Of a DNA stretch of 64,000 nucleotides, positions 1-64,000 are shown in pieces (the first letter of the stretch is position 1; each line of letters opens with the position of its first letter). Source of the DNA: Tepidisphaeraceae bacterium (GTDB lineage Bacteria; Planctomycetota; Phycisphaerae; Tepidisphaerales; Tepidisphaeraceae); assembly GCA_050012375.1 (NCBI GenBank), contig JBEKHH010000012.1, positions 27,881 to 91,880 on the forward strand, given 5' to 3'. The notes below the pieces were generated by a model. The model saw nothing but the letters and a program-made list of their open reading frames with translations, did no database searches and was not told the DNA's origin. The position numbers and the translations under genes were made by a program.

Positions 1-1059
1 CACCGGGAATTGGAGTCATATCTTCGAGATTTTGCCGGTCGTCCATCGCCGCTCTATTTTGCCCGTCGTCTCACCGAGCATTTCGGCGGAGCCAAAATCT
101 ATCTCAAGCGAGAGGACCTCAACCATACCGGCGCTCATAAGATCAACAACACTATCGGCCAGGCCCTCCTGACTCTGCGCATGGGAAAGAAGCGGGTTAT
201 CGCTGAGACCGGCGCCGGCCAGCATGGCGTGGCAACCGCCACGGCCGCCGCCGCGTTCAATCTTCACTGCGATGTCTACATGGGCGCGGAAGACATTCGC
301 CGTCAAGGTCTCAACGTCTTCCGCATGCGCTTGATGGGCACGCGGGTTATTGAAGTGACCAGCGGCAGCAAAACGCTCAAGGATGCGACCAACGAAGCCA
401 TGCGCGATTGGATGGGATCCGTCGAAAATACCCACTACATCATCGGCAGTGTCGTGGGACCGCATCCGTTTCCAATGATCGTGCGAGATTTTCAATCGGT
501 CATCGGCCGCGAGGCGCGCCGGCAATGTATGGAGATCGAAGGCCGTCTTCCAGATTTTATCCTGGCGTGCGTCGGCGGCGGCAGCAACGCCGCGGGCATT
601 TTCGCCCCATTCGTCGCCGATGCGTCCGTGCAATTCATCGGCGTGGAAGCCGGCGGCCGCGGGATGGCCCTCGGCCAGCACGCCGCCTCGCTGTGCGCCG
701 GACGGCCAGGCGTTCTCCACGGCTCGTTGTCTTACGTCCTTCAGGATGACGATGGACAGACCGCCGACGTTCACAGCGTATCGGCCGGCCTTGATTATCC
801 CGGCGTCGGACCGGAACACGCGTATTGGAAAGACTCCGGTCGAGTGCAATACGTCAGCATTACGGACCAGCAAGCCCTCGACGCTTTCCAGAAAGTCGCC
901 CAGCTTGAAGGCATTCTTCCCGCACTGGAATCAGCCCACGCTTTCGCCCACCTCGAACAACTCGCTCCGCGCCTTTCAAAGGACAAGATCATCATCCTCA
1001 ACCTCAGCGGTCGCGGCGACAAGGATTGCCAGGAAGTCGCCCGTTTGATCGGCAAGTGA
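1..1059 (+). CDS. trpB: tryptophan synthase beta subunit, 5' end cut by window edge
   Basis: ORF 10..1059 stays open in frame to base 1. Motifs [13 protein letters not shown] (PLP lysine), [10 protein letters not shown] and GGGSNAAG. trpA follows directly. Confidence 0.95.
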
Positions 1060-1142
1060 TCATCACGGCCCGCTTCCGGCGAAGGTCCCTTGCATCAATT
1101 GATCCGCGACGCTTATCATCGCCGACTCGCCGGAAACAACCG

Positions 1143-1952
1143 ATGCCCATTATGCCGCGATCCATTGCTCAATCCTTCGCCGATCTTCGAGGCCAAGGCA
1201 TTGGCTTGGTGCCTTTCCTGCCCGCGGGCTTTCCCGATCTCGGCACCACATCAGCCGCGCTGAGCGCCGTCGATGCCGCCGGCCCCGCGGCAATCGAAAT
1301 CGGTTTCCCGTTTTCCGATCCGATCGCCGATGGGCCGATTATCCAGCAGGCATTCACCGCGGCGCTGGACCGCAAGCTGAAGGTCCGCGACATTTTTGAA
1401 GCCATTCGAGACGTGTCGCCGCGCATCTCGTCCCCGCTGGTGGCAATGCTCAGCTACAGCATCATCTTCCGTTATGGCGCGGAGCGATTTTTCGCCGATG
1501 CCCGTGCGGCTGGTTTTGCGGGCGTCATCATCCCCGATCTCCCGCCTCCCGAAGCGAACAAAACTTGCCGGCAGATCGGCGCGGCCGGCCTGGACGCGAC
1601 CCTGCTCATCGCGCCCACAAGCACTGCCGAGCGCCGCCGTGAAATCATCGCGCTCTGCACCGGCTTCGTTTACTACCTTTCCGTTTCAGGCATCACCGGC
1701 GCGCGCAGCGAACTGCCGCCGGACCTGGCCCAGAACGTCCGCCAACTGAAGGGCCTGACCGACCGGCCCGTCTGCGTCGGCTTTGGCATCTCCAAGCCAC
1801 AGCATCTTGCCGCCTTGACCGGCATCGCCGACGGCGCGGTCGTTGGAAGCGCAATCGTCAAACGTATGATCGATTCCGCATCCGCCGGCCCTTCGGCAAT
1901 CGCCGGAATCATCGGCGACTATTGCCGCGAATTGCTCTCCGCAACCCGCTGA
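1143..1952 (+). CDS. trpA: tryptophan synthase alpha subunit
   Basis: ATG at 1143 (MPIMPRS..) inside ORF 1026..1952. Motifs IEIGFPFSDPIADGPIIQ and VGFGIS. Sits downstream of trpB. Confidence 0.9.
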   Translation: MPIMPRSIAQSFADLRGQGIGLVPFLPAGFPDLGTTSAALSAVDAAGPAAIEIGFPFSDPIADGPIIQQAFTAALDRKLKVRDIFEAIRDVSPRISSPLVAMLSYSIIFRYGAERFFADARAAGFAGVIIPDLPPPEANKTCRQIGAAGLDATLLIAPTSTAERRREIIALCTGFVYYLSVSGITGARSELPPDLAQNVRQLKGLTDRPVCVGFGISKPQHLAALTGIADGAVVGSAIVKRMIDSASAGPSAIAGIIGDYCRELLSATR

Positions 1953-2143
1953 CAAAGCAGCCATACGCCCGCATTCGCCGCCAGCGGCATTTGCGGACGC
2001 TTTGGCCGTTTATCGCGTTTATACCCCATACGGACAGGACGGATACCTTGGCAAAACAAGGGTTTGCGCTCGATCCGCCCGCCGTTTATCAACGAGGTGC
2101 GACCGTGGCAATTCTAAATTTCCCCGCTACTTCTAACCTCCCC

Positions 2144-2791
2144 ATGGACCGGGTGTCATTCCCTATGACACGGCGAGCGACTGAGTTTGACGAGGATCGC
2201 CTGGTCACTCCGCCGACGGACGCAACGCTGGTCCAAAGGACCCTGGCGGGAAATCGCGCGGCGTTCGATGTGTTGATCCGGCGATATCAGCGCCAAGCCG
2301 TCTCCGTCTCGTATCGGCTCCTGGGAAGCTCCCAGGATGCGCTGGAGGTTACCCAGGATGCGTTCCTCCGGGCGTTCGTCAATCTGGGATCGCTGAAGAA
2401 GCCCGAGGCATTCGGCGGCTGGCTTTTGAGAATCGTTTCAAACCTGTCGCTCAATTTCAGGCGCGGGCGAAAGTCACGCAGCCAGCTTCCCCTTGATGAT
2501 CTGCTGGCCTCGTCGGACACAACGTCGGCGAATGGCCATTCCATCGGTAATTTGGCCATCGGTTATGTCGATCCCGCTCATCAACTTCAAAGCGCCGAGA
2601 TGGGCCGACGCCTTCGCAAGGCGCTGCGACAATTGCCCGACAGACAGCGGTCAGCCATCATCCTGTTCGCAATCGAGCAAATGCCTCAGAAGCAGGTCGC
2701 GCGGACGTTGGGTTGCAGCGTCGAAGCCGTTAAATGGCATGTATTCCAGGGACGAAAGAGGCTCAGGGAGGTCCTTAAGGATTACCTGTAG
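2144..2791 (+). CDS. ECF-type sigma-70 family RNA polymerase sigma factor
   Basis: Region 2 (DALEVTQDAFLRAF) and region 4 HTH (QKQVARTLGCSVEAVKWHVFQGRKRL) in ORF 1922..2791. Start is uncertain: ATG 2144 or 2165. Confidence 0.85.
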   Translation: MDRVSFPMTRRATEFDEDRLVTPPTDATLVQRTLAGNRAAFDVLIRRYQRQAVSVSYRLLGSSQDALEVTQDAFLRAFVNLGSLKKPEAFGGWLLRIVSNLSLNFRRGRKSRSQLPLDDLLASSDTTSANGHSIGNLAIGYVDPAHQLQSAEMGRRLRKALRQLPDRQRSAIILFAIEQMPQKQVARTLGCSVEAVKWHVFQGRKRLREVLKDYL

Positions 2792-2801
2792 TTCGGATCC
2801 G

Positions 2802-3041
2802 ATGCTATTCCCGGAACTCGACTTTCTCTTGATGCAATATCTGGATGGCTCGCTGCCGCCGGAGCAGCGAGCCGCAGTGGGGAAAATCCTCGACAGCCAC
2901 CCCGAGGCAAGAGCGCAGTTACGCTCCTATCAGAAACTCGACAATGTATTCCGCTCCGAAGCTCCGATGCCCTCCATCCAATGGGAGGACCTGGCAGAAC
3001 GAATCTCCGCGGCAATCAGGCCCCGGGCCCCTAGTGCGTAA
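2802..3041 (+). CDS. putative short soluble anti-sigma factor
   Basis: 79-aa ORF starting 11 nt after the sigma stop. The N-terminus LMQYLDGSLPPEQRAAV resembles anti-sigma N-terminal helices. It has no HxxxCxxC zinc motif and no TM segment. Confidence 0.45.
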   Translation: MLFPELDFLLMQYLDGSLPPEQRAAVGKILDSHPEARAQLRSYQKLDNVFRSEAPMPSIQWEDLAERISAAIRPRAPSA

Positions 3042-4695
3042 CGGCCCCGAAGCACGCAGGCCCAACCAGCTTCGCGTACTTGGCCAACGCCCCATTGGCA
3101 TAGCGAGGCTTGGGCGGCTTCCATCGCGACTTCCTCTTGACCAAATCCTTCTCGCTCAATTCCACGCGGATTGTTCCCTTTTCCGCGTCCACGGCGATCA
3201 TGTCGCCATCCTGCAGCAGCGCAATCGGTCCGCCGACGAACGCCTCCGGCCCGATATGGCCGACCATCAGCCCGCGCGTCGCCCCGCTGAATCGGCCATC
3301 GGTCATGAGGCACACGTCATATCCCAATCCCTGCCCGACAATCGCCGCGGTTACGCCGAGCATCTCCCGCATTCCCGGCCCGCCCTTGGGGCCTTCGTAG
3401 CGGATGATCACGCTATCCCCCTTATTGATCTGCTGCGCCTGCACGGCCGCCATGCACTGCTCTTCGCTGTCGAAAATGCGAGCCGGCCCTCGATGCTGCA
3501 GCTTCTTCACGCCGGCCGTCTTGATCACGCATCCCTCCGGAGCGAGATTGCCCCGCAGGATATGCAGCCCGCCTGTCTTCTCCAGCGCGCGCGAAACCGG
3601 CACGATCACGTTCTGGTCCGGTTTCAGCTTCACCGCCGCCAGATTCTCCGCCATCGTCCTGCCCGTGCAGGTGAGACAGTCGCCGTGGATCAGCTTTTCA
3701 TCCAGCAGCACCCTCAGGATCGCCGGAATCCCGCCCGCATTGAACACGTCAAACGCGTTGTATCGTCCGAACGGCTTCAGGTCCGCGATGATCGGCGTCC
3801 GCCGGCTGATGTGGTCGATGTCGTCCAGCGTCAGCGTCATGCCGCATTCGTGCGCAATCGCCGGTAGATGCAGAGCGCTGTTGGTCGATCCGCCCGTCGC
3901 AGCCGCGATCGTCACCCCGTTTTCAAATGCCTCCCTGCTCAGGATGTCGCGGGCGCGGATGTTCTTCTCCAGCAAGCGCATCACCTGCTTGCCGGATTCC
4001 ACCGCGAATGCATCGCGCTCCACGTCCATGGCCGGCGGAGAACCGCTGCCGGGCAATGCCATCCCCAGCGCCTCGGCCACGCAGGCCATCGTATTGGCCG
4101 TGAATTGTCCCCCGCAGCTTCCCGCCGATGGACAAGCGCCGCACTCCATCTCGTAAAGATCGGCATCGCTCATCTTCCCCGCCCCGTGCGCGCCCACCGC
4201 CTCGTACACATCCTGAATCGTCACGTCACGGCCCTTGAATTTGCCCGGCAAAATCGTTCCACCATACAGAAACACGCTCGGGACATTCAGCCGCGCCATC
4301 GCCATCAGCGTGCCCGGCAGACTCTTATCGCAACCCGCCAAGCCGACCAGCGCATCGTAGCCGTGCGCGAACATCATCAACTCGATTGAATCGGCGATCA
4401 CTTCGCGCGAGACGAGCGACGCCTTCATCCCCTCGTGACCCATCGCGATCCCGTCGGACACGGCGATCGCCACAAATTCCCGCGGCGTTCCCCCCGCCGA
4501 TTTCACCCCCTCCTTGGCTGCCTTCGCCTGCCGATCCAAGGTCAGATTGCACGGCGTCGCCTCGTTCCATGTGCTGGAGATGCCTACCCACGGCCGGTGA
4601 ATCTCCTCATCCGTCAGGCCCATGGATTTGAAAAACGCGCGCTGCGGAGCGCGCTGGTCCCCTTCCGTCACGATACTGCTGCGAGGCCGATTCAT
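3031..4695 (-). CDS. ilvD: dihydroxy-acid dehydratase
   Basis: 554-aa ORF with GLAGCDKSLPG and TDGRFSGATRG motifs; full-length IlvD/Edd family architecture. Confidence 0.95.
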   Translation of the reverse strand: MNRPRSSIVTEGDQRAPQRAFFKSMGLTDEEIHRPWVGISSTWNEATPCNLTLDRQAKAAKEGVKSAGGTPREFVAIAVSDGIAMGHEGMKASLVSREVIADSIELMMFAHGYDALVGLAGCDKSLPGTLMAMARLNVPSVFLYGGTILPGKFKGRDVTIQDVYEAVGAHGAGKMSDADLYEMECGACPSAGSCGGQFTANTMACVAEALGMALPGSGSPPAMDVERDAFAVESGKQVMRLLEKNIRARDILSREAFENGVTIAAATGGSTNSALHLPAIAHECGMTLTLDDIDHISRRTPIIADLKPFGRYNAFDVFNAGGIPAILRVLLDEKLIHGDCLTCTGRTMAENLAAVKLKPDQNVIVPVSRALEKTGGLHILRGNLAPEGCVIKTAGVKKLQHRGPARIFDSEEQCMAAVQAQQINKGDSVIIRYEGPKGGPGMREMLGVTAAIVGQGLGYDVCLMTDGRFSGATRGLMVGHIGPEAFVGGPIALLQDGDMIAVDAEKGTIRVELSEKDLVKRKSRWKPPKPRYANGALAKYAKLVGPACFGAVTH

Positions 4696-4777
4696 CGAAA
4701 TCTCCCTACGGTTGGATAGTGCTGCAGTTTCACCAAATGGATCGTCAATTGATATTCAATACCGCCGATACCGCTGG

Positions 4778-5050
4778 ATGGCAATCCCGCGGCTTTCTAT
4801 CGTTAATGGAGAGCATGTCGGCGATCTAAACGTCGCCGAGACCCTGATCGGTCAACTTGATGGCCCCGAACTGCACATCGTCGAGGTCACACGTTTGGTA
4901 AATGTCCCATTGGAGAGTAAGTGGGACATCGATCGCCCTCTCCTGATTACCGACCGGCAAAACGTGCCAAAGGTTTCACTATATCGCAAACCACTTGTTC
5001 ACTTGTCGTCGTGGAAAATCCGCTCAAAAACTCACATTTTTGCCCTCTGA
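4778..5050 (+). CDS. hypothetical 90-aa protein in low-GC spacer
   Basis: Part of a 142-codon open frame (4622..5050) in a visibly lower-GC region. Composition is not the Arg/Ala/Pro-rich type of spurious GC-rich ORFs. I see no recognisable family and no clear SD. Confidence 0.2.
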   Translation: MAIPRLSIVNGEHVGDLNVAETLIGQLDGPELHIVEVTRLVNVPLESKWDIDRPLLITDRQNVPKVSLYRKPLVHLSSWKIRSKTHIFAL

Positions 5051-5303
5051 CGACAAGTCCCCAGCCATTCCTTCCCTTCGCGCCTAGGTGCCTCCCTGCC
5101 GGAGCAAGACTAGACTCACCGGATGATTCCTTCGCGCCTGTCTTCGCGCTCTTCGCGGTGAGCCTTCGTTTCGGATTTCCACCACGGCCGCCGCACTTCG
5201 CAAACCGACCAATCTTCCCGAATTTTGCCCGCCTCCATCGCCGTGGTAGAACCTCCCAACCGCTGCGTTCCAGGCCCAAGCGTTTTGAAGGAGGCGTCTG
5301 AAA

Positions 5304-6734
5304 ATGTCCGAATCCAAATATGAAGCGATCATTCAACAGGGCCTGGTTCGCACCGGGAAATCCGGCAAGGTGGTGATCGTCGGAGCGGGGATGGCGGGGC
5401 TGGTCGCCGGATACGAACTCATGCAGGCCGGGCACGATGTGACCCTGCTGGAGGCCCGCGGAAGAGTCGGCGGACGCGTGCATACCATACGCTCGCCGTT
5501 CGAGGAGGGACTTCATGCCGAGGCGGGCGCCATGCGAATCCCATCGGCGCATCGCCTGACGATGGGCTACACGCAGAAGTTCGGCCTCAAGCTCATGCCG
5601 TTCACGATGAACAATCCCAATGCCTGGTATTACGTCGGCGGGCGCAAGCATCGGGTGAGCGAAACGCTGACGGACATCAACTGCCTGGGATTTGATCTCA
5701 CGGCCGAGGAGGCCAAAGAAACGGCCAAGCAGCACTGGCACAATGCGCTCAAGCCCATCATGGCGCAACTATCAGCGCGCGGGGAAGCGGCGTGGCCGGA
5801 CATCATCAAGCAATGCGACCGATATTCGACGCGCGAATTCCTGGTCGAGAACGGCTGGTCGGAGGGAGCGATCGAGATGTTCGGCGTTCTGGAGAACCTC
5901 GAATCGCGGATGAACGCGTCATTCGTCGAGGTCCTGCTGGCCGAACTGGGACACGCATTTACGGACATGTCGCAAATTGTCGGCGGCATGGATCAGTTGC
6001 CACAGGCTTTTTTGCCGGCCATGCGCGGCAAAATCCGGTTTGGGTGCGATCTGAAGGCAATCGACCAGTCGCCGGACAAGGTGACGATCTACTTCAACAC
6101 GGTTGGCGGCAAGCGGCAGATCGAGGCGGATTACGCGATCATCACGATTCCCTTTTCCGTGCTCAGGCACGTCGAGGTCCTCAAGCCATTCTCCCGCGAA
6201 AAGCAGCGGGCCATTCGCGAACTGCACTACGATGCGTCGGCGAAAATTCTCTTCCAGTGTCGTCGTCGCTTCTGGGAGGAAGACGACGGCATCTTCGGCG
6301 GCGGCACCATGACCGATCTGCCCGTGCGCAGCATTTATTACCCGGATCACGGCCGGGAGACCGGTCGCGGAATACTCGTCGCGAGCTATACCTGGGCCGA
6401 GGATGCGCAGCGATGGGGGTCGCTCTCGCATGCGGATCGCGTGGCCCAGGCGCTGGAGGATGTCGCTCAGATTCACCCGCAGGTCAGCGAGGAATTCGAG
6501 GTCGGGACGAGTAAGATGTGGCATGAGGATGAATTCGCGTGCGGGGCGTTTGCGTTGTTTGAGCCGGGCCAGAATTTGCTGCTGCATCGCTCCATCATCT
6601 CGCCTGAAGGACGCATTTTCTTTGCCGGCGAACATGCGTCGCTGGTGCATCGGTGGATCCAGGGTTCGATCGAATCGGGATTGCGATGCGCCGATGACAT
6701 TCACGCCGCAATAGGCAAAGAAGCGGCTTCGTAA
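5304..6734 (+). CDS. FAD-dependent amine oxidase / L-amino-acid oxidase family flavoprotein
   Basis: Dinucleotide fold VVIVGAGMAGLVAGYEL..VTLLEARGRVGGRV, C-terminal FFAGEH motif, and a GGAGG SD 8 nt upstream. Confidence 0.85.
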   Translation: MSESKYEAIIQQGLVRTGKSGKVVIVGAGMAGLVAGYELMQAGHDVTLLEARGRVGGRVHTIRSPFEEGLHAEAGAMRIPSAHRLTMGYTQKFGLKLMPFTMNNPNAWYYVGGRKHRVSETLTDINCLGFDLTAEEAKETAKQHWHNALKPIMAQLSARGEAAWPDIIKQCDRYSTREFLVENGWSEGAIEMFGVLENLESRMNASFVEVLLAELGHAFTDMSQIVGGMDQLPQAFLPAMRGKIRFGCDLKAIDQSPDKVTIYFNTVGGKRQIEADYAIITIPFSVLRHVEVLKPFSREKQRAIRELHYDASAKILFQCRRRFWEEDDGIFGGGTMTDLPVRSIYYPDHGRETGRGILVASYTWAEDAQRWGSLSHADRVAQALEDVAQIHPQVSEEFEVGTSKMWHEDEFACGAFALFEPGQNLLLHRSIISPEGRIFFAGEHASLVHRWIQGSIESGLRCADDIHAAIGKEAAS

Positions 6735-6736
6735 TC

Positions 6737-7294
6737 ATGTTTGAGCCGGAACGACAGGCATTCCGCCAGGTTTTCAAGCTGCCGCGGGCGACGATGCGCG
6801 AGTCGATGATACTCGCGGCGATCTACGCCGCGCAGGCGGTGACGTGCGCGGCGCTGCTGAGTCTGGGGTATCAGCGCGCGAGTGTTCCCGGGCTCGGATG
6901 GGCGGTGATATCGGCGGTCATCGTGCTTCAGCCGGGTATTCAGGCATCCCTGGCGACGTCGATCGCGCGAATATGCGCCAATGTGGTCGGCGCGATCGTC
7001 GCTGTGGCGGTCGAGCGATGGGCTGGAGGCGGTACCTGGCAGCTCCTGGTCGCGATCACGGTGATTGTTTTTATCTGCGAGGCGCTCCGGCTGGACATGG
7101 GGCTGCGCGCGGCGTGTGTGTCGGCCGTCATCGTGATGACCTTTCATGACACCCGGGTCATGATGAGCGGCGTCGATCGATCGATTTCAGTGATGATCGG
7201 TTCAGCGCTGGCGGTTATCGTGCAATTTGCCGGCTCGCGACTTAAACATTGGATCTTTGGCTGGCGCCATGATGCCTCCGCATCGGCCGATTGA
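6737..7294 (+). CDS. small FUSC/ArAE-like integral membrane protein
   Basis: ATG lies 2 nt after the amine-oxidase stop. It has several hydrophobic helices, and the pattern (AVISAVIVLQP..., NVVGAIVAV) resembles aromatic-acid-exporter/FUSC N-domains. Confidence 0.45.
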   Translation: MFEPERQAFRQVFKLPRATMRESMILAAIYAAQAVTCAALLSLGYQRASVPGLGWAVISAVIVLQPGIQASLATSIARICANVVGAIVAVAVERWAGGGTWQLLVAITVIVFICEALRLDMGLRAACVSAVIVMTFHDTRVMMSGVDRSISVMIGSALAVIVQFAGSRLKHWIFGWRHDASASAD

Positions 7295-7336
7295 CGATTT
7301 CTCGATTCCCGCGGCGCTTGCAATACTTACCCCGCC

Positions 7337-7516
7337 ATGATGCACGCCTTGAACGACCTGGAATCCCACATGCATCAGCACGTGCATAAGGAGAACAACG
7401 TGCTGTTTCCAGGTGCGATCCTCATGACGCGCAATCGCTCACCGGGCCATTGGGTCATCCTACCGCCGATGTACGAGGAAGAATTTGGGATCTTTGCCAT
7501 TATGTTGACGGTCTGA
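7337..7516 (+). pseudogene. hemerythrin/RIC-like HHE-domain C-terminal fragment
   Basis: 59-codon ORF MMHALNDLESHMHQHVHKENNVLFP.. matches the H-x3-H...KE-x2-LFP end of hemerythrin-like di-iron domains. The rest of the domain is absent. Confidence 0.35.
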
Positions 7517-7561
7517 CCTGACGGTCGTTTCGCTGGGTGACGGCACGGTTCACGCCGGCCG

Positions 7562-7891
7562 TCAGTTGCTGGCCTGCAGGAACTTGACGATTTCCCGGGC
7601 TTCCACACCCGTCAGGTTGGCGCGCAGGCGCATGTGGTGAACGATGACATCCCACTGGGCGGCGCTGAATTCTTCAGGAGGGCGGCCGTTGTGGCAGCGC
7701 ATGCAGTTCTCCGACCATAACTCGACGCCGGTCTTTTGGGGAGGCGGGCCGAAAAGCGCGAAGCTGGCGGGCTGGGTCGTGACGCCTTGGGCGGAAGGAC
7801 TTTGATCGGACTTGCAGCCGTACAGCACCATGCCGGCCAGGAGGCCGCCAAAGGCGAGAACCACAACAAACTTGGTTTTGATTTTTCGCAT
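7562..7891 (-). CDS. lipoprotein monohaem c-type cytochrome
   Basis: Signal peptide with lipobox LYGC and a single CMRCH haem motif. Last gene of the NrfCD-cytochrome-porin operon. Confidence 0.8.
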   Translation of the reverse strand: MRKIKTKFVVVLAFGGLLAGMVLYGCKSDQSPSAQGVTTQPASFALFGPPPQKTGVELWSENCMRCHNGRPPEEFSAAQWDVIVHHMRLRANLTGVEAREIVKFLQASN

Positions 7892-7903
7892 GGGAACTCC
7901 ACT

Positions 7904-9214
7904 CTAAAGTCCAATACCGACTTGGAGGATAAACGCATTCTGATTTTCGCCGACCTTCTTCTGATCGATTTCGTAGGCGGTTTTGACCACGCAGTAGGAA
8001 GTGACCCAATAGTCGATGCCCAAGGTCAAGCGTGATTCGTGCTCGCCGCCCGGGGTATTGAGCGGGGTGTCCAGACTGTCGAATCGGGAGACGAGTTCGA
8101 CGTTTCGGAGGATTTTGTTGTTGAGTTCCGTGGGGCGGTAGCACAGCGAGAAGTAACCGCCCTGGCTGAAATTGCCGAAAGTGGTCGGACCGAAGCCAAG
8201 GACTCCCGTTGGGTCGTAGGTGGTGGGACTGACGTTGGACCAAATCCATTCTCCGCTAAAGTCGATTTGACCGCTGATTGCCTTGATCAGCGGCTTCCAG
8301 TGAAAATCGGCGGCCTGTAGGGACGCGTAAACGTTAGAGAAGTCATCGGGGTTCGGCTTGGAATACTGAATCGAATAGCCCATTTCCATGTCGGGGAATG
8401 GAAGGAACCCCAGGCGCCCGCCCACGGCCTTGTTGTTATTCAGGTCGGTGTAGTCGTTGAAATTGAGTTGCCCGGCGGCGGCGGGATCATCGGTGATGAG
8501 GTTGGGTCCATTGGCAACGTACAGATCGTATGTCCAGCGGGTCGTTCCCGATGGAATGACTCCCTTGGCGAAGGCGCCCACTTCCGAGATAGGCGCGATC
8601 GCGTCGAAGGCGAGGGGATCATCCGGAAATTTGTTGACCCACGGCGGGTCGAAGTGATTGTGATACTGGCCAAATGGCACGGCGAATAGTCCGGCGCCGA
8701 TTATGAAATAGTCGCAGACTTCGTAGGAGATATCTGCCAGATTGACGTTCAGGGTAGAGGTCTCCGAGTTGATATCCGCGCCGCCGATGCCCAGATCGAA
8801 CGCCGATTCGATCAGGATATGCGAATCCACCGGCTGCCAAAGGATCAGCGGGCTTACATCGGCGAAAAACGTGGAATCGGTCCCGCGCTGGGTCTGAAAT
8901 CCAAAGGCGGCGTCGCCGGCGAGGACGAATGATTCAAGGCCGGGGTGAATTTTATTGACCAGGTCCTGGATGCCCTTCATCTGCTTGTCAGTGTCCTGGG
9001 CGTCCTGATCGGCAGCGGCGGCCTGATCCGCCTGCGCTTTCTTGACGTCGGCCAGTTCCTGTTTCATCTCGGCGTTGTCTTTCTGAAGCTGCTGGAATTC
9101 CTGGCGGCTGACGGACCGCGGTTGGGTGGTGGGCGGCGGATTGTTGGAGTTATCCTGCCCGCGCGCCGGCGAGAGAAGGAACAGGATGAGAATCCCGAAA
9201 ATAACTCTGTGCAT
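7904..9214 (-). CDS. secreted coiled-coil + beta-barrel porin-like outer-membrane protein
   Basis: ATG 9214 (MHRVIFGILILFLLSPARG/QD signal peptide). A Q/K/D/A-rich coiled-coil stretch is followed by about 350 aa of alternating aromatic/Gly beta-strand pattern, as in phosphate-selective-type porins. No CxxCH motif. Confidence 0.55.
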   Translation of the reverse strand: MHRVIFGILILFLLSPARGQDNSNNPPPTTQPRSVSRQEFQQLQKDNAEMKQELADVKKAQADQAAAADQDAQDTDKQMKGIQDLVNKIHPGLESFVLAGDAAFGFQTQRGTDSTFFADVSPLILWQPVDSHILIESAFDLGIGGADINSETSTLNVNLADISYEVCDYFIIGAGLFAVPFGQYHNHFDPPWVNKFPDDPLAFDAIAPISEVGAFAKGVIPSGTTRWTYDLYVANGPNLITDDPAAAGQLNFNDYTDLNNNKAVGGRLGFLPFPDMEMGYSIQYSKPNPDDFSNVYASLQAADFHWKPLIKAISGQIDFSGEWIWSNVSPTTYDPTGVLGFGPTTFGNFSQGGYFSLCYRPTELNNKILRNVELVSRFDSLDTPLNTPGGEHESRLTLGIDYWVTSYCVVKTAYEIDQKKVGENQNAFILQVGIGL

Positions 9215-9228
9215 GGTTGCTCCTTCGA

Positions 9229-9699
9229 CTATTGGCCGTTGGCCGGTTGGGTGGCGGGCTGGGTGCTTGGAGCCGGCGCCAACGTGCGTAAGTAGTTGAT
9301 GACGTTCCACCGATCCTCCTCAGTGGTGAGGCTTTCAAACGTCGGCATCGGTTTTCGCCCGGTGGTGATTTTCCAGTAAAGAGCGCCATCGGTTTGGCCG
9401 GCGACATTTGGATCGGAAAGGTTTTTTGGCCTGGGGTTGAGGTCCTTGGCGGAAGGGCCATCGCCTTTGGCGGCGTCGCCATGACACTTCAGGCATTGTG
9501 CGATATAGACGGCTTTACCGGCGGCGATGGAGTTGCCGTCGGGAGGGATGGGGTTTTTCTTTCGCGCCGCGCGCGCGGGCGCCACCCATGGCGGGCTGCT
9601 GGCATCGTCGGCCATGATGAACAGGGATGAAAAGACCGTCACCAAAAGAACGGTGCCAAATAGAGTGCATACCCATCGGGCCGAAGTTGTCCGCGTCAT
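9229..9699 (-). CDS. membrane-anchored monohaem class I cytochrome c
   Basis: N-terminal hydrophobic anchor, CLKCH haem motif, and a distal Met region (GRKPMPTF). Confidence 0.85.
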   Translation of the reverse strand: MTRTTSARWVCTLFGTVLLVTVFSSLFIMADDASSPPWVAPARAARKKNPIPPDGNSIAAGKAVYIAQCLKCHGDAAKGDGPSAKDLNPRPKNLSDPNVAGQTDGALYWKITTGRKPMPTFESLTTEEDRWNVINYLRTLAPAPSTQPATQPANGQ

Positions 9700-9701
9700 T
9701 C

Positions 9702-10217
9702 CTATCCACCTTTTCGAATTGCCAAGATCCGACTGAAGACAAAGAAATAGCTTAACCAGACTCCCGCCAGGATAACGAATATGCTCACCGTCAGCGCCAA
9801 GGGCGCGTGAGGGGCCCAGAGGGCTCGCGGAAACTCGGCAACGGGAGCGGGCTGGACATCCGCCGGAAAGGCCGCCGAAGTGGAAACAGCGGAATATTGC
9901 GCCGGCGCCTTGATTCGCACTATAAGGTGAAGCTTTCCGTCGGATGCGCCGGGCAAGTCTGATGGGAATGCCACGGCCGAAGTGCCGTCATCCAAGGTTG
10001 TGTCTTGGCCGATCGGCAAGTTTCCAAACGTTCGCTGGACGAAGTATTGCAGGATGACGTTTTCGATGGGCTTGCCGTTGAGTGATACCGAAGCCTGGAC
10101 CATTTTCTTGCCGTCTTCAATGTCCGTGGTGAGGCTGATGGCGGGCTGAGTGGTTTGAGCAAAAGCCGCCCATGGCCAGAGGAGCAGGACCCATGTGATG
10201 AAAAGGACCAGCTTCAT
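9702..10217 (-). CDS. hypothetical periplasmic beta-rich protein with C-terminal TM anchor
   Basis: 171 aa starting at MKLVLFITWVLLLWPWAAFA (signal peptide), with a C-terminal helix LALTVSIFVILAGVWLSYFFVF. ATGA overlap with the nrfD-like stop at 10214..10217. Confidence 0.6.
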   Translation of the reverse strand: MKLVLFITWVLLLWPWAAFAQTTQPAISLTTDIEDGKKMVQASVSLNGKPIENVILQYFVQRTFGNLPIGQDTTLDDGTSAVAFPSDLPGASDGKLHLIVRIKAPAQYSAVSTSAAFPADVQPAPVAEFPRALWAPHAPLALTVSIFVILAGVWLSYFFVFSRILAIRKGG

Positions 10218-11557
10218 GCCAACACCGCCGCGGCAGCGCTCGGAATGGCCGGCATGCCTGCCGGCCGCGGCCACTGGGTCTGATCCACTTCCCAGATCGA
10301 GATGATGGGAAACACTTTGGAGAACAGGATGAACATGAGGAGAAAGGCGGCGAATCCGCCGGCGGTGATGGACCATTCGACCCAGGTTGGAACGTAGGCA
10401 AGGTGGGCCCCTTCGCGCGGGGGCATGAAGGGCGATGCGAGCGTGGGGACGACGATGATGTATCGCTTGAGCCACATGCCAATGTTGACCAAAAGCGCGG
10501 CGAGGGAGATTCCGGAGATGGTTCGGCCCAGCGGGGTGACGAGCATCAGCAGCGGCAGGACCAGCCCGACGAAGATCATCGCCCAGAACTGGATCGCGTA
10601 ATGGCCGGAGATCATCTTTTCCAGGAGCGGGCGTTCGACGCTTTCGCCGGTATAGGCGGCACCGACGTGTTCGTTGACCACGAAATATGCGTAAGCCAGG
10701 CCGAAGACGAGCATCAGTTTTGCAAGCTTGCGCAAATGATCGACGGGGATGTGTGCCTGCAGGCGTAGAAAATATCGGAAGAGGACGATGGCGGTGATCA
10801 CGGCGGCGACGCCGGAATAGAGGGCGCCGATGACGAAATCCGGGCCGATGATCGTGGAATGCCATCCGGGCCGCAGGGTCATGCCGAACAGCCACGCGGT
10901 CACCGTGTGGATGGAGACGGCGACCGGGAGGATGACAATCGCCATTACCGAGACGGCGCGATCGAGGTTGCGGTATTGATTGGGGGTGCCGGTCCAGCGC
11001 ATGGCAAGCGTGCCGTAAAGTTTCTGCCGCCATCGGGAAAGGCCCGGCGTGTCACGCAGGATGGCCAGGTCCGGAATCATCGGGACATAGAGATAAAGAA
11101 AGCTGCCGGCGAGATAACTGGTCAAAGACAGCATGTCCCAGAGAATGGGGCTTTGCAGCCGGCCGTAGCGGATGACGTGCAGGAACCGATCGGGCCGGCC
11201 CATGTCGATGATGACCATCGGTCCAGCCACGAGCAGGGCGAAGACGGTGATGGCCTCGGCCAATCGAGAAATCGGATGCCGCCAATGGGCGTTGGAGAGG
11301 CGCAACATCGCGGAGATAAGGCTTCCGGCCATGCTGATGCCGATGAAAAACACAAAATTGACGATGTAAACGCCCCAGGAGAAGTAATCGCTCATGGCGG
11401 TGGCGGCCAAGCCGATGCGAAGCTGGTGGATGTAAGCGACCAGCGCCCAGGCGACGACCAGGCCAAGTGCGATGACGAGGAACTTGTGGGCAAACCCCGG
11501 CGGGCCGAGCGTCGCCAGCATGTCCCTTTCCACGTTGTTCGATTTGGCGTCGCTCAT
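10214..11557 (-). CDS. NrfD/PsrC-family quinone-interacting integral membrane subunit
   Basis: 447-aa polytopic protein. The N-terminal part (YFSWGVYIVNFVFFIGISMAGSLISA..., GRPDRF) is typical of polysulfide-reductase NrfD family members. Confidence 0.85.
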   Translation of the reverse strand: MSDAKSNNVERDMLATLGPPGFAHKFLVIALGLVVAWALVAYIHQLRIGLAATAMSDYFSWGVYIVNFVFFIGISMAGSLISAMLRLSNAHWRHPISRLAEAITVFALLVAGPMVIIDMGRPDRFLHVIRYGRLQSPILWDMLSLTSYLAGSFLYLYVPMIPDLAILRDTPGLSRWRQKLYGTLAMRWTGTPNQYRNLDRAVSVMAIVILPVAVSIHTVTAWLFGMTLRPGWHSTIIGPDFVIGALYSGVAAVITAIVLFRYFLRLQAHIPVDHLRKLAKLMLVFGLAYAYFVVNEHVGAAYTGESVERPLLEKMISGHYAIQFWAMIFVGLVLPLLMLVTPLGRTISGISLAALLVNIGMWLKRYIIVVPTLASPFMPPREGAHLAYVPTWVEWSITAGGFAAFLLMFILFSKVFPIISIWEVDQTQWPRPAGMPAIPSAAAAVLA

Positions 11558-11566
11558 TGAAAAACC

Positions 11567-12457
11567 TCAGTCCTTCGTCAGCGGGCTTGGCGGGGCGAAC
11601 ATTCGATTCTTGGGCGGGAGGTAATAGACGCGCGGCTTGGTGCCCAATTCCTCCATTTGCCGGTACCCGCTGCGATCCATCAGCAGCTGAGACAATCGCT
11701 GGGTCTCGCCCTGTGCGTTAGTCACCGCGTCTTCGTTCTCGTCGCCGTAATACATTGCGCCCATCGGGCAGATACCGACGCAGGCCGGGAACATGCCCAT
11801 CTCGGCCATATCCGGACAGAAATCGCATTTTTCGACGGTCCCGATCCGGCGCGGATAACCATATTCGGGCGAGTAACCTTTTTCCAAGGCCTGGGGCGGA
11901 TCGTGCGGCGTACCCCAGTTGAAGCTGCGGGCGCCGTAGGGACAGGCGGCCATGCAGAACCGGCAACCGATGCACCGCTCATTGTCGATGAGCACCACGC
12001 CGTCGGAGCGCTTGAATGTCGCATCCACCGGGCAAACTTTGGTGCAGGGCGGGTTGTCGCACTGATAACACGGCTGCGGGAAGAAATACGGCGCCGTCTT
12101 CTCCGATTCCTGCATCCGCAAAACCTTGATCCATTGCCGGTCGGGGGGAACGAAGTGCATCTTGGAGCAGGCCGATATGCACTTGCCGCACCCGTCACAT
12201 TTGGCCAGGTCGATCACCATGATCCAGCGTCTCCCCGGGACGCCTTGGCGAGCGGAATCCGGCGATGTTGATATAGCCGCTCCGGTGCGCGCGTCCACGA
12301 CCTGATGGTCGGGGGTTAGGGCGGGCATAGCCGCCCCGGAGGGAACTTCGTTGCTGGCGGCGGCGGCGCGAACACATCGGCAGGCGACCTCGCCGGCCGC
12401 GGCGGCGCCCAGAACCGTCAGGCTATATCGCAGGAACTGTCGTCGATTGCTGTCCAT
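11567..12457 (-). CDS. Tat-exported NrfC/PsrB/DmsB-family 4x[4Fe-4S] subunit
   Basis: ATG 12457 with GGAGG SD and twin-arginine signal SNRRQFLRY. Cys clusters are CDGCGKCISAC, CYQCDNPPCTKVCP, CIGCRFCMAACP and CDFC. Confidence 0.9.
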   Translation of the reverse strand: MDSNRRQFLRYSLTVLGAAAAGEVACRCVRAAAASNEVPSGAAMPALTPDHQVVDARTGAAISTSPDSARQGVPGRRWIMVIDLAKCDGCGKCISACSKMHFVPPDRQWIKVLRMQESEKTAPYFFPQPCYQCDNPPCTKVCPVDATFKRSDGVVLIDNERCIGCRFCMAACPYGARSFNWGTPHDPPQALEKGYSPEYGYPRRIGTVEKCDFCPDMAEMGMFPACVGICPMGAMYYGDENEDAVTNAQGETQRLSQLLMDRSGYRQMEELGTKPRVYYLPPKNRMFAPPSPLTKD

Positions 12458-12477
12458 CGTAAACCCTCCGCAATTAG

Positions 12478-12499
12478 CCCCCGGTGAACACACCGGGGG
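12478..12499. other. perfect 9-bp GC hairpin (CCCCCGGTG-aaca-CACCGGGGG)
   Basis: Read directly from the sequence. It lies 21 nt upstream of the nrfC-like ATG, in the 149-nt gap after the ATPase stop. No U-tract follows on either strand. Confidence 0.6.
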
Positions 12500-12606
12500 G
12501 CCAGATGGCGGCGTATCTGTACGAAGAAGTATCGGAATTCGTCGCGATCAAAAAAATCGGGGCTCGCCCGGCAAATCGCGTAGGGGAAATTGCTTACAGC
12601 GGACGA

Positions 12607-14517
12607 TCAGCGGAAGTCGCGCAGGATGCGCGGGGCCACGGCGGCGCGCAGGGCATTCAGCACGGCGGCAACGTCGATTGCTTCCTGAACCAATGCCCCA
12701 GCTACGGGAACCAAGTGCCCGGCCGCGGCGAAGGCCATGCCCGCCAGGCTCAGGATCATCCCGCCGATGGCGCATTGCAGTGCGATGCTGCGCATTCGGC
12801 GGCTGATGTGTAGGAACTCATCGACCTTCTCCAACGAATTGTCCATGATGACGGCGTCGGCGGCCTCGCTGGTGACATCGCTGTTTGTGCCCATGGCGAC
12901 GCCCACGGTGGCGGCCATCAGCGCCGGGGCGTCGTTGATGCCGTCGCCAACATAAAGCGTGCGATTCTTTTTCGTTTCGGCGGTCACGATCTCCAGCTTT
13001 TCCTCGGGACTCTTGCCGGCGTAGATTTCGTCTATGCCGACGGCCTGGGCCAGCTGGCGCACTGCCGAATCGCGATCGCCGGAAACGAGCAGGACTCGGG
13101 CCAGTTGATGACGCGGGCCGAGGTGGTCGATGAAGCCACGGCTGTGGGGGCGCGGCTCATCGCGGAAGCGGAATATGGCCGCGTAGCGGTTGTCGATCAA
13201 AACGGCGCACTCCAGGCCTTCGGCCGGCGGCGGCAGTTCGCTTGCAACCGATGAATCCAGGGAAAGTAGCTTTTTTCGGCTGGTCATGTGAATGACATGA
13301 CCCGTGACGGTGCCGCTGAGACCTTCGCCGGGCTTCTCGTTGATCTGGGTGGCATCGTCCAAAGGGATCGAAGCCTCGCTCGCGGCCGCGATGATCGCGA
13401 CGCCCAGGGGATGCTTGGAATATCGCGCGATGCTGGCGGTGAGGCGAAGGACATCCCGCTTATCGAGACCCGGCGCACACAGGGTTTCCACGAGCTTCGG
13501 CTCGCCATAGGTCAGGGTGCCGGTCTTGTCGAAGATGGCGACGCGGCAGGTATCGACCAGTTCCAGAACGGCCTGGTTCTTGATGATGATTCCCCTGCGG
13601 GCGGCCAGGGAAATCGAACCGATGACCGCGACGGGAAGCGCGATCAATAGCGGGCAAGGGGTGGCAACGACCAACACGGCGAGAAAGCGTGAGGGCTGGC
13701 CGGAGGCGGCCCAGGCGATCAAGGCGATGGCGACGGCGATCGGCGTGAAGATGGCGCCGATCTGGTCGCCGAGGCGGCGAATGCGCGGACGATTCTGTTC
13801 CGAGGCGCGCATGACCTGCATGATTTTGGCATAGCGCGAATCGACGGCGAGTTTCGTGGCGCGAATGACCAGCGCCGCGGGCCCGTTGGTGGCGCCCGAC
13901 AGCACCTGGGAACCCGTGGCCTTGGACATGCGATACGGCTCGCCGGTCAGGTAGGCCTCATCCATGCTGCCGCTGCCTTCGATGACGACTCCATCGACGG
14001 GACAGATTTCATGAGGAAAGACGATCAGCGTGTCGCCGGGAGCAACTTGGGATAGAGGAACGTCCGACAAAACCTCGGCGGACTTGCGGTGGGCGGTGGA
14101 GGGCATTCGGCGGGCCAGGGCGTGCAGGACCGAAGATGCGTTGCGCACGGCGAAAGCTTCGAGCGCCTCGCCGCCGGAGAGCATCAGCACGACAATCGAT
14201 CCCGCCAGATACTGGCCGAGGAAGACGGAGGTGACGATGGAGATTCCGGCGAGGAGATCGGAGCCGAATTCGCGTTTGACGAGCTTGACCAGCAGCCCGA
14301 AAACCAGGGGCGTTCCCCCGCCAGCCAGGGCTGCGAGCAGCGGCGCATTGGCGACGGTCGCGCCGGCGTGAAGGCCGAATCGCAAAAGCAGATGTGTGGC
14401 GATCGCGAGGATTGCCAGCAGCGCGATTGCGTTGGGAAGCTGTTTGCCAAAGGTCGATTCGGCGCGCGGGCCCTGGGCGCCATCGATGGGAAAGGCGGCT
14501 GATAGCTCATCGGACAT
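12607..14517 (-). CDS. P1B-type heavy-metal P-type ATPase with TPCP membrane motif, no N-terminal metal-binding domain
   Basis: ATG 14517 (MSDELS..) within ORF 12607..14913. Motifs [21 protein letters not shown] and the membrane-helix motif ATPCPLLIA. No HMA CxxC and no His-rich N-terminus. Confidence 0.85.
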
Positions 14518-14545
14518 CACTTTGTCCTTGAACTTGCGCGGGGGC

Positions 14546-14965
14546 TTACCCCGCATCGCCCTTGGACGATGGGGTCTGTTCCAATGCCTGAGGTGGAGGC
14601 GCTTCATCCTGCTCAGGAGTTGTGACGACCGGCGCATCGGACAGAGCGGCCACCGACTCCAATATCGCCAGCGCGTCAGTCGCATAGTCCAGGAAAGGAC
14701 CCGGCTCGGCGCCGCGATCGGACAAAACCCGACCGCCGCTCGATGTGTCCGCCGACGATTCACCCAGCAGTTTGATGGCGAATTCCTCGTATCCGGCAGG
14801 AGGCTGGGCGCGGTACCGCTCGAGGAATCGCGCCAACCGTGGCAACTGGATGAACAAGGGACAACGAACTTCGCAAGAGCAGCCGGCGAGCAGTTGCGAC
14901 GGATCGGAGGCATTTGGGCCGGGTTGACATTGAGGGCAAATCTGCGCCCGCAATCCCAACTTCAT
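14546..14965 (-). CDS. hypothetical Cys-rich protein with acidic/Pro-rich tail
   Basis: 139 aa from ATG 14965 (GTG 14992 or 15001 also possible). N-terminal cluster C-x2-C-x17-C-x-C-x3-C (ICPQCQ...GCSCEVRCP). Wedged between HypB-like B and the ATPase. Confidence 0.5.
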
Positions 14966-15021
14966 CCATCCGATTGAAACGCTTCTTGCCACGGTACTCA
15001 CCTTGGCGGCTCGCCGCGCAG

Positions 15022-15765
15022 TTATCTTAAGCAAGCATTTCCGGAAGACGGCTGCGGCTCCATCGGCGCATCGCGCCACTTCTTGGCGGCGCGCGCACTG
15101 TTCAGCCATGCGAACCAACGGTACATGCCGGATCCGGATACGGCGGAAAGCTCGATGATCTCCGCCTTGGGGGCAATCGCTTGAGCGTCGTTGCGGAAGA
15201 CGCGGTCGTTGAATTTCACCATCGGCCGCACGTCGCTCTTGGTCAGTAAAATGACCGAAGCGCTCTGCAACATCGCGCGATACTCCAACGCCTTGTCGTC
15301 GCCGCCGCTGACGGCCAGCACCGTCGCGGTGGCATCCTGGCCGATGTCCTGCAAAGGGGCCATTCCGCCGCAACCCTCGATCAGGATGAAATCGAAGTCC
15401 CGCAAGCGAAGCTGCGAAACGGTTCGCCAGATCGCGGCGGGATCGGGAATGGCGGAATCGAGATGCCCCACATATCCGCATCGGTTCTGAAGCCGGTCCG
15501 CCTCCCGGACGGACGCCGGGTCCACGGCGATCACGGCGACCCGCCTCGGCCCGGGATATCGCTTTACGGTTGCTTCGATCAACTCGGTTTTGCCGGATCC
15601 CGGCGGCCCGATGATCCGCACGGCCAGCACCCCGGCGCGCGCCGGCGCCGCGCGAACTATTGCCGCCAGCGGGCTCCGCCCAGTGTTCCTTTGCGCATCG
15701 CCCAATGTTCCATGGCCGGCGTTCTCGATCGAATGGAGCGAGGGTCCAGACGTTTCCTTCGTCAT
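15022..15765 (-). CDS. HypB/UreG-family (G3E) P-loop GTPase paralogue B
   Basis: Walker A GPPGSGKTE, GGDDKALEY, and TKSD in place of NKxD. IEGCGGMAP replaces ENVGNLxCP. ATG 15765 forms an ATGA overlap with the upstream paralogue's stop. Confidence 0.8.
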   Translation of the reverse strand: MTKETSGPSLHSIENAGHGTLGDAQRNTGRSPLAAIVRAAPARAGVLAVRIIGPPGSGKTELIEATVKRYPGPRRVAVIAVDPASVREADRLQNRCGYVGHLDSAIPDPAAIWRTVSQLRLRDFDFILIEGCGGMAPLQDIGQDATATVLAVSGGDDKALEYRAMLQSASVILLTKSDVRPMVKFNDRVFRNDAQAIAPKAEIIELSAVSGSGMYRWFAWLNSARAAKKWRDAPMEPQPSSGNACLR

Positions 15766-16484
15766 GGCATGCCTTCTGAAGATTTCGTTTGATCGCCCCA
15801 ACTCATCAATGGATTAAACATTCTCGCGTTCCTGCGATTCTGAACTCCCGAAAACAGGTGCGACTCGACCCAACCCACCCAAGCCTCGATTCCCTGATTG
15901 GATTGCGCGGACGCATGAATGATGTTCAGACCTGGTTTCAGCCGCTCAACATCCTGGCGGAAGACTTGAATATCAAATGTGACGTAGGGGAGCAGATCGG
16001 TCTTGGTAAGCAGAACCAAGTCAGATCCGGCAACAAGAAACGGATATTCCGTCGCTTTGTCGTCGCCTCCGGCCACGCTGAAAACGCTGACTCTCAGGTG
16101 ATGCCCCAGATCGAATTCGACGGGGCTCAGCGCATTGCCGTCGGCTTCGATGACCAGGAGGTCAAGATGCTGCAGATCCAATTGGCCCAGCGACTCGCGG
16201 ACATGAATGGCTGCCAGATTATCAGTAATCAGCGGCACGGCCTGATATCCATGCCGGGTGATGCGCGAAACCTGCCGTTCAGCGGCGAGGTTGCCAACCA
16301 TTACAGCGGCGCGAACCTTGGGATCCAGGCGCGTGAGCAACGCTTCGATCGCCGACGTTTTCCCGGAGCCCGCCGGCCCAACCACGCTGATCACCGTCAA
16401 ACCGGCCGCGTCGAAATCTTTGCGATTCGCCTGCGCAATCTGGTTGTTCAATTCAAATCGCTCGTTAAGCGTGACTGGTTTCAT
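15762..16484 (-). CDS. HypB/UreG-family (G3E) P-loop GTPase paralogue A
   Basis: ATG 16484 with GGAG SD (a TTG at 16505 is also open). Walker A GPAGSGKTS, GGDDKATEYP and TKTD. IEADGNALSP replaces ENVGNLxCP, and the GCH motif is absent. Confidence 0.8.
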   Translation of the reverse strand: MKPVTLNERFELNNQIAQANRKDFDAAGLTVISVVGPAGSGKTSAIEALLTRLDPKVRAAVMVGNLAAERQVSRITRHGYQAVPLITDNLAAIHVRESLGQLDLQHLDLLVIEADGNALSPVEFDLGHHLRVSVFSVAGGDDKATEYPFLVAGSDLVLLTKTDLLPYVTFDIQVFRQDVERLKPGLNIIHASAQSNQGIEAWVGWVESHLFSGVQNRRNARMFNPLMSWGDQTKSSEGMP

Positions 16485-16606
16485 GGTGACCACGCTCCGT
16501 TCCAAAAGCGCTTCGAGTGCAATTCGCGTTAGTTTGGCGGAAAATCGGCCAAAGCCAGTTGACTGTCGAACCAGCGCATTGAAGATGTTCGGCCAAGGAG
16601 CGTTGC

Positions 16607-17134
16607 ATGTCGCCCTCTGACTTAACGAAGGTCATCAGTTCCTCCGTTGTTCCCGTGGTCATCATCTCCGCCTGTGGGCTGTTGGCCCTGGCGTTCTACA
16701 ATCGAATGTCCGCCATCGTGTCTCGGCTGCGCGTTTTCCAACGTGAACGCCTGCACGAGCAGGAGCTTTTGCAGCGAGCCGGCGCCGAGAACGATGCCGA
16801 AGCACAGCGGCGGCGGCGACTGCTCGAACTGCTCGAACTGCAAACCGCGCACGTCACCCGCCGCGCCAAACTGATTCGCCTCACGCTCTTGTTCCTGCTG
16901 TTGACGATCGGCACACTCATCGGGTGCTGCCTCATGCTGGGGCTGTCGGCCCTTCTACCCACGGCAATGTACGTCGCAATCCCGCTATTCGGCCTGGGGC
17001 TGCTCTTCATGCTGGCCAGCACAATCGCCGCGGCGCTTGAACTGAAGGCCTCGCTGCAGCCGGTGGAACTGGAGAGCCGCTTCGTCACGGACGTTCTCCG
17101 CGAAGAATCGCAGCCCATCGACGACGACGCATGA
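16607..17134 (+). CDS. DUF2721-like membrane protein
   Basis: AAGGAG SD. The pattern is TM helix, then a charged coiled segment (RLRVFQRERLHEQELL..), then two TM helices, as I recall for DUF2721. Family assignment is from memory only. Confidence 0.5.
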   Translation: MSPSDLTKVISSSVVPVVIISACGLLALAFYNRMSAIVSRLRVFQRERLHEQELLQRAGAENDAEAQRRRRLLELLELQTAHVTRRAKLIRLTLLFLLLTIGTLIGCCLMLGLSALLPTAMYVAIPLFGLGLLFMLASTIAAALELKASLQPVELESRFVTDVLREESQPIDDDA

Positions 17135-17269
17135 AATCCGCGGTATCCCGCATTTCACATAGGTAATATCGAACCTTCCCGGTACTCGGAAAATCGGAGT
17201 TCGCCCCACTTCTTGCATAGGTGAATTCGCCGATGGCAAACGCTTTTGCAAACCGCTCTAATATCCGGC

Positions 17270-20038
17270 ATGGAATCCACTCCACCTAACGCGGGCGATC
17301 GAAGCGATGCACGTCATTCGCAACGCCATCCGCTTGACGCGATCTTCATGCCCCGAAACATCGCCGTGATCGGCGCGACCGAGACCGCCGGAAGCGTCGG
17401 TCGAACCGTGCTCTGGAACCTTGTCAGCACTCCGTTCGGGGGAACGGTCTTTCCCGTCAATCCCAAACGGGCCAGCGTCCTGGGCATCAAGGCATATCCC
17501 AACATCGCGGCCGTCCCGGAAAAGACGGATTTGGCGGTCGTGGTCACTCCCGCGCCATCCGTGCCGGATGTGATTGGTCAGTGTGCCGATGCCGGGGTGC
17601 GCGCGGCGGTCGTCATCTCGGCGGGGTTCCGGGAGCTAGGCGCGGCCGGAATTGAGCTGGAGCAGCGAGTTCTCGTCCAGGCGCGGCGCGGCAACATGCG
17701 CATCATCGGCCCCAATTGCCTCGGCGTCATGAATCCGCTGACCGGGCTGAACGCAACCTTCGCCAAGGGCATCGCCCTGCCCGGCAATGTCGCGTTCATC
17801 AGCCAAAGCGGCGCGCTGATGACGGCCATTCTGGATTGGAGCCTGCGCGAGCGCGTGGGATTTAGCGCATTCGTCTCGACTGGATCGATGCTCGATGTGA
17901 ACTGGGGCGATCTGATTGACTATCTCGGTGACGATCCACGCACCAAGAGCATTCTGATTTACATGGAGTCTATCGGGGACGCCCGTTCGTTTCTTTCCGC
18001 CGCGCGGGAAGTCTCGCTGAACAAGCCGATCATCGTCATTAAGGCGGGGCGAACCGACGCGGCAGCCAAGGCCGCGGCATCTCACACCGGTTCTCTCACC
18101 GGCAGCGATGAAGTGTTGGATGCCGCCTTCCGGCGGACCGGCGTGCTTCGCGTGGACAGCATCGCCGATCTGTTTGCGATGGCCGAGGTGCTGGCCAAGC
18201 AGCCGCGACCCACGGGGCGGCGCCTGGCCATTGTCACGAATGCCGGCGGACCCGGTGTTTTGGCCACCGACGCGCTGCTGGGCAGCGGCGGCGAATTGGC
18301 GGTTCTTTCGCCGCAGCTTCGCCAAACTCTTGACGGCATCCTGCCCCCGCAATGGAGCCACAACAATCCGATCGATGTGCTCGGCGACGCGGCGCCGGAG
18401 CGCTTCGCCAAGGCGCTGAAAGTTGTAGCCGACGATCCGGACAACGACGGCGTGCTCCTCGTTCTGACGCCGCAGAATATGACCGATCCAACGCAAACCG
18501 CCGAAGCGGTGAAATCCCTGGCCAAGCTCGACGGCAAGCCGATACTGGCGAGTTGGATGGGCGGAGCCGAAGTGACGGCGGGCCAGGCGATCCTCCAGGG
18601 CGCAGGCATTCCCACATTTGATTTTCCCGACCAGGCCGCGCGCGCCTTTTCTTACATGTGGCGCTATTCCTACAACCTTCGAGCCCTATATGAAACGCCG
18701 GCGCTGGCCGACATCGATTCCAATATCGATCGCTCGGCCGTCGCCCAAATCATCGACACCGCTAGAAAATCCGGCGGCACGCTGCTCGATGAATACCAAT
18801 CCAAGCAGATTCTTTCGGCCTACGGAATCCCGGTCGCCCCGACGCTGACCGCCGCAACGCCGCAAGCCGCCGTGAAAGCCGCCGACGAGATCGGATACCC
18901 CGTCGTCGTCAAGCTCTTCTCCCTCACGCTGACCCACAAGACCGATGTCGGCGGCGTCAAACTCAACTTGTGGGATCGCGCGCAAGTTGCAGAGGCTTTC
19001 GACGAAATTCGCCAGGCGGTAGGCCGCACCGCGGGCGATCAGCATTTCCAGGGTGTCACCGTCCAGCCAATGATCAAAGTGCGCGATGGGTATGAGTTGA
19101 TCATCGGCAGCAGCCCCGATTCGCAATTCGGCCCCGTTATGCTTTTCGGCACAGGAGGCCAGCTTGTTGAAGTGTTCAAGGATCGCGCGCTGGGACTCCC
19201 GCCTCTTAACGCGACCTTGGCGCGCCGTATGATGGAACAAACCAAAATATTCAAGGCGCTGCAGGGCGTGCGCGGACGACAGCCCGTGGATATCGCGCTG
19301 CTCGACCAAATCCTTGTCCGGTTCAGCCAGTTAGTTGTGGAACAACCTTGGATCAAGGAGATTGAAATAAATCCGCTGATAGCGGGGCCGAATCAGATCG
19401 TCGCCGTCGATGCCCGAACTGTGCTGTGGGGCTCTGACACAACAGAATCGAATTTGCCCCGAGCGGTCATTCGACCCTATCCCACCCAATACGTGACGCA
19501 CTGGAAAGTCCGCGATGGTATGCCGGTTACGATACGCCCGATCCGGCCTGAGGACGAGCCGTTGCTCGTTCGCTTCCATCATGAACTTTCCGACCGGAGC
19601 GTGACGTTCCGCTATTTCCACCCGATCAACTTGAGCCAGCGGACGGCCCATGAGCGCTTGATCCGCGTCTGCTTCAACGACTATGACCGCGAGCTGGCGC
19701 TGGTAGCCGAAGGAACGGATCCCGAAAGGCAGATACCGTTCATTCTTGGCATTGGCCGGCTCAGCAAAGTTCCGGGCGGCCGCGATGCGGAATTCGCCAT
19801 TGTGATCAGTGACGCGTGGCAAAATCGGGGTTTGGGCACTCAGTTGTTACGTCTGTTGATCCAGGTTGCCTGGGATGAAAATGTCCAACACCTGTTTGGC
19901 ACAATCATGGCCGAAAACCTGGAGATGCGTCGAGTGGCCGAAAAACTGGGGTTCCAGTTGACCAGCGACGTAACGGACAACACGATCCACGCCGCGTTAA
20001 ACCCGTATTCGATTCCCGTCGCCGTCGGCCATGATTAA
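17270..20038 (+). CDS. Pat-like fusion protein: ADP-forming acyl-CoA synthetase domains + C-terminal GNAT acetyltransferase
   Basis: CoA-binding [15 protein letters not shown], succinyl-CoA-synthetase-like and ATP-grasp segments, and a C-terminal GNAT ([11 protein letters not shown]). Start is uncertain: ATG 17270 or 17348. Confidence 0.85.
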
Positions 20039-21857
20039 GATGGCGGCCATGGCGAAGAAACGCAAAGAAGCAGAGCCGCCCTCACCCACGGACTTCGTCT
20101 ACACATTTCATCTGTCAACCAGCGGTGAAATTCGCCACGATTTGACCGCCGGTGCCTTCACCGAAATTACAGGCCATCCGCCGGACATCCTGCAACGGCG
20201 CGGGTGGACCGGCCTGATCTATCCGAAAGACCAGCCGCTGCTGGCAAATCGACCGGTCACGTTGCGAGCGGGCAGCGCCGATGTGTGCGAATACCGCCTG
20301 ATCACCGCCGACGGACACCTCAAATGGATTCGCGATTATGCCCAGCCCATGCGCACCGAGGTGGATGGCAGCATCTTCGTCTTCGCAGCCGCGCAGATAA
20401 TCACCGCGCGTAAGCGGTTGCAGGAGGAGATGGGCCGCCTGGCCTCCATCGTTGAATCCTCCGAAGACGCAATCATGGACATGACGCTTGACGGCGTCAT
20501 CGTAAGCTGGAACCGCGCGGCGGAGAAGATTTACGGCTATTCGTCTGACGAAGTTAAAGGCCGCACCGCCACTCTCCTGGTACCGACCGATCGGATCGAC
20601 GAAATGGCTCGCATCCTGGCCGACGTCCGCCGGGGGGGATCAGTCTTGCGCATGGAAACGGTGCGTCTTCACAAAGACGGGCGTGCCATTCCCGTGGCGC
20701 TGACCGTGGCCCCGGTCCGTGATCCCGCCGGGCAACTGGCCGGCGCCTCGATCATCAGCCGCGACATTTCACAACTCAAGCACGCCGAGTCAGCCCTTCA
20801 GGAAAACGCCGCGAAGATCACCGCGATCCTGAACACGATGGTTGATGGCGTCATCACTATCGATGAGCGTGGGATCATTGATTCATTTAACCCCGCAGCC
20901 GAACGATTGTTCGGCTATCCCTTTTCGGAAGTCGTCGGCAAGAATGTCAAACTGCTGATGCCCGAGCCCTATCGCGGCGAGCATGACGAATATCTGCGTA
21001 ATTACCTTCAGACAGGCATAGCCAAGATCATCGGTATCGGGCGAGAAGTCGTCGGTCGTCGAAAAGACGGTTCCACCTTTCCCTTGGACTTGGCGGTCAG
21101 CGAAATGTTTCTTGGCCAACACCGGCTCTTCGCCGGCATCGTCCGCGACCTGACCGACCGCAAGCGCATGGAGCGGCAAGTCCTGGAGATCAGCGACCGC
21201 GAGCAACGCCGCATCGGCCAGGACCTTCACGACGGCCTCGGCCAGCAGCTGGCGGGAATCGGCTTCTTAAGCAAATCGCTGGAACAACGCCTTGCAAAAA
21301 AAAGGGTTTCAGAAACCGACGACGCACGGCAGATCGCGAATTTGGTTTCCGAGACGATTGCCCAGGCTCGCGGAATGGCGCATGGACTGCATCCGGTCGA
21401 TTTGTCCGACACGGGATTGATGTCGGCACTGAAGGAGTTGGCATCGACAGTCGAACACACGTTTCGGATCGAGTGTTCGTTCACGTGCGAGCAGCCGGTG
21501 CTCTTGTCGGACGGTGCCGTTGCCACGCATCTCTACCGCATCGCCCAGGAGGCCGTGAACAATGCGATCAAGCATGGCAAGGCCAAGCACGTTTTGATTG
21601 TTCTGAATCGAGACGGCGATACAATCACAGTGTCAGTCAGGGATAACGGCATCGGGTTTCCCGAGTTGTTGCCGGAAAAGAAGGGCATGGGTTTGCAGAC
21701 GATGCGATATCGCGCAGCCCTGGTCGGCGCAACCCTGTCGATCCTGAAAGTTCCATCGGGTGGAACGCGAGTGGAATGCTCGCTCAAAGAAACCGATTCT
21801 GCCCCGGAAGGAAACGGCAATGGCAAAAACGCTGCGCAAGCCACACCAGAAACTTAG
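20031..21857 (+). CDS. multi-PAS sensor histidine kinase (HisKA_3 / NarX-LiaS type)
   Basis: Repeated PAS segments, H-box [19 protein letters not shown], and ATPase NNAIKHG..DNGIGF. The start overlaps the Pat-like stop (ATGATTAA). Confidence 0.85.
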
Positions 21858-22497
21858 GGTATTCCTCGTCGATGACCATCCTGTCCTTCGGCAGGGTCTG
21901 GGCCGATTGATTGACGACCAACCCGATCTGGCGATGTGTGGCGAGGCGGAATCGCCAGTGGAGGCGATGCGCCTGTTGCCGGACGCCAAGCCGAACGTGG
22001 TGATCGTCGACCTGACGCTTAAGGGCGGCGACGGGTTGGAATTGTGCAAGCAAATCCGCGACCGCTTCGCTGCATTGCCTATCCTGGTCGTCTCCATGCA
22101 TGATGAATCGCTCTACGCCGAGCGCGCCCTGAAGGCGGGCGCTCGCGGCTACGTCATGAAGCAAGAACCGCAGGAAACAGTGATGACCGCCCTGCGCACC
22201 GTGGCAAAGGGCGACGTTTACCTCAGCGCCAAGATGTCCGCCAAACTGCTGCGAAGTTTCTCCGGCGTCAAATCCAACAGCGATCTGGCGCCGCTGGAAC
22301 GTCTGACCGACCGTGAGTTGGAGATTTTCCGCCTGATCGGCGAAGGGCAGAGCGTCCGCGCTATTGCCGAAAAGCTTTTTCTCAGCACCAAGACAGTTGA
22401 GGCGCATAAGGAGCACATCAAGCAAAAGCTGAATTTGAAAAGCAGCAACGAACTGCTCCAATACGCCATTGAAACGCGACGCACCGAGAAGCAATGA
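21820..22497 (+). CDS. NarL/LuxR-family response regulator
   Basis: REC domain (VFLVDDHPVLRQGL, VVIVDLTLKGGDGLEL) plus LuxR HTH (LTDRELEIFRLIGEGQSVRAIAEKLFLSTKTVEAHK). Overlaps the kinase 3' end by 38 nt. Confidence 0.9.
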   Translation: MAKTLRKPHQKLRVFLVDDHPVLRQGLGRLIDDQPDLAMCGEAESPVEAMRLLPDAKPNVVIVDLTLKGGDGLELCKQIRDRFAALPILVVSMHDESLYAERALKAGARGYVMKQEPQETVMTALRTVAKGDVYLSAKMSAKLLRSFSGVKSNSDLAPLERLTDRELEIFRLIGEGQSVRAIAEKLFLSTKTVEAHKEHIKQKLNLKSSNELLQYAIETRRTEKQ

Positions 22498-22994
22498 ATC
22501 GTTTTATTTCCCGGGTGAACGGCATGGACCTCGCCCACGATCCCTTTGATATCGTTGATCGCGGTGTGATCGCCGCCGAAGTCGGCCGGTGAAGCCCTGC
22601 GGGGGCGTCTTACAGTTCCCTGACTTAAAAATGCAGGCCCATTCCCTACCGCATTTTGCGAAGATGCTCTGATTCCTCAGCAGCTCTGGCGGCGACATAT
22701 AATATTTCAATGGCATAGCGAAGGTCCATTGAGAACTGAAACAGTGGCGCGGCAGATCATCGAAGCTGTAAACGCGCTCGAACATGAGTCAATGGGGTTT
22801 TGCCGCTGCTGGCAACGGGATGCCGCGCCATTTATAATGGGCGAGCCATATTGAAGAGGCGGTGGAGTCCGCCGTAACCGTCCCGATTTATTGGGACCAA
22901 TGACTCCTATCGGGCTATTGGTCCGCTAGGAGTTCGCAGGAATTTGCCCTGGCAGCCCATCGGGCCGCCAGGGCATTTTCTTGGCAAGGCTGGA

Positions 22995-24782
22995 ATGATG
23001 TGCGAGGAAGCCAAGATCGTTGATTTACCATCCACACTCGAAGAGGCTGTCAGCCACATCGAGTCTGCCGGTTCCGACTTCAGCGCCGATTGCACGAACC
23101 TGACCGAACTGAAAGATCGGCTGGTTTCCGGCAGATTTCACTTGGCTGTCCTGGGCCAGTTCAAGCGGGGGAAAAGCACACTGCTCAACGCATTGCTTGG
23201 ACAGGACGTGCTACCCACGGCCGTTGTCCCGCTGACGACCGCTCCCACGTGGGTTTCCGCCGGCGAGTTGCCGCGGGCCAGGGTCGAGTTCATTGAAGCT
23301 GTTCGCCCCGAAGAATTTGCGACCACCGATCCCTCGCAACTGCGCCGGTTTTTGGCCCGATTCGTCACGGAATCGGGCAACCCGTGTAACCGGCTGGGAG
23401 TCGCGGCCGTCAGAGTTTTCCTCCCTGCGCCGATTCTGCGGAACGGCGTTGTTTTCATCGATACTCCAGGGATCGGCTCAACGCTCCGACATAACACCGA
23501 GACGACGTTGCATTTCCTGCCACAATGCGATGCTGCTTTGTTTCTTGTCTCGGCCGACCCACCGATTACGGAAACGGAAGTCGAGTTTCTGAAGCAGGTG
23601 GGTACGCGCGTCAGCCGGTTGTTCTTCGTGTTGAATAAGATCGACTATTTGAACCCGTCGGAGGCGTCGGAGGCGGCTGAGTTCTATCAAAAGGTGATCG
23701 TCGAACAGGCCGGAATTAACGCGAACGCTCCGGTTTTTTCTGTCTCGGCCAAAGTCGGCTTGCAAGCTAGAACTATCGGCGATTCGGACCTTTGGACCCG
23801 CAGCGGCATGGCCCAGGTCGAACGCCATCTGCTGGATTTTCTGGCAAATGAAAAGAGGCGATCCCTTTGCGAAGCGGTCCGTCACAAGGCCGGCGACATT
23901 GTCGCGGACGTTATTTCGCGCCTACGCCTTGCATTGCGCTCACTGGAGCTCCCCCTGGAGGATTTGCAATCACGCCTGCATATTCTTGGCCGCAAGGTGG
24001 AGGAACTCCGGCGCGAGCAGGTCGCCGCCCACGATCTGCTCGCTGGCGACAGCCGGCGGGCGCATGAATTGCTGGAACAAGAGTACGAGAAGCTCTGCCA
24101 GCGCGGCATGATCCGCCTCAACGGTGCCGTGGACGCAGCGGTTTCAGCCTTCGATTCGCAACCGCCAGATGAAGAACATTTGCAGGAGCGGTTGCGGGCT
24201 GAGATACCCGATTTGTTTGACGCGGAGTTTAAGAACGCAATCCGATTCTTTGATCAGCACTTGGCCGATGTGCTCCGTTCGCATGAGCAGCGTAGTGATC
24301 GGCTGATCGAGTCAATCCGTAAAACTGCCGCCGACTTATTCGACGTGCCTTATCGCCCAATGAATCACTTCTTCGCGTGCGAAACGACGCGAGAGCCATA
24401 CTGGGTGGCCTACCACTGGGAGCAAGGCTTCGGTCCGGTTTCACCGAGCGTGGTTGACAAGTTCATGCCGCCCGGGCTAAGGCGGCGGCGAATCGAGCGG
24501 CGATTCCGAGACAAGGTCGAAGCCCTTGTGCTTTACAACGCGGGAAAGTTGCGAGAAAAGTTCTATGACCAAATCGACGCCCTGTTCCGCCGGTTCCGCA
24601 ACTCGCTGGATGAGCGCTTGACCGCGACGATCGCGGCGACACTCGGCGCCGCACGAGCAGCTATGGAAAAACGCCACAGTCATGCGGGAGCAGTAGCCGA
24701 CGACGTGCAGCGGCTCAGCTCGACCATCGCCTATCTTCAGGATGTCGGAGGCCGACTCAACGGCAGCCCCGGCCAACATTGA
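22995..24782 (+). CDS. bacterial dynamin-like GTPase
   Basis: G1 GQFKRGKST, G3 DTPGIGS and G4 NKIDY, followed by a long helical stalk-like C-terminal half. ATG 22995 lies inside ORF 22944..24782. Confidence 0.8.
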   Translation: MMCEEAKIVDLPSTLEEAVSHIESAGSDFSADCTNLTELKDRLVSGRFHLAVLGQFKRGKSTLLNALLGQDVLPTAVVPLTTAPTWVSAGELPRARVEFIEAVRPEEFATTDPSQLRRFLARFVTESGNPCNRLGVAAVRVFLPAPILRNGVVFIDTPGIGSTLRHNTETTLHFLPQCDAALFLVSADPPITETEVEFLKQVGTRVSRLFFVLNKIDYLNPSEASEAAEFYQKVIVEQAGINANAPVFSVSAKVGLQARTIGDSDLWTRSGMAQVERHLLDFLANEKRRSLCEAVRHKAGDIVADVISRLRLALRSLELPLEDLQSRLHILGRKVEELRREQVAAHDLLAGDSRRAHELLEQEYEKLCQRGMIRLNGAVDAAVSAFDSQPPDEEHLQERLRAEIPDLFDAEFKNAIRFFDQHLADVLRSHEQRSDRLIESIRKTAADLFDVPYRPMNHFFACETTREPYWVAYHWEQGFGPVSPSVVDKFMPPGLRRRRIERRFRDKVEALVLYNAGKLREKFYDQIDALFRRFRNSLDERLTATIAATLGAARAAMEKRHSHAGAVADDVQRLSSTIAYLQDVGGRLNGSPGQH

Positions 24783-24783
24783 C

Positions 24784-25452
24784 ATGAAACAGCCGCAGGC
24801 CAAGTTCATCGGATTCTTCAAACTCATCGAGGCGATGAAACAGCCGGGCTGTCCAATCTGCGCGCGGATCATCGAAGATATTCACCATGGCATGGACAGT
24901 TTTCTGTATGAGAGCGTCAACGACTCTGGGTTGCGCGATCAAATCCGGAGCGACAGCGGACTGTGCCACCGCCATAGCTGGCAATTAGCACGGTTCGGAG
25001 ACGCGCTGGGGAGCGCGATTTTGTTCCGCGATGTCCTGGCAACGGTGCTCGCCTCACTCGGCAGTACACCTTCATTGTCCTTCTTCCGTAAGCGATCAAC
25101 ACGGTTGGGCGCCCAAGTCTGCCTCTTTTGTCGCCAGGAGGAGAGATCGCATGAGGGTCTTCTGTCGGACTTGGTTGCCCACATTGATGACGCGGAGTTG
25201 AAGAAGGCTTGGGGGGGACCTGCGGTGCTTTGTATTCCGCACCTTAGCGATTTGTGCGGGTTGCTTCGCGACGATGCTGCGCGGCGCCGAATTACTGAAA
25301 TGCACCGCAGCAAGTACATGGCACTGTGCGACGAGATGGAACAGTTGAAGGAAAAGCAATCCTACAATCACCGCCCGGAAGAAATCGGTCCGGAAAAGGA
25401 CTCATGGATTCGGGCCATCGAAGTGCTTGTGGGTCGGTCCGGAATCAGTTAG
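24784..25452 (+). CDS. Cys/His-rich protein with duplicated CxxC-x33/34-CxxH motif
   Basis: ATG lies 1 nt after the dynamin stop. Motifs are GCPICARII..(34)..CHRH and VCLFCRQEE..(33)..CIPH. It may belong to a DUF family (DUF6062-like), but that is from memory only. Confidence 0.6.
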   Translation: MKQPQAKFIGFFKLIEAMKQPGCPICARIIEDIHHGMDSFLYESVNDSGLRDQIRSDSGLCHRHSWQLARFGDALGSAILFRDVLATVLASLGSTPSLSFFRKRSTRLGAQVCLFCRQEERSHEGLLSDLVAHIDDAELKKAWGGPAVLCIPHLSDLCGLLRDDAARRRITEMHRSKYMALCDEMEQLKEKQSYNHRPEEIGPEKDSWIRAIEVLVGRSGIS

Positions 25453-25514
25453 CGACACAAACACCGCGACGACGGCTTCGATCCGCCTCGACGATTGAAT
25501 GATTGAGATGTGCC

Positions 25515-26240
25515 ATGCGAATTCTTCTGATCTCCGACGTTCACGCCAACTCCTGGGCGCTTCACGCCGTGGAGCAAGACGCCTCTCCGGTGGACCAAAT
25601 CCTCTGTGCCGGCGACACGGTCAATTACGGTCCGAGGCCCGGGGCCGTACTGGACCGGCTTCGTCGCCTTGGCGTCGTGACGGTTCGTGGGAATCACGAC
25701 AACGCCGTCGCTTTTGCGGTCGATCCTAAAGCTTCGCCCGCCAAGCAGGCGCTCGCTCTGGCCATGCGGGACTGGACCCGTCGGCAATTGGAAGCCACTG
25801 ACCTCGGCTGGTTACTGTCGCTGGAGCGGCGCTTGACGTGCCACTATGCCGCATGCCGGTTCATGCTTGTGCATGGCACGCCGATCGATCCTCTTTACGA
25901 CTACCGACTAACCCCCAACGCCACTGAGGAGTTGCTGGACGAATTGACGCGGGATGTGAACGCCGACGTGCTGCTGGTTGGTCATACCCATCTGCCGCTG
26001 CTGCGCAAACATCGCGACCTCAGAATCGTCAACCCCGGTTCGGTCGGACAGCCGCTCGATGGAGACCCCCGCGCGGCCTACGCCCTCTGGGACGATGGCG
26101 AAATCACGCTGCGCCGCGTCGAATATGACCGTACGGCGGCAATCGACGCACTGGCACGACTACCGCTGGACCACAAACTCATCGTAGACTTGCAAAATAC
26201 TTTGTCCCGAGGTTCGATAGCCTCGATCACCATTAACTAA
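25515..26240 (+). CDS. YfcE-like metallophosphoesterase
   Basis: Motif series SDVHAN, GDTVNYGP, GNHD, VHGTP and GHTH. Confidence 0.8.
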   Translation: MRILLISDVHANSWALHAVEQDASPVDQILCAGDTVNYGPRPGAVLDRLRRLGVVTVRGNHDNAVAFAVDPKASPAKQALALAMRDWTRRQLEATDLGWLLSLERRLTCHYAACRFMLVHGTPIDPLYDYRLTPNATEELLDELTRDVNADVLLVGHTHLPLLRKHRDLRIVNPGSVGQPLDGDPRAAYALWDDGEITLRRVEYDRTAAIDALARLPLDHKLIVDLQNTLSRGSIASITIN

Positions 26241-26252
26241 AAGGAGATAACC

Positions 26253-27533
26253 GTGAACCGTCAGATCGCTTCGATTCGAGCAATGGAAATACTGGATTCT
26301 CGCGGCAACCCAACGCTGCGCGCCTTTGTCACACTGAGCGACGGTACAACCGCCGCCGCTTCCGTGCCATCCGGCGCGTCCACCGGCGAGAACGAAGCTG
26401 TCGAGCTTCGGGATGGGGATAGAAAACGTTACGGTGGCAAGGGCGTTCTAAAGGCCGTGGCCCATGTCAACGATACGATCGCGCCGAAACTCCGCGGCCT
26501 CGATCCGTCCCGCCAACGCGAGGTCGATCGTCTGATGATCGAACTCGATGGCACACCCAACAAGGCTGAACTCGGGGCCAACGCGATCCTTGGCGTGTCC
26601 ATGGCCGTCGCGCGGGCCGCCGCTACTGCCGCGTCGCTTCCGCTCTACGCCTATCTTGGCGGGTCCGGAGCTTGCCGGTTGCCCATGCCCATGATGAATA
26701 TCCTCAACGGCGGCAAGCACGCGGACAACAGCATGGATTTCCAGGAGTTCATGGTCATGCCGATCGGCGCCCCGACGTTTGCCGAGGCGTTGCGCTACGG
26801 CGCCGAGACGTTTCACGCTTTGCGGAAAATCCTGCATAAGAAGAGCTACAACACCGGTGTCGGTGATGAAGGTGGGTTTGCACCGAATCTCAAGAGCAAT
26901 GAGGAAGCCTGCGATGTCATCGTGGAGGCCATTGGCGCCGCCGGGCTCAAGCCCGGAAAGGATATCGCTTTGGCCCTCGATCCAGCGGCGAGTTCCTTCG
27001 CCGAGGACGGTGGCTATAACCTCGCCAAGTCCAAACAGGGCCGAAAAAGCAGCGATGAAATGACCGTGCTATACGCGTCTTGGATCGACAAGTACCCAAT
27101 CGTCTCCCTCGAAGATGGTTTGGCGGAAAATGACTGGGCAGGTTTTGCCCGCCACACGCATGCCCTGGGCGGACGGGTCCAGATTGTCGGCGACGACATT
27201 TACGTCACCAACACGCGCTTCATCGCCCGCGGCATCCGGGAAAAAACGACCAACGCGGTCCTCATCAAGCTGAACCAGATCGGCACGGTCACCGAGACGA
27301 TTGAAGCGATTGAACTATGCCGTAAAGCCGGATGGAACTATGTTATTTCACATCGCTCCGGCGAGACGGAGGACGCCTTTATGGCCGATTTCGCCGTGGC
27401 GATGGGCGGCGGGCAAATCAAGACCGGTTCGGCGTGCCGCAGCGAAAGGATGGCCAAGTACAATCGATTGTTGGAGATCGAAGCCGAATTGGGCAAAGCC
27501 GCGGTGTTCGAGAGTCCGTTCACCGCAAGGTAG
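26253..27533 (+). CDS. eno: enolase
   Basis: GTG start. Motifs LDSRGNPTL and SHRSGETED; full length. Confidence 0.95.
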
Positions 27534-27578
27534 CTTCTTCAGCATTCGAGGTATAGTCGCCTTTGATGAACAGACAGC

Positions 27579-28298
27579 CTATGGCGCAAGACGCTCGAGC
27601 TTCCAGTCTTTTTCGCTTGTACGGGTGTAGACGAAGCGGTCGTGGAGCCGGTCGAGGCGCCCTTGCCAGAATTCGATTCGATGCGGACTCAGAAGATAAC
27701 CTCCCCAGAATGGCGGAAGGGGAACATCCGTGCCGTGGAACTGCTCGTTGATTTGGCGCCAGCGGGCTTCGAGAGAGGCGCGGTCGGGGATGACGGAACT
27801 TTGATCGGAAGCCCAGGCGGCGAGGCGACTACCGAGCGGGCGCGATCGAAAGTACTGTTCGGATTCTTCGCGCGTGAGCTGCGCCACAGGGCCGGCGATG
27901 CACACCTGCCGTTCGAGGTCCGGCCAATAAATGGCCAGAGCGGCCCAGGGGTTGGCGGCAAGCTCGCGGCCTTTGCGACTTTGGTAGTTGGTGAAGAATG
28001 TGAAGCCGCCGGCGCCGACGCCTTTGAGCAGCACTGTTCGGACAGAGGGATGTCCATCAATATCGGTGGTTGCGAGGGCCATCGCGTTGGGTTCGAGAGA
28101 TTTGCCGGTGATCAGGCCCTGGAATGCTTTGTAGAGAGCGATGCCGAATTTTCGGAGGCGGCCACCACGGCTACCGGCGGCTTGGCCGAACCACTTCTGA
28201 AATTGATCGATGGGATCGGCGGCGAGATCCGATCGATCGAGTGTCGAGAAACGGTATTCCCGGCGTAAATCCGCGATGGCCATAAGTTGCCAGCCCAT
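27579..28298 (-). CDS. pdxH: pyridoxamine 5'-phosphate oxidase
   Basis: Motifs RTVLLKG, FTFFTNYQSRKG, and C-terminal FWGGY...EFWQGR..RLHDR. The start may instead be ATG 28283. Confidence 0.9.
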   Translation of the reverse strand: MGWQLMAIADLRREYRFSTLDRSDLAADPIDQFQKWFGQAAGSRGGRLRKFGIALYKAFQGLITGKSLEPNAMALATTDIDGHPSVRTVLLKGVGAGGFTFFTNYQSRKGRELAANPWAALAIYWPDLERQVCIAGPVAQLTREESEQYFRSRPLGSRLAAWASDQSSVIPDRASLEARWRQINEQFHGTDVPLPPFWGGYLLSPHRIEFWQGRLDRLHDRFVYTRTSEKDWKLERLAP

Positions 28299-28325
28299 TC
28301 GCCGATGACGGCGCGACGCGGTATG

Positions 28326-30860
28326 TTAGCGTGCCGCGACGGCCAAATCATCTTGAACGGGGCCGGACGTGGGCGTGGAATCCTGTCCGCCTCGATGGCT
28401 GCGAATTCTCATCCCATAGAATGACCGGTAGACGAAGCACAGCGCGATGATGAAGAACCCAAGCGCCAGCCAGGACGTCAGGGCCGGTCCGTTGGGATTC
28501 TTCCTCAGGCTTTGGGCCAGTTCAACGGCCAGCAGGCCAAACAGCGTTGTGAACTTGATGATCGGGTTCATGGCCACCGAAGAGGTATCCTTGAACGGAT
28601 CGCCGACGGTGTCGCCGACGACGGTGGCGGCGTGCAAATCGGTTCCCTTTTCTCGCAACACAACCTCAATGATCTTCTTGGCGTTGTCCCAGGCCCCGCC
28701 GGCGTTGGCCATGAAGATCGCCTGGAACAGACCGAAAACCGCCAGGGAAATCAGAAATCCGATGAAGAAGAACGGGTTGACGCAGGCGTAAGCCAGGGTG
28801 CTGAAAAAGACTACGAAAAAGATGTTGACCATTCCCGCCTGGGCATAGCGCGTGCAGATTGCGACGACTTTCTTGCTGTCCTCGATGGACGCTTTATCGG
28901 CGCTCTCAAGGCGAATGTTGCGGCGGATGAACTCGACGGCGCGGTAGGCGCCGGTGACGACGGCCTGCATGCTGGCGCCGGTGAACCAATAAATCTCCGC
29001 CCCGCCGGCGATCAGGCCCAGCAGGAATGGCGCATACAACACGGAAAGATGGGAGATGCCCACGGGATCGGTCAGCTTGTTGGTCAGCATCATGATGATC
29101 GAGAAGATCAGCGTGGTGGCGCCGACGACGGCGGTGCCGATCAGCACGGGCTTGGCGGTCGCCTTAAACGTATTTCCCGCGCCGTCGTTCTGCTCCAGCA
29201 GCAGCTTGGAGTGATCGAAATCGACGTTGATGCCGTGATCGCGTTTGAAATCCTCGCGGACGCCGGGAATCGTTTCGATCTGGCTCAACTCGTAAATGCT
29301 CTGGGCGTTGTCGGTGACGGGTCCATAGCTATCGACGGCAATCGTGACCGGTCCCATTCCCAGGAACCCAAAGGCGACCAGACCAAACGCGAACACTGCG
29401 ACAGCGATGCCAGCGCCGGGAGTGAGCAGCGACACGACGCCGCCGTCTCCACCCCAAACGCAAACGCCGTAAGCGACCGCCATTAAACCGGCGATGACGC
29501 CACCCATCCAGAACGCCGAGAAATTGCCGGCGACGAGTCCGCTGAGGATGTTCAACGATGCGCCGCCCTCGCGGCTGGCATCGACGATCTCGCGCACGTG
29601 TCGGCTATTGACGCTGGTGAAGACCTTGGTGAGTTCGGGGATCAGCGCCCCCGCCAGCGTGCCGCAGGTGATGATCGTGGACAACTGCCACCAAAGCCCG
29701 CCGCCGAGGTTATGAATCAGCGCCAGCGAGCCTAGGTAGGTTGTCACGATGGAAACAAAGCTGGTGATGTAAACCAGGCTGGTGAGCGGTTTTTCGAAAT
29801 CCATTTCCGTGGCGTGCTCATAACGTGCGCGAGCCAGCACCTCGTTGATCCAATACGAGACGCCGCTGGTAATCAGCATGATGAGGCGCATGGCAAAGAT
29901 CCAGACCAGCAGTTGGACCTGGAGTTCCGGTCGAACCGCCAGAAGGATAAAGGTAATCAGCGCCACGCCGGTGACGCCGTAGGTTTCGAAGCCGTCGGCG
30001 GTGGGTCCGACGCTGTCGCCGGCGTTGTCGCCGGTGCAATCGGCGATCACGCCCGGATTTCGGGCGTCGTCTTCCTCGACTTTGAAGACGATCTTCATCA
30101 GGTCCGCGCCGATGTCGGCGATCTTCGTGAATATCCCGCCCGCGACGCGCAGGGCGGCCGCGCCCAGCGATTCACCCACGGCAAATCCGATGAAGCAGGG
30201 ACCGGCGTAGTTCCTCGGAATGAAAAGAAGGATGACCAGCATGATCAGCAATTCGAGACTGATGAGCACCATGCCGACGCTGATGCCGGCCTGGAGCGGG
30301 ATCGAATAGAGCGGATACGGCTTGCCCGCCAGGGACGCTTGGGCGGTGCGGCTGTTGGCGAAGGTGTTGATCCGCATCCCGAACCACGCGACCGACACAC
30401 TGCCGGCGATGCCGACCAGACTGAACCCCAGGATGGTCGCCACCTGCGCGACGGTCATGTGCTGCCCCGCCTCATCCGTGGTAAGCCAACCGAAATAGAC
30501 CACCAGGATCGCCCCAATGAAGAGTTCCAGGAAGAGAATGAATCGCAATTGCGACTTCAGATAAGTCATGCACGTGGCGTAAATGGTCTCTGAAACCGCG
30601 CTCATCGCTGGATGAACGGGCAGCGCCTTCAGGCGGCGCTGAATGATCAGCCCAAATGCCAACCCCGCGACGCAGAGGGCCAGGCCGCAGAAGAGCAACG
30701 TCCAGCCGTCGATGACGCCGAAGTATCGCACGGAATGCAAATCAGGCATTCGAAGGCTCGCCTCGCTCGCCAGCGAGAGGGATGGAAACGCCAATGCGAA
30801 AAATGCAAAGACGGCGCCGAGCAGAACCGGGGTCGGCTTTGCCGGCAAATGCCATGTCAT
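28326..30860 (-). CDS. hppA: membrane-integral proton/sodium-translocating pyrophosphatase
   Basis: Motifs GGIFTKIADIGADL, GDNAGD and DTVGDPFKD. GNTFKATAKP carries Lys at the Ala/Lys discriminator position, suggesting the K+-independent class. ATG 30860 is chosen inside the longer ORF. Confidence 0.9.
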   Translation of the reverse strand: MTWHLPAKPTPVLLGAVFAFFALAFPSLSLASEASLRMPDLHSVRYFGVIDGWTLLFCGLALCVAGLAFGLIIQRRLKALPVHPAMSAVSETIYATCMTYLKSQLRFILFLELFIGAILVVYFGWLTTDEAGQHMTVAQVATILGFSLVGIAGSVSVAWFGMRINTFANSRTAQASLAGKPYPLYSIPLQAGISVGMVLISLELLIMLVILLFIPRNYAGPCFIGFAVGESLGAAALRVAGGIFTKIADIGADLMKIVFKVEEDDARNPGVIADCTGDNAGDSVGPTADGFETYGVTGVALITFILLAVRPELQVQLLVWIFAMRLIMLITSGVSYWINEVLARARYEHATEMDFEKPLTSLVYITSFVSIVTTYLGSLALIHNLGGGLWWQLSTIITCGTLAGALIPELTKVFTSVNSRHVREIVDASREGGASLNILSGLVAGNFSAFWMGGVIAGLMAVAYGVCVWGGDGGVVSLLTPGAGIAVAVFAFGLVAFGFLGMGPVTIAVDSYGPVTDNAQSIYELSQIETIPGVREDFKRDHGINVDFDHSKLLLEQNDGAGNTFKATAKPVLIGTAVVGATTLIFSIIMMLTNKLTDPVGISHLSVLYAPFLLGLIAGGAEIYWFTGASMQAVVTGAYRAVEFIRRNIRLESADKASIEDSKKVVAICTRYAQAGMVNIFFVVFFSTLAYACVNPFFFIGFLISLAVFGLFQAIFMANAGGAWDNAKKIIEVVLREKGTDLHAATVVGDTVGDPFKDTSSVAMNPIIKFTTLFGLLAVELAQSLRKNPNGPALTSWLALGFFIIALCFVYRSFYGMRIRSHRGGQDSTPTSGPVQDDLAVAAR

Positions 30861-31042
30861 TCTGGACAACTGTTCGCGTCTAAGGGAATTGCCAAACACA
30901 ATAGCCTCCTTGTGGCTGTACCATACTCGAACCGCAAAGCGGCGAGTTGGGTGCAGGGAACTATCCGGGATCATCGTCATTTCAGAAATCGGCACTCTCC
31001 CTATTCTTCGCGTAGGGGAATTCGCTGATGCGGAGCGCACTG

Positions 31043-31375
31043 TCAGGCCAGCCCCGCCTTGAGGAGTGTAACATCATCCTGAAACTTTCGCGCCGCGTGG
31101 CCGGTAATGCTTGCCAGGACGTGGTTGAGCACGCTGTTGGCCGAGGTCGCGCGGTTCTGGCGGATCAGCCCGATCAACCGCTTCTCGCCGAGTTTCCTCC
31201 CCCCGCGGAATCCATCGCCTCCGTGACGCCATCCGCAAACAGCAGCAGACGATCTCCACCAGACAGGTGCACGGCCTCGCCGACAATCACAACGGCTCTA
31301 TGTGCCTTGGCGGGCTATGGCCATCCTCGCCCAGACCGATAATGGCTTCGCGGGGGTTCCGACTGCGAAGTAGCC
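31043..31375 (-). pseudogene. 3' remnant of a PP2C/SpoIIE-type serine phosphatase gene, frameshifted
   Basis: Minus-strand translation gives ..VIVGEAVHLSGGDRLLLFADGVTEAMDSAG. After a shift in a C6 run (31199..31204) it gives ..LGEKRLIGLIRQNRATSANSVLNHVLASITGHAARKFQDDVTLLKAGLA*. No N-terminal two thirds of the domain is present. Confidence 0.5.
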
Positions 31376-32132
31376 CATCCGTTATCGCCGCTTCCAGCGC
31401 CGTCAGAGATCGGGCAAAGACCTCCTCAGCCGAACCGGCCGCGGAAATCTGCACCAACTTGCCGAGACCTCGGTAGAACTCGATCAGCGGCGCCGTGGCC
31501 CGTTCATAGGTTTGCAAGCGGACCTTGACCGATTCCGGCCGATCATCCTCGCGCTGAATCAGATGGCCGCCGCATTGGTCGCACACGTCGGGTACGCGCG
31601 GCGCGCGCTGGGTGACGTGAAAGACGGCCTTGCATTTTTCGCACACGCGCCGACCGCTCAAGCGCAAGACGATTTCCGTCACGGGCAGTACATAGTTCAA
31701 CACGCCGTCTATGCAAAGTCCCTCATCGTTCATTAGCTGTTGCAAGGCACGGGCCTGCATGAGTGTGCGTGGAAACCCGTCGAGCACAAAACCACCGCGG
31801 CAGCGTATGCATCCGGCCCGTTCGCGCACGATCTCCCAGACGATGGAGTCGGGCACGAGTCGGCCATCCCGCATATAACGCAGCGCCTCCGTCATCGCCG
31901 GGGTTCCCGCACGATTGCAAGGGCTGGCGGCCTCGCGAAAAATGTCGCCGGTGGAAAGATGGCACACGCCCAGCCGCTCGCCGAGCAATTCCGCCTGTGT
32001 GCCCTTTCCGACGCCCGGCGCGCCCAGCAACACCAGCCGCCAGGCTCGATTGGGTTCCTTCGGAAGCAATGAACATTTGGCCGACGGGCCGCAAAGCCAC
32101 GCGGCACGATCATTTTTCACTGGAGCATTCAT
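31287..32132 (-). CDS. adk: adenylate kinase with Cys4 lid; C-terminal about 35 aa probably derived from the PP2C remnant
   Basis: P-loop LLGAPGVGKGTQ and lid CEKC..CDQC. The ORF runs past the usual Adk end (..EEVFARSLTALEAA) into ..IIGLGEDGH.. sequence. Confidence 0.85.
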   Translation of the reverse strand: MNAPVKNDRAAWLCGPSAKCSLLPKEPNRAWRLVLLGAPGVGKGTQAELLGERLGVCHLSTGDIFREAASPCNRAGTPAMTEALRYMRDGRLVPDSIVWEIVRERAGCIRCRGGFVLDGFPRTLMQARALQQLMNDEGLCIDGVLNYVLPVTEIVLRLSGRRVCEKCKAVFHVTQRAPRVPDVCDQCGGHLIQREDDRPESVKVRLQTYERATAPLIEFYRGLGKLVQISAAGSAEEVFARSLTALEAAITDGLLRSRNPREAIIGLGEDGHSPPRHIEPL

Positions 32133-32182
32133 AAAGTCCTCCACTACCACAGTGTCAACATCACAGACGCCGATCCGCGCGC

Positions 32183-33199
32183 CTAATCAGATGTCGCATT
32201 ATGGACTCGGCCATGCCAACTATTAAGCACGCGCATGTAATTGGCCCGTTCGAACGCCGCCGGGTCGGGGCAATGAGCAAGACTCAGGCATCCCTGCATC
32301 TGGCGGATAGATTCATATTCGTGTTCCTCCATCCACGCTTTCAAGGCGTCGAGAATAACCTTGAGATGTTCCGGGCCATGTCTTAAAAGGGCCGAGACAA
32401 TCTGAACCGCATGGGCGCCGGCCATGACCGCCTTGATCGCATCGGCCGCCGTGTGGACTCCGCCGCTGGCGGCGAGTGAAGCCGTGCATCTTCCCGAAAG
32501 GATCGCGAGCCATCGGAGCCGCAGCAGCAACTCGGATGAATCGGAAAGATGAAGCCGCGGGACTACGCTGATATCGTCCAAATCAATATCGGGCTGATAA
32601 AAGCGATTGAACAGCACCAATCCGTCGATCCCGGTGGTGCGCAACTCCATCGCCACGTGCGGGAGCGATGTGAAAAATGGAGACAGCTTTACCGCCAGCG
32701 GCAGCTTAACCGCCTCGCGCACGTTTCGCGCGACCTCGCGGATTTGCTGCTCAATGGAATACAGCGTTTCGCGCGCTTCCGTGGCCACGTGATAGACATT
32801 CAGTTCCAGCGCATCGGCCCCAGCCTGTTCGATGAGTTCCGCGTAGCGCAGCCAACCCGAGATTCTCAAGCCGTTCAATGAGGCGATCACCGGCACGTGA
32901 ACCGCCTCCTTGAGACGGCGAATTTGTTCCAGGTAGGCATCCGGACTCATCGCAAATTCGCTGGCCCCGGGGAAGAATGACAACGCCTCGGGGAAACTGT
33001 CGGCGTACATTTCGAATTGCTCGACGCTGGCGTGGTGTTCGCCTTCGATCTGCTCCTCGAACAACGAGCGCATGACGATGGCCGACGCGCCGGCGTCTTC
33101 GAGACGGCGGGCCGTGTCGAGGTCATCGGCCAATGGCGACGCTCCAACCATCAGCGGATTGGCCAATTCCATCCCCATGTATGTGGTCGTGAGATTCAT
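32183..33199 (-). CDS. dihydroorotate-dehydrogenase-like (class 1 DHOD/DHPD fold) flavoprotein
   Basis: ATG 33199 forms an ATGA overlap with the nifJ stop. TIM-barrel motifs include MELANPLMVGASPL, ALELNVY and SGGVHTAADAIKAVMAGAHAVQIVSALL. Confidence 0.75.
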   Translation of the reverse strand: MNLTTTYMGMELANPLMVGASPLADDLDTARRLEDAGASAIVMRSLFEEQIEGEHHASVEQFEMYADSFPEALSFFPGASEFAMSPDAYLEQIRRLKEAVHVPVIASLNGLRISGWLRYAELIEQAGADALELNVYHVATEARETLYSIEQQIREVARNVREAVKLPLAVKLSPFFTSLPHVAMELRTTGIDGLVLFNRFYQPDIDLDDISVVPRLHLSDSSELLLRLRWLAILSGRCTASLAASGGVHTAADAIKAVMAGAHAVQIVSALLRHGPEHLKVILDALKAWMEEHEYESIRQMQGCLSLAHCPDPAAFERANYMRVLNSWHGRVHNATSD

Positions 33200-36100
33200 A
33201 GTCGCACCTTTGCAGTTGGAGGTGGCGGCACTGCCGTTTGAGTCTGTGCCGAAGGAGGTTCGGCCAATTGGTGATATAGAGAATACCGATCGGCGACTTG
33301 CCGCTTGGCTTTCTCCGACAACATCTTGTAGCGGTCGGGATTCTTTTGCTCGACCATCCGGAAGCGAGTCTCGTTCACCATAAACTGCTGCAACTGGTTG
33401 TTGGGCGCACCGGAATCCAATTGGAGCGGACTCTGTCCGGCGGCGCGGCGCCTGGGATCGTATCGATACAGCGGCCAATAACCGCTGGCGACCGCCAACT
33501 TATGTTGTTCCGGTCCCAATACCAGGTCGTAGCCATGCGCGATGCAATGGCTGTAGGCGATGATCAAAGCCGGTCCCGGATAGGAGGCGGCCTCCTGCAT
33601 CGCTCGGACCGTGTGCACGTCCTTGGCGCCAAAAGCCACCTGAGCGACGTACACGTTTCCGTACGTCATGGCCAGCAGACCCAAATCCTTCTTGGGAGAA
33701 GATTTTCCGGCCGCGGCGAACTTGGCCGCCGCGCCGATCGGCGTCGCCTTGGACTGTTGGCCACCCGTATTGGAATAGACTTCGGTATCCAGCACCAAGA
33801 CCTTTACATCTGCGCCGGACGCCAGCACGTGATCGAGTCCTCCGTAACCGATGTCGTACGCCCACCCGTCGCCCCCGATGATCCAAACGCTTTTGTAAAC
33901 CAGATAATCGGCCAGGAGGGAAAGCTGTCTGGCCTCGGGCGAGCCGTCGAATGATGCCAGTTTCCGCCGCAATTCCGCCACGAGCGTTCGTTGCGTGGCG
34001 ATGCCCTGATCGCTGGTCTGGTCCGCGTTCAGAATCTCCCCCACGAATTTTTCATCCAGAGGCGGTTTAAGACGACCCAGAAGCTGGCGAGCGTATGCCG
34101 CTTGCTGATCCACCGCCAGGCGCATTCCCAATCCGAATTCGGCGTTGTCCTCGAAGAGCGAATTGCTCCAGGCGGGGCCGCGCCCTTCGCGGTTGGCGCA
34201 ATAGGGCGTCGTTGGCAGATTGCCGCCGTAGATGGATGAGCACCCGGTCGCGTTGGCAATCAGAAGCCGATCGCCCATTAATTGCGTCAGCAGCTTGAGG
34301 TAAGGCGTCTCGCCGCATCCCGCGCATGCGCCGGAGAACTCGAAGAGCGGCTGGAAGAATTGCGAGCCTTTGACGTCCACGCGCACCTTGGCGCGGTCGA
34401 TTTCGGGAATGTCCAGGAAGAATTTGAAATTGTCCGCCTCGCGCCGGCGCAGCGGCGCCTGCGGCGCCAGGTTGATCGCCTTGCGCTTGGGCATGGATTT
34501 GTCCTTCGCGGGGCACACCGCCACGCAAACGCCGCAGCCCGTGCAATCTTCCGGCGCCACCTGCAACGTGTATTTCATGCCGCGCAGATCGGGCGCGTTG
34601 TAGTCGGTCGAAACAAATCCTTCGGGCGCGCCGGCCAGGCTTTCGGCCGGGAATACCTTGGCGCGGATCGACGCGTGGGGGCAGGCAAAGGCGCACTTGT
34701 TGCATTGAATGCACAATTCCGGCTCCCACACCGGGATTTCCGTGGCGATGTTGCGCTTCTCCCAGCGCGCCGTGCCGACCGGCCAGGTCCCATCCACCGG
34801 CATCGCGCTGACCGGAAGAAGATCGCCGCGGCCGGACAGGATCATCGCCGTCACGTTTTTCACGAAATCGGGCGCCTCGATGGGCACGGTCGGCGGAAGC
34901 GGCGGCCCGCTCGCGCCATCGGCCGGGATCGGCAGTTCGTGCACGTGCGCCAAGGCGCCATCCACCGCGGCGAAATTCTTGCGTACCATCTCCGCGCCCT
35001 TCTTTGCATACGTCTTCTCGATGGCCTTCTTGATCTGTGCGATCGCCTGATCGCGCGGCAGAACGCCGCTGATGGCAAAGAAGCACGTCTGCATGACCGT
35101 ATTGATGCGCCCGCCCATCCCGACCTCGCGCGCAGCGTGCAAGGCGTCAATCACATAGACGCGCAGCTTCTTCTCGATAATCTGCTTCTGGACTTCGCGC
35201 GGCACGTGCGCCCAGACCGCATCGAGTTCAAACGGCGCATTGAGCAGCAGCACCCCCCCTTCCTTCGCAAAGCCCACAATGTCGAACCTCTCCAAAAGGT
35301 GGAATTGATGGCAAGCCACGAAATTCGCCTGGCGGATGAGATATGCCGAGCGAATGGGCCGCGGCCCGAACCGCAGGTGGCTGATGGTCATCGCCCCGGA
35401 CTTCTTGGAGTCGTAAACGAAATACCCCTGGGTATTGAAGTCGGTTCCTTCGCCGATGATCTTGATGGAGTTCTTGTTGGCCCCGACGGTTCCGTCGGCG
35501 CCGAGTCCGAAAAATACCGCGCGGAAAACGTCGTCGGGTTCGATGTCGAAGTCGTCGGATACGGCCAAGGACAATTTCGTCACATCGTCATTGATCCCAG
35601 CGGTAAAGTGCGGTTTCGGGTGAGCTTGGTTCAACTCGTCGAATGCGGCCTTGACCATGGCCGGCGTGAATTCGTGCGAGCCCAAACCATAGCGCCCGCC
35701 GATCACGAGGGGCTGTTTCGCAAACCGCGTCGATCCTGCCGCCTGGCCCTCGTACAGTGCGGCCACGACATCGAGGAACAGCGGCTCGCCGATGCCTCCG
35801 GGCTCTTTCGTGCGGTCCATCACGGCGATGGATCGCACGCTGGCTGGAACGGCGGCGAGGAAATGCTCCACGGAGAACGGCCGATAGAGCCGGACCTTCA
35901 AAACTCCAACCTCCTCGCCGTCGCGGATCAAGCGATCCACGGTTTCGTGCGCGGTCTCAGCGCCGGATCCCATGATGACCATCACTCGCTTCGCCTGCGG
36001 ATGCCCCACATATTCAAAGAGCTGGTACGGGCGTCCGGTGATTCCCGCAAAGCGCTCCATCGTCTTTTCCACGATGCCCGGGCACGCGAGGTGGAACGGA

Positions 36101-36816
36101 TTGGCCGCCTCGCGCGCCTGGAAGAATGTGTCCGGATTCTGTGCCGTCCCGCGAAGCACTGGACGATCGGGAGTTAGCGCGCGCTGGCGGTGGGCCGTCA
36201 CCCCCGCCGGGTCGATCATGGCGCGAAGATCTTCATCCCCGAGCATCGCGATCTTGTCGATTTCGTGCGACGTGCGAAATCCGTCGAAGAAATGCATGAA
36301 TGGAACGCGGGATTCGAGTGTGGCGGCGTGGGCGATGCACGCCAGATCGTGCGCTTCCTGCACGCTGCTCGCGCAGAGCATGGCAAAGCCCGTCTGCCGG
36401 CAGGCCATGACATCCGAGTGGTCGCCAAAGATCGATAGTGCGTGGGTCGCCAGCGCGCGAGCGGTGACGTGCATGCAGAACGCGGTAAGTTCCCCCGCGA
36501 TCTTGTACATGTTGGGGATCATCAGGAGCAGACCCTGGGACGCAGTGAACGTCGTAGCCAGTGCGCCTGCCTGCAGCGCCCCATGAATGGCGCCCGCCGC
36601 GCCGCCTTCCGACTGCATTTCCACCACGCGCGGGACCATGCCCCAGATGTTTGGGCGATTTTGCGAGGACCATTCATCCGCGAACTCTCCCATCGCCGAG
36701 GATGGCGTGATCGGATAGATCGCAATGACTTCGCTCAACCGATGCGCCACCGACGCCGCGGCTTCATTGGCTTCCAGAGCAATCATTTGCTGTTGCTGTC
36801 GTGAATGCATATTCAA
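33196..36816 (-). CDS. nifJ: pyruvate:ferredoxin (flavodoxin) oxidoreductase, single-polypeptide type
   Basis: 1206 aa. Motifs YPITPSS, ferredoxin motifs CIQCNKCAFACP and CTGCGVCVAVCP, and the TPP motif GGDGWAYDIGYGGLDH. Confidence 0.95.
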   Translation of the reverse strand: MNMHSRQQQQMIALEANEAAASVAHRLSEVIAIYPITPSSAMGEFADEWSSQNRPNIWGMVPRVVEMQSEGGAAGAIHGALQAGALATTFTASQGLLLMIPNMYKIAGELTAFCMHVTARALATHALSIFGDHSDVMACRQTGFAMLCASSVQEAHDLACIAHAATLESRVPFMHFFDGFRTSHEIDKIAMLGDEDLRAMIDPAGVTAHRQRALTPDRPVLRGTAQNPDTFFQAREAANPFHLACPGIVEKTMERFAGITGRPYQLFEYVGHPQAKRVMVIMGSGAETAHETVDRLIRDGEEVGVLKVRLYRPFSVEHFLAAVPASVRSIAVMDRTKEPGGIGEPLFLDVVAALYEGQAAGSTRFAKQPLVIGGRYGLGSHEFTPAMVKAAFDELNQAHPKPHFTAGINDDVTKLSLAVSDDFDIEPDDVFRAVFFGLGADGTVGANKNSIKIIGEGTDFNTQGYFVYDSKKSGAMTISHLRFGPRPIRSAYLIRQANFVACHQFHLLERFDIVGFAKEGGVLLLNAPFELDAVWAHVPREVQKQIIEKKLRVYVIDALHAAREVGMGGRINTVMQTCFFAISGVLPRDQAIAQIKKAIEKTYAKKGAEMVRKNFAAVDGALAHVHELPIPADGASGPPLPPTVPIEAPDFVKNVTAMILSGRGDLLPVSAMPVDGTWPVGTARWEKRNIATEIPVWEPELCIQCNKCAFACPHASIRAKVFPAESLAGAPEGFVSTDYNAPDLRGMKYTLQVAPEDCTGCGVCVAVCPAKDKSMPKRKAINLAPQAPLRRREADNFKFFLDIPEIDRAKVRVDVKGSQFFQPLFEFSGACAGCGETPYLKLLTQLMGDRLLIANATGCSSIYGGNLPTTPYCANREGRGPAWSNSLFEDNAEFGLGMRLAVDQQAAYARQLLGRLKPPLDEKFVGEILNADQTSDQGIATQRTLVAELRRKLASFDGSPEARQLSLLADYLVYKSVWIIGGDGWAYDIGYGGLDHVLASGADVKVLVLDTEVYSNTGGQQSKATPIGAAAKFAAAGKSSPKKDLGLLAMTYGNVYVAQVAFGAKDVHTVRAMQEAASYPGPALIIAYSHCIAHGYDLVLGPEQHKLAVASGYWPLYRYDPRRRAAGQSPLQLDSGAPNNQLQQFMVNETRFRMVEQKNPDRYKMLSEKAKRQVADRYSLYHQLAEPPSAQTQTAVPPPPTAKVRL

Positions 36817-37004
36817 ATCCTTTCAACGATCCGATTTTGACGCGGAGCGATGCATAGTCGCATTGCACATTATAGTTTCGGGAAACCAGCGGCATTCAAC
36901 CATCGGGCCAAGAAACGATTTACGCATAGGTGCATTCCCCTACGAGCAAAAACGGTTTTTCTCCGGGCGGCGCTGTACGCCCTTGTTCATAGAATCTACA
37001 AGCG

Positions 37005-39383
37005 ATGCAAGGCTCGTTGAAAACAAACACGACGCTGTCAACGCGGCCGATTGAGCCTGTCGTCCGGTGCCGTTGGAACATCGCGGGTCGCGTGCAGGGC
37101 GTGGGCTTCCGTCCGTTTGTTTACCGCCTGGCCACACGAAAGAGGATTTGCGGTTCGGTGTGGAACGACGCCGCCGGCGTTGTTGTCGAAGCACAAGGAA
37201 CGAAACGGCGGCTCGACGAATTTGTCGCCGCACTGCGATCCGATGCGCCGGCCGCCGCGGTGGTGAGAGAAATCATCGAGCAAGAGATCGCCCCACGCCC
37301 CACTGAGCGGCGATTTGAAATCCGGCATTCTCCTGGCGCGACAACACCTACGGCCGAAGTCACCGCCGATCTGGCGATATGTGACGCCTGTCTGGCGGAG
37401 ATCCGCGATCCGGCCAATGCCAGACGCTATCGATATGCTTTGACCAACTGCACCAACTGCGGACCGCGTTTCAGCATCATTCGCTCGATCCCCTACGACC
37501 GGCCGCACACCACCATGGCGCCCTTTGCCATGTGCCGGCCGTGCCGCGTCGAATATGAGGATCCCGCCGACCGGCGCTTCCACGCTCAGCCAACAGCCTG
37601 TCGCGATTGTGGGCCCCAGTTGGAACTCCTCGATCCAAAAGGATCGTCCATTGTTGGTGATCCTATTGAAGGCGCTGTGCAGCGGCTGGCCGATGGCAAG
37701 ATCGTGGCGATCAAGGGAATCGGTGGGTTTCACTTGGCCGTGCGTGCCGACGACCAAGCCGCCGTTTTGCGTCTTCGCGAGCTGAAACACCGGCCCGCCA
37801 AACCGTTCGCGCTGATGTGCCCGTCGCTGCAAGCGGCCCGACGGCTGGTCAGGCTGACTCCACAAGGCGCTGAACTCATCGCATCACCCGCGGCGCCGAT
37901 CATATTGGCGCGTCGCGTTGCCCAAGCCAACATCGCCGACGCCGTCGCGCCGGGGAATCATCGCCTTGGCGTCATGCTCGCTTATACGCCACTGCATCAT
38001 TTGATTTTTGATGAAGCGCGTAAGTTCGGCATGGAAGCGCTGGTCATGACCAGTGGCAATGACCTGGATGAACCGCTGGCGTTCGATGACGTCGATGCCA
38101 TCGGCCGGCTTGGCGACCTATCCGACGCGATCCTGCGACACAATCGCCCGATTCAGCGGGCGGTCGATGATTCGGTGCTCATCGACGGCGCGTCCGCTGC
38201 CATCTTCGTGCGCCGCGCGCGCGGCTATGTGCCGGAGCCGATCGTTCTTCCCGAGGCGTGCCAGGCGCCACCCGGATGGGCCCTCGGCGCTGAACTCAAA
38301 TGCACCGTGGCCACCTACCGCGACCGCCATGTGATTCTCAGCCAGCATTTAGGGAATCTGACCCAATCCCGCACTTTCGAAGCGTTCAAGCGGGCGATTT
38401 CCGACTTGTCTGAGTTGTTTGGCATCGCGCCCCAGTGGATCGCGCATGACCTTCACCCCGGCTATCTCAGCACCCAATACGCTCGCCATCTCGCGGCCCA
38501 ACAGGGCCTGCCGCTGATCGCCGTGCAACACCATCATGCGCATGCCGCCGCCGTTCTCGCAGAGCATGGATTAGCCGGGCCGGCCCTGGCCGTTGTCTGC
38601 GACGGCACGGGCTACGGAACCGACGGAAGCATCTGGGGCGGCGAATTGCTTGCGGTGGAGCTGACCGATTTCCGACGCCTCGGACGCCTGCGGCCCATGC
38701 CGCTGCCCGGCGGTGACGCTGCTGCCAAGCAGCCCTGGCGCAGCGCGTTGGCGCTTCTCTTCATCGCCCATGGACAGGACTTCGCGGAATTACCGATCTG
38801 CCGTCAACTGGCTCCCCATGCTCAAGTCCAGTTTGTCCGCCAGATGCTTCTCAATGGAACCTTTTGCATCCAGAGCAGCTCGACAGGCCGCACCTTCGAT
38901 GCCGTCGCAGCGATCCTGGGTTTGTGCCGCGAGAATCGGTTCGACGCGGAGGCGCCGGCCGCGCTGGAGGCCGCCGCGGCTCAGTGCAAACACTTATCGC
39001 ACAATTTGGAGGACGCCTACCAGCTCGGTGAGGCCGAGGGATTGATCGAGATCGATCTGTCGCCCCTGGTACGGAAGATCGTGCGGCGGACGCAACAGGG
39101 CGCGGCGGCCGATGATTTGGCAATGTTGTTCCATGAAGCGTTGGCGGCGGCGTGGGAAGCGGCGGTGGCCAAGGCGGCGCAAACATCGGGGCTCAAGACC
39201 GTCGCCCTCAGCGGTGGAGTGTTCTGCAACGAATTGTTTGGCGATCTGCTTGAGACGCGCCTCCAGCGCCGCGGCCTGCGCGTGCTGCGGCACCGGCGGA
39301 TTCCACCGAATGACGGTGGAATCGCCTTGGGCCAGGCGGCAGTGGCGGCCGCTCGCCTCAACAAAGGACTCTGTAAACCATGA
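37005..39383 (+). CDS. hypF: [NiFe] hydrogenase maturation carbamoyltransferase
   Basis: Acylphosphatase GRVQGVGFRPFVY. Two zinc-finger pairs: CDACLAEI..CTNCGPRFS and CRPCRVEY..CRDCGPQ. VQHHHAH motif. Confidence 0.95.
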   Translation: MQGSLKTNTTLSTRPIEPVVRCRWNIAGRVQGVGFRPFVYRLATRKRICGSVWNDAAGVVVEAQGTKRRLDEFVAALRSDAPAAAVVREIIEQEIAPRPTERRFEIRHSPGATTPTAEVTADLAICDACLAEIRDPANARRYRYALTNCTNCGPRFSIIRSIPYDRPHTTMAPFAMCRPCRVEYEDPADRRFHAQPTACRDCGPQLELLDPKGSSIVGDPIEGAVQRLADGKIVAIKGIGGFHLAVRADDQAAVLRLRELKHRPAKPFALMCPSLQAARRLVRLTPQGAELIASPAAPIILARRVAQANIADAVAPGNHRLGVMLAYTPLHHLIFDEARKFGMEALVMTSGNDLDEPLAFDDVDAIGRLGDLSDAILRHNRPIQRAVDDSVLIDGASAAIFVRRARGYVPEPIVLPEACQAPPGWALGAELKCTVATYRDRHVILSQHLGNLTQSRTFEAFKRAISDLSELFGIAPQWIAHDLHPGYLSTQYARHLAAQQGLPLIAVQHHHAHAAAVLAEHGLAGPALAVVCDGTGYGTDGSIWGGELLAVELTDFRRLGRLRPMPLPGGDAAAKQPWRSALALLFIAHGQDFAELPICRQLAPHAQVQFVRQMLLNGTFCIQSSSTGRTFDAVAAILGLCRENRFDAEAPAALEAAAAQCKHLSHNLEDAYQLGEAEGLIEIDLSPLVRKIVRRTQQGAAADDLAMLFHEALAAAWEAAVAKAAQTSGLKTVALSGGVFCNELFGDLLETRLQRRGLRVLRHRRIPPNDGGIALGQAAVAAARLNKGLCKP

Positions 39384-39390
39384 GGTGAGT

Positions 39391-39618
39391 ATGTGTTTAG
39401 CAGTACCGGCTCGGTTGATCGATTGTCGCGGAACCAAGGCGACGGCCGATCTGCATGGCAACCGCGTGGAAATCAGCACGGTGCTCATCCCGCCTTGCAA
39501 ACCAGGCGATTGGGTGTTGCTTCATGCCGGCTTCGCCATCCAGACATTGGACGAACAGGAAGCGCAGGAAACGTGGGCGATCATCAAGGACCTGCCAAAG
39601 ACCGGAGGCAAGCCATGA
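39391..39618 (+). CDS. hypC: hydrogenase assembly chaperone
   Basis: 75 aa with the invariant MCLAVP N-terminus. Confidence 0.9.
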   Translation: MCLAVPARLIDCRGTKATADLHGNRVEISTVLIPPCKPGDWVLLHAGFAIQTLDEQEAQETWAIIKDLPKTGGKP

Positions 39619-40742
39619 GCACCGTCATCCTCCCACGTGCCGAAGCCCAGACCAAGGAGTCGCTACGCCGGCTCAGGGTTGCTGCGAAAGCGCTGTCCCG
39701 TCCCGTGAAATTCATGGAGGTCTGCGGCACTCATACGATGAGCGCGTTCCGCTGCGGCCTGCACAGCCTGATGCCGCGCAACGTGACTTTGCTAAGCGGG
39801 CCGGGCTGCCCGGTATGCGTGACCTCGCAGGGAGACATCGATCAACTGATCGAACTGGCCAGGGATCGAGCCGTAACGCTTTGCACCTACGGCGACATGC
39901 TGCGCGTCGTCGGGTCGGAGGGAAGCCTGGAACAATGCCGTGCCGAAGGCGCCGATGTTCGCGTGGTCTACTCGTCGCTGGATGCGGTGAAGCTGGCCGC
40001 CGAAAACCCGCGCCGGGAAGTCGTCTTTGCCGCCGTCGGATTTGAAACGACGACGCCCGCGTCGGCAGCGGCTGTGATCGAAGCGAACCGCCTGGGCTTG
40101 GAGAATTTCTCGATTCTCTCCACCCATAAGCTCATCATTCCCGCCATGCGGGCATTGCTCGAAAGCGGCGACGTGCAGGTCGATGGCTTCCTATGTCCCG
40201 GACACGTCGCGGTCATCATCGGCGCGGCGGTTTTTGAGCCCATTGTCCAGGAATATCACCGTCCCTGCGTCATCGCCGGCTTCGAAGGCCCGCAGATCGC
40301 GGCGGCCCTGGCGCGTCTCACCGAACTGGTCGTCGAAGGTCGGGCGGCCCTTGAGAACCTCTACTCCCAAGCCGTCACCGAAGAAGGCAACCGCGCCGCG
40401 CAAGCCATCATTGAAGAGGTTTTCATGCCCGCTGATTGGCAGTGGCGCGGCTTAGGCAAACTTAAATGCAGCGGCCTGGCATTGCGATTCGCCTATGCCA
40501 GATACGATGCTCGCACACGTTTCGCACTCGGAGCGCCGACGGGAAGAGAAACACCCGGCTGCCGTTGCGGCGATGTTATTACGGGGCGCGCAACTCCCAT
40601 CGACTGCAAACTATTCGCAACTGCCTGCACGCCTGTCCGGGCGCTGGGCCCTTGCATGGTTAGTTCCGAGGGCACGTGTCAGGCATGGTTCAAATATCAC
40701 CACCTCAGGACTCCAAAGAAAGTTCGGGCAGGGTCACTATGA
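39615..40742 (+). CDS. hypD: hydrogenase maturation Fe-S protein
   Basis: ATGA overlap with hypC. Motifs GPGCPVCV and CPGHV. Confidence 0.9.
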   Translation: MSTVILPRAEAQTKESLRRLRVAAKALSRPVKFMEVCGTHTMSAFRCGLHSLMPRNVTLLSGPGCPVCVTSQGDIDQLIELARDRAVTLCTYGDMLRVVGSEGSLEQCRAEGADVRVVYSSLDAVKLAAENPRREVVFAAVGFETTTPASAAAVIEANRLGLENFSILSTHKLIIPAMRALLESGDVQVDGFLCPGHVAVIIGAAVFEPIVQEYHRPCVIAGFEGPQIAAALARLTELVVEGRAALENLYSQAVTEEGNRAAQAIIEEVFMPADWQWRGLGKLKCSGLALRFAYARYDARTRFALGAPTGRETPGCRCGDVITGRATPIDCKLFATACTPVRALGPCMVSSEGTCQAWFKYHHLRTPKKVRAGSL

Positions 40743-41782
40743 ACGCAAACACCCTTATCGCATCGGGTATGACCCAAGCCCTCGGCCAGCGCATCAGTCT
40801 GGCGCACGGCGGCGGCGGGCAATTGACCGACGACCTGCTTGCGTCCTGCGTGCTGCCTCGCCTGGCCAACCGCGCGCTAAATGAACTGCTCGATTCGGCG
40901 CTGCTGCCGGGCGCGGACCGGCTGGCGTTCACGATCGACAGCTATGTTGTCCAACCGCTGAAATTTCCCGGCGGTGATATCGGCCGGCTCGCTGTCAGTG
41001 GCACCGTGAACGATTTGGCCGTCTGCGGCGCTAGGCCCCTGGGAATCGCGCTCAGCCTGATTCTAACAGAGGGCCTTGAACGGCGAATGCTCGAAGACGT
41101 TCTCGATTCTATTTCGGCGACGGCGACAGAGGCGAAGGTATGCATTGTCACCGGCGACACCAAGGTCGTGGGCCGCGGCCAAGGCGACGGCATCTACATC
41201 ACCACCGCCGGCGTGGGCGCGGCCGGCACGCGCAGGCTTCATCCCGACGCCGTGCGCGCGGGCGACGTGCTGATCGTCAGCGGCACGATCGCGGACCACG
41301 GCATGGCCGTGATGCTCGCCCGCGAGATGCCGCAAGTGCAAAGCGTTCTCAAAAGTGACGTGGCCCCCCTGAATCACATGGTTGAACGACTGTTGGAGCA
41401 GGTTCCCGGCGTCGCTTTCCTGCGTGACCCGACGCGCGGCGGCTTGGCTGGTGTAGCAGCTGACCTGGCGGCGCGCACGGGACTACATGTGACGCTCCAT
41501 GAAGGGGATATTCCCATCCGTTCGGAAACATGGCACGCCGCGGACATGCTCGGCATTGACCCGCTGGACGTTGCCAACGAAGGCAAGATTGTCGCTGTCG
41601 TGCGCCCGGACGCCGTCGCCGCTGCGCTAGCCGCCCTGCGCGAGGACGAACACGGCAAGGAGGCGCACGTGATTGGCGCCGTGGGTGAACAAGACGACGG
41701 CGTATGCGAGCTGCGCACGACCATCGGTGGAAGCCGGATTCTGCAAAAGCCCTATGGAGAACAACTACCGCGGATTTGTTAA
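40739..41782 (+). CDS. hypE: hydrogenase maturation carbamoyl dehydratase
   Basis: ATGA overlap with hypD. AIR-synthase-like fold and a C-terminal PRIC. Confidence 0.9.
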   Translation: MNANTLIASGMTQALGQRISLAHGGGGQLTDDLLASCVLPRLANRALNELLDSALLPGADRLAFTIDSYVVQPLKFPGGDIGRLAVSGTVNDLAVCGARPLGIALSLILTEGLERRMLEDVLDSISATATEAKVCIVTGDTKVVGRGQGDGIYITTAGVGAAGTRRLHPDAVRAGDVLIVSGTIADHGMAVMLAREMPQVQSVLKSDVAPLNHMVERLLEQVPGVAFLRDPTRGGLAGVAADLAARTGLHVTLHEGDIPIRSETWHAADMLGIDPLDVANEGKIVAVVRPDAVAAALAALREDEHGKEAHVIGAVGEQDDGVCELRTTIGGSRILQKPYGEQLPRIC

Positions 41783-41807
41783 CCGCAAGAAAGTGAGCGA
41801 TGCAACC

Positions 41808-42317
41808 ATGATCGCTGCCCCGAAGCAACAGACGGCAATGCCTTCAGCTGACAAGCGATGGCGGATTGTTGATGCCACGATGCGTCGTCACGGATACGTC
41901 GGCAACTCACTCATCGAAACTCTGCACACCGCGCAGGAATCGTTCGGATACTTGGACGAGCCGGCGCTGCGCTTCGTCGCGGGATCGCTCAACCTCCCGC
42001 TCAGCAAGGTGTACGGAGTCGCAACGTTCTATCACCATTTCATGCTGAAGCCGCAAGGCAGACACACGTGCGTCGTGTGTCTGGGCACGGCTTGCTACAT
42101 CAAGGGCGCGGCGCGGCTATTGGAGTCGCTGGAGGCGAAATATGGCGTCACGGACGGACAAACGACGCGCGATGGAAATCTCTCGGTGTTGACGGCGCGG
42201 TGCCTCGGATCGTGCGGGCTGGCGCCGGCCGCGGTGTTGGACGGGGCGGTGATGGGCAAGCTCGGCGCCGCTGACCTCCTGGACCGTCTTGAAAAGCAGG
42301 TGAGCCATGACCGTTGA
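41808..42317 (+). CDS. hoxE: bidirectional hydrogenase diaphorase subunit, NuoE-like [2Fe-2S]
   Basis: Cys pattern CVVCLGTAC...CLGSCGLAP. The start may instead be ATG 41838. Confidence 0.85.
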
Positions 42318-43959
42318 CGAACTGGAACAAATCGCGGAAACCGAAAAGGAATCGCGCCAACGATGCCCGCACCATCTGCACGTCTGTGTCGCGGCGGGAT
42401 GTCTTTCCTCGCAGAGTGACCAGGTGAAGCAAGCGCTGGAAGCTCAGGTCAAGACCGCCGGCCTGGAGGGGCAATGCCGTGTAAAGGGCGTCGGTTGCAT
42501 GGGGCTTTGCGCCGCCGGACCGCTGGTGTCGCTGCCCTCTAAAAACGTCATGTACAAGGGTGTAATTCCGGAAGATGCCCCGGACATCATCCAGGGTCTG
42601 CAAGCCGACCAGCCGGTCGAGCGATTGCTCTGCCCGACGGACGTGCCGTTCTTCGCGCGGCAAAAGAGGATCGTCCTGGAAAACTCCGGGACGATCGATC
42701 CGGAGCGAATCGAGGAATACATTGCCGCCGACGGTTATGTCGCACTGCACAAGGCACTGACCACGATGACCCGGCCGGAGACAATCGAACGCGTTTCACG
42801 CAGCGGTTTGCGCGGGCGAGGGGGAGCAGGCTATCCCACCGGGCTGAAATGGAGCATGGTCGCCAAGTCAAACGCGCCGACCAAATATGTGATCTGCAAC
42901 GCCGACGAGGGAGACCCCGGGGCTTTCATGGATCGGAGCGTCCTGGAAAGCGATCCGCACCGCGTGCTGGAGGGAATGGCTATCGCCGCGTATGCGGTCG
43001 GGGCTACCCAGGGATACATCTATGTGCGGTCCGAATACCCCTTGGCGGTCCAGCGCCTGAAGACCGCCATCCGCCAGGCCGACCGCCAAGGCCTGCTCGG
43101 CGCCAACATTTTCGGCACACCGCTCAGCTTCAAGATCGACATCCGCCTCGGCGCCGGAGCGTTCGTTTGCGGGGAGGAAACGGCGCTGATTGCGAGCATC
43201 GCCGGCCAGCGCGGCCAACCCCGGCCCCGTCCGCCGTTTCCGGCCGAGTCCGGCCTCTGGGGCGCCCCCACCCTCATCAACAACGTCGAAACTTTCGCCA
43301 ACATCGCCCCCATCATCCGCAACGGGGGCGATTGGTACGCCTCCATCGGCACCGAAAAGAGCAAGGGAACCAAGACCTTCGCCCTGGCCGGGAAGGTGAA
43401 CAACACCGGCCTGATCGAAGTGCCCATGGGAATTTCGCTGAGGGAAATCATTTACGAAATCGGTGGAGGTATCCCGGATGGAAAGAAGTTCAAGGCCGTG
43501 CAGACCGGCGGTCCGTCCGGCGGCTGCATCCCGGAACAGTTCCTGGATATGCCGGTCGATTACGACTCCCTGGCGAAGGTCGGCTCCATCATGGGCTCCG
43601 GCGGAATGATCATCATGGACGAAGCGTCGAGTATGGTGGACGTGGCCCGCTTCTTCATGGAATTCTGCATGACCGAGTCGTGCGGAAAATGCGTGCCCTG
43701 CCGAGTCGGAACAGTGCACATGCACGACCTCCTGAAGAAGATCATTGATCGCAAGGCCACGGCGCGCGATCTGGCGCTCTTGGAAGAGCTTTGCGACATG
43801 GTGAAAAGCACGAGCCTGTGCGGGCTGGGCCAGACCTCGCCCAACCCCGTGCTCAGCACGCTTCGCTATTTCCACAACGAATACGACGAATTGTTGATTG
43901 CCGACGAAAGCGACGAACCGGCCGGCGCCGACGCCGCCGTGAAGGAGACCGTGTCATGA
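42307..43959 (+). CDS. hoxF: bidirectional hydrogenase diaphorase subunit, NuoF-like NAD(P)/FMN-binding
   Basis: N-terminal thioredoxin-like 2Fe-2S Cys residues, [10 protein letters not shown], and [10 protein letters not shown]. Confidence 0.9.
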
Positions 43960-44675
43960 ATGCCGCGACCCCTGTGGTGACCTTGAAGATCGACGGCAAG
44001 GACGTGAGCGGCCGCACGGACGAAACAATTCTCGACGTCTGCTCGGAAAACAAGATTCGCATTCCCACGCTTTGTTTTCACGAAGGCCTTTCCGGCTGGG
44101 GGGCTTGCCGCCTTTGCCTCGTCGAGGTCAAGGGGACGAACAGGCTCCTTCCGGCTTGCGTGACCCGCGTCGCCGAGGGCATGGACGTGACGACCAACTC
44201 CGAACGACTCCACAAGTACCGGCGCATGGTCGTACAGTTGCTCTTTTCCGAGCGAAACCACGTATGCTCGGTTTGCGTATCCAACGGCCACTGCGAACTC
44301 CAGGCTTTGGCCAAGGCGCTGGAGATTACGCACATCGATATTCCGTATCGTTATCCAAAGCTCCCGTTCGACGCCTCCCACGATCTGTTCCGGCTCGACC
44401 ACAATCGCTGCATACTTTGCACCCGCTGCGTGCGCGTCTGCGATGAGATCGAAGGCGCTCACACTTGGGACGTGATGGGTCGCGGCGTCGAGTCGCGCGT
44501 CATCATTGACCTGAACCAGCCGTGGGGCGATTCGGAGACGTGCACGGGCTGCGGAAAGTGCGTGCGAATCTGTCCCACCGGCGCTTTGACTCGCAAGGGC
44601 ACGGGCGTCGCCGAAATGGAGAAGGACGATGGATTCCTGCGCTATCTGACCAAGATGCGAGAGAATCAGCCATGA
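43956..44675 (+). CDS. hoxU: bidirectional hydrogenase diaphorase subunit, NuoG-N-terminal-like Fe-S
   Basis: ATGA overlap with hoxF. Cys motifs [17 protein letters not shown] and [12 protein letters not shown]. Confidence 0.9.
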
Positions 44676-45232
44676 GCACACAACAGGATGAAAAACCCGC
44701 GGCCAAAGTTCGTTTGGCCACCGTATGGCTGGACGGTTGCTCCGGCTGCCACATGTCTTTCCTGGACATGGACCAGCGGCTTTTGGATTTGGCCCCTTTC
44801 ATCGAACTGGTGTACAGCCCACTGGTCGACCGCAAGGAATTTCCGCCAGACGTGGATGTGACGCTTGTCGAAGGCTCCGTCAGCACCGACGAAGACATCC
44901 CAAAAATCCGCATGATTCGCAAACGAACCAAGATATTGATTGCCCTGGGGGACTGTGCGGTGACCGGCAATGTGCCGGCCATGCGTAATCCGTTCGGCAC
45001 CGAAGCCGTATTCGATCGCGCCTACAACGAAAACGCCCAATTGCAGAAGCAGAGACCGACCCTCCATCTGCCGACGCTCCTGGAACGCGTCCGGCCGGTG
45101 CACGAGGTGGTGAGGGTGGACCTGTTCGTCCCCGGCTGCCCGCCGCCGGCCGATGTCATCCATTACCTGATCACTGAACTGCTCGCGGGGCGCACGCCCA
45201 ATGTCGGCGCCGTGACGCGCTTTGGCCGCTAG
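44672..45232 (+). CDS. hoxY: [NiFe] hydrogenase small subunit (short, group 3 type)
   Basis: ATGA overlap with hoxU. Motifs [15 protein letters not shown] and PGCPP. No Tat signal. Confidence 0.9.
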
Positions 45233-45245
45233 AAAGGTGACTGTG

Positions 45246-46670
45246 ATGCCTCGCGAAATCATGATTGATCCGGTGACGCGCATCGAAGGGCACGCGAAAA
45301 TCTCGCTGAAGTTGAATGACAGCGGCGACGTGGTCGATGCGATGTTCCACGTCACCCAGTTCCGCGGTTTTGAGACCCTTTGCGAAGGCCGGCCCCTCAC
45401 CGAGATGCCGTCGCTGATGGCGCGCACCTGCGGCATCTGCCCGGTGAGCCATCTCACCGCTTCCGCCAAGGCGTGCGATGCGCTGTTGTCGGTGAAAATC
45501 CCCGAAACAGCGGCGAACCTCCGCCGGCTCATGAACCTGGCCCAGTTGGTTCAGTCCCACGCGCTGAGCTTCTTCCATCTCTCCTCGCCCGATTTGCTCA
45601 TGGGGTTTGACGCCGATCCGGCAAAGCGCCATTTCTTTGGCGTCGCCCAGGAATACCCCCAACTTGCCCGCGACGGCATCCGCCTCCGGCAGATCGGCCA
45701 GACGGTCATCGAAATCCTCGGCGGCAAAAAGATTCACCCCGCCTGGGCGGTCCCCGGCGGCGTCAGCAAACCCTTGGATGCGCCGGACCGCGACAAAATG
45801 TTGGCCATGATGCCGGAGGCGCTGGAAATCGCCCAGCGCACGCTCCAGTGGTACAAGCGCGCCGTGGTCCCTTACGGCCAGGAGGCCCGCACCTTCGCCA
45901 ATTTCCCCACGCTTTTCTTGGGTCTGATCACCGAATCCGGCGGCCTTGAGCATTACGACGGCCTGCTGCGCGTCGTGGATTCAAAAGGCGAAATCTTGGT
46001 GGACAAATTCCCGCCGGAGCGCTACCAGGAATTGATCGCCGAAGCCGTCGAGCCGTTCAGCTTCATGAAGTTCCCCTATTTTAAGGAACTGGGTTATCCG
46101 CAGGGCGTCTACCGGGTCGGGCCCCTGGCGCGGCTCAATCTGGTCGATCATTGTGGAACGCCCGTCGCCGACCAGGAATGGGCGGAACTGCGCGAAATTC
46201 AGCGCGGCGCGGTGCTCAGCTCATTCCATTATCACCACGCCCGACTCGTCGAGATCATCTTCGGCATCGAAATGATGCAACGGATTTTGAACGATCCACA
46301 CATCCTGGACACGAAAGTGCGAGCCCGTGCCCGTCCGAACCAAGGCGAGGGCGTCGGCGTAGCCGAGGCGCCGCGCGGCACCTTAATTCACCATTATCGG
46401 ATCGACGACAACGGCCTGATGATCTGGGCCAATCTGATCATCGCCACCGGCCATAACAACCTGGCGATGAACCGGGGCATCCTTCAAGCCGCCCAGCATT
46501 TCATCTCCGGCGACAAGATTTCCGAAGGCGCGCTCAATCGCGTCGAGGCGGTCATCCGCTGCTACGATCCCTGTCTCTCCTGTGCGACTCACGCTCTCGG
46601 GAAAATGCCCCTCAAAATCGAGTTGGTGAATTCAACTGGCGAGGTGATCCATGCGATCCAGCGAAGCTGA
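45246..46670 (+). CDS. hoxH: [NiFe] hydrogenase large subunit
   Basis: Motifs [15 protein letters not shown], and C-terminal DPCLSCATH followed by a 25-aa cleavable extension. Confidence 0.95.
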
Positions 46671-47142
46671 CGCACCCGTTTTGGTGATCGGTTACGGCAA
46701 CGTGTTGCGCGGCGACGACGGCGCCGGCCCCGCTGCCGCCGAGGCGCTGCGCGATCAACTGCCGCAGCCCGTCGCCAAAATCCTGGCCGTCCCTCAGCTT
46801 CTGCCGGAATTGGTCGAGCCGCTCAGCCGTTCCAAGCTGGCCATTTTCATCGACGCGGATTGGAAAACCCCGGCGGGCCAGTTGCGCAAGAAGAAGCTGA
46901 CGCCGAGCCACGATGACGGCGGCGCAATGGGTCATCATCAGTCGCCGGAAAGTCTTCTGAGTATGGCCAGCGAAGTCTACGGGCACGCCCCGCCGGCCGT
47001 GCTGTTCAAAGTCGGCGGCGCGGATTTCGGGTTCCAGCAAGGCCTGTCCGGTCCGGTGCGCCACGCAATGCCGCAGTTGGTCAGAGAGGTGGTCGATGCC
47101 GTCATCAACGCCATCGAGAGCCAGGAGCGCCTTCATGCATGA
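46651..47142 (+). CDS. hoxW: hydrogenase large-subunit C-terminal endopeptidase
   Basis: VLVIGYGNVLRGDDGAG motif. Overlaps the hoxH 3' end by 20 nt. Confidence 0.85.
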   Translation: MRSSEADAPVLVIGYGNVLRGDDGAGPAAAEALRDQLPQPVAKILAVPQLLPELVEPLSRSKLAIFIDADWKTPAGQLRKKKLTPSHDDGGAMGHHQSPESLLSMASEVYGHAPPAVLFKVGGADFGFQQGLSGPVRHAMPQLVREVVDAVINAIESQERLHA

Positions 47143-47509
47143 ACTGTCGATCGCCGAGGCGATTTTGGACTTGGCTCGCCGCCACGTGCCTCACGGCGGC
47201 ACGTTGCGATCCGTGCACATGACCGCCGGCCCGATGCGCAGCATCGATCCGCAGTGCATGCAGCTGGCCTGGCAGGGCATCGGCCAATGCGACGTGGCTC
47301 TGAGGTTGAATGTACTTCCCTGGCGGATGCAATGCGCCGATTGCGGACGCCGGTGGGAGCAGCCGGAATTGGCCGAACGCTGCGCCTGCGGCTCGCCCCA
47401 GGTGCACCCCATTGGCGGCGACGAGTTGCAATTGGTCTCGATCGAAGTGGACGACGCCCAAGAAGCGAGGAGTTCATCATGTACGTGCAGGTTGTCGAAA
47501 ACGTCCTGA
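47135..47509 (+). CDS. hypA: hydrogenase nickel insertion protein
   Basis: MHE N-terminus. The zinc site reads CADCG-x12-CAC, i.e. CxC rather than the usual second CxxC. Confidence 0.85.
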   Translation: MHELSIAEAILDLARRHVPHGGTLRSVHMTAGPMRSIDPQCMQLAWQGIGQCDVALRLNVLPWRMQCADCGRRWEQPELAERCACGSPQVHPIGGDELQLVSIEVDDAQEARSSSCTCRLSKTS

Positions 47510-48189
47510 AACTCAATGACGAGATGGCCTCGCTGAATCGCCGCCGTTTGCGCCAGGCCGGTGTTTTCACGCTCGATCTGCTGGGCGCGCCGGGATGCGG
47601 CAAGACCGCCCTGATCGAGGCCACCTTGCAGCGTCTGCCCCTCAGCCTGCGGGTCGGCGTCATCGTTGGCGACTTGACCACTCAGCGCGACGCGGACCGC
47701 ATGGCCCGATTCACCAAACACGTCGTGCAGATCAACACGGGCAAGGGCTGCCACCTCGAAGCCCATCACGTCATGCAAGCCATGTCGCGCATGGATATCG
47801 AACATTTGGATCTGCTCTTCATCGAAAACGTGGGAAATCTGATTTGCCCGGTCGGTTTTGACTTGGGTCAGGACATGAAGGTCGGCATGTTCTGCACCAC
47901 CGGCGGCGACGACAAAGCGGCCAAGCATCCGTATATCGTCTGCGAATCATCGCTGCTGCTGCTTAACAAGACCGATCTCCTGCCCCACGTCCCGTTCAAT
48001 CTGGCTCAGTTTCATGCGGATATCCACCGACTCAATCCCGACGTCGAACTGATCGAACTGTCGGCCATCACCAGCGACGGGCTGGATGCCTGGATCGGTT
48101 GGCTTCACGAGCAGCGTCTGAAAATGAACTCTTTTCAGCCATCCCCCAAATCAACCCGAAAACCCTTTTCAAGGAGCTTGCAAATATGA
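47479..48189 (+). CDS. hypB: hydrogenase nickel-incorporation GTPase (canonical copy)
   Basis: Motifs GAPGCGKT, GKGCHLEAHH, ENVGNLICP, GGDDKAAKHP and NKTD. It lacks the N-terminal CxxCGC and His-rich segment. Confidence 0.9.
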   Translation: MYVQVVENVLKLNDEMASLNRRRLRQAGVFTLDLLGAPGCGKTALIEATLQRLPLSLRVGVIVGDLTTQRDADRMARFTKHVVQINTGKGCHLEAHHVMQAMSRMDIEHLDLLFIENVGNLICPVGFDLGQDMKVGMFCTTGGDDKAAKHPYIVCESSLLLLNKTDLLPHVPFNLAQFHADIHRLNPDVELIELSAITSDGLDAWIGWLHEQRLKMNSFQPSPKSTRKPFSRSLQI

Positions 48190-48785
48190 AATCCAACTCA
48201 TCCAAGCTCGCAATCGCGGGCGCGGCAATTCTTTTGGCAACCCGGATCGCGGAGGCTCATCCAGGCCACGCCGGCCATGGCGGCCTCACCGCCGGATTTG
48301 CCCATCCGTTTTCCGGCATCGACCATATCCTGGCGATGATCGCCGTCGGCTTGCTGGCGGCGCAGATCGGCGGGCGGGCGATGTGGATGCTTCCCCTCAC
48401 TTTCGTCACCTTGATGACCGGCGGCGGTCTTCTGAACCTCGCGGGCGTGCGCGTTCCCTGGGTCGAGCAGGGCATCATGGCTTCGGTCCTGGTGCTCGGA
48501 CTGATGATCGCAATCGCCGCAAGAATGCCGATCGTGATGCCCCTGTTTCTCATTGGTCTTTTCGCCGTCTTTCACGGCTATGCCCATGTCGCCGAAATGC
48601 GCACCGGCGCCTCCCCGGCCGGCTATGCGCTGGGCTTTATCGCAGCGACAACGGCATTGCACGGAATCGGAATCGCTTTGGACCTGGCCGCGCGCCAGCT
48701 TGGCTCAAGGCAACTCGTGCGCTACGCCGGCGCCGCAATCGCCGTGTGTGGTCTGCTTTTGTTCATGGGCCTGATAACGGCGTGA
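48186..48785 (+). CDS. hupE: HupE/UreJ-family nickel permease
   Basis: ATGA overlap with hypB. A signal peptide is followed by HPGHAGHGG, and the FHGYAH motif is present. Confidence 0.85.
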   Translation: MKSNSSKLAIAGAAILLATRIAEAHPGHAGHGGLTAGFAHPFSGIDHILAMIAVGLLAAQIGGRAMWMLPLTFVTLMTGGGLLNLAGVRVPWVEQGIMASVLVLGLMIAIAARMPIVMPLFLIGLFAVFHGYAHVAEMRTGASPAGYALGFIAATTALHGIGIALDLAARQLGSRQLVRYAGAAIAVCGLLLFMGLITA

Positions 48786-48858
48786 TGCTCGGGTGTGGAA
48801 AGAGCATGATGCGGTTTAAGATGAAAACTGCCTGCCGCTTGCGAACAGGAGACGGAAT

Positions 48859-49368
48859 ATGTCGAACATCACAATGCCAAATGGCGGAACGCCTTCCCAA
48901 TCAACCTCGTCGGTGAAGCTGGCGCTACGATGGGCCTGGCTATGCTGGGCGGTCCTGCTGGTTATCCCGTTCCTGCTTCTCCAATGGGTCATTTGGCGCC
49001 TGCACACTGGGGAAGTCGGCCGCTCACACGCCGACGCCGCAAAATGGTTTGTGGCCGCGATGGCCTATCTTCTCCTTATTTTGCCCGGCTCATTTTTTTG
49101 GCGCGGGCGCCTCTTCAGGAACTATTGGCTCGGTCGCCCCGTTGCACCGCATAAATATGTTGTGGCGACAGTCTCTATCGGGCTGGCGTTGGCCTTGGGA
49201 GGAGTTTTTAGCCTGATCGGGTGTCTTGAAACCCGTTCGTTCATGCCGAATTTGATTCCCGCGCTGCTATCGCTCCTGCTGTTTGGGCTCCATTGGCCCA
49301 CGGGGCGGGCGATGGTGCGGCCGGTAGGCCACCTGGAAGACCCGCAAATATATGAGGAGCCTCGGTGA
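48859..49368 (+). CDS. hypothetical four-helix membrane protein
   Basis: 169-aa ORF with four hydrophobic segments. No family recognised. Confidence 0.5.
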   Translation: MSNITMPNGGTPSQSTSSVKLALRWAWLCWAVLLVIPFLLLQWVIWRLHTGEVGRSHADAAKWFVAAMAYLLLILPGSFFWRGRLFRNYWLGRPVAPHKYVVATVSIGLALALGGVFSLIGCLETRSFMPNLIPALLSLLLFGLHWPTGRAMVRPVGHLEDPQIYEEPR

Positions 49369-49384
49369 CATCAACGCCGCGCCG

Positions 49385-50824
49385 TCACGACGGTAATGCT
49401 GACGCACTACTCAAGAGTTTCTCAACCCCGCAATCGGCCGCAACAGGATCCAAGGCGCTCCATGCTTCGCCGCGCGACAGGTCAAGATCTTTCAGCTTTT
49501 TCCGGTCGGCGCTGTAATTGCGCCGGTAGGACAGGCTGGCGACGAGCATTGTGAGCGGGCTTCGCCAACGCCGCAGGTTGCCCAACACCCTTCGCAGGAT
49601 CCGCCACGGTGAATAGAACCTTCGCCACGATTCATCCATCTCCGCCAGCATCTGGCTCCAGGAGAAATTCTGAAATCGCGCCACAGGGAAGCTCAGCGTG
49701 TAATAGCGCCAATCCCGCGGGAACAAATTGGCCGTGATGCGACCCTGGTGGTGCATCTTCTCCCATAGCCGAGTCCCGGGCAGAGGGGTGAGGAATATGG
49801 GATTCAGCAGATCGATGGCATACCGGCCGGCGGCCTTGGCGATGCGCTTGCCCACGCCGGGCGTGTCGCTATCCAATCCCATGATGAACGATCCGACCAC
49901 CAATATGCCGTGCCGGTGGATGCGGGCCACGCTGGCGCGGAGATCACCCCCCTTGAGGATATTGTATTGCTTACCGAGTTCGGCCAGCCCCTCGTCGGAG
50001 AGTGATTCGAAGCCGATGAAGGCGCCGACGCAGCCGGAGCGCGCAGCCAATTCCAGGAGTTCCTCGTCATCGCCGAAGTTGATCGTGGTTTGACAGATCC
50101 ACTTCTTACCCAGCTTTGCGGCGATCATCGCGCGGAAAAGGTCCTTGGCTCGGGCGAGGTGTTCCCGACGCGTGCCGATGAGGTTGTCATCCACGATCAG
50201 GACCAGACGCTCTCGGATCAGACCAAACTCGCGCACCACCGCCTCGACAGGGCGATGACGGTATCCCTGCCCATTGAAAGCCGACACGCTGCAAAAATGG
50301 CAATTCAACGGGCAACCGCGCGTCGTCTGGATCGAACCAAAGGCGTAGCCCTGGCTCAGGAGATCGTGCCGAGCCGGCGGCACGGACTCCAAATCGACCA
50401 ATCTCCCTTCATAGAGCTGGCGCAGCGCGCCTCGCTGGGCGTCGGCGAGCACGGTGGGCCAGATCGCTTCGGCCTCGCCTTTGACCACGGCATCCACTAC
50501 CGCCAACGCCTCTGCGGTACACATCGAGGCATGAATGCCTCCCATGACCACGGGCACGCCGAACCTGCGGAAGACTGCCGCGATTTCATACGCACGCGGC
50601 GCCTGTGAAGTGAAAGCCGTGATGCCGACGAGGTCCGGCCGGGGCATGCGCGAGTAATCAGGCACCCCCAGGTTCTCATCAATGATGGTTACTTCCCATT
50701 CCGCGGGCGTCAGGGCCGCGATGGTCATCAATCCGAGCGGCTTCCATACCCGGTACCTCCGCCAGCGGCTCGGTTGAGACATACTGACCAGCGGATTGCA
50801 GGGGTTAATGAGACATAAACGCAT
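49385..50824 (-). CDS. B12-binding-domain radical SAM protein
   Basis: N-terminal Rossmann-like B12-type domain and the radical SAM motif TTRGCPLNCHFCS. The C-terminal region resembles the DUF4070-type tail. Confidence 0.8.
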   Translation of the reverse strand: MRLCLINPCNPLVSMSQPSRWRRYRVWKPLGLMTIAALTPAEWEVTIIDENLGVPDYSRMPRPDLVGITAFTSQAPRAYEIAAVFRRFGVPVVMGGIHASMCTAEALAVVDAVVKGEAEAIWPTVLADAQRGALRQLYEGRLVDLESVPPARHDLLSQGYAFGSIQTTRGCPLNCHFCSVSAFNGQGYRHRPVEAVVREFGLIRERLVLIVDDNLIGTRREHLARAKDLFRAMIAAKLGKKWICQTTINFGDDEELLELAARSGCVGAFIGFESLSDEGLAELGKQYNILKGGDLRASVARIHRHGILVVGSFIMGLDSDTPGVGKRIAKAAGRYAIDLLNPIFLTPLPGTRLWEKMHHQGRITANLFPRDWRYYTLSFPVARFQNFSWSQMLAEMDESWRRFYSPWRILRRVLGNLRRWRSPLTMLVASLSYRRNYSADRKKLKDLDLSRGEAWSALDPVAADCGVEKLLSSASALPS

Positions 50825-51086
50825 GCCGGCAATCCTTCCCAGGCGACCGACTTCCGCCGCCAACCATGCCAAGCCGCCAGCACCGCGTGCGGCGTGGGGC
50901 TTGCCGTCAATTTGTATTTTACGACTTAGAGCTTCTAAAGATAGCTGAGAACGCGTCGCCTGCCTACACTGAGCCTGCCGAAATGCGACGCGCGCGTGCG
51001 AAATGATAGCCGAAATCGATCGGAAACAGTATCATAACCTCCGGTTATTTATCGCAGCCTGCGTCGATCCACGATCACGGCCGTCC

Positions 51087-51707
51087 TTAGTCCGCCCCTG
51101 AATGATGCGTAATCGGAGAGCCACATTCCGCCTGCACGGCTGACTCAGTTGCCGGCAACACATCCTCGCACCGAGTGCGTGAACCCGCTCGAGGGGTTCG
51201 GCTCGCAGGTCGAGGCGATTTTGCGATAAACGGAACGCTGCCCGCTTCCGCCGCGACGTCGACAATGCGCGGCTTCACCAACCTGCTGTAGTCCGAATAT
51301 TGAATTACAATGATGTCCCGGTGAGTCCCGGCGTTAAAGGCAAACTGTTCCCCATTGGTCATTTGTCGGTCCAAAAACGTCTCCAGCCCGAAGAGATTGC
51401 CAAACGGCGGCACGGTTCCGACTTGGCAGTCGCTGAATCGGTCGCGGAAATCGGCTTCTTCCGCGAGCCGTGCATCGAGGGTCCCGGTCTCGCGCCGCAA
51501 CTTTGCCAAATCCACAACCTTGGTCGCAGGCACCACCACGATCGCCAACTTGCCATCCAGCCACACGACCACCACTTTGGCCATGCACCGGCCGGGGACG
51601 TGGGATGATTCAGCAACTTCCTGAGCCGTGTACGCACAGGTGTGATTGATCGAACTATACGGGATTTTGTTACCGATGAGGAATTCGCGAATCCTACGGG
51701 TTGCCAT
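51087..51707 (-). CDS. YbaK/EbsC-like aminoacyl-tRNA deacylase-domain protein with low-complexity tail
   Basis: Core ..MAKVVVVWLDGKLAIVVVPA..VGTVPPFGNLFG..AFNAGTH.. The last 50 aa or so are Pro/Arg/Ser-rich and may not be native. Confidence 0.65.
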   Translation of the reverse strand: MATRRIREFLIGNKIPYSSINHTCAYTAQEVAESSHVPGRCMAKVVVVWLDGKLAIVVVPATKVVDLAKLRRETGTLDARLAEEADFRDRFSDCQVGTVPPFGNLFGLETFLDRQMTNGEQFAFNAGTHRDIIVIQYSDYSRLVKPRIVDVAAEAGSVPFIAKSPRPASRTPRAGSRTRCEDVLPATESAVQAECGSPITHHSGAD

Positions 51708-51895
51708 AAGAACTCCTTGCTACCCTATATATATTATTGGCCAGCGGGCCATATGGCTCTATCGGAAAGTTCACTGGTTTGTCCTTAGGTGCTACTTCCT
51801 ATGCCGTAGGCCGCGGCCGGCATCGCGGCAACGCCCGGAAGTCCTATACTTGTTCGCGTTGAATCTCGGAAGAATCTGCAACAGAGAGGTAAACC

Positions 51896-52363
51896 ATGTC
51901 TCACATTCTGGCTCCCGGAACGCCGGCTCCCGACTTCGCCCTCCATGTCACTCCCGATCAAAAGCTGTCCCTCAGTGAACTGCGCGGCAAGCCGGTGATT
52001 CTTGCCTTCTATCCCGCCGACTGGAGTCCGGTGTGCGGCGACCAGATGGCCCTGTACAACGAAGTCCTTTCAGAGTTTAAGAAGCACGGAGCGGAACTGC
52101 TTGGCATTTCGGTTGATGGGGTCTGGTGTCACGAAGAGTTCGCAAAACACCGCCACCTGCATTTCCCGCTGCTGGCTGATTTCGAGCCCAAGGGGGAGGT
52201 CGCCAGGAAATACGGCGCGTACCGGCATGACGACGGGTTTTGCGAACGGGCTCTGTTTGTGATCGACGGCAATGGGACGATCCGATGGAGTTACTGTTCG
52301 CCGGTTGCCGTCAATCCCGGCGCCGACGGCATTCTCCAGGCGCTGGAGGAACTTCCAAAATAG
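51896..52363 (+). CDS. peroxiredoxin (AhpC/TSA, Bcp-like)
   Basis: FYPADWSPVCGDQ peroxidatic Cys motif. Confidence 0.9.
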   Translation: MSHILAPGTPAPDFALHVTPDQKLSLSELRGKPVILAFYPADWSPVCGDQMALYNEVLSEFKKHGAELLGISVDGVWCHEEFAKHRHLHFPLLADFEPKGEVARKYGAYRHDDGFCERALFVIDGNGTIRWSYCSPVAVNPGADGILQALEELPK

Positions 52364-52373
52364 TGGAGGATTC

Positions 52374-52898
52374 ATGGCCCTATTGAAAGTGCCCATCACG
52401 CCGGATGATCACATCCAGGGTGATGAAGATGCCCCGCTCAAGCTGGTCGAATACGGCGACTACGAGTGTCCGCACTGCGGACGTGCCCACCCGATCGTCA
52501 AACGTGTGCGGAAGCATTTCGGCCAGCGGCTCATGTTTGTGTTTCGGAACTTCCCGTTAAAGGAAATGCACCCCAACGCCGAAACCGCGGCGGAGTCTGC
52601 CGAATTCGCCGCGGCGCTGGGGCGCTTCTGGGAAATGCACGATGCCATCTACGAAAACCAGGCTGCTTTAGGGCTGCCTCTTCTGCTCGAACTGGCAGAA
52701 ACGCTGCGCCTATCCGTGCCGGACCTCAGTAACGCACTGAAGGGCGGCCAATATGCTTCGAGAGTCCGGGCCGACTTCCTCGGCGGCGTGCGCAGCGGGG
52801 TCAATGGCACTCCGACGTTTTTCATAAATGGACGCCGGCACGATGGACCGTTCGAGTTTGAGGACCTCGTCGCGGCCATAGCGGCTGGCGACAAATGA
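52374..52898 (+). CDS. DsbA-family thioredoxin-fold protein
   Basis: YECPHCG CxxC motif and GTPTFFING near the C-terminus. No obvious signal peptide. Confidence 0.8.
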   Translation: MALLKVPITPDDHIQGDEDAPLKLVEYGDYECPHCGRAHPIVKRVRKHFGQRLMFVFRNFPLKEMHPNAETAAESAEFAAALGRFWEMHDAIYENQAALGLPLLLELAETLRLSVPDLSNALKGGQYASRVRADFLGGVRSGVNGTPTFFINGRRHDGPFEFEDLVAAIAAGDK

Positions 52899-52933
52899 GC
52901 CGCTGACGAGTCCCTGATTGAAAAGGAATCCCG

Positions 52934-53896
52934 ATGCGCGCCGTCGTCATTCGCCAGTTTGGTGACCCCAGCCAACTGAACGTCGAACAGGTCCCGACAC
53001 CCGAACCGCGCGGCGACGAAGTGCTCGTCGCGGTCAAGGCGGCGTCCATCAATCCGAGCGACGTGAAGAATGTCGCCGGCGCCATGCATGGCACGACGCT
53101 CCCCCGAATCCCCGGCCGCGATTTTGCCGGGATCGTCGCCCGTGGGCCCGGCGATCTCGTCGGCCGCGAAATCTGGGGCACCGGCGGTGACATCGGCTTT
53201 TCGCGCGATGGCTCGCATGCACAGTACATGCTCCTGCCAAGGGCGGCCGTAATCCCCAAGCCCGAATCCCTATCGATGGAGGCCGCCGGTTCCGCCGGAC
53301 TGACCTTCGTCACCGCGTGGTCGGCCATGGTGACGGCCGCCGGAGTGTCTTCCGGCGAAACAGCCGTCATCATCGGCGCCGCCGGCGGGGTGGGTTCCGC
53401 GGCGGTTCAAATCGCCATATCCCGCGGGGCGCGCGTCATCGGTGTTGTGCGCTCGGACAATGATCTCTCATCGGCCCGCCAAAGCGGCGCCGCCGAAGTG
53501 ATTAACGCTCGCTCGGCAAACATCGTGGATGCCGTCATGTCAATCACGAACCGTCGCGGAGCCGGCGTGGTCTTCGACACCAGCGGCATGATGTTCGCCG
53601 AGGCCGTTGAGATCGCGGCAATGGATGGGCGAATCCCGATCATCGCCGCCCCACCCGACGGAAAATCGAACTTCAACCTCCGCAGCCTGTATCGCAAAAC
53701 GCAGCGCATTCTTGGCGTCGATACCCGCCGTCTGGATGGCGTCGCCTCCGCAAAACTGCTTGCACAGATGTCGGGCGACTTCGCCTCCGGACGCTTCACA
53801 GCGAAACCGTGCCAGTCCTATCCTCTTACCGCAGCGGTCGCAGCGTATGAGCAAGCCGCCCGTGGCGGACGAATCATTCTGCGGCCGGATCTTTAG
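52934..53896 (+). CDS. zinc-independent MDR-family NADPH:quinone oxidoreductase-like dehydrogenase
   Basis: MRAVVIRQFGDP.., GDEVLV, and Rossmann motif IGAAGGVGSAAVQIA. Confidence 0.85.
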   Translation: MRAVVIRQFGDPSQLNVEQVPTPEPRGDEVLVAVKAASINPSDVKNVAGAMHGTTLPRIPGRDFAGIVARGPGDLVGREIWGTGGDIGFSRDGSHAQYMLLPRAAVIPKPESLSMEAAGSAGLTFVTAWSAMVTAAGVSSGETAVIIGAAGGVGSAAVQIAISRGARVIGVVRSDNDLSSARQSGAAEVINARSANIVDAVMSITNRRGAGVVFDTSGMMFAEAVEIAAMDGRIPIIAAPPDGKSNFNLRSLYRKTQRILGVDTRRLDGVASAKLLAQMSGDFASGRFTAKPCQSYPLTAAVAAYEQAARGGRIILRPDL

Positions 53897-53922
53897 CCGG
53901 CCTATGGTAAGGACGAAGCAGA

Positions 53923-54398
53923 TCAGGCCACAACAAACGACTCCCGCGCCTTGGCCAGCAACTCCTCTTCGGTGAGATGGTGTTCGTCCACGACGATCGA
54001 GCCGATAACTCGCTTCGCTATATCCGGGTGATGGCGCTTCAACTCGGCGAGCAATTGCTCCATTGCTATGCTGGCGCCGCTGCCGGCGCCGAACATCAGA
54101 ATCTGTTGGGCGCCGTGCAGCGCCTTGACCAGATGCTGTTCCGCCGCAGTCAAAAAACGCAGCAAAGTCGGACGACCACCAGCTCATCGATCAGGTGAGC
54201 GTAAACGTATTTGGGGCCCCGGCTCATGTATTCCTGTTCGAAGCGGCCCATGCCCTCCGAAATAGCATTCTCGATTTCGCCCTGCGTTTTCAAGGATCGA
54301 CTGACGCCGAGATCGTCCGCGATCTCCACACGTATCAACCCCGACTGGTCACAGGTCCGCAAAATCCGTTCACGCAAATCCAAGGAGTAGGCTTCCAT
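53923..54398 (-). pseudogene. MpsC/DUF2294-family gene split by a frameshift in an A6/T6 run, with an IS630-type HTH remnant as N-terminus
   Basis: ORFs 54150..54398 and 53923..54165 together align with the paralogue at 54521..55057 (KTQGEIE.A..EGM.RF..E.M.RGP....H.I..L.V.RL / LTAAEQ.LVK). Adding one T at 54152..54157 restores the frame. Confidence 0.6.
54294..54398 (-). mobile_element. 35-codon remnant of an IS630/Tc1-family transposase N-terminal HTH
   Basis: MEAYSLDLRERILRTCDQSGLIRVEIADDLGVSRS matches the characteristic (M)AYSLDLRER... start of IS630-family transposases. Nothing else of the element remains. Confidence 0.5.
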
Positions 54399-54520
54399 GC
54401 CACACCTCCGTCCCCATCATACCGCGCGATTCGTGTGTACACTGATAGGCAATCCGCCCTACTCGTGCCGCTTCACACTCTCAATTCTCGCAGTTCGTGG
54501 CCCATGCTCGGCGCGAGGGG

Positions 54521-55057
54521 TCACGCCTGCAACTCGTTGGGGCGCATGACATCCGAGGCGATGATGTCATGGGTTCCCCGATGGCCTCCGTTGTCATGTT
54601 GTGTTTCCGGCGTTGAAGTGTCGCGCGTTCCGTAATGGCCAAAACGCCTGTGCAACTGACTGTCCGATTCAGAAGCCTGTCTCTTCTTCGTTTCGCGGAA
54701 CAGGGGTGACTCGGACAGCGTGAACAGCACGACCTCTTCGCCGGTCTCCGTACTGATATCGTGGTGCAGACTCACCACTTCCACGCCCGTGATCTCGTGG
54801 ATCATCTCTTGCATCAGAGGCCCGGCGGTTTCGACGAGATGGGCACGCACTTGCTTGACCAAGTCTCTGCCCTTATCCGTTGATTGCGACTTGACCAACC
54901 GCTGTTCCGCCGCTGTCAAGACCCCTTTGAGACGAATAACAAGCAGATCGTTGATCAAATGCCCGTGAACGTCCCTTGGCCCCCGGCCCATGTGTTCCAC
55001 CTGAAAGCGGCTCATGCCCTCACAAACGGCGGCTTCGATTTCGCCCTGCGTCTTCAT
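54521..55057 (-). CDS. MpsC/DUF2294-family protein with disordered C-terminal tail
   Basis: MKTQGEIEAAVCEGMSRFQVEHMGRGPRDVHGHLINDLLVIRLKGVLTAAEQRLVK...ITGVEVVSLHHDISTETGEEV is the pattern I know for DUF2294 (NCBI name Na-translocating system protein MpsC family). Confidence 0.75.
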   Translation of the reverse strand: MKTQGEIEAAVCEGMSRFQVEHMGRGPRDVHGHLINDLLVIRLKGVLTAAEQRLVKSQSTDKGRDLVKQVRAHLVETAGPLMQEMIHEITGVEVVSLHHDISTETGEEVVLFTLSESPLFRETKKRQASESDSQLHRRFGHYGTRDTSTPETQHDNGGHRGTHDIIASDVMRPNELQA

Positions 55058-55139
55058 CGTGACCTCTCACGGAATAACACAGCGCAACGGAGCGTGCGGC
55101 GGCGCGACTACATTTGTATAATACTTTTTTTTCCGCGAT

Positions 55140-55174
55140 TTGCCACTTGCATTGCGCAATTTAATGTCTATGCT
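55140..55174 (+). promoter_or_regulatory. candidate sigma-70-like promoters for the DUF2294 leader
   Basis: TTGCAT (55147..55152), 16 nt, TATGCT (55169..55174). An overlapping alternative is TTGCCA (55140) with TAATGT (55162). A TATAAT also occurs at 55117..55122. All lie in the AT-rich divergent spacer and are sequence matches only. Confidence 0.3.
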
Positions 55175-55229
55175 AAATTACGAACGTGGCGTTAAAGTGA
55201 ATACTTTGTACGCTCCGCGAGATAAAAAT

Positions 55230-55349
55230 AGTCATCGGATGACTAATTGAAGGGCAGGCCGGCAATGCCGGACGGCCCGTTGGCGAGTAAGCCGATGCGA
55301 TTGAACGCCTCTTCAGGGTGTTCAACCGCATCGGCTTTTTTTTATTTTT
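55230..55349 (+). ncRNA. structured 5' leader (candidate riboswitch/attenuator or sRNA) ending in an intrinsic terminator
   Basis: Palindrome AGTCATC-g-GATGACT (55230..55244). Hairpin GGGC-agg-CCGGC-aat-GCCGG-acg-GCCC (55252..55278). An 18-bp stem with one mismatch, AAGCCGATGCGATTGAAC / GTTCAACCGCATCGGCTT (55289..55337), is followed by T8-A-T5. There is no upstream plus-strand gene to terminate. Confidence 0.55.
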
Positions 55350-55361
55350 GGGGTGTTAGCC

Positions 55362-55799
55362 ATGTCAACCGTAGGAACAGCCAAAATAATCAAGGCCAGC
55401 ATATCCACGGCGCAGCGGATCGCCGAGGCGGCTATTGCTTTCCAGAAGGTGCGGACGGGCCACACCCCGAAGTCTGCGACGGTAGTGCTCAGCGAGGACA
55501 CGCTCGTGATCACGCTGCACGGGGCCTTGTCGCAGGCCGAGCAAGCGTTGGCCCAGGAGAGCGCGCAAGGGGCGGCTCAGGTGCAGGAATTTCATCGGCA
55601 GTTGTTCGGCAACGCCGTCGGATCGCTGCGAAAAGAGATCAAGAAAATCACCGGCGTGGCGGTGCGCGAAGCCGTCGCGGACGTCGAGCCCGCCACCGGC
55701 ACCGTGGTGCAGGCATTCACCACCGGCTCGATGGTGCAGGTCTTTCTGCTCGCCAAGACCGTCCCTGCCGCCACATGGACCCAAGACAGCGCGTTATGA
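55362..55799 (+). CDS. MpsC/DUF2294-family protein (divergent paralogue)
   Basis: ATG 55362 (a GTG at 55353 is also open). The pattern ..AIAFQKVRTGHTPKSATVVLSEDTLVITLHGALSQAEQALA...VQEFHRQLF...ITGVAVREA.. matches the DUF2294 layout. Confidence 0.7.
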   Translation: MSTVGTAKIIKASISTAQRIAEAAIAFQKVRTGHTPKSATVVLSEDTLVITLHGALSQAEQALAQESAQGAAQVQEFHRQLFGNAVGSLRKEIKKITGVAVREAVADVEPATGTVVQAFTTGSMVQVFLLAKTVPAATWTQDSAL

Positions 55800-55862
55800 G
55801 AATGGAGGCCCTGTCATGCGTAAAGGGGGCTCACCAGGCACGCCAATGGTCGTTTCCCAGGG

Positions 55863-58640
55863 GTGATGCGGCGGCCACGGATGCCCGGTAATTCGAGGAA
55901 AGCCATGCCCAGCTCACAATTCAATGACCCGTCCGAGTGCACCAGCCATGCCATGCGAGAGCAACTGTTGTTGCTCGATGCCGACCTTTGCGTCAAGGCT
56001 GCTAGCAAGTCGTTCTACGCCGCGTTCAAGCTCGGACCCGACCAGATGCTCGGGAGAAAGCTCGCCGATCTCGGCAACGGCCAGTGGAACATCCCGGCCC
56101 TCCTGACGCTTTTGAATGAACTGCCGGAGACGGACGGCGAGTTTGACGATCTTGAGGTGGATCATGATTTCCCGGCGCTGGGGCGACGGACGATGCTGGT
56201 CCGCGCGCGGCGGCTATCAGGTGAGGACGCTCAAAGTGGAATGATCCTGCTGTCCATCTGCGATATCACCGGACACAAGCGTATCGAAGCGGAAGTCGGC
56301 GAGTTGCTCACCCGGTTCCGCACGACCTTGGCCAGCATCGGCGACGCCGTCATCGTCACCGACCCCCAAACCCGCATCACATTCATGAACCCCACCGCCG
56401 AAAGGCTCACGGGGTGGAGCCAGAACGATGCGTTGCAAAAGCCCCTGACGGACATCTTCAATATCGTGAACGAGCAACCCTCCCGGGAGGTGGAGAATCC
56501 TGTCGTGAAAGCGATCCGCGAGGGCGCGATCGTCGGTCTGGCCAACCACACGGTCCTCATCGCCCGTGATGGCACCGAGCTGCCGATCGATGACAGCGCC
56601 GCTCCCATCCTGGACGTCGCCGGGCGCGTCGTCGGGGTCGTGCTGGTTTTCCATGACATCAGCAATCGACGGACGGCGGAACTTGAATTGGAGATTTCAG
56701 AAGTCCGCTACCGACGCCTCTTTGAGTCGGCGCACGACGGCATCCTTATCCTCGATGCCGGGACCGCCAAGGTGCTCGACGTCAATCGCTTCATGGTGGA
56801 TCTGCTTGGCTATACCCGCGAACACTTTATGGGAAAGGAGCTATGGGAGATCGGCGTCTTCAAGGACGCCGAGAGTTCCAAGGCCGCGATGGCGACGCTG
56901 CAAAGGCTCGGCAGAATCCGCTATGAGGATCTTCCACTGGAACATAAGGACGGCCGGCATATCCCCGTCGAGTTCGTCAGCAACGTCTACCGGGAAGGGA
57001 AGCGGAACGTAATTCAGTGCAACATTCGCGACATCACCGAGCGCAAACACGCCGAGCGGGAGTTGGCCAAAGCCAAGGAAGACGCCGAGGCCGCCAACCG
57101 GTCCAAGAGCGAGTTCCTGGCCAATATGAGCCATGAGATCCGCACGCCGATGAGCGCCATCCTGGGATTTGCGGACATGCTGTTGCACAACCACCAGGAC
57201 GAAGCCGGACAGATCGAATGCATCCAGATCATCCGGCGCAACGCCTTGCACCTTCTCGAGCTGATCAACGAAATCCTCGACCTCTCCAAGATCGAAGCGC
57301 TGCAGATGACCGTCGAGCACATCGCCTGCAACATACCCGAGCTGTTCTCCGAGATCATCTCGCTTATGCGGCCAAGGGCGTTGGAAAAGGGACTGGAGTT
57401 GGGAATCCTGTTCGAGGGCCCGATCCCGCGCCTGATTCAGACCGACCCCACGCGACTGCGGCAGATCCTGCTCAATCTGCTCGGCAACGCCGTCAAGTTC
57501 ACCCGAACCGGAAAGATCGACATTCGGATCAGCGACGAAGCAGCCGGTAGCCCGAATATTTTGCTGCGCGTGGACGTGATCGACAGCGGGATCGGCATGG
57601 CGCCGGCAGTAGTCGCCCGGCTATTTAAGCCATTCACCCAGGGCGACGAATCGATCACACGCAAGTTCGGCGGGACCGGATTGGGCCTCACCATCAGCCG
57701 GACGCTCGCCAAGCTCCTGAATGGAGATATCAGCGTCACCTCCGAGGTCGGGATCGGAAGCACGTTCACGCTGAAAATCGACGGCGGGCCGTCCGCGGGG
57801 GTGGAGATGCTGCAAGACCTGACCGAAGCGACATTGCCGGTGCAACCGGGTGGCGCGGTGAATCACAACATCGTCCTCAGCGGGCGCATTCTTCTGGCCG
57901 AGGACGGACACGACAACCAGCGGCTGCTGCGCATGCAACTGCGCGACGCGGGCGCGGTGGTGTTCGGTGCCGAGGACGGGCAGATCGCCGTTGATCGGGC
58001 AACGACGCAGCCGTTCGATCTGATCCTGATGGACATGCAGATGCCCGTCATGGACGGCTACGCCGCCACCGCCGAGCTGCGTCGCAGGGGATTGAAGATA
58101 CCGATCATTGCGCTCACGGCGTACGCGATGGCCGAAGACCGCGCCAAATGTCTCGCAAGCGGATGCGACGATTACCTCAGCAAACCCGTAAAAGAGGAGA
58201 CACTCTTGAAGACCGTCAATCAATATCTCGGAAATGCTCCCTCACTGGCGCGCGACGAGGGCGGAGGCGTCGCCGGATCAGAGCCGCCGCGCCGCGCCGC
58301 CGATGGTCCCGGCACGATCAAGAGCAGCCTCGCGGACAACCCGCGCATGCACGCGATCATCCCTGAATTTGTCAGCGGGCTTCCCGGCGAGGTGCGAAAG
58401 ATGAACGATCTGCTGGCGCAAAACGATCTGGCCGCGTTGGAGAAGGTCGTCCATCAGCTTCGTGGGGCGAGCGGCGGATACGGCTTTGACCCCCTTACCG
58501 AGCCCGCCACCCGGGTCGAAGAATCGATCAAGGCGGGCAAGGCCCTGGAGTCCATCGCCGCCGAGATCAAATCGCTGATCGAGGTAATCCGTCGGATCGA
58601 TGGATACGACGAATCGAAAGCGTCCGTCGCTGCCGAGTAA
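55863..58640 (+). CDS. hybrid sensor histidine kinase: PAS x3, HisKA, HATPase, REC, Hpt
   Basis: H-box MSHEIRTPMSAILGF, GGTGLGLTIS, REC DLILMDMQMPVMDG..KP, and C-terminal Hpt VHQLRGASGGYGF. Start is ambiguous: GTG 55863, ATG 55866 or ATG 55905. Confidence 0.9.
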   Translation: MMRRPRMPGNSRKAMPSSQFNDPSECTSHAMREQLLLLDADLCVKAASKSFYAAFKLGPDQMLGRKLADLGNGQWNIPALLTLLNELPETDGEFDDLEVDHDFPALGRRTMLVRARRLSGEDAQSGMILLSICDITGHKRIEAEVGELLTRFRTTLASIGDAVIVTDPQTRITFMNPTAERLTGWSQNDALQKPLTDIFNIVNEQPSREVENPVVKAIREGAIVGLANHTVLIARDGTELPIDDSAAPILDVAGRVVGVVLVFHDISNRRTAELELEISEVRYRRLFESAHDGILILDAGTAKVLDVNRFMVDLLGYTREHFMGKELWEIGVFKDAESSKAAMATLQRLGRIRYEDLPLEHKDGRHIPVEFVSNVYREGKRNVIQCNIRDITERKHAERELAKAKEDAEAANRSKSEFLANMSHEIRTPMSAILGFADMLLHNHQDEAGQIECIQIIRRNALHLLELINEILDLSKIEALQMTVEHIACNIPELFSEIISLMRPRALEKGLELGILFEGPIPRLIQTDPTRLRQILLNLLGNAVKFTRTGKIDIRISDEAAGSPNILLRVDVIDSGIGMAPAVVARLFKPFTQGDESITRKFGGTGLGLTISRTLAKLLNGDISVTSEVGIGSTFTLKIDGGPSAGVEMLQDLTEATLPVQPGGAVNHNIVLSGRILLAEDGHDNQRLLRMQLRDAGAVVFGAEDGQIAVDRATTQPFDLILMDMQMPVMDGYAATAELRRRGLKIPIIALTAYAMAEDRAKCLASGCDDYLSKPVKEETLLKTVNQYLGNAPSLARDEGGGVAGSEPPRRAADGPGTIKSSLADNPRMHAIIPEFVSGLPGEVRKMNDLLAQNDLAALEKVVHQLRGASGGYGFDPLTEPATRVEESIKAGKALESIAAEIKSLIEVIRRIDGYDESKASVAAE

Positions 58641-58693
58641 CCCGCGAAAAAACCGCTGCCTGTGGCGGGCGACGGCGCATTTTCTCCCCTCCG

Positions 58694-58731
58694 GAAGACA
58701 CCGACCGTAACTGGCGGTGTCTTCTTTTTTT
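58694..58731 (+). terminator. rho-independent terminator after the hybrid kinase
   Basis: 10-bp stem GAAGACACCG / CGGTGTCTTC (58694..58703 and 58715..58724) followed by T7 (58725..58731). Confidence 0.8.
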
Positions 58732-58750
58732 CAACGCGCCGCGCATCGAG

Positions 58751-59662
58751 TTACGCCGCGACTGTCCGCGGTATAGGCTGGGGCGGAGCGATCGAGACGC
58801 GATCGCGTCCGTGTTCCTTCGATTGGTAGAGCGCCTGATCGGCTCGCTCCAGCATCAAGCGGTCAAAGGTGCCGGCGGCCTCGGCGACGCCGAAGCTGCA
58901 CGTCACGGTGATAGATTCGCCCTTTTGCCGGAACGGAATCTTCGCTATGGCCAGGCGCATCCGCTCGGCGAGCAGAGCCGCCTGGTCGGCCGAGGTGCGC
59001 GGCGCAAGAACGACGAACTCTTCGCCGCCATGGCGGCACGCGACGTCCTCGACTCGACAGATTTCGGTGAGCGCTTCCCCGATTTTGCTCAGCACGTGAT
59101 CGCCGAACGGGTGGCCATACCGGTCGTTGATGTCCTTGAAGTGATCCACGTCCAGCACGATGCACGAAAGCGGACTGCCGGAACGGATTCGCATCGCCAC
59201 TTCCGCCGTGAACCGCTCGTCGAACATTGCGCGGTTTCCAAGGCCGGTCAGCGGGTCGATCAGCGCCTTTTCCTCCAGCAATCGGATCAGGTGGCTCGTG
59301 CGCAGCGCGGCGCGGACCCGTGACAGCAATTCCGAGAGCTTGAACGGCTTTGTCACGTAGTCGTTCGCGCCCAGGTTCAGCCCGCACACCATTTCTTCCG
59401 TCGCCGTCCGCGCGGTCAGGAAGATGATCGGGAGGCTGGCCGTGGCGGGGTCGGCCTTGAGCCGGCGACAGGTCTCAAATCCGTCCACGCCGGGCATCTC
59501 CACGTCGAGCAGGATTAGATCCGGCCGCAATGACGCCGCCAGGGCGAGGCCGTACTCCGCGTCCAATGCCGAATGGATCGTCACCGGCTCGTTGGCGAGC
59601 AAGGATGTGACCAGCGGATGAATCAACTTTGAATCGTCAATAAGAAGAATCTGTTGATGCAT
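58751..59662 (-). CDS. response-regulator diguanylate cyclase (REC-GGDEF)
   Basis: REC domain (ILLIDDS.., DLILLDVEMPGVDG, KP) followed by a GGDEF domain with DPLTGLGNR and RHGGEEFVVL. Confidence 0.9.
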   Translation of the reverse strand: MHQQILLIDDSKLIHPLVTSLLANEPVTIHSALDAEYGLALAASLRPDLILLDVEMPGVDGFETCRRLKADPATASLPIIFLTARTATEEMVCGLNLGANDYVTKPFKLSELLSRVRAALRTSHLIRLLEEKALIDPLTGLGNRAMFDERFTAEVAMRIRSGSPLSCIVLDVDHFKDINDRYGHPFGDHVLSKIGEALTEICRVEDVACRHGGEEFVVLAPRTSADQAALLAERMRLAIAKIPFRQKGESITVTCSFGVAEAAGTFDRLMLERADQALYQSKEHGRDRVSIAPPQPIPRTVAA

Positions 59663-59861
59663 TTCTACTCCGAGGAAATGTCGCCATTATGTAATGTTTT
59701 ACCAACAGAGGCTGCAGCCCATTCAATCAGGCTTTCCACCTCTTTCGTCCGGGAATTGCGATGTCATTAGCCGGAAATTTGGCGAATCGAATTTAATTCC
59801 GCGGGCAACGCTCAGGGCGACCAATTCGTGGCCGCAACGGACACAAGCGCCGCCGGGAAAT

Positions 59862-60060
59862 TCAAAGGGATCGGGAGGGCGCTGTTGAAAACCGCTGTAA
59901 AGCTAGGGCCGGATTGTGAGTAATGACCTTCAACACCAACTCCCGGCAGCGGTCCCAACAGGTTCTTGCTCGTAGTTCCGATCCCAGCTTCCGCTTGAGC
60001 ATCCAGAAGACCGTCTCCACATCCGGGCGATTGCGGTAGGCTTCGAAGCCGCAGGGGACA
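59862..60060 (-). mobile_element. C-terminal remnant of an IS4/IS5-superfamily DDE transposase
   Basis: ..YRNRPDVETVFWMLKRKLGSELRARTCWDRCRELVLKVITHN.. matches the (S/V)ET-F-x2-(L/I)KR-x-G conserved tail of these transposases. There is no catalytic core and I recognised no terminal repeats. Confidence 0.5.
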
Positions 60061-60231
60061 TCACTGATCAATCCGCCACCGGGCCAATGGCGCGCGAGTC
60101 CATCCAATCAATCCCCTAACAAAAGGTTCTATTGGGGTTCTGTCACCCCGATTTGATTTTGCGTGAAACCGGACGTTGCAACAGCGCACCCGTTCGGGTA
60201 AATGACGGATACCCAACTTGGAGGAATTACC

Positions 60232-60804
60232 ATGAATAGGTTCGCTGTCAGCCTCATTGCCATCGTCGTTACCCTCTTCAGCGCGACGCCGCTGATGGCA
60301 CAGCAGAAACGCTTGAGCCCTCATGAAACCATCAGTTCGGTTATCGATGGCAACCGGGTCATGATCGTCTACGGGCGTCCGTACACCAAAAATCCCAGGA
60401 CCGGAGAGGTCCGCAAAATCTGGGGCGGCCTGGTGCCCTATGGAAAGGTCTGGCGCACGGGCGCAGATGAAGCGACGCTTTTCATTACTCAGCAGCCGCT
60501 CCTCATCGGCGGCGCGACGGTTCCGGCCGGGGCTTATACGCTCTGGACTTTGCCCAATGACGATGGCACTGCCAAACTGATCATCAACAAGCAGATCGGC
60601 CAGTGGGGAGTGGATCCCCGCGAGCCGTCGAATGCGTATGACGAAAAGCAGGATTTGGTGCGCGTCGACCTGAAGAACGACGCCCTGGATAAATCAGTGG
60701 ATCAGTTCACCATGGCGGTGGCGAAAAACCCGGCGGGCGGCGGCTTGATCACATTGTCGTGGGAAAACACCCAGTTCTCCGTGCCGTTTGTCGTGCAAAA
60801 ATAG
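60232..60804 (+). CDS. DUF2911-family secreted protein
   Basis: GGAGGA SD and a signal peptide. Motifs ..IVYGRPY.., GGLVPYGKVWRTGADEAT and PAGAYTLWTLP, as I recall for DUF2911. Confidence 0.7.
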   Translation: MNRFAVSLIAIVVTLFSATPLMAQQKRLSPHETISSVIDGNRVMIVYGRPYTKNPRTGEVRKIWGGLVPYGKVWRTGADEATLFITQQPLLIGGATVPAGAYTLWTLPNDDGTAKLIINKQIGQWGVDPREPSNAYDEKQDLVRVDLKNDALDKSVDQFTMAVAKNPAGGGLITLSWENTQFSVPFVVQK

Positions 60805-60821
60805 TGCCTCCTTCGACGGGG

Positions 60822-63386
60822 ATGAATACAACCTTTTCATCGACAGCGTATCGCCGATGCACCCATTGGCTGTTTTGCCTTATCGCGGCCGGCGCGTGCC
60901 TTGCCACGGGACAAGCGGGCGACGCCCCAGCCGCCGAGACGACGCCGGCTATCCTGCAAGACCTGCGCAGCTTTGACGAACTGGGCAGCGTGCTTTATGT
61001 CGCGGCGCATCCTGACGACGAAAACACGCAACTGATTACATATCTCGCGAGCGGCCGCGGGTATCGCACCGCCTATCTTTCGCTCACGCGCGGCGACGGC
61101 GGCCAAAACGTGCTGGGCCCGGAACTCGGCGATGAACTCGGCGTCATCCGCACCCAGGAACTGCTCGCCGCCAGGCGCATCGACGGCGGTCAGCAATTCT
61201 TCAGCCGAGCCCGCGATTTCGGCTATTCCAAGGACTTTCGCCAGACCCTCACCAAATGGGATCATCAGCAGGTGCTGTCGGATATTGTGCGCGTCATCCG
61301 CTCGTTCAGACCCGATGTCGTGATCACGCGGTTTTCCACGTTGCCGGGTCCGACGCACGGCCACCACACCGCCTCGGCAATCCTCGCCCTGGAGGCTTTC
61401 AAAATCTCCGGCGATTCCCACGCCTTTCCCGAGCAACTCGGGACCCTCACCTGCTGGCAACCGAAACGCATCTTTCTGAACGGATTTGGCGTCGGATTCA
61501 GACGCGCCGATCAGGTGGTTCCCGGCGCTGCCACCGCTCCAGGCGCCGCTGCGCTGCGCATCGACATCAGCGGTAGCGATCCGGTGCTCGGATTGTCCTT
61601 CGGCCAGATTGCCGCCCTCAGCCGATCCATGCACAAGACGCAAGGCTTCGCGAACTTTACCGGTGGCGGCAATCGAGGACCGAGATATGAATCATTCCAA
61701 CTCCTCGGCGGCGAACCGGCTGCCAAGGACATCCTCGACGGCGTAGTCACGAGTTGGGACCGCGTGAGCGGCGGCGCTGAAATCGGCCGGATGACTGACG
61801 ACGCGATTGCGCGGTTCAATCCGCGGGATCCGGCCGCCAGCGTGCCGGCGTTGCTGGAAATAAGAAGCCGGCTGACCGCCCTGCCTGCCGACCCGTTGGT
61901 GGACGACAAGCGCCGGCAGCTTGACCGCATTCTCCAAGCGTGCCTTGGCCTCGATGTGGAGACCGTCGTGCCGCAGGCCGAAGTCGTGCCCGGGGAGCCG
62001 CTAAAACTTCGACATACCGCAATCGTGCGCTCGAATACTCCGGTGCGATGGTTGGCGGTGCGCTATCCGAGCGTTGGCAAAAGTCTGAGCGACACCGCAA
62101 TCCCGCTGACGGCGAATAACGCCGCTACGCGGGATTCAAGCCAGATGCTGCCCGCCAATACCCCGTTGAGCCAGCCGTATTGGCTGCGAGAAGAGGGGAC
62201 GGAGGGGATGTTCCGGGTGGATGATCCTTCGCTGATCGGTCGGCCGGAGAATCCGCCCGCGTTTCCGGTCCAGCAGGTCTTTGAAGTTGGTGGCCAGACG
62301 TTGATTATCCCGGACGAGCCTATCCAGATCACAACGGACGCCGCCAAAGTCGAAACCCGCCGGCGGCTGGATGTGATCCCGCCGGTTTCCCTCAGTTTCG
62401 CGTCGGATGTTCAACTCTTCGCTCCGGGCGCAACGCGTCCGGTGACGGTGCGCTTCGCCGCCTTCCGCGCAGATGTCGCAGGCACGCTGCAATTGGACGC
62501 GCCAACGGGCTGGACTGTCGCGCCAGCGCAGCAATCGTTTGATCTCCACGCGGTCGGAGATCGGGCGGCGCTGGCGTTCATGGTCAGCGCGCCGCCGCAG
62601 CCGACGACGGCCAGCATCATCGCCCGCGCCCAGGTCCACGGCGCGAGCTATGACAATCAACGTGTTGAAATTCGCTACAGCCACATCCCCGTGCAACTGC
62701 TGCAGCCGCCAGCGCGATTGAAGGCGGTTTGCCTCGATCTGGCGATTCAAGGCCGTCAAGTCGGCTACCTGCCGGGGGCCGGCGACAGTGTCGCCCAGGA
62801 CCTTGAGCAAATGGGCTGCACGGTGACGCTCCTCACCGGCGCGGACCTCACGCCCCAGCGGCTCCGCGGTTTCGATGACGTGGTGATCGGCATTCGCGCG
62901 TTCAATGTTCGGACCGATCTCGCGCCGGGCCTGCCGGCACTTTTTGCCTACGTCGAGGCCGGCGGCAATGTCATCGTGCAATACAACACTCCGAGCGAAC
63001 TCAAAACCACGCGACTTGCCCCGTACGACCTCAAGCTCTCGCGTGATCTTCCCCACAATCGCGTGACCGACGAAAAGGCTCCGATCACGCTGCTTGTCCC
63101 CGATCATCCGGCCTTCACCACACCCAATCGCATCGTCCCCGCCGATTTCGACGGCTGGGTGCAGGAACGCGGCCTGAATTTCCCAAGCCAATGGGACACC
63201 GCTCACTTCACGGCGTTGCTCGCCTGCAATGACGCCGGCGAGGCGCCATTGAAAGGCGGTTTGCTGGTCGCGCGCGATGGACGAGGATATTTCGTCTACA
63301 CCGCCCTCTCTTGGTTCCGGCAACTCCCCGCCGGAGTGCCCGGGGCATACAGGCTCTTCGCGAACCTGCTTTCGCTGGGAAAATGA
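60822..63386 (+). CDS. large PIG-L/LmbE-family deacetylase with C-terminal extension domains
   Basis: Signal-like N-terminus, then AAHPDDENT and LTRGDGGQN (LmbE zinc site). About 600 further residues end in a Rossmann/GATase-like region. Confidence 0.8.
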   Translation: MNTTFSSTAYRRCTHWLFCLIAAGACLATGQAGDAPAAETTPAILQDLRSFDELGSVLYVAAHPDDENTQLITYLASGRGYRTAYLSLTRGDGGQNVLGPELGDELGVIRTQELLAARRIDGGQQFFSRARDFGYSKDFRQTLTKWDHQQVLSDIVRVIRSFRPDVVITRFSTLPGPTHGHHTASAILALEAFKISGDSHAFPEQLGTLTCWQPKRIFLNGFGVGFRRADQVVPGAATAPGAAALRIDISGSDPVLGLSFGQIAALSRSMHKTQGFANFTGGGNRGPRYESFQLLGGEPAAKDILDGVVTSWDRVSGGAEIGRMTDDAIARFNPRDPAASVPALLEIRSRLTALPADPLVDDKRRQLDRILQACLGLDVETVVPQAEVVPGEPLKLRHTAIVRSNTPVRWLAVRYPSVGKSLSDTAIPLTANNAATRDSSQMLPANTPLSQPYWLREEGTEGMFRVDDPSLIGRPENPPAFPVQQVFEVGGQTLIIPDEPIQITTDAAKVETRRRLDVIPPVSLSFASDVQLFAPGATRPVTVRFAAFRADVAGTLQLDAPTGWTVAPAQQSFDLHAVGDRAALAFMVSAPPQPTTASIIARAQVHGASYDNQRVEIRYSHIPVQLLQPPARLKAVCLDLAIQGRQVGYLPGAGDSVAQDLEQMGCTVTLLTGADLTPQRLRGFDDVVIGIRAFNVRTDLAPGLPALFAYVEAGGNVIVQYNTPSELKTTRLAPYDLKLSRDLPHNRVTDEKAPITLLVPDHPAFTTPNRIVPADFDGWVQERGLNFPSQWDTAHFTALLACNDAGEAPLKGGLLVARDGRGYFVYTALSWFRQLPAGVPGAYRLFANLLSLGK

Positions 63387-63541
63387 TGCCCACGACTACA
63401 CCGAATCAACCCGGCGCAACTGAAAGCGAAATGACCGGCCTGCCCGGACTTCGCACTTGGCGCAGGGTTTACCTGCTCGTGGCCGCTGTTTTTGTCGTTT
63501 GGGTCGGACTCCTCGTCGCGCTAGCGAGAATCTTTTCGTGA
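63383..63541 (+). CDS. 52-aa single-TM protein coupled to the symporter
   Basis: ATGA overlap with the PIG-L stop and GTGA overlap with the symporter start. One hydrophobic helix: VYLLVAAVFVVWVGLLVALA. Confidence 0.45.
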   Translation: MMPTTTPNQPGATESEMTGLPGLRTWRRVYLLVAAVFVVWVGLLVALARIFS

Positions 63542-64000
63542 ACGCGATCGATTACCTCGTTCTGCTCGGAACGTTGCTCGGCATCGCCGTCTACGGCATT
63601 TGGCGGACGCGCGGCCGGCGCGATCTCAAAACCTATATTAAAGGGGACGGAAACACGCGATGGATCGTGATCGGCCTGTCCGTCATGGCCACCCAGGCGA
63701 GCGCCATTACGTTTCTCTCCACGCCGGGACAAGGTTATGACGGCGGCCTTGGCTTCCTGCAAAACTATTTCGGCGCGCCGTTCGCGCTGATCATCATCGC
63801 GGCCGTTTTCCTGCCCATCTATCGGCGTCTGAATGTGTACACCGCCTACGAGTTCCTCGGGCGGCGATTCGATTCCAAGACGCGACTGCTCGGCGCGGCC
63901 CTGTTTCTCGTCCAGCGCGGGCTGGGCGCGGGAATCACGATCTATGCGCCGGCCATCGTTCTCTCCACCGTCATGGGTTGGCGCCTCGACGTCACCATCA
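63538..64000 (+). CDS. sodium:solute symporter (SSS) family transporter, 3' end cut by window edge
   Basis: My own translation from GTG 63538: VNAIDYLVLLGTLLGIAVYGIW..WIVIGLSVMATQASAITFLSTPGQGY..LNVYTAYEFLGRRFD.. The frame is open to the window end. Confidence 0.8.
   Translation, partial: MNAIDYLVLLGTLLGIAVYGIWRTRGRRDLKTYIKGDGNTRWIVIGLSVMATQASAITFLSTPGQGYDGGLGFLQNYFGAPFALIIIAAVFLPIYRRLNVYTAYEFLGRRFDSKTRLLGAALFLVQRGLGAGITIYAPAIVLSTVMGWRLDVTI

Follow-up and report, generated by a model that had tools for sequence, protein, structure and literature searches.

A minimal ACIII-like gene block joined to a putative outer-membrane porin-cytochrome pair in a Tepidisphaeraceae bacterium

In NosGH-NosC1/C2, DsrOP-DsrJ, QrcCD, and Geobacter Cbc4 and Cbc5, a periplasmic ferredoxin with four clusters and an NrfD protein link the quinone pool to c-type cytochromes. 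Geobacter feeds extracellular electron transfer by both bc-type and NrfD-type Cbc quinol oxidases. At the cell surface, MtrCAB, MtoAB/PioAB, and Geobacter Pcc and Ext are built as 20- to 28-strand sheaths around deca- or octaheme wires, and Cyc2 unites a monoheme c-type cytochrome with an outer-membrane barrel of ~16 strands. Here, we describe an operon of a soil planctomycete that couples a putative stripped-down quinol-oxidizing complex, interchangeable with bc1 in relatives, to two small cytochromes and a conserved outer-membrane porin that seems not to have been described before. It may be a new electron route linking respiration to the cell surface. A preliminary description had proposed electron exchange between quinones and an outer-membrane or extracellular partner. 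That interpretation is partly supported, with electron passage through the outer membrane standing as a candidate only.

Operon organization and related loci

All six open reading frames lie on the minus strand of a Tepidisphaeraceae (Planctomycetota) contig, within the 64-kb window that is the whole stretch of DNA analyzed. The gaps between successive genes, 1 through 6, are 9, -4 (an ATGA overlap), 2, 14, and 12 nt, in agreement with the tight packing (2-14 nt gaps or an ATGA overlap) described previously. The complete six-gene set is kept in 14 related loci, and because of this conservation the arrangement is far beyond chance. Upstream of the operon are genes for a P1B-type ATPase and two HypB-like GTPases; downstream are genes for a FUSC-like membrane protein, an amine oxidase, and IlvD. 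The operon had been described as having no catalytic subunit in or beside it, and no molybdopterin enzyme, NrfA, or NosZ is present among the flanking genes. A survey of synteny for a missing terminal reductase gives the same picture. None recurs beside the homologous operons in the loci examined, whose neighbors vary from a cyt bd oxidase (L039) to multiheme cytochromes (L004) to nothing relevant (L040). The window additionally encodes PFOR, a Hox-type hydrogenase, and an H+-PPase.

The genes preceding the barrel and the lipoprotein cytochrome are exchanged between loci. NrfC-NrfD-p171-cyt c precedes this pair in 14 loci and Rieske-cyt b(c)-cyt c in 12; the pair is also found alone and, in one locus, as part of a cytochrome c-barrel-lipoprotein cytochrome trio that directly follows caa3 oxidase genes. 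NrfCD-type and bc-type loci are intermixed in a neighbor-joining (NJ) tree of the barrel, which implies at least four module switches. The tree of the gene-4 cytochrome c follows the kind of module found upstream rather than the barrel tree, and this protein is probably the cognate acceptor of the quinol module. Two bc-type loci, L012 and L013, have the window's upstream neighbors DUF2721 and HypB-like GTPase, with the P1B ATPase in L012 only. L013 retains a 70-nt remnant of the nrfC 5' end that is 80% identical.

The predicted quinol module

Gene 1 (11567..12457, 296 aa) encodes an NrfC-like, or ActB2-like, ferredoxin subunit. In the sequence, the Tat signal assigned to it earlier is evident as NRRQFLR and the four clusters as four CxxCxxCxxxC(P)-type Cys groups, and Pfam returns Fer4_11 at 3.8e-21. 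The top NCBIfam match, DsrO, scores 187.9 bits, under the cutoff of 200. The closest PDB entries are ArrB (6cz7_B, 3.8e-32) and PsrB (2vpw_B, 4.7e-30); ActB (6f0k_B) is matched in its C-terminal part, at 3.3e-21. The protein lacks a molybdopterin-like domain.

Gene 2 (10214..11557, 447 aa) encodes a membrane subunit of the NrfD family that is predicted to bind quinol. Its earlier designation as NrfD-like is upheld by a PF03916 match (1.5e-39, Pfam) and can be refined. Residues 23-425 match ActC of ACIII (6f0k_C) with an E value of 3.1e-65 in a phmmer search against the PDB, and 6btm_C, 8k9e_C, and 6lod_C are each matched at about 1e-58. The match to ActF reaches only 7.6e-5, and DsrP scores 116 bits against an NCBIfam cutoff of 350. 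The protein is thus of the ActC type. The ActC quinol-site residues H139, D169, and D253 correspond to D118, D141, and L223, of which the second alone is conserved. Because the other two are changed (H139 to D118 and D253 to L223), quinol chemistry may differ from that of ActC.

The product of gene 3 (9702..10217, 171 aa), p171, has no family match in Pfam or NCBIfam, and all 88 of its homologues are without a name. The AF2 model (pLDDT 85) places an Ig-like beta-sandwich between a signal peptide or TM helix at the N-terminus and a TM helix at the C-terminus, and these two ends agree with the preliminary description; Foldseek returns no PDB match to this fold below 1e-3. In L022, a single 656-aa ORF comprises NrfD with p171 fused at its C-terminus, and p171 is present in the 14 NrfCD-type loci and in none of the bc-type loci. 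We infer that p171 is a clade-specific structural subunit and a partner of NrfD.

Gene 4 (9229..9699, 156 aa) encodes a class I monoheme cytochrome c with the motif CLKCH and a PF13442 match (3.7e-13, Pfam). In the PDB, it is nearest to the c552 proteins 9vr0_A and 7o9u_A (about 1e-22), followed by ActE (6lod_E, 6e-8; 6f0k_E, 3.5e-6). Its assignment as a monoheme cytochrome c therefore stands, but the membrane anchor once ascribed to it is less likely than a cleaved signal peptide, because homologous N-termini with AxA sites head cytochrome-porin fusions bound for the outer membrane. The mature protein is probably soluble.

Because Rieske/cyt b/cyt c replaces this block at the same locus in relatives, genes 1-4 are expected to act as a quinol:cytochrome c oxidoreductase, and from their homologies they look like a minimal ACIII-type enzyme rather than an orphan NrfCD. 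Menaquinol would be oxidized on the periplasmic side of the ActC-like NrfD, to which p171 would be bound as a structural subunit, and electrons would pass through the four FeS clusters of the Tat-exported NrfC to the soluble c552/ActE-like cytochrome. The module would thereby do the job of the Rieske/cytochrome b complex in sister lineages. NrfC-type [4Fe-4S] clusters are usually low-potential, which counts against the proposed transfer to cytochrome c, and direct transfer from FeS to a monoheme protein without an ActA-like multiheme subunit has precedent by inference only (NosGH-NosC1/C2, DsrO-DsrJ).

The porin and its cytochrome partners

Gene 5 (7904..9214, 436 aa) encodes a porin with a helical stalk. 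The AF2 model (pLDDT 74) shows a helix at residues 37-89 and 16 strands, and the top Foldseek matches are OmpT, OmpC, OmpF, OmpM1, and OprP (E 1e-10 to 1e-8, TM 0.5-0.65), consistent with the coiled coil and beta-barrel-like domain proposed earlier. The window protein has no Pfam match; the family profile gathers 388 clusters at E<=1e-30, and PF07396 (Porin_O_P) is matched by 13 of 45 family members. Sequence and model together identify the barrel as a divergent, distant Porin_O_P relative with a general-porin fold, and the model suggests that the N-terminal helix of ~50 residues is a periplasmic stalk. An ordinary phosphate/anion porin under independent regulation had been considered as well. 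The relationship to Porin_O_P agrees with that view, but the barrel is probably not independently regulated, and its acidic lumen (40 D/E versus 17 K/R in the barrel part) is predicted not to be anion-selective. Loops L3 and L4 are the best conserved regions, and the L3-type loop is long. An HNH motif in L3 that would suggest a metal site is not conserved across the wider barrel family.

Gene 6 (7562..7891, 109 aa) encodes the lipoprotein monoheme cytochrome c reported previously, with both the LYGC lipobox and CMRCH present. The two are separated by a low-complexity tether of ~35 residues, and CMRCH is followed by HHMRLRANLTG, which probably supplies the Met ligand. Nearly all of the 40+ orthologues share a lipobox, C.RCH, and the signature HMR.RA.LT; those that depart from this are two copies frameshifted in draft assemblies and two proteins in which no lipobox Cys is obvious. 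The gene always follows the barrel directly. NCBIfam returns weak matches to the TorC C-terminal domain and SorB (about 1e-4), a PDB sequence search returns none, and the 125 homologues have uninformative names. We place this cytochrome provisionally at the outer membrane, lipoprotein sorting not being predictable for Planctomycetota.

The genes for the barrel and the lipoprotein cytochrome lie side by side in all of the ~45 loci examined, including distant ones at about 30% identity. In L002, L029, L032, and L037, cytochrome c is fused to the barrel N-terminus, and such fusions account for 19 of the 148 best family representatives, with at least three independent origins among Tepidisphaerales loci. 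Each contains a full class I heme domain, then a Pro/Ala linker and a ~50-residue helix, and then the barrel. This constant adjacency, together with the recurrent fusion, indicates from gene order and sequence that the two proteins truly function as a pair, in line with the pairing first proposed.

These fusions are also evidence for a Cyc2-like port for the oxidation of Fe(II), or of Mn or Cu, since a monoheme cytochrome naturally joined to a 16-strand barrel recalls the Cyc2 architecture. Cations would enter the acidic porin and be oxidized by the lipoprotein cytochrome, and electrons would move inward through cytochrome c to an oxidase or uphill through a reversed bc or mini-ACIII complex to the quinone pool. 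The oxidase, bc, and ACIII-like contexts parallel the branches, downhill and uphill, of electron transport in Acidithiobacillus and Zetaproteobacteria, and Fe(II) is common in the habitats sampled, which are peat, palsa, and soil according to SPRUCE, palsa, and MFD records. The gene-4 cytochrome also matches cytochrome 579 of Leptospirillum, though weakly (42-51 bits against a cutoff of 280). However, the heme domain is held off the barrel by the linker and helix and is not a plug inside it, and Tepidisphaerales are fermentative or organotrophic polysaccharide degraders (PMC11266412). The window also carries PFOR, a Hox-type hydrogenase, and an H+-PPase. Reverse electron flow is not obviously needed by heterotrophs, and we regard such a port as improbable.

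The analogy with MtoAB/PioAB- or Cyc2-type conduits drawn in the preliminary description fails structurally, given the 16-strand general-porin fold, the long conserved L3-type loop, the monoheme cytochromes, and the linker and helix. The same features bear on an outward conduit, dissimilatory or assimilatory, which is the preliminary proposal taken strictly. Quinol electrons would pass through both cytochromes and reduce Fe(III), Cu(II), or humic quinones, either outside the cell or bound to the porin. The constriction by L3 leaves no space for an inserted cytochrome, and the membrane, at ~4 nm, is too wide for two monoheme proteins to bridge. High-potential His/Met cytochromes c, moreover, donate poorly to most Fe(III) minerals. 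The operon does lack a terminal enzyme, L004 is surrounded by many multiheme cytochromes with MtrC/MtrF-like domain matches, and Tepidisphaerales have ACIII with no cytochrome c oxidase reported (PMC11266412). The multiheme neighborhood is confined to that single locus, however, and we consider this the least probable of the readings weighed here.

Ordinary respiratory wiring deserves more weight, although we think it rather unlikely. Both monoheme cytochromes would simply carry electrons from bc or mini-ACIII to oxidases or reductases, with no redox chemistry at the outer membrane. The stalk would tether or concentrate cytochromes in the wide planctomycetal periplasm, and perhaps set intermembrane spacing, and the channel would have an unrelated role such as cation or nutrient diffusion. 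The trio behind bc, mini-ACIII, and once caa3 oxidase occupies the usual sites of cognate carrier genes, and this association is equally expected of ordinary cytochrome c carriers. The gene-4 protein is nearest to soluble c552 carriers, and the long, flexible tether of the lipoprotein cytochrome is comparable to those of the membrane-anchored carriers cyt c_y and c552. In joining a stalk to a porin, the protein is similar to OmpM1, which attaches the outer membrane and whose entries 8byt and 8bys are among the top Foldseek matches. This explanation does not account for the top conservation of L3 and L4 on the extracellular side, for the stand-alone fusion and lipoprotein cytochrome pairs far from any respiratory genes, or for one fused member located among copper-resistance genes, which include those for a multicopper oxidase, CopB, and a P1B ATPase. 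Genome surveys of Tepidisphaerales, in addition, describe mostly ACIII and bd oxidase, with no cytochrome c oxidase reported among the usual electron-transport components (PMC11266412), which leaves room for another acceptor of electrons from cytochrome c.

Proposed electron route and comparison with known systems

We tentatively favor a mini-ACIII quinol module working with an outer-membrane porin-cytochrome pair that acts on a small, redox-active solute coupled to the quinone pool. The porin stalk would project into the periplasm, where the soluble cytochrome c, covalently fused in many relatives, would dock. There, where the porin opens into the periplasm, it would exchange electrons with the tethered lipoprotein cytochrome. 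Our best guess is that the porin admits a small, probably cationic substrate, which the cytochrome pair would oxidize or reduce; Fe, Cu, or Mn ions, or chelates thereof, are candidates. The order and direction of electron flow given here are likewise provisional. The solute would be coupled to quinones without a multiheme wire through the membrane. His/Met monoheme cytochromes are carriers and not catalysts, which counts against redox catalysis by the pair.

Among known systems, ACIII (ActABCDEF; R. marinus 6F0K, F. johnsoniae 6BTM) is closest to genes 1-4. The full length of NrfD can be aligned with ActC (E 3e-65), the FeS subunit corresponds to the B2 part at the C-terminus of ActB, and the cytochrome c is weakly similar to ActE. 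As ACIII does, the block takes the place of a bc complex, in this case at one and the same locus. Unlike ACIII, the operon has no pentaheme ActA, molybdopterin-like B1 domain, second NrfD-like subunit ActF, or ActD; it has instead the unrelated, single- or double-pass Ig-like p171, and two of the three ActC quinol-site residues are changed. The NosGH, DsrOP, and QrcCD modules share its ferredoxin-NrfD logic, but their NosZ, DsrMK, or Qrc partners are absent. DsrO is the top NCBIfam match of NrfC, yet both DsrO (188 versus 200) and DsrP (116 versus 350) fall below their cutoffs, and NrfD is much nearer to ActC than to DsrP or QrcD.

For the outer-membrane half, the barrel has the 16-strand trimeric-porin type of fold seen in the phosphate-selective porins OprO/OprP (PF07396), but its lumen and loops are strongly acidic, with no Arg/Lys ladder, and it is always paired with cytochromes. 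The helical stalk at its N-terminus is reminiscent of the coiled-coil one in OmpM1, but no SLH domain is present. The gene logic of MtrCAB, MtoAB/PioAB, Pcc, and Ext, in which a barrel is co-transcribed with periplasmic and lipoprotein cytochromes and tied to a quinol oxidase, is retained, whereas the barrel here has a 16-strand general-porin fold with a constriction loop and the cytochromes are monoheme throughout. Cyc2 is similar in architecture, as heme domain and barrel form one polypeptide in many family members and the module occurs together with bc/ACIII and oxidase genes. In this family, by contrast, a complete class I domain is set off by the Pro/Ala linker and helix, the barrel is related to Porin_O_P, and a second, lipoprotein cytochrome is obligatory.

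Organization and surroundings of the operon

All six open reading frames claimed in the preliminary description were recovered on the minus strand at the positions assigned there. They encode, in order, an NrfC-like FeS protein (12457..11567), an NrfD-like protein (11557..10214), the 171-aa protein p171 (10217..9702), a cytochrome c with a CLKCH motif (9699..9229), a barrel protein (9214..7904), and a lipoprotein cytochrome c with an LYGC lipobox and a CMRCH motif (7891..7562). The successive intergenic gaps are 9, -4 (an ATGA overlap), 2, 14, and 12 nt. Pfam and NCBIfam agree with the FeS, NrfD, and cytochrome c assignments. Neither database yielded a match to p171 or the barrel, which were assessed from AF2 models and Foldseek searches. 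A promoter and terminator scan of 7200-12800 gave counts no higher than those of shuffled controls and is uninformative on the operon boundaries.

Directly upstream, on the same strand, lies a gene for a P1B-type heavy-metal ATPase (12607-14913, minus strand; 487 bits on TIGR01525). Its transmembrane motif, TPCP, is a mark of the P1B-5 Ni/Fe-type group. Two tandem HypB-like GTPase genes follow (15022-15801 and 15762-16505, minus strand), and the downstream flank encodes a FUSC-like membrane protein, an amine oxidase, and IlvD. Neither flank encodes a terminal reductase, and no catalytic partner recurs across the loci compared, in keeping with what the preliminary description had said of the operon. 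A link between the operon and metal handling through the GTPases and the ATPase was set aside, since service to a hydrogenase is likelier. These upstream genes more likely serve a Hox-type NiFe hydrogenase and its Hyp genes, which are located 20-30 kb away in the same window. The segments at 28326-31040, 33196-36816, and 37005-46670 encode an H+-pyrophosphatase, pyruvate:ferredoxin oxidoreductase, HypF, HypD, a NuoF/HoxF-like subunit, and a NiFe hydrogenase large subunit. Such a gene set points to a bidirectional hydrogenase of the Hox type and to an organism that ferments and is facultatively anaerobic, and the hydrogenase probably accounts for the HypB genes adjoining the operon.

Replacement of the quinol module at a common locus

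Thirty-eight loci were compared at the ORF level, comprising 34 from a scan of reference genomes and L001-L004 (L003, L016, and L021 duplicate others), and annotated contexts were added. The genome-scan loci, many of them from peat, palsa, and soil, belong to Tepidisphaerales/Phycisphaerae MAGs, except for three, of which two carry only the label Planctomycetota and one the label Omnitrophota. The nearest barrel homologue, at 92% identity, comes from a Tepidisphaeraceae MAG. In the 92%-identical MAG locus L005, the cytochrome c gene is broken into two frames (L005:8162-9986), which is probably an indel error of long-read assembly rather than a sign of a pseudogene. Across the loci compared, the barrel gene always lies directly 5' of the small lipoprotein cytochrome gene, and this adjacency persists at ~30% barrel identity (L043-L045). 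The lipobox, a C.RCH motif, and the signature HMR.RA.LT occur in nearly all copies of the lipoprotein cytochrome; two copies from draft assemblies depart from this by being frameshifted, and two others lack a clear lipobox Cys. Most loci also encode a class I cytochrome c, either as a gene ahead of the pair or fused to the barrel.

The genes upstream of this trio of cytochrome c, barrel, and lipoprotein cytochrome vary. NrfC-NrfD-p171 is found in the window and 13 further loci (L004-L007, L009, L010, L022, L026, L027, L030, L033, and L038-L040), Rieske/cytochrome b with a fused cytochrome c domain in 12 loci, and COX2 with COX1/3 of a caa3-type oxidase in one (L023). Five loci (L017, L020, L041, L044, and L045) have no respiratory genes upstream. 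In a neighbor-joining tree of the barrel, a distance tree with no support values, NrfCD-linked and bc-linked loci are intermixed, the NrfCD clade of the window sits within a grade of bc-linked loci (L011, L013, and L012), and at least four switches of the upstream module are required. The cytochrome c tree instead tracks the upstream module, with CL[KS]CH...AKDL in the NrfCD type and CLACH in the bc type. The swapped unit is therefore the quinol module together with its own cytochrome c. The constant core is the barrel with its lipoprotein cytochrome.

Homologues of the GTPases and of a DUF2721 gene that also lies upstream of the operon in the window are found upstream of both NrfCD-type loci (L005, L006, L010, and L039) and bc-type loci (L012 and L013), and the full P1B ATPase gene was matched in L005 and L012 only. 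Because the GTPase and ATPase genes are retained ahead of both operon types, they can be used as a synteny anchor. In bc-type L013, a 70-nt stretch just upstream of the Rieske gene (L013:7168-7237) matches the start of nrfC (its first 68 nt; window 12459-12390) at 80% identity and appears to be the scar of a module replacement in place. The nrfC remnant, combined with the common upstream neighbors, constitutes direct evidence for such a replacement. An ACIII-like minimal module is interchangeable with cytochrome bc at this locus.

Other arrangements were also seen. In L026 (2524-6429), two barrel genes, 35% and 48% identical to that of the window, lie behind one NrfCD-p171-cytochrome c block; the pair is tandemly duplicated, and one of three small cytochrome ORFs has no signal peptide or lipobox. 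In L039, cydA and cydB, encoding a cytochrome bd oxidase, lie directly 3' of the six-gene operon on the same strand (11831-14197). A same-strand run in L043 (1-10255) encodes NrfC, NrfD, a 386-aa cytochrome c, an FAD/FeS NAD(P)-type oxidoreductase, Rieske, and cytochrome b, followed by a dihaem cytochrome c, a cytochrome c-porin fusion, an 88-aa lipoprotein cytochrome, and a further cytochrome c. By analogy, this run is reminiscent of the elaborate Rieske/cytochrome b complexes of anammox planctomycetes.

That the module was replaced in place is our chief reason for assigning to genes 1-4 the job of a bc complex, oxidizing quinol and reducing cytochrome c. Residues 23-425 of the NrfD-like protein align with ActC of alternative complex III (ACIII) in phmmer searches against the PDB (6f0k_C, E 3.1e-65; three other ActC chains at ~1e-58, among them 6btm_C at 3.4e-59), so that the 10-TM, NrfD-family quinol-oxidizing subunit is represented in the operon. 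ActF matches the operon's single NrfD at only E 7.6e-5. The quinol site of ActC includes the triad H139/D169/D253 in R. marinus numbering (PMC8076601). The equivalents in the phmmer alignment are D118, D141, and L223, respectively, and the central Asp alone is conserved. The NrfC-like protein (296 aa) has a twin-arginine signal, four Cys cluster motifs, and Fer4 domains only. Its matches are to ArrB, PsrB, and the C-terminal part of ActB; within ActB chains the alignment covers only residues ~780-950, and the molybdopterin-like B1 domain that ActB carries is absent. The operon and its flanks contain neither a multihaem ORF, as expected for a pentahaem ActA, nor a second NrfD ORF (ActF). The 156-aa cytochrome c is nearest to soluble c552 proteins (E ~1e-22), with weaker matches to ActE (6e-8 to 8.5e-5).

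The AF2 model of p171 (pLDDT 85) shows an Ig-like sandwich flanked by an N-terminal hydrophobic helix and a C-terminal TM helix; the family has only 88 members. Foldseek returned generic Ig-like matches alone (E>1e-3) and no ACIII subunit, and its identification as ActD or ActH was dropped on that basis. In L022, the C-terminus of NrfD is joined in frame to p171 in one 656-aa ORF (1527-3494) that keeps the hydrophobic N-terminal segment of p171, likely as an extra TM helix. This fusion argues that p171 is a subunit of the membrane arm. L043 also encodes a 655-aa NrfD with a Big_1 domain (14093-16060), the similarity of which to p171 is weak (E 1e-4). In the proposed mechanism, quinol would hand electrons to NrfD, the FeS clusters of NrfC would relay them to cytochrome c, and the tethered lipoprotein cytochrome at the porin would receive them last. 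If our reading is right, a minimal ACIII is defined by an ActC-like NrfD, NrfC, an Ig-like subunit, and a monohaem cytochrome c, and it would be previously undescribed. Its exchange in place with cytochrome bc would then be a natural experiment on the essentials of quinol:cytochrome c activity and of energy coupling in NrfD-family enzymes.

The porin-cytochrome pair and its possible substrate

The AF2 model of the barrel, built from a 34-sequence alignment (pLDDT 74), comprises a signal peptide, a helix at residues 37-89, and 16 strands. Foldseek matches include general trimeric porins (OmpT, OmpC, OmpF, and OmpK36) as well as OprP and OmpM1, a stalked porin that serves in attachment (E 1e-10 to 1e-8, TM 0.5-0.65; for OprP 2o4v, E 1.4e-8 and TM 0.54-0.57). 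In sequence searches against the PDB, the barrel gave only noise (E>0.2), and the lipoprotein cytochrome gave not one match. A family profile search of 1.84 billion cluster representatives recovered 1434 relatives, 388 of them at E<=1e-30. These 388 clusters (50% identity) represent a large unannotated family of outer-membrane porins paired with or fused to small cytochromes. The barrel of the window has no match to Porin_O_P (PF07396) at E<=0.01, and 13 of 45 scanned relatives match it at E<=1e-3 (best, 2.6e-10). Its acidic character is evident in the 40 D/E versus 17 K/R residues of the barrel part, the 15 D/E versus 8 K/R at lumen-facing strand positions deduced from sequence rather than coordinates, and the sequence-based net charges of -3 for L3 and -4 for L4. 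An anion-selective channel of the OprP type, with its Arg/Lys ladder, does not fit this barrel, the charge of which is opposite. The barrel is probably a divergent Porin_O_P superfamily member, one in which the charge character is reversed.

An N-terminal cytochrome c domain was detected in 18 of the 45 relatives scanned against Pfam, and 19 of the 148 best family representatives have an N-terminal extension with a single CXXCH. These fusions are ordered as cleavable signal peptide, cytochrome domain, Pro/Ala-rich linker, helix, and barrel, and they arose at least three times among Tepidisphaerales loci (L002; L029 with L032; L037). In many lineages, then, the upstream cytochrome c is physically joined to the periplasmic N-terminus of the porin. 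The invariant adjacency, the independent fusions, and the acidic composition led us to reject an ordinary phosphate porin beside unrelated genes. Conservation within the barrel is highest in L4 and in the long loop that joins strands 5 and 6, the counterpart of L3. The invariant L3 motif YHNHFDPPW was considered as a family-wide metal or haem site and rejected, because the wider family has G.F.ERLHP.W and neither His is conserved.

We favor a reading in which the porin lets a small redox-active solute, probably a cation, reach the cytochromes at its periplasmic mouth. The main rival sees in the cytochromes ordinary carriers linking complexes III and IV, and in the stalked porin nothing more than their scaffold. 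It explains the bc and oxidase contexts equally well, but it leaves unexplained the stand-alone pairs and the conserved outward loops of the barrel. It also does not explain a copper cluster in L042 (2105-9875), where a distant 624-aa cytochrome c-porin fusion (P0372) directly follows genes for a multicopper oxidase, CopB, and a copper-type P1B ATPase with an HMBD, with a second multicopper oxidase downstream, a copper-resistance rather than a respiratory context. Single loci associate the trio with an oxidase (L023) or with many multihaem cytochromes (L004). In L004, multihaem cytochromes and NHL/beta-propeller proteins flank an NrfCD-type operon on both sides (1-6600 and 12206-21231), with matches to Paired_CXXCH, the MtrC/MtrF domain, and Cytochrom_NNT; it is the sole locus with such a neighborhood. 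According to a published survey, Tepidisphaerales genomes mostly encode ACIII and a bd oxidase, and it does not report a cytochrome c oxidase among them (PMC11266412). The copper cluster, the L023 and L004 contexts, and this survey are each single or indirect, and they are compatible with a metal-redox role.

Extending the solute-admitting reading, we consider it possible, although on balance unlikely, that the porin, its tethered monohaem lipoprotein cytochrome, and the stalk-borne, often fused cytochrome c form a new class of haem-poor outer-membrane redox module. Such a module would bring a diffusible metal or organic redox substrate to mobile cytochromes at the mouth of the porin instead of wiring haems across the membrane, and it would plug Fe/Cu/Mn/humic redox capacity into whatever quinol:cytochrome c oxidoreductase is present. 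If true, this capacity would be an unrecognized one in the abundant peat and soil Tepidisphaerales and in hundreds of other lineages that carry the family. The markers now used to detect extracellular electron transfer and iron cycling are directed at Cyc2, Mtr/Mto, and Pcc, and they would probably overlook this porin-cytochrome family. Tepidisphaerales are common in peat, permafrost, and soil; a redox link from their outer membrane to the quinone pool would matter for iron-carbon coupling in such habitats and for the question of how cytochrome c is re-oxidized in genomes reported to have ACIII, for which no cytochrome c oxidase is reported. The module is large, unannotated, and testable, with a function that we infer.

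Comparison with known systems

Relative to ACIII, the operon is without ActA, the B1 domain of ActB, ActF, and ActD. Its proteins also fall under the family cutoffs for DsrOP. The NrfD-like protein is far below the NCBIfam cutoffs for DsrP and QrcD; the equivalog scores are 116 against a cutoff of 350 for DsrP and 187.9 against 200 for DsrO, and no DsrMKJ genes lie near the operon. The preliminary description had likened the barrel and lipoprotein cytochrome to porin-cytochrome conduits of the MtoAB/PioAB type, an analogy that fails on barrel size and haem count. Conduits of the Mtr/Mto/Pio/Pcc kind have at least 20 strands around a multihaem cytochrome, whereas here there are 16 strands and one CXXCH per cytochrome. 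With a general-porin fold, a constriction loop, and single-haem cytochromes, an Mtr/Mto/Pcc-type wire of haems across the outer membrane is implausible. An NCBIfam search at E<=1, in a library that holds no Cyc2 model, returned nothing relevant to Cyc2. Cyc2 is set apart by architecture: it has a CXXCH directly before its barrel, whereas the barrel of the window has none, and the fused relatives have 60-120 residues of linker and helix between the haem domain and the barrel. A Cyc2-type plug is unsupported, since the linker and helix keep the fused haem domain off the barrel. No description of the module was found in the open-access text searched, and the nearest published comparison is with other NrfD clusters of Planctomycetota, which are accompanied by ActA- and ActB-like genes (PMC10732223).
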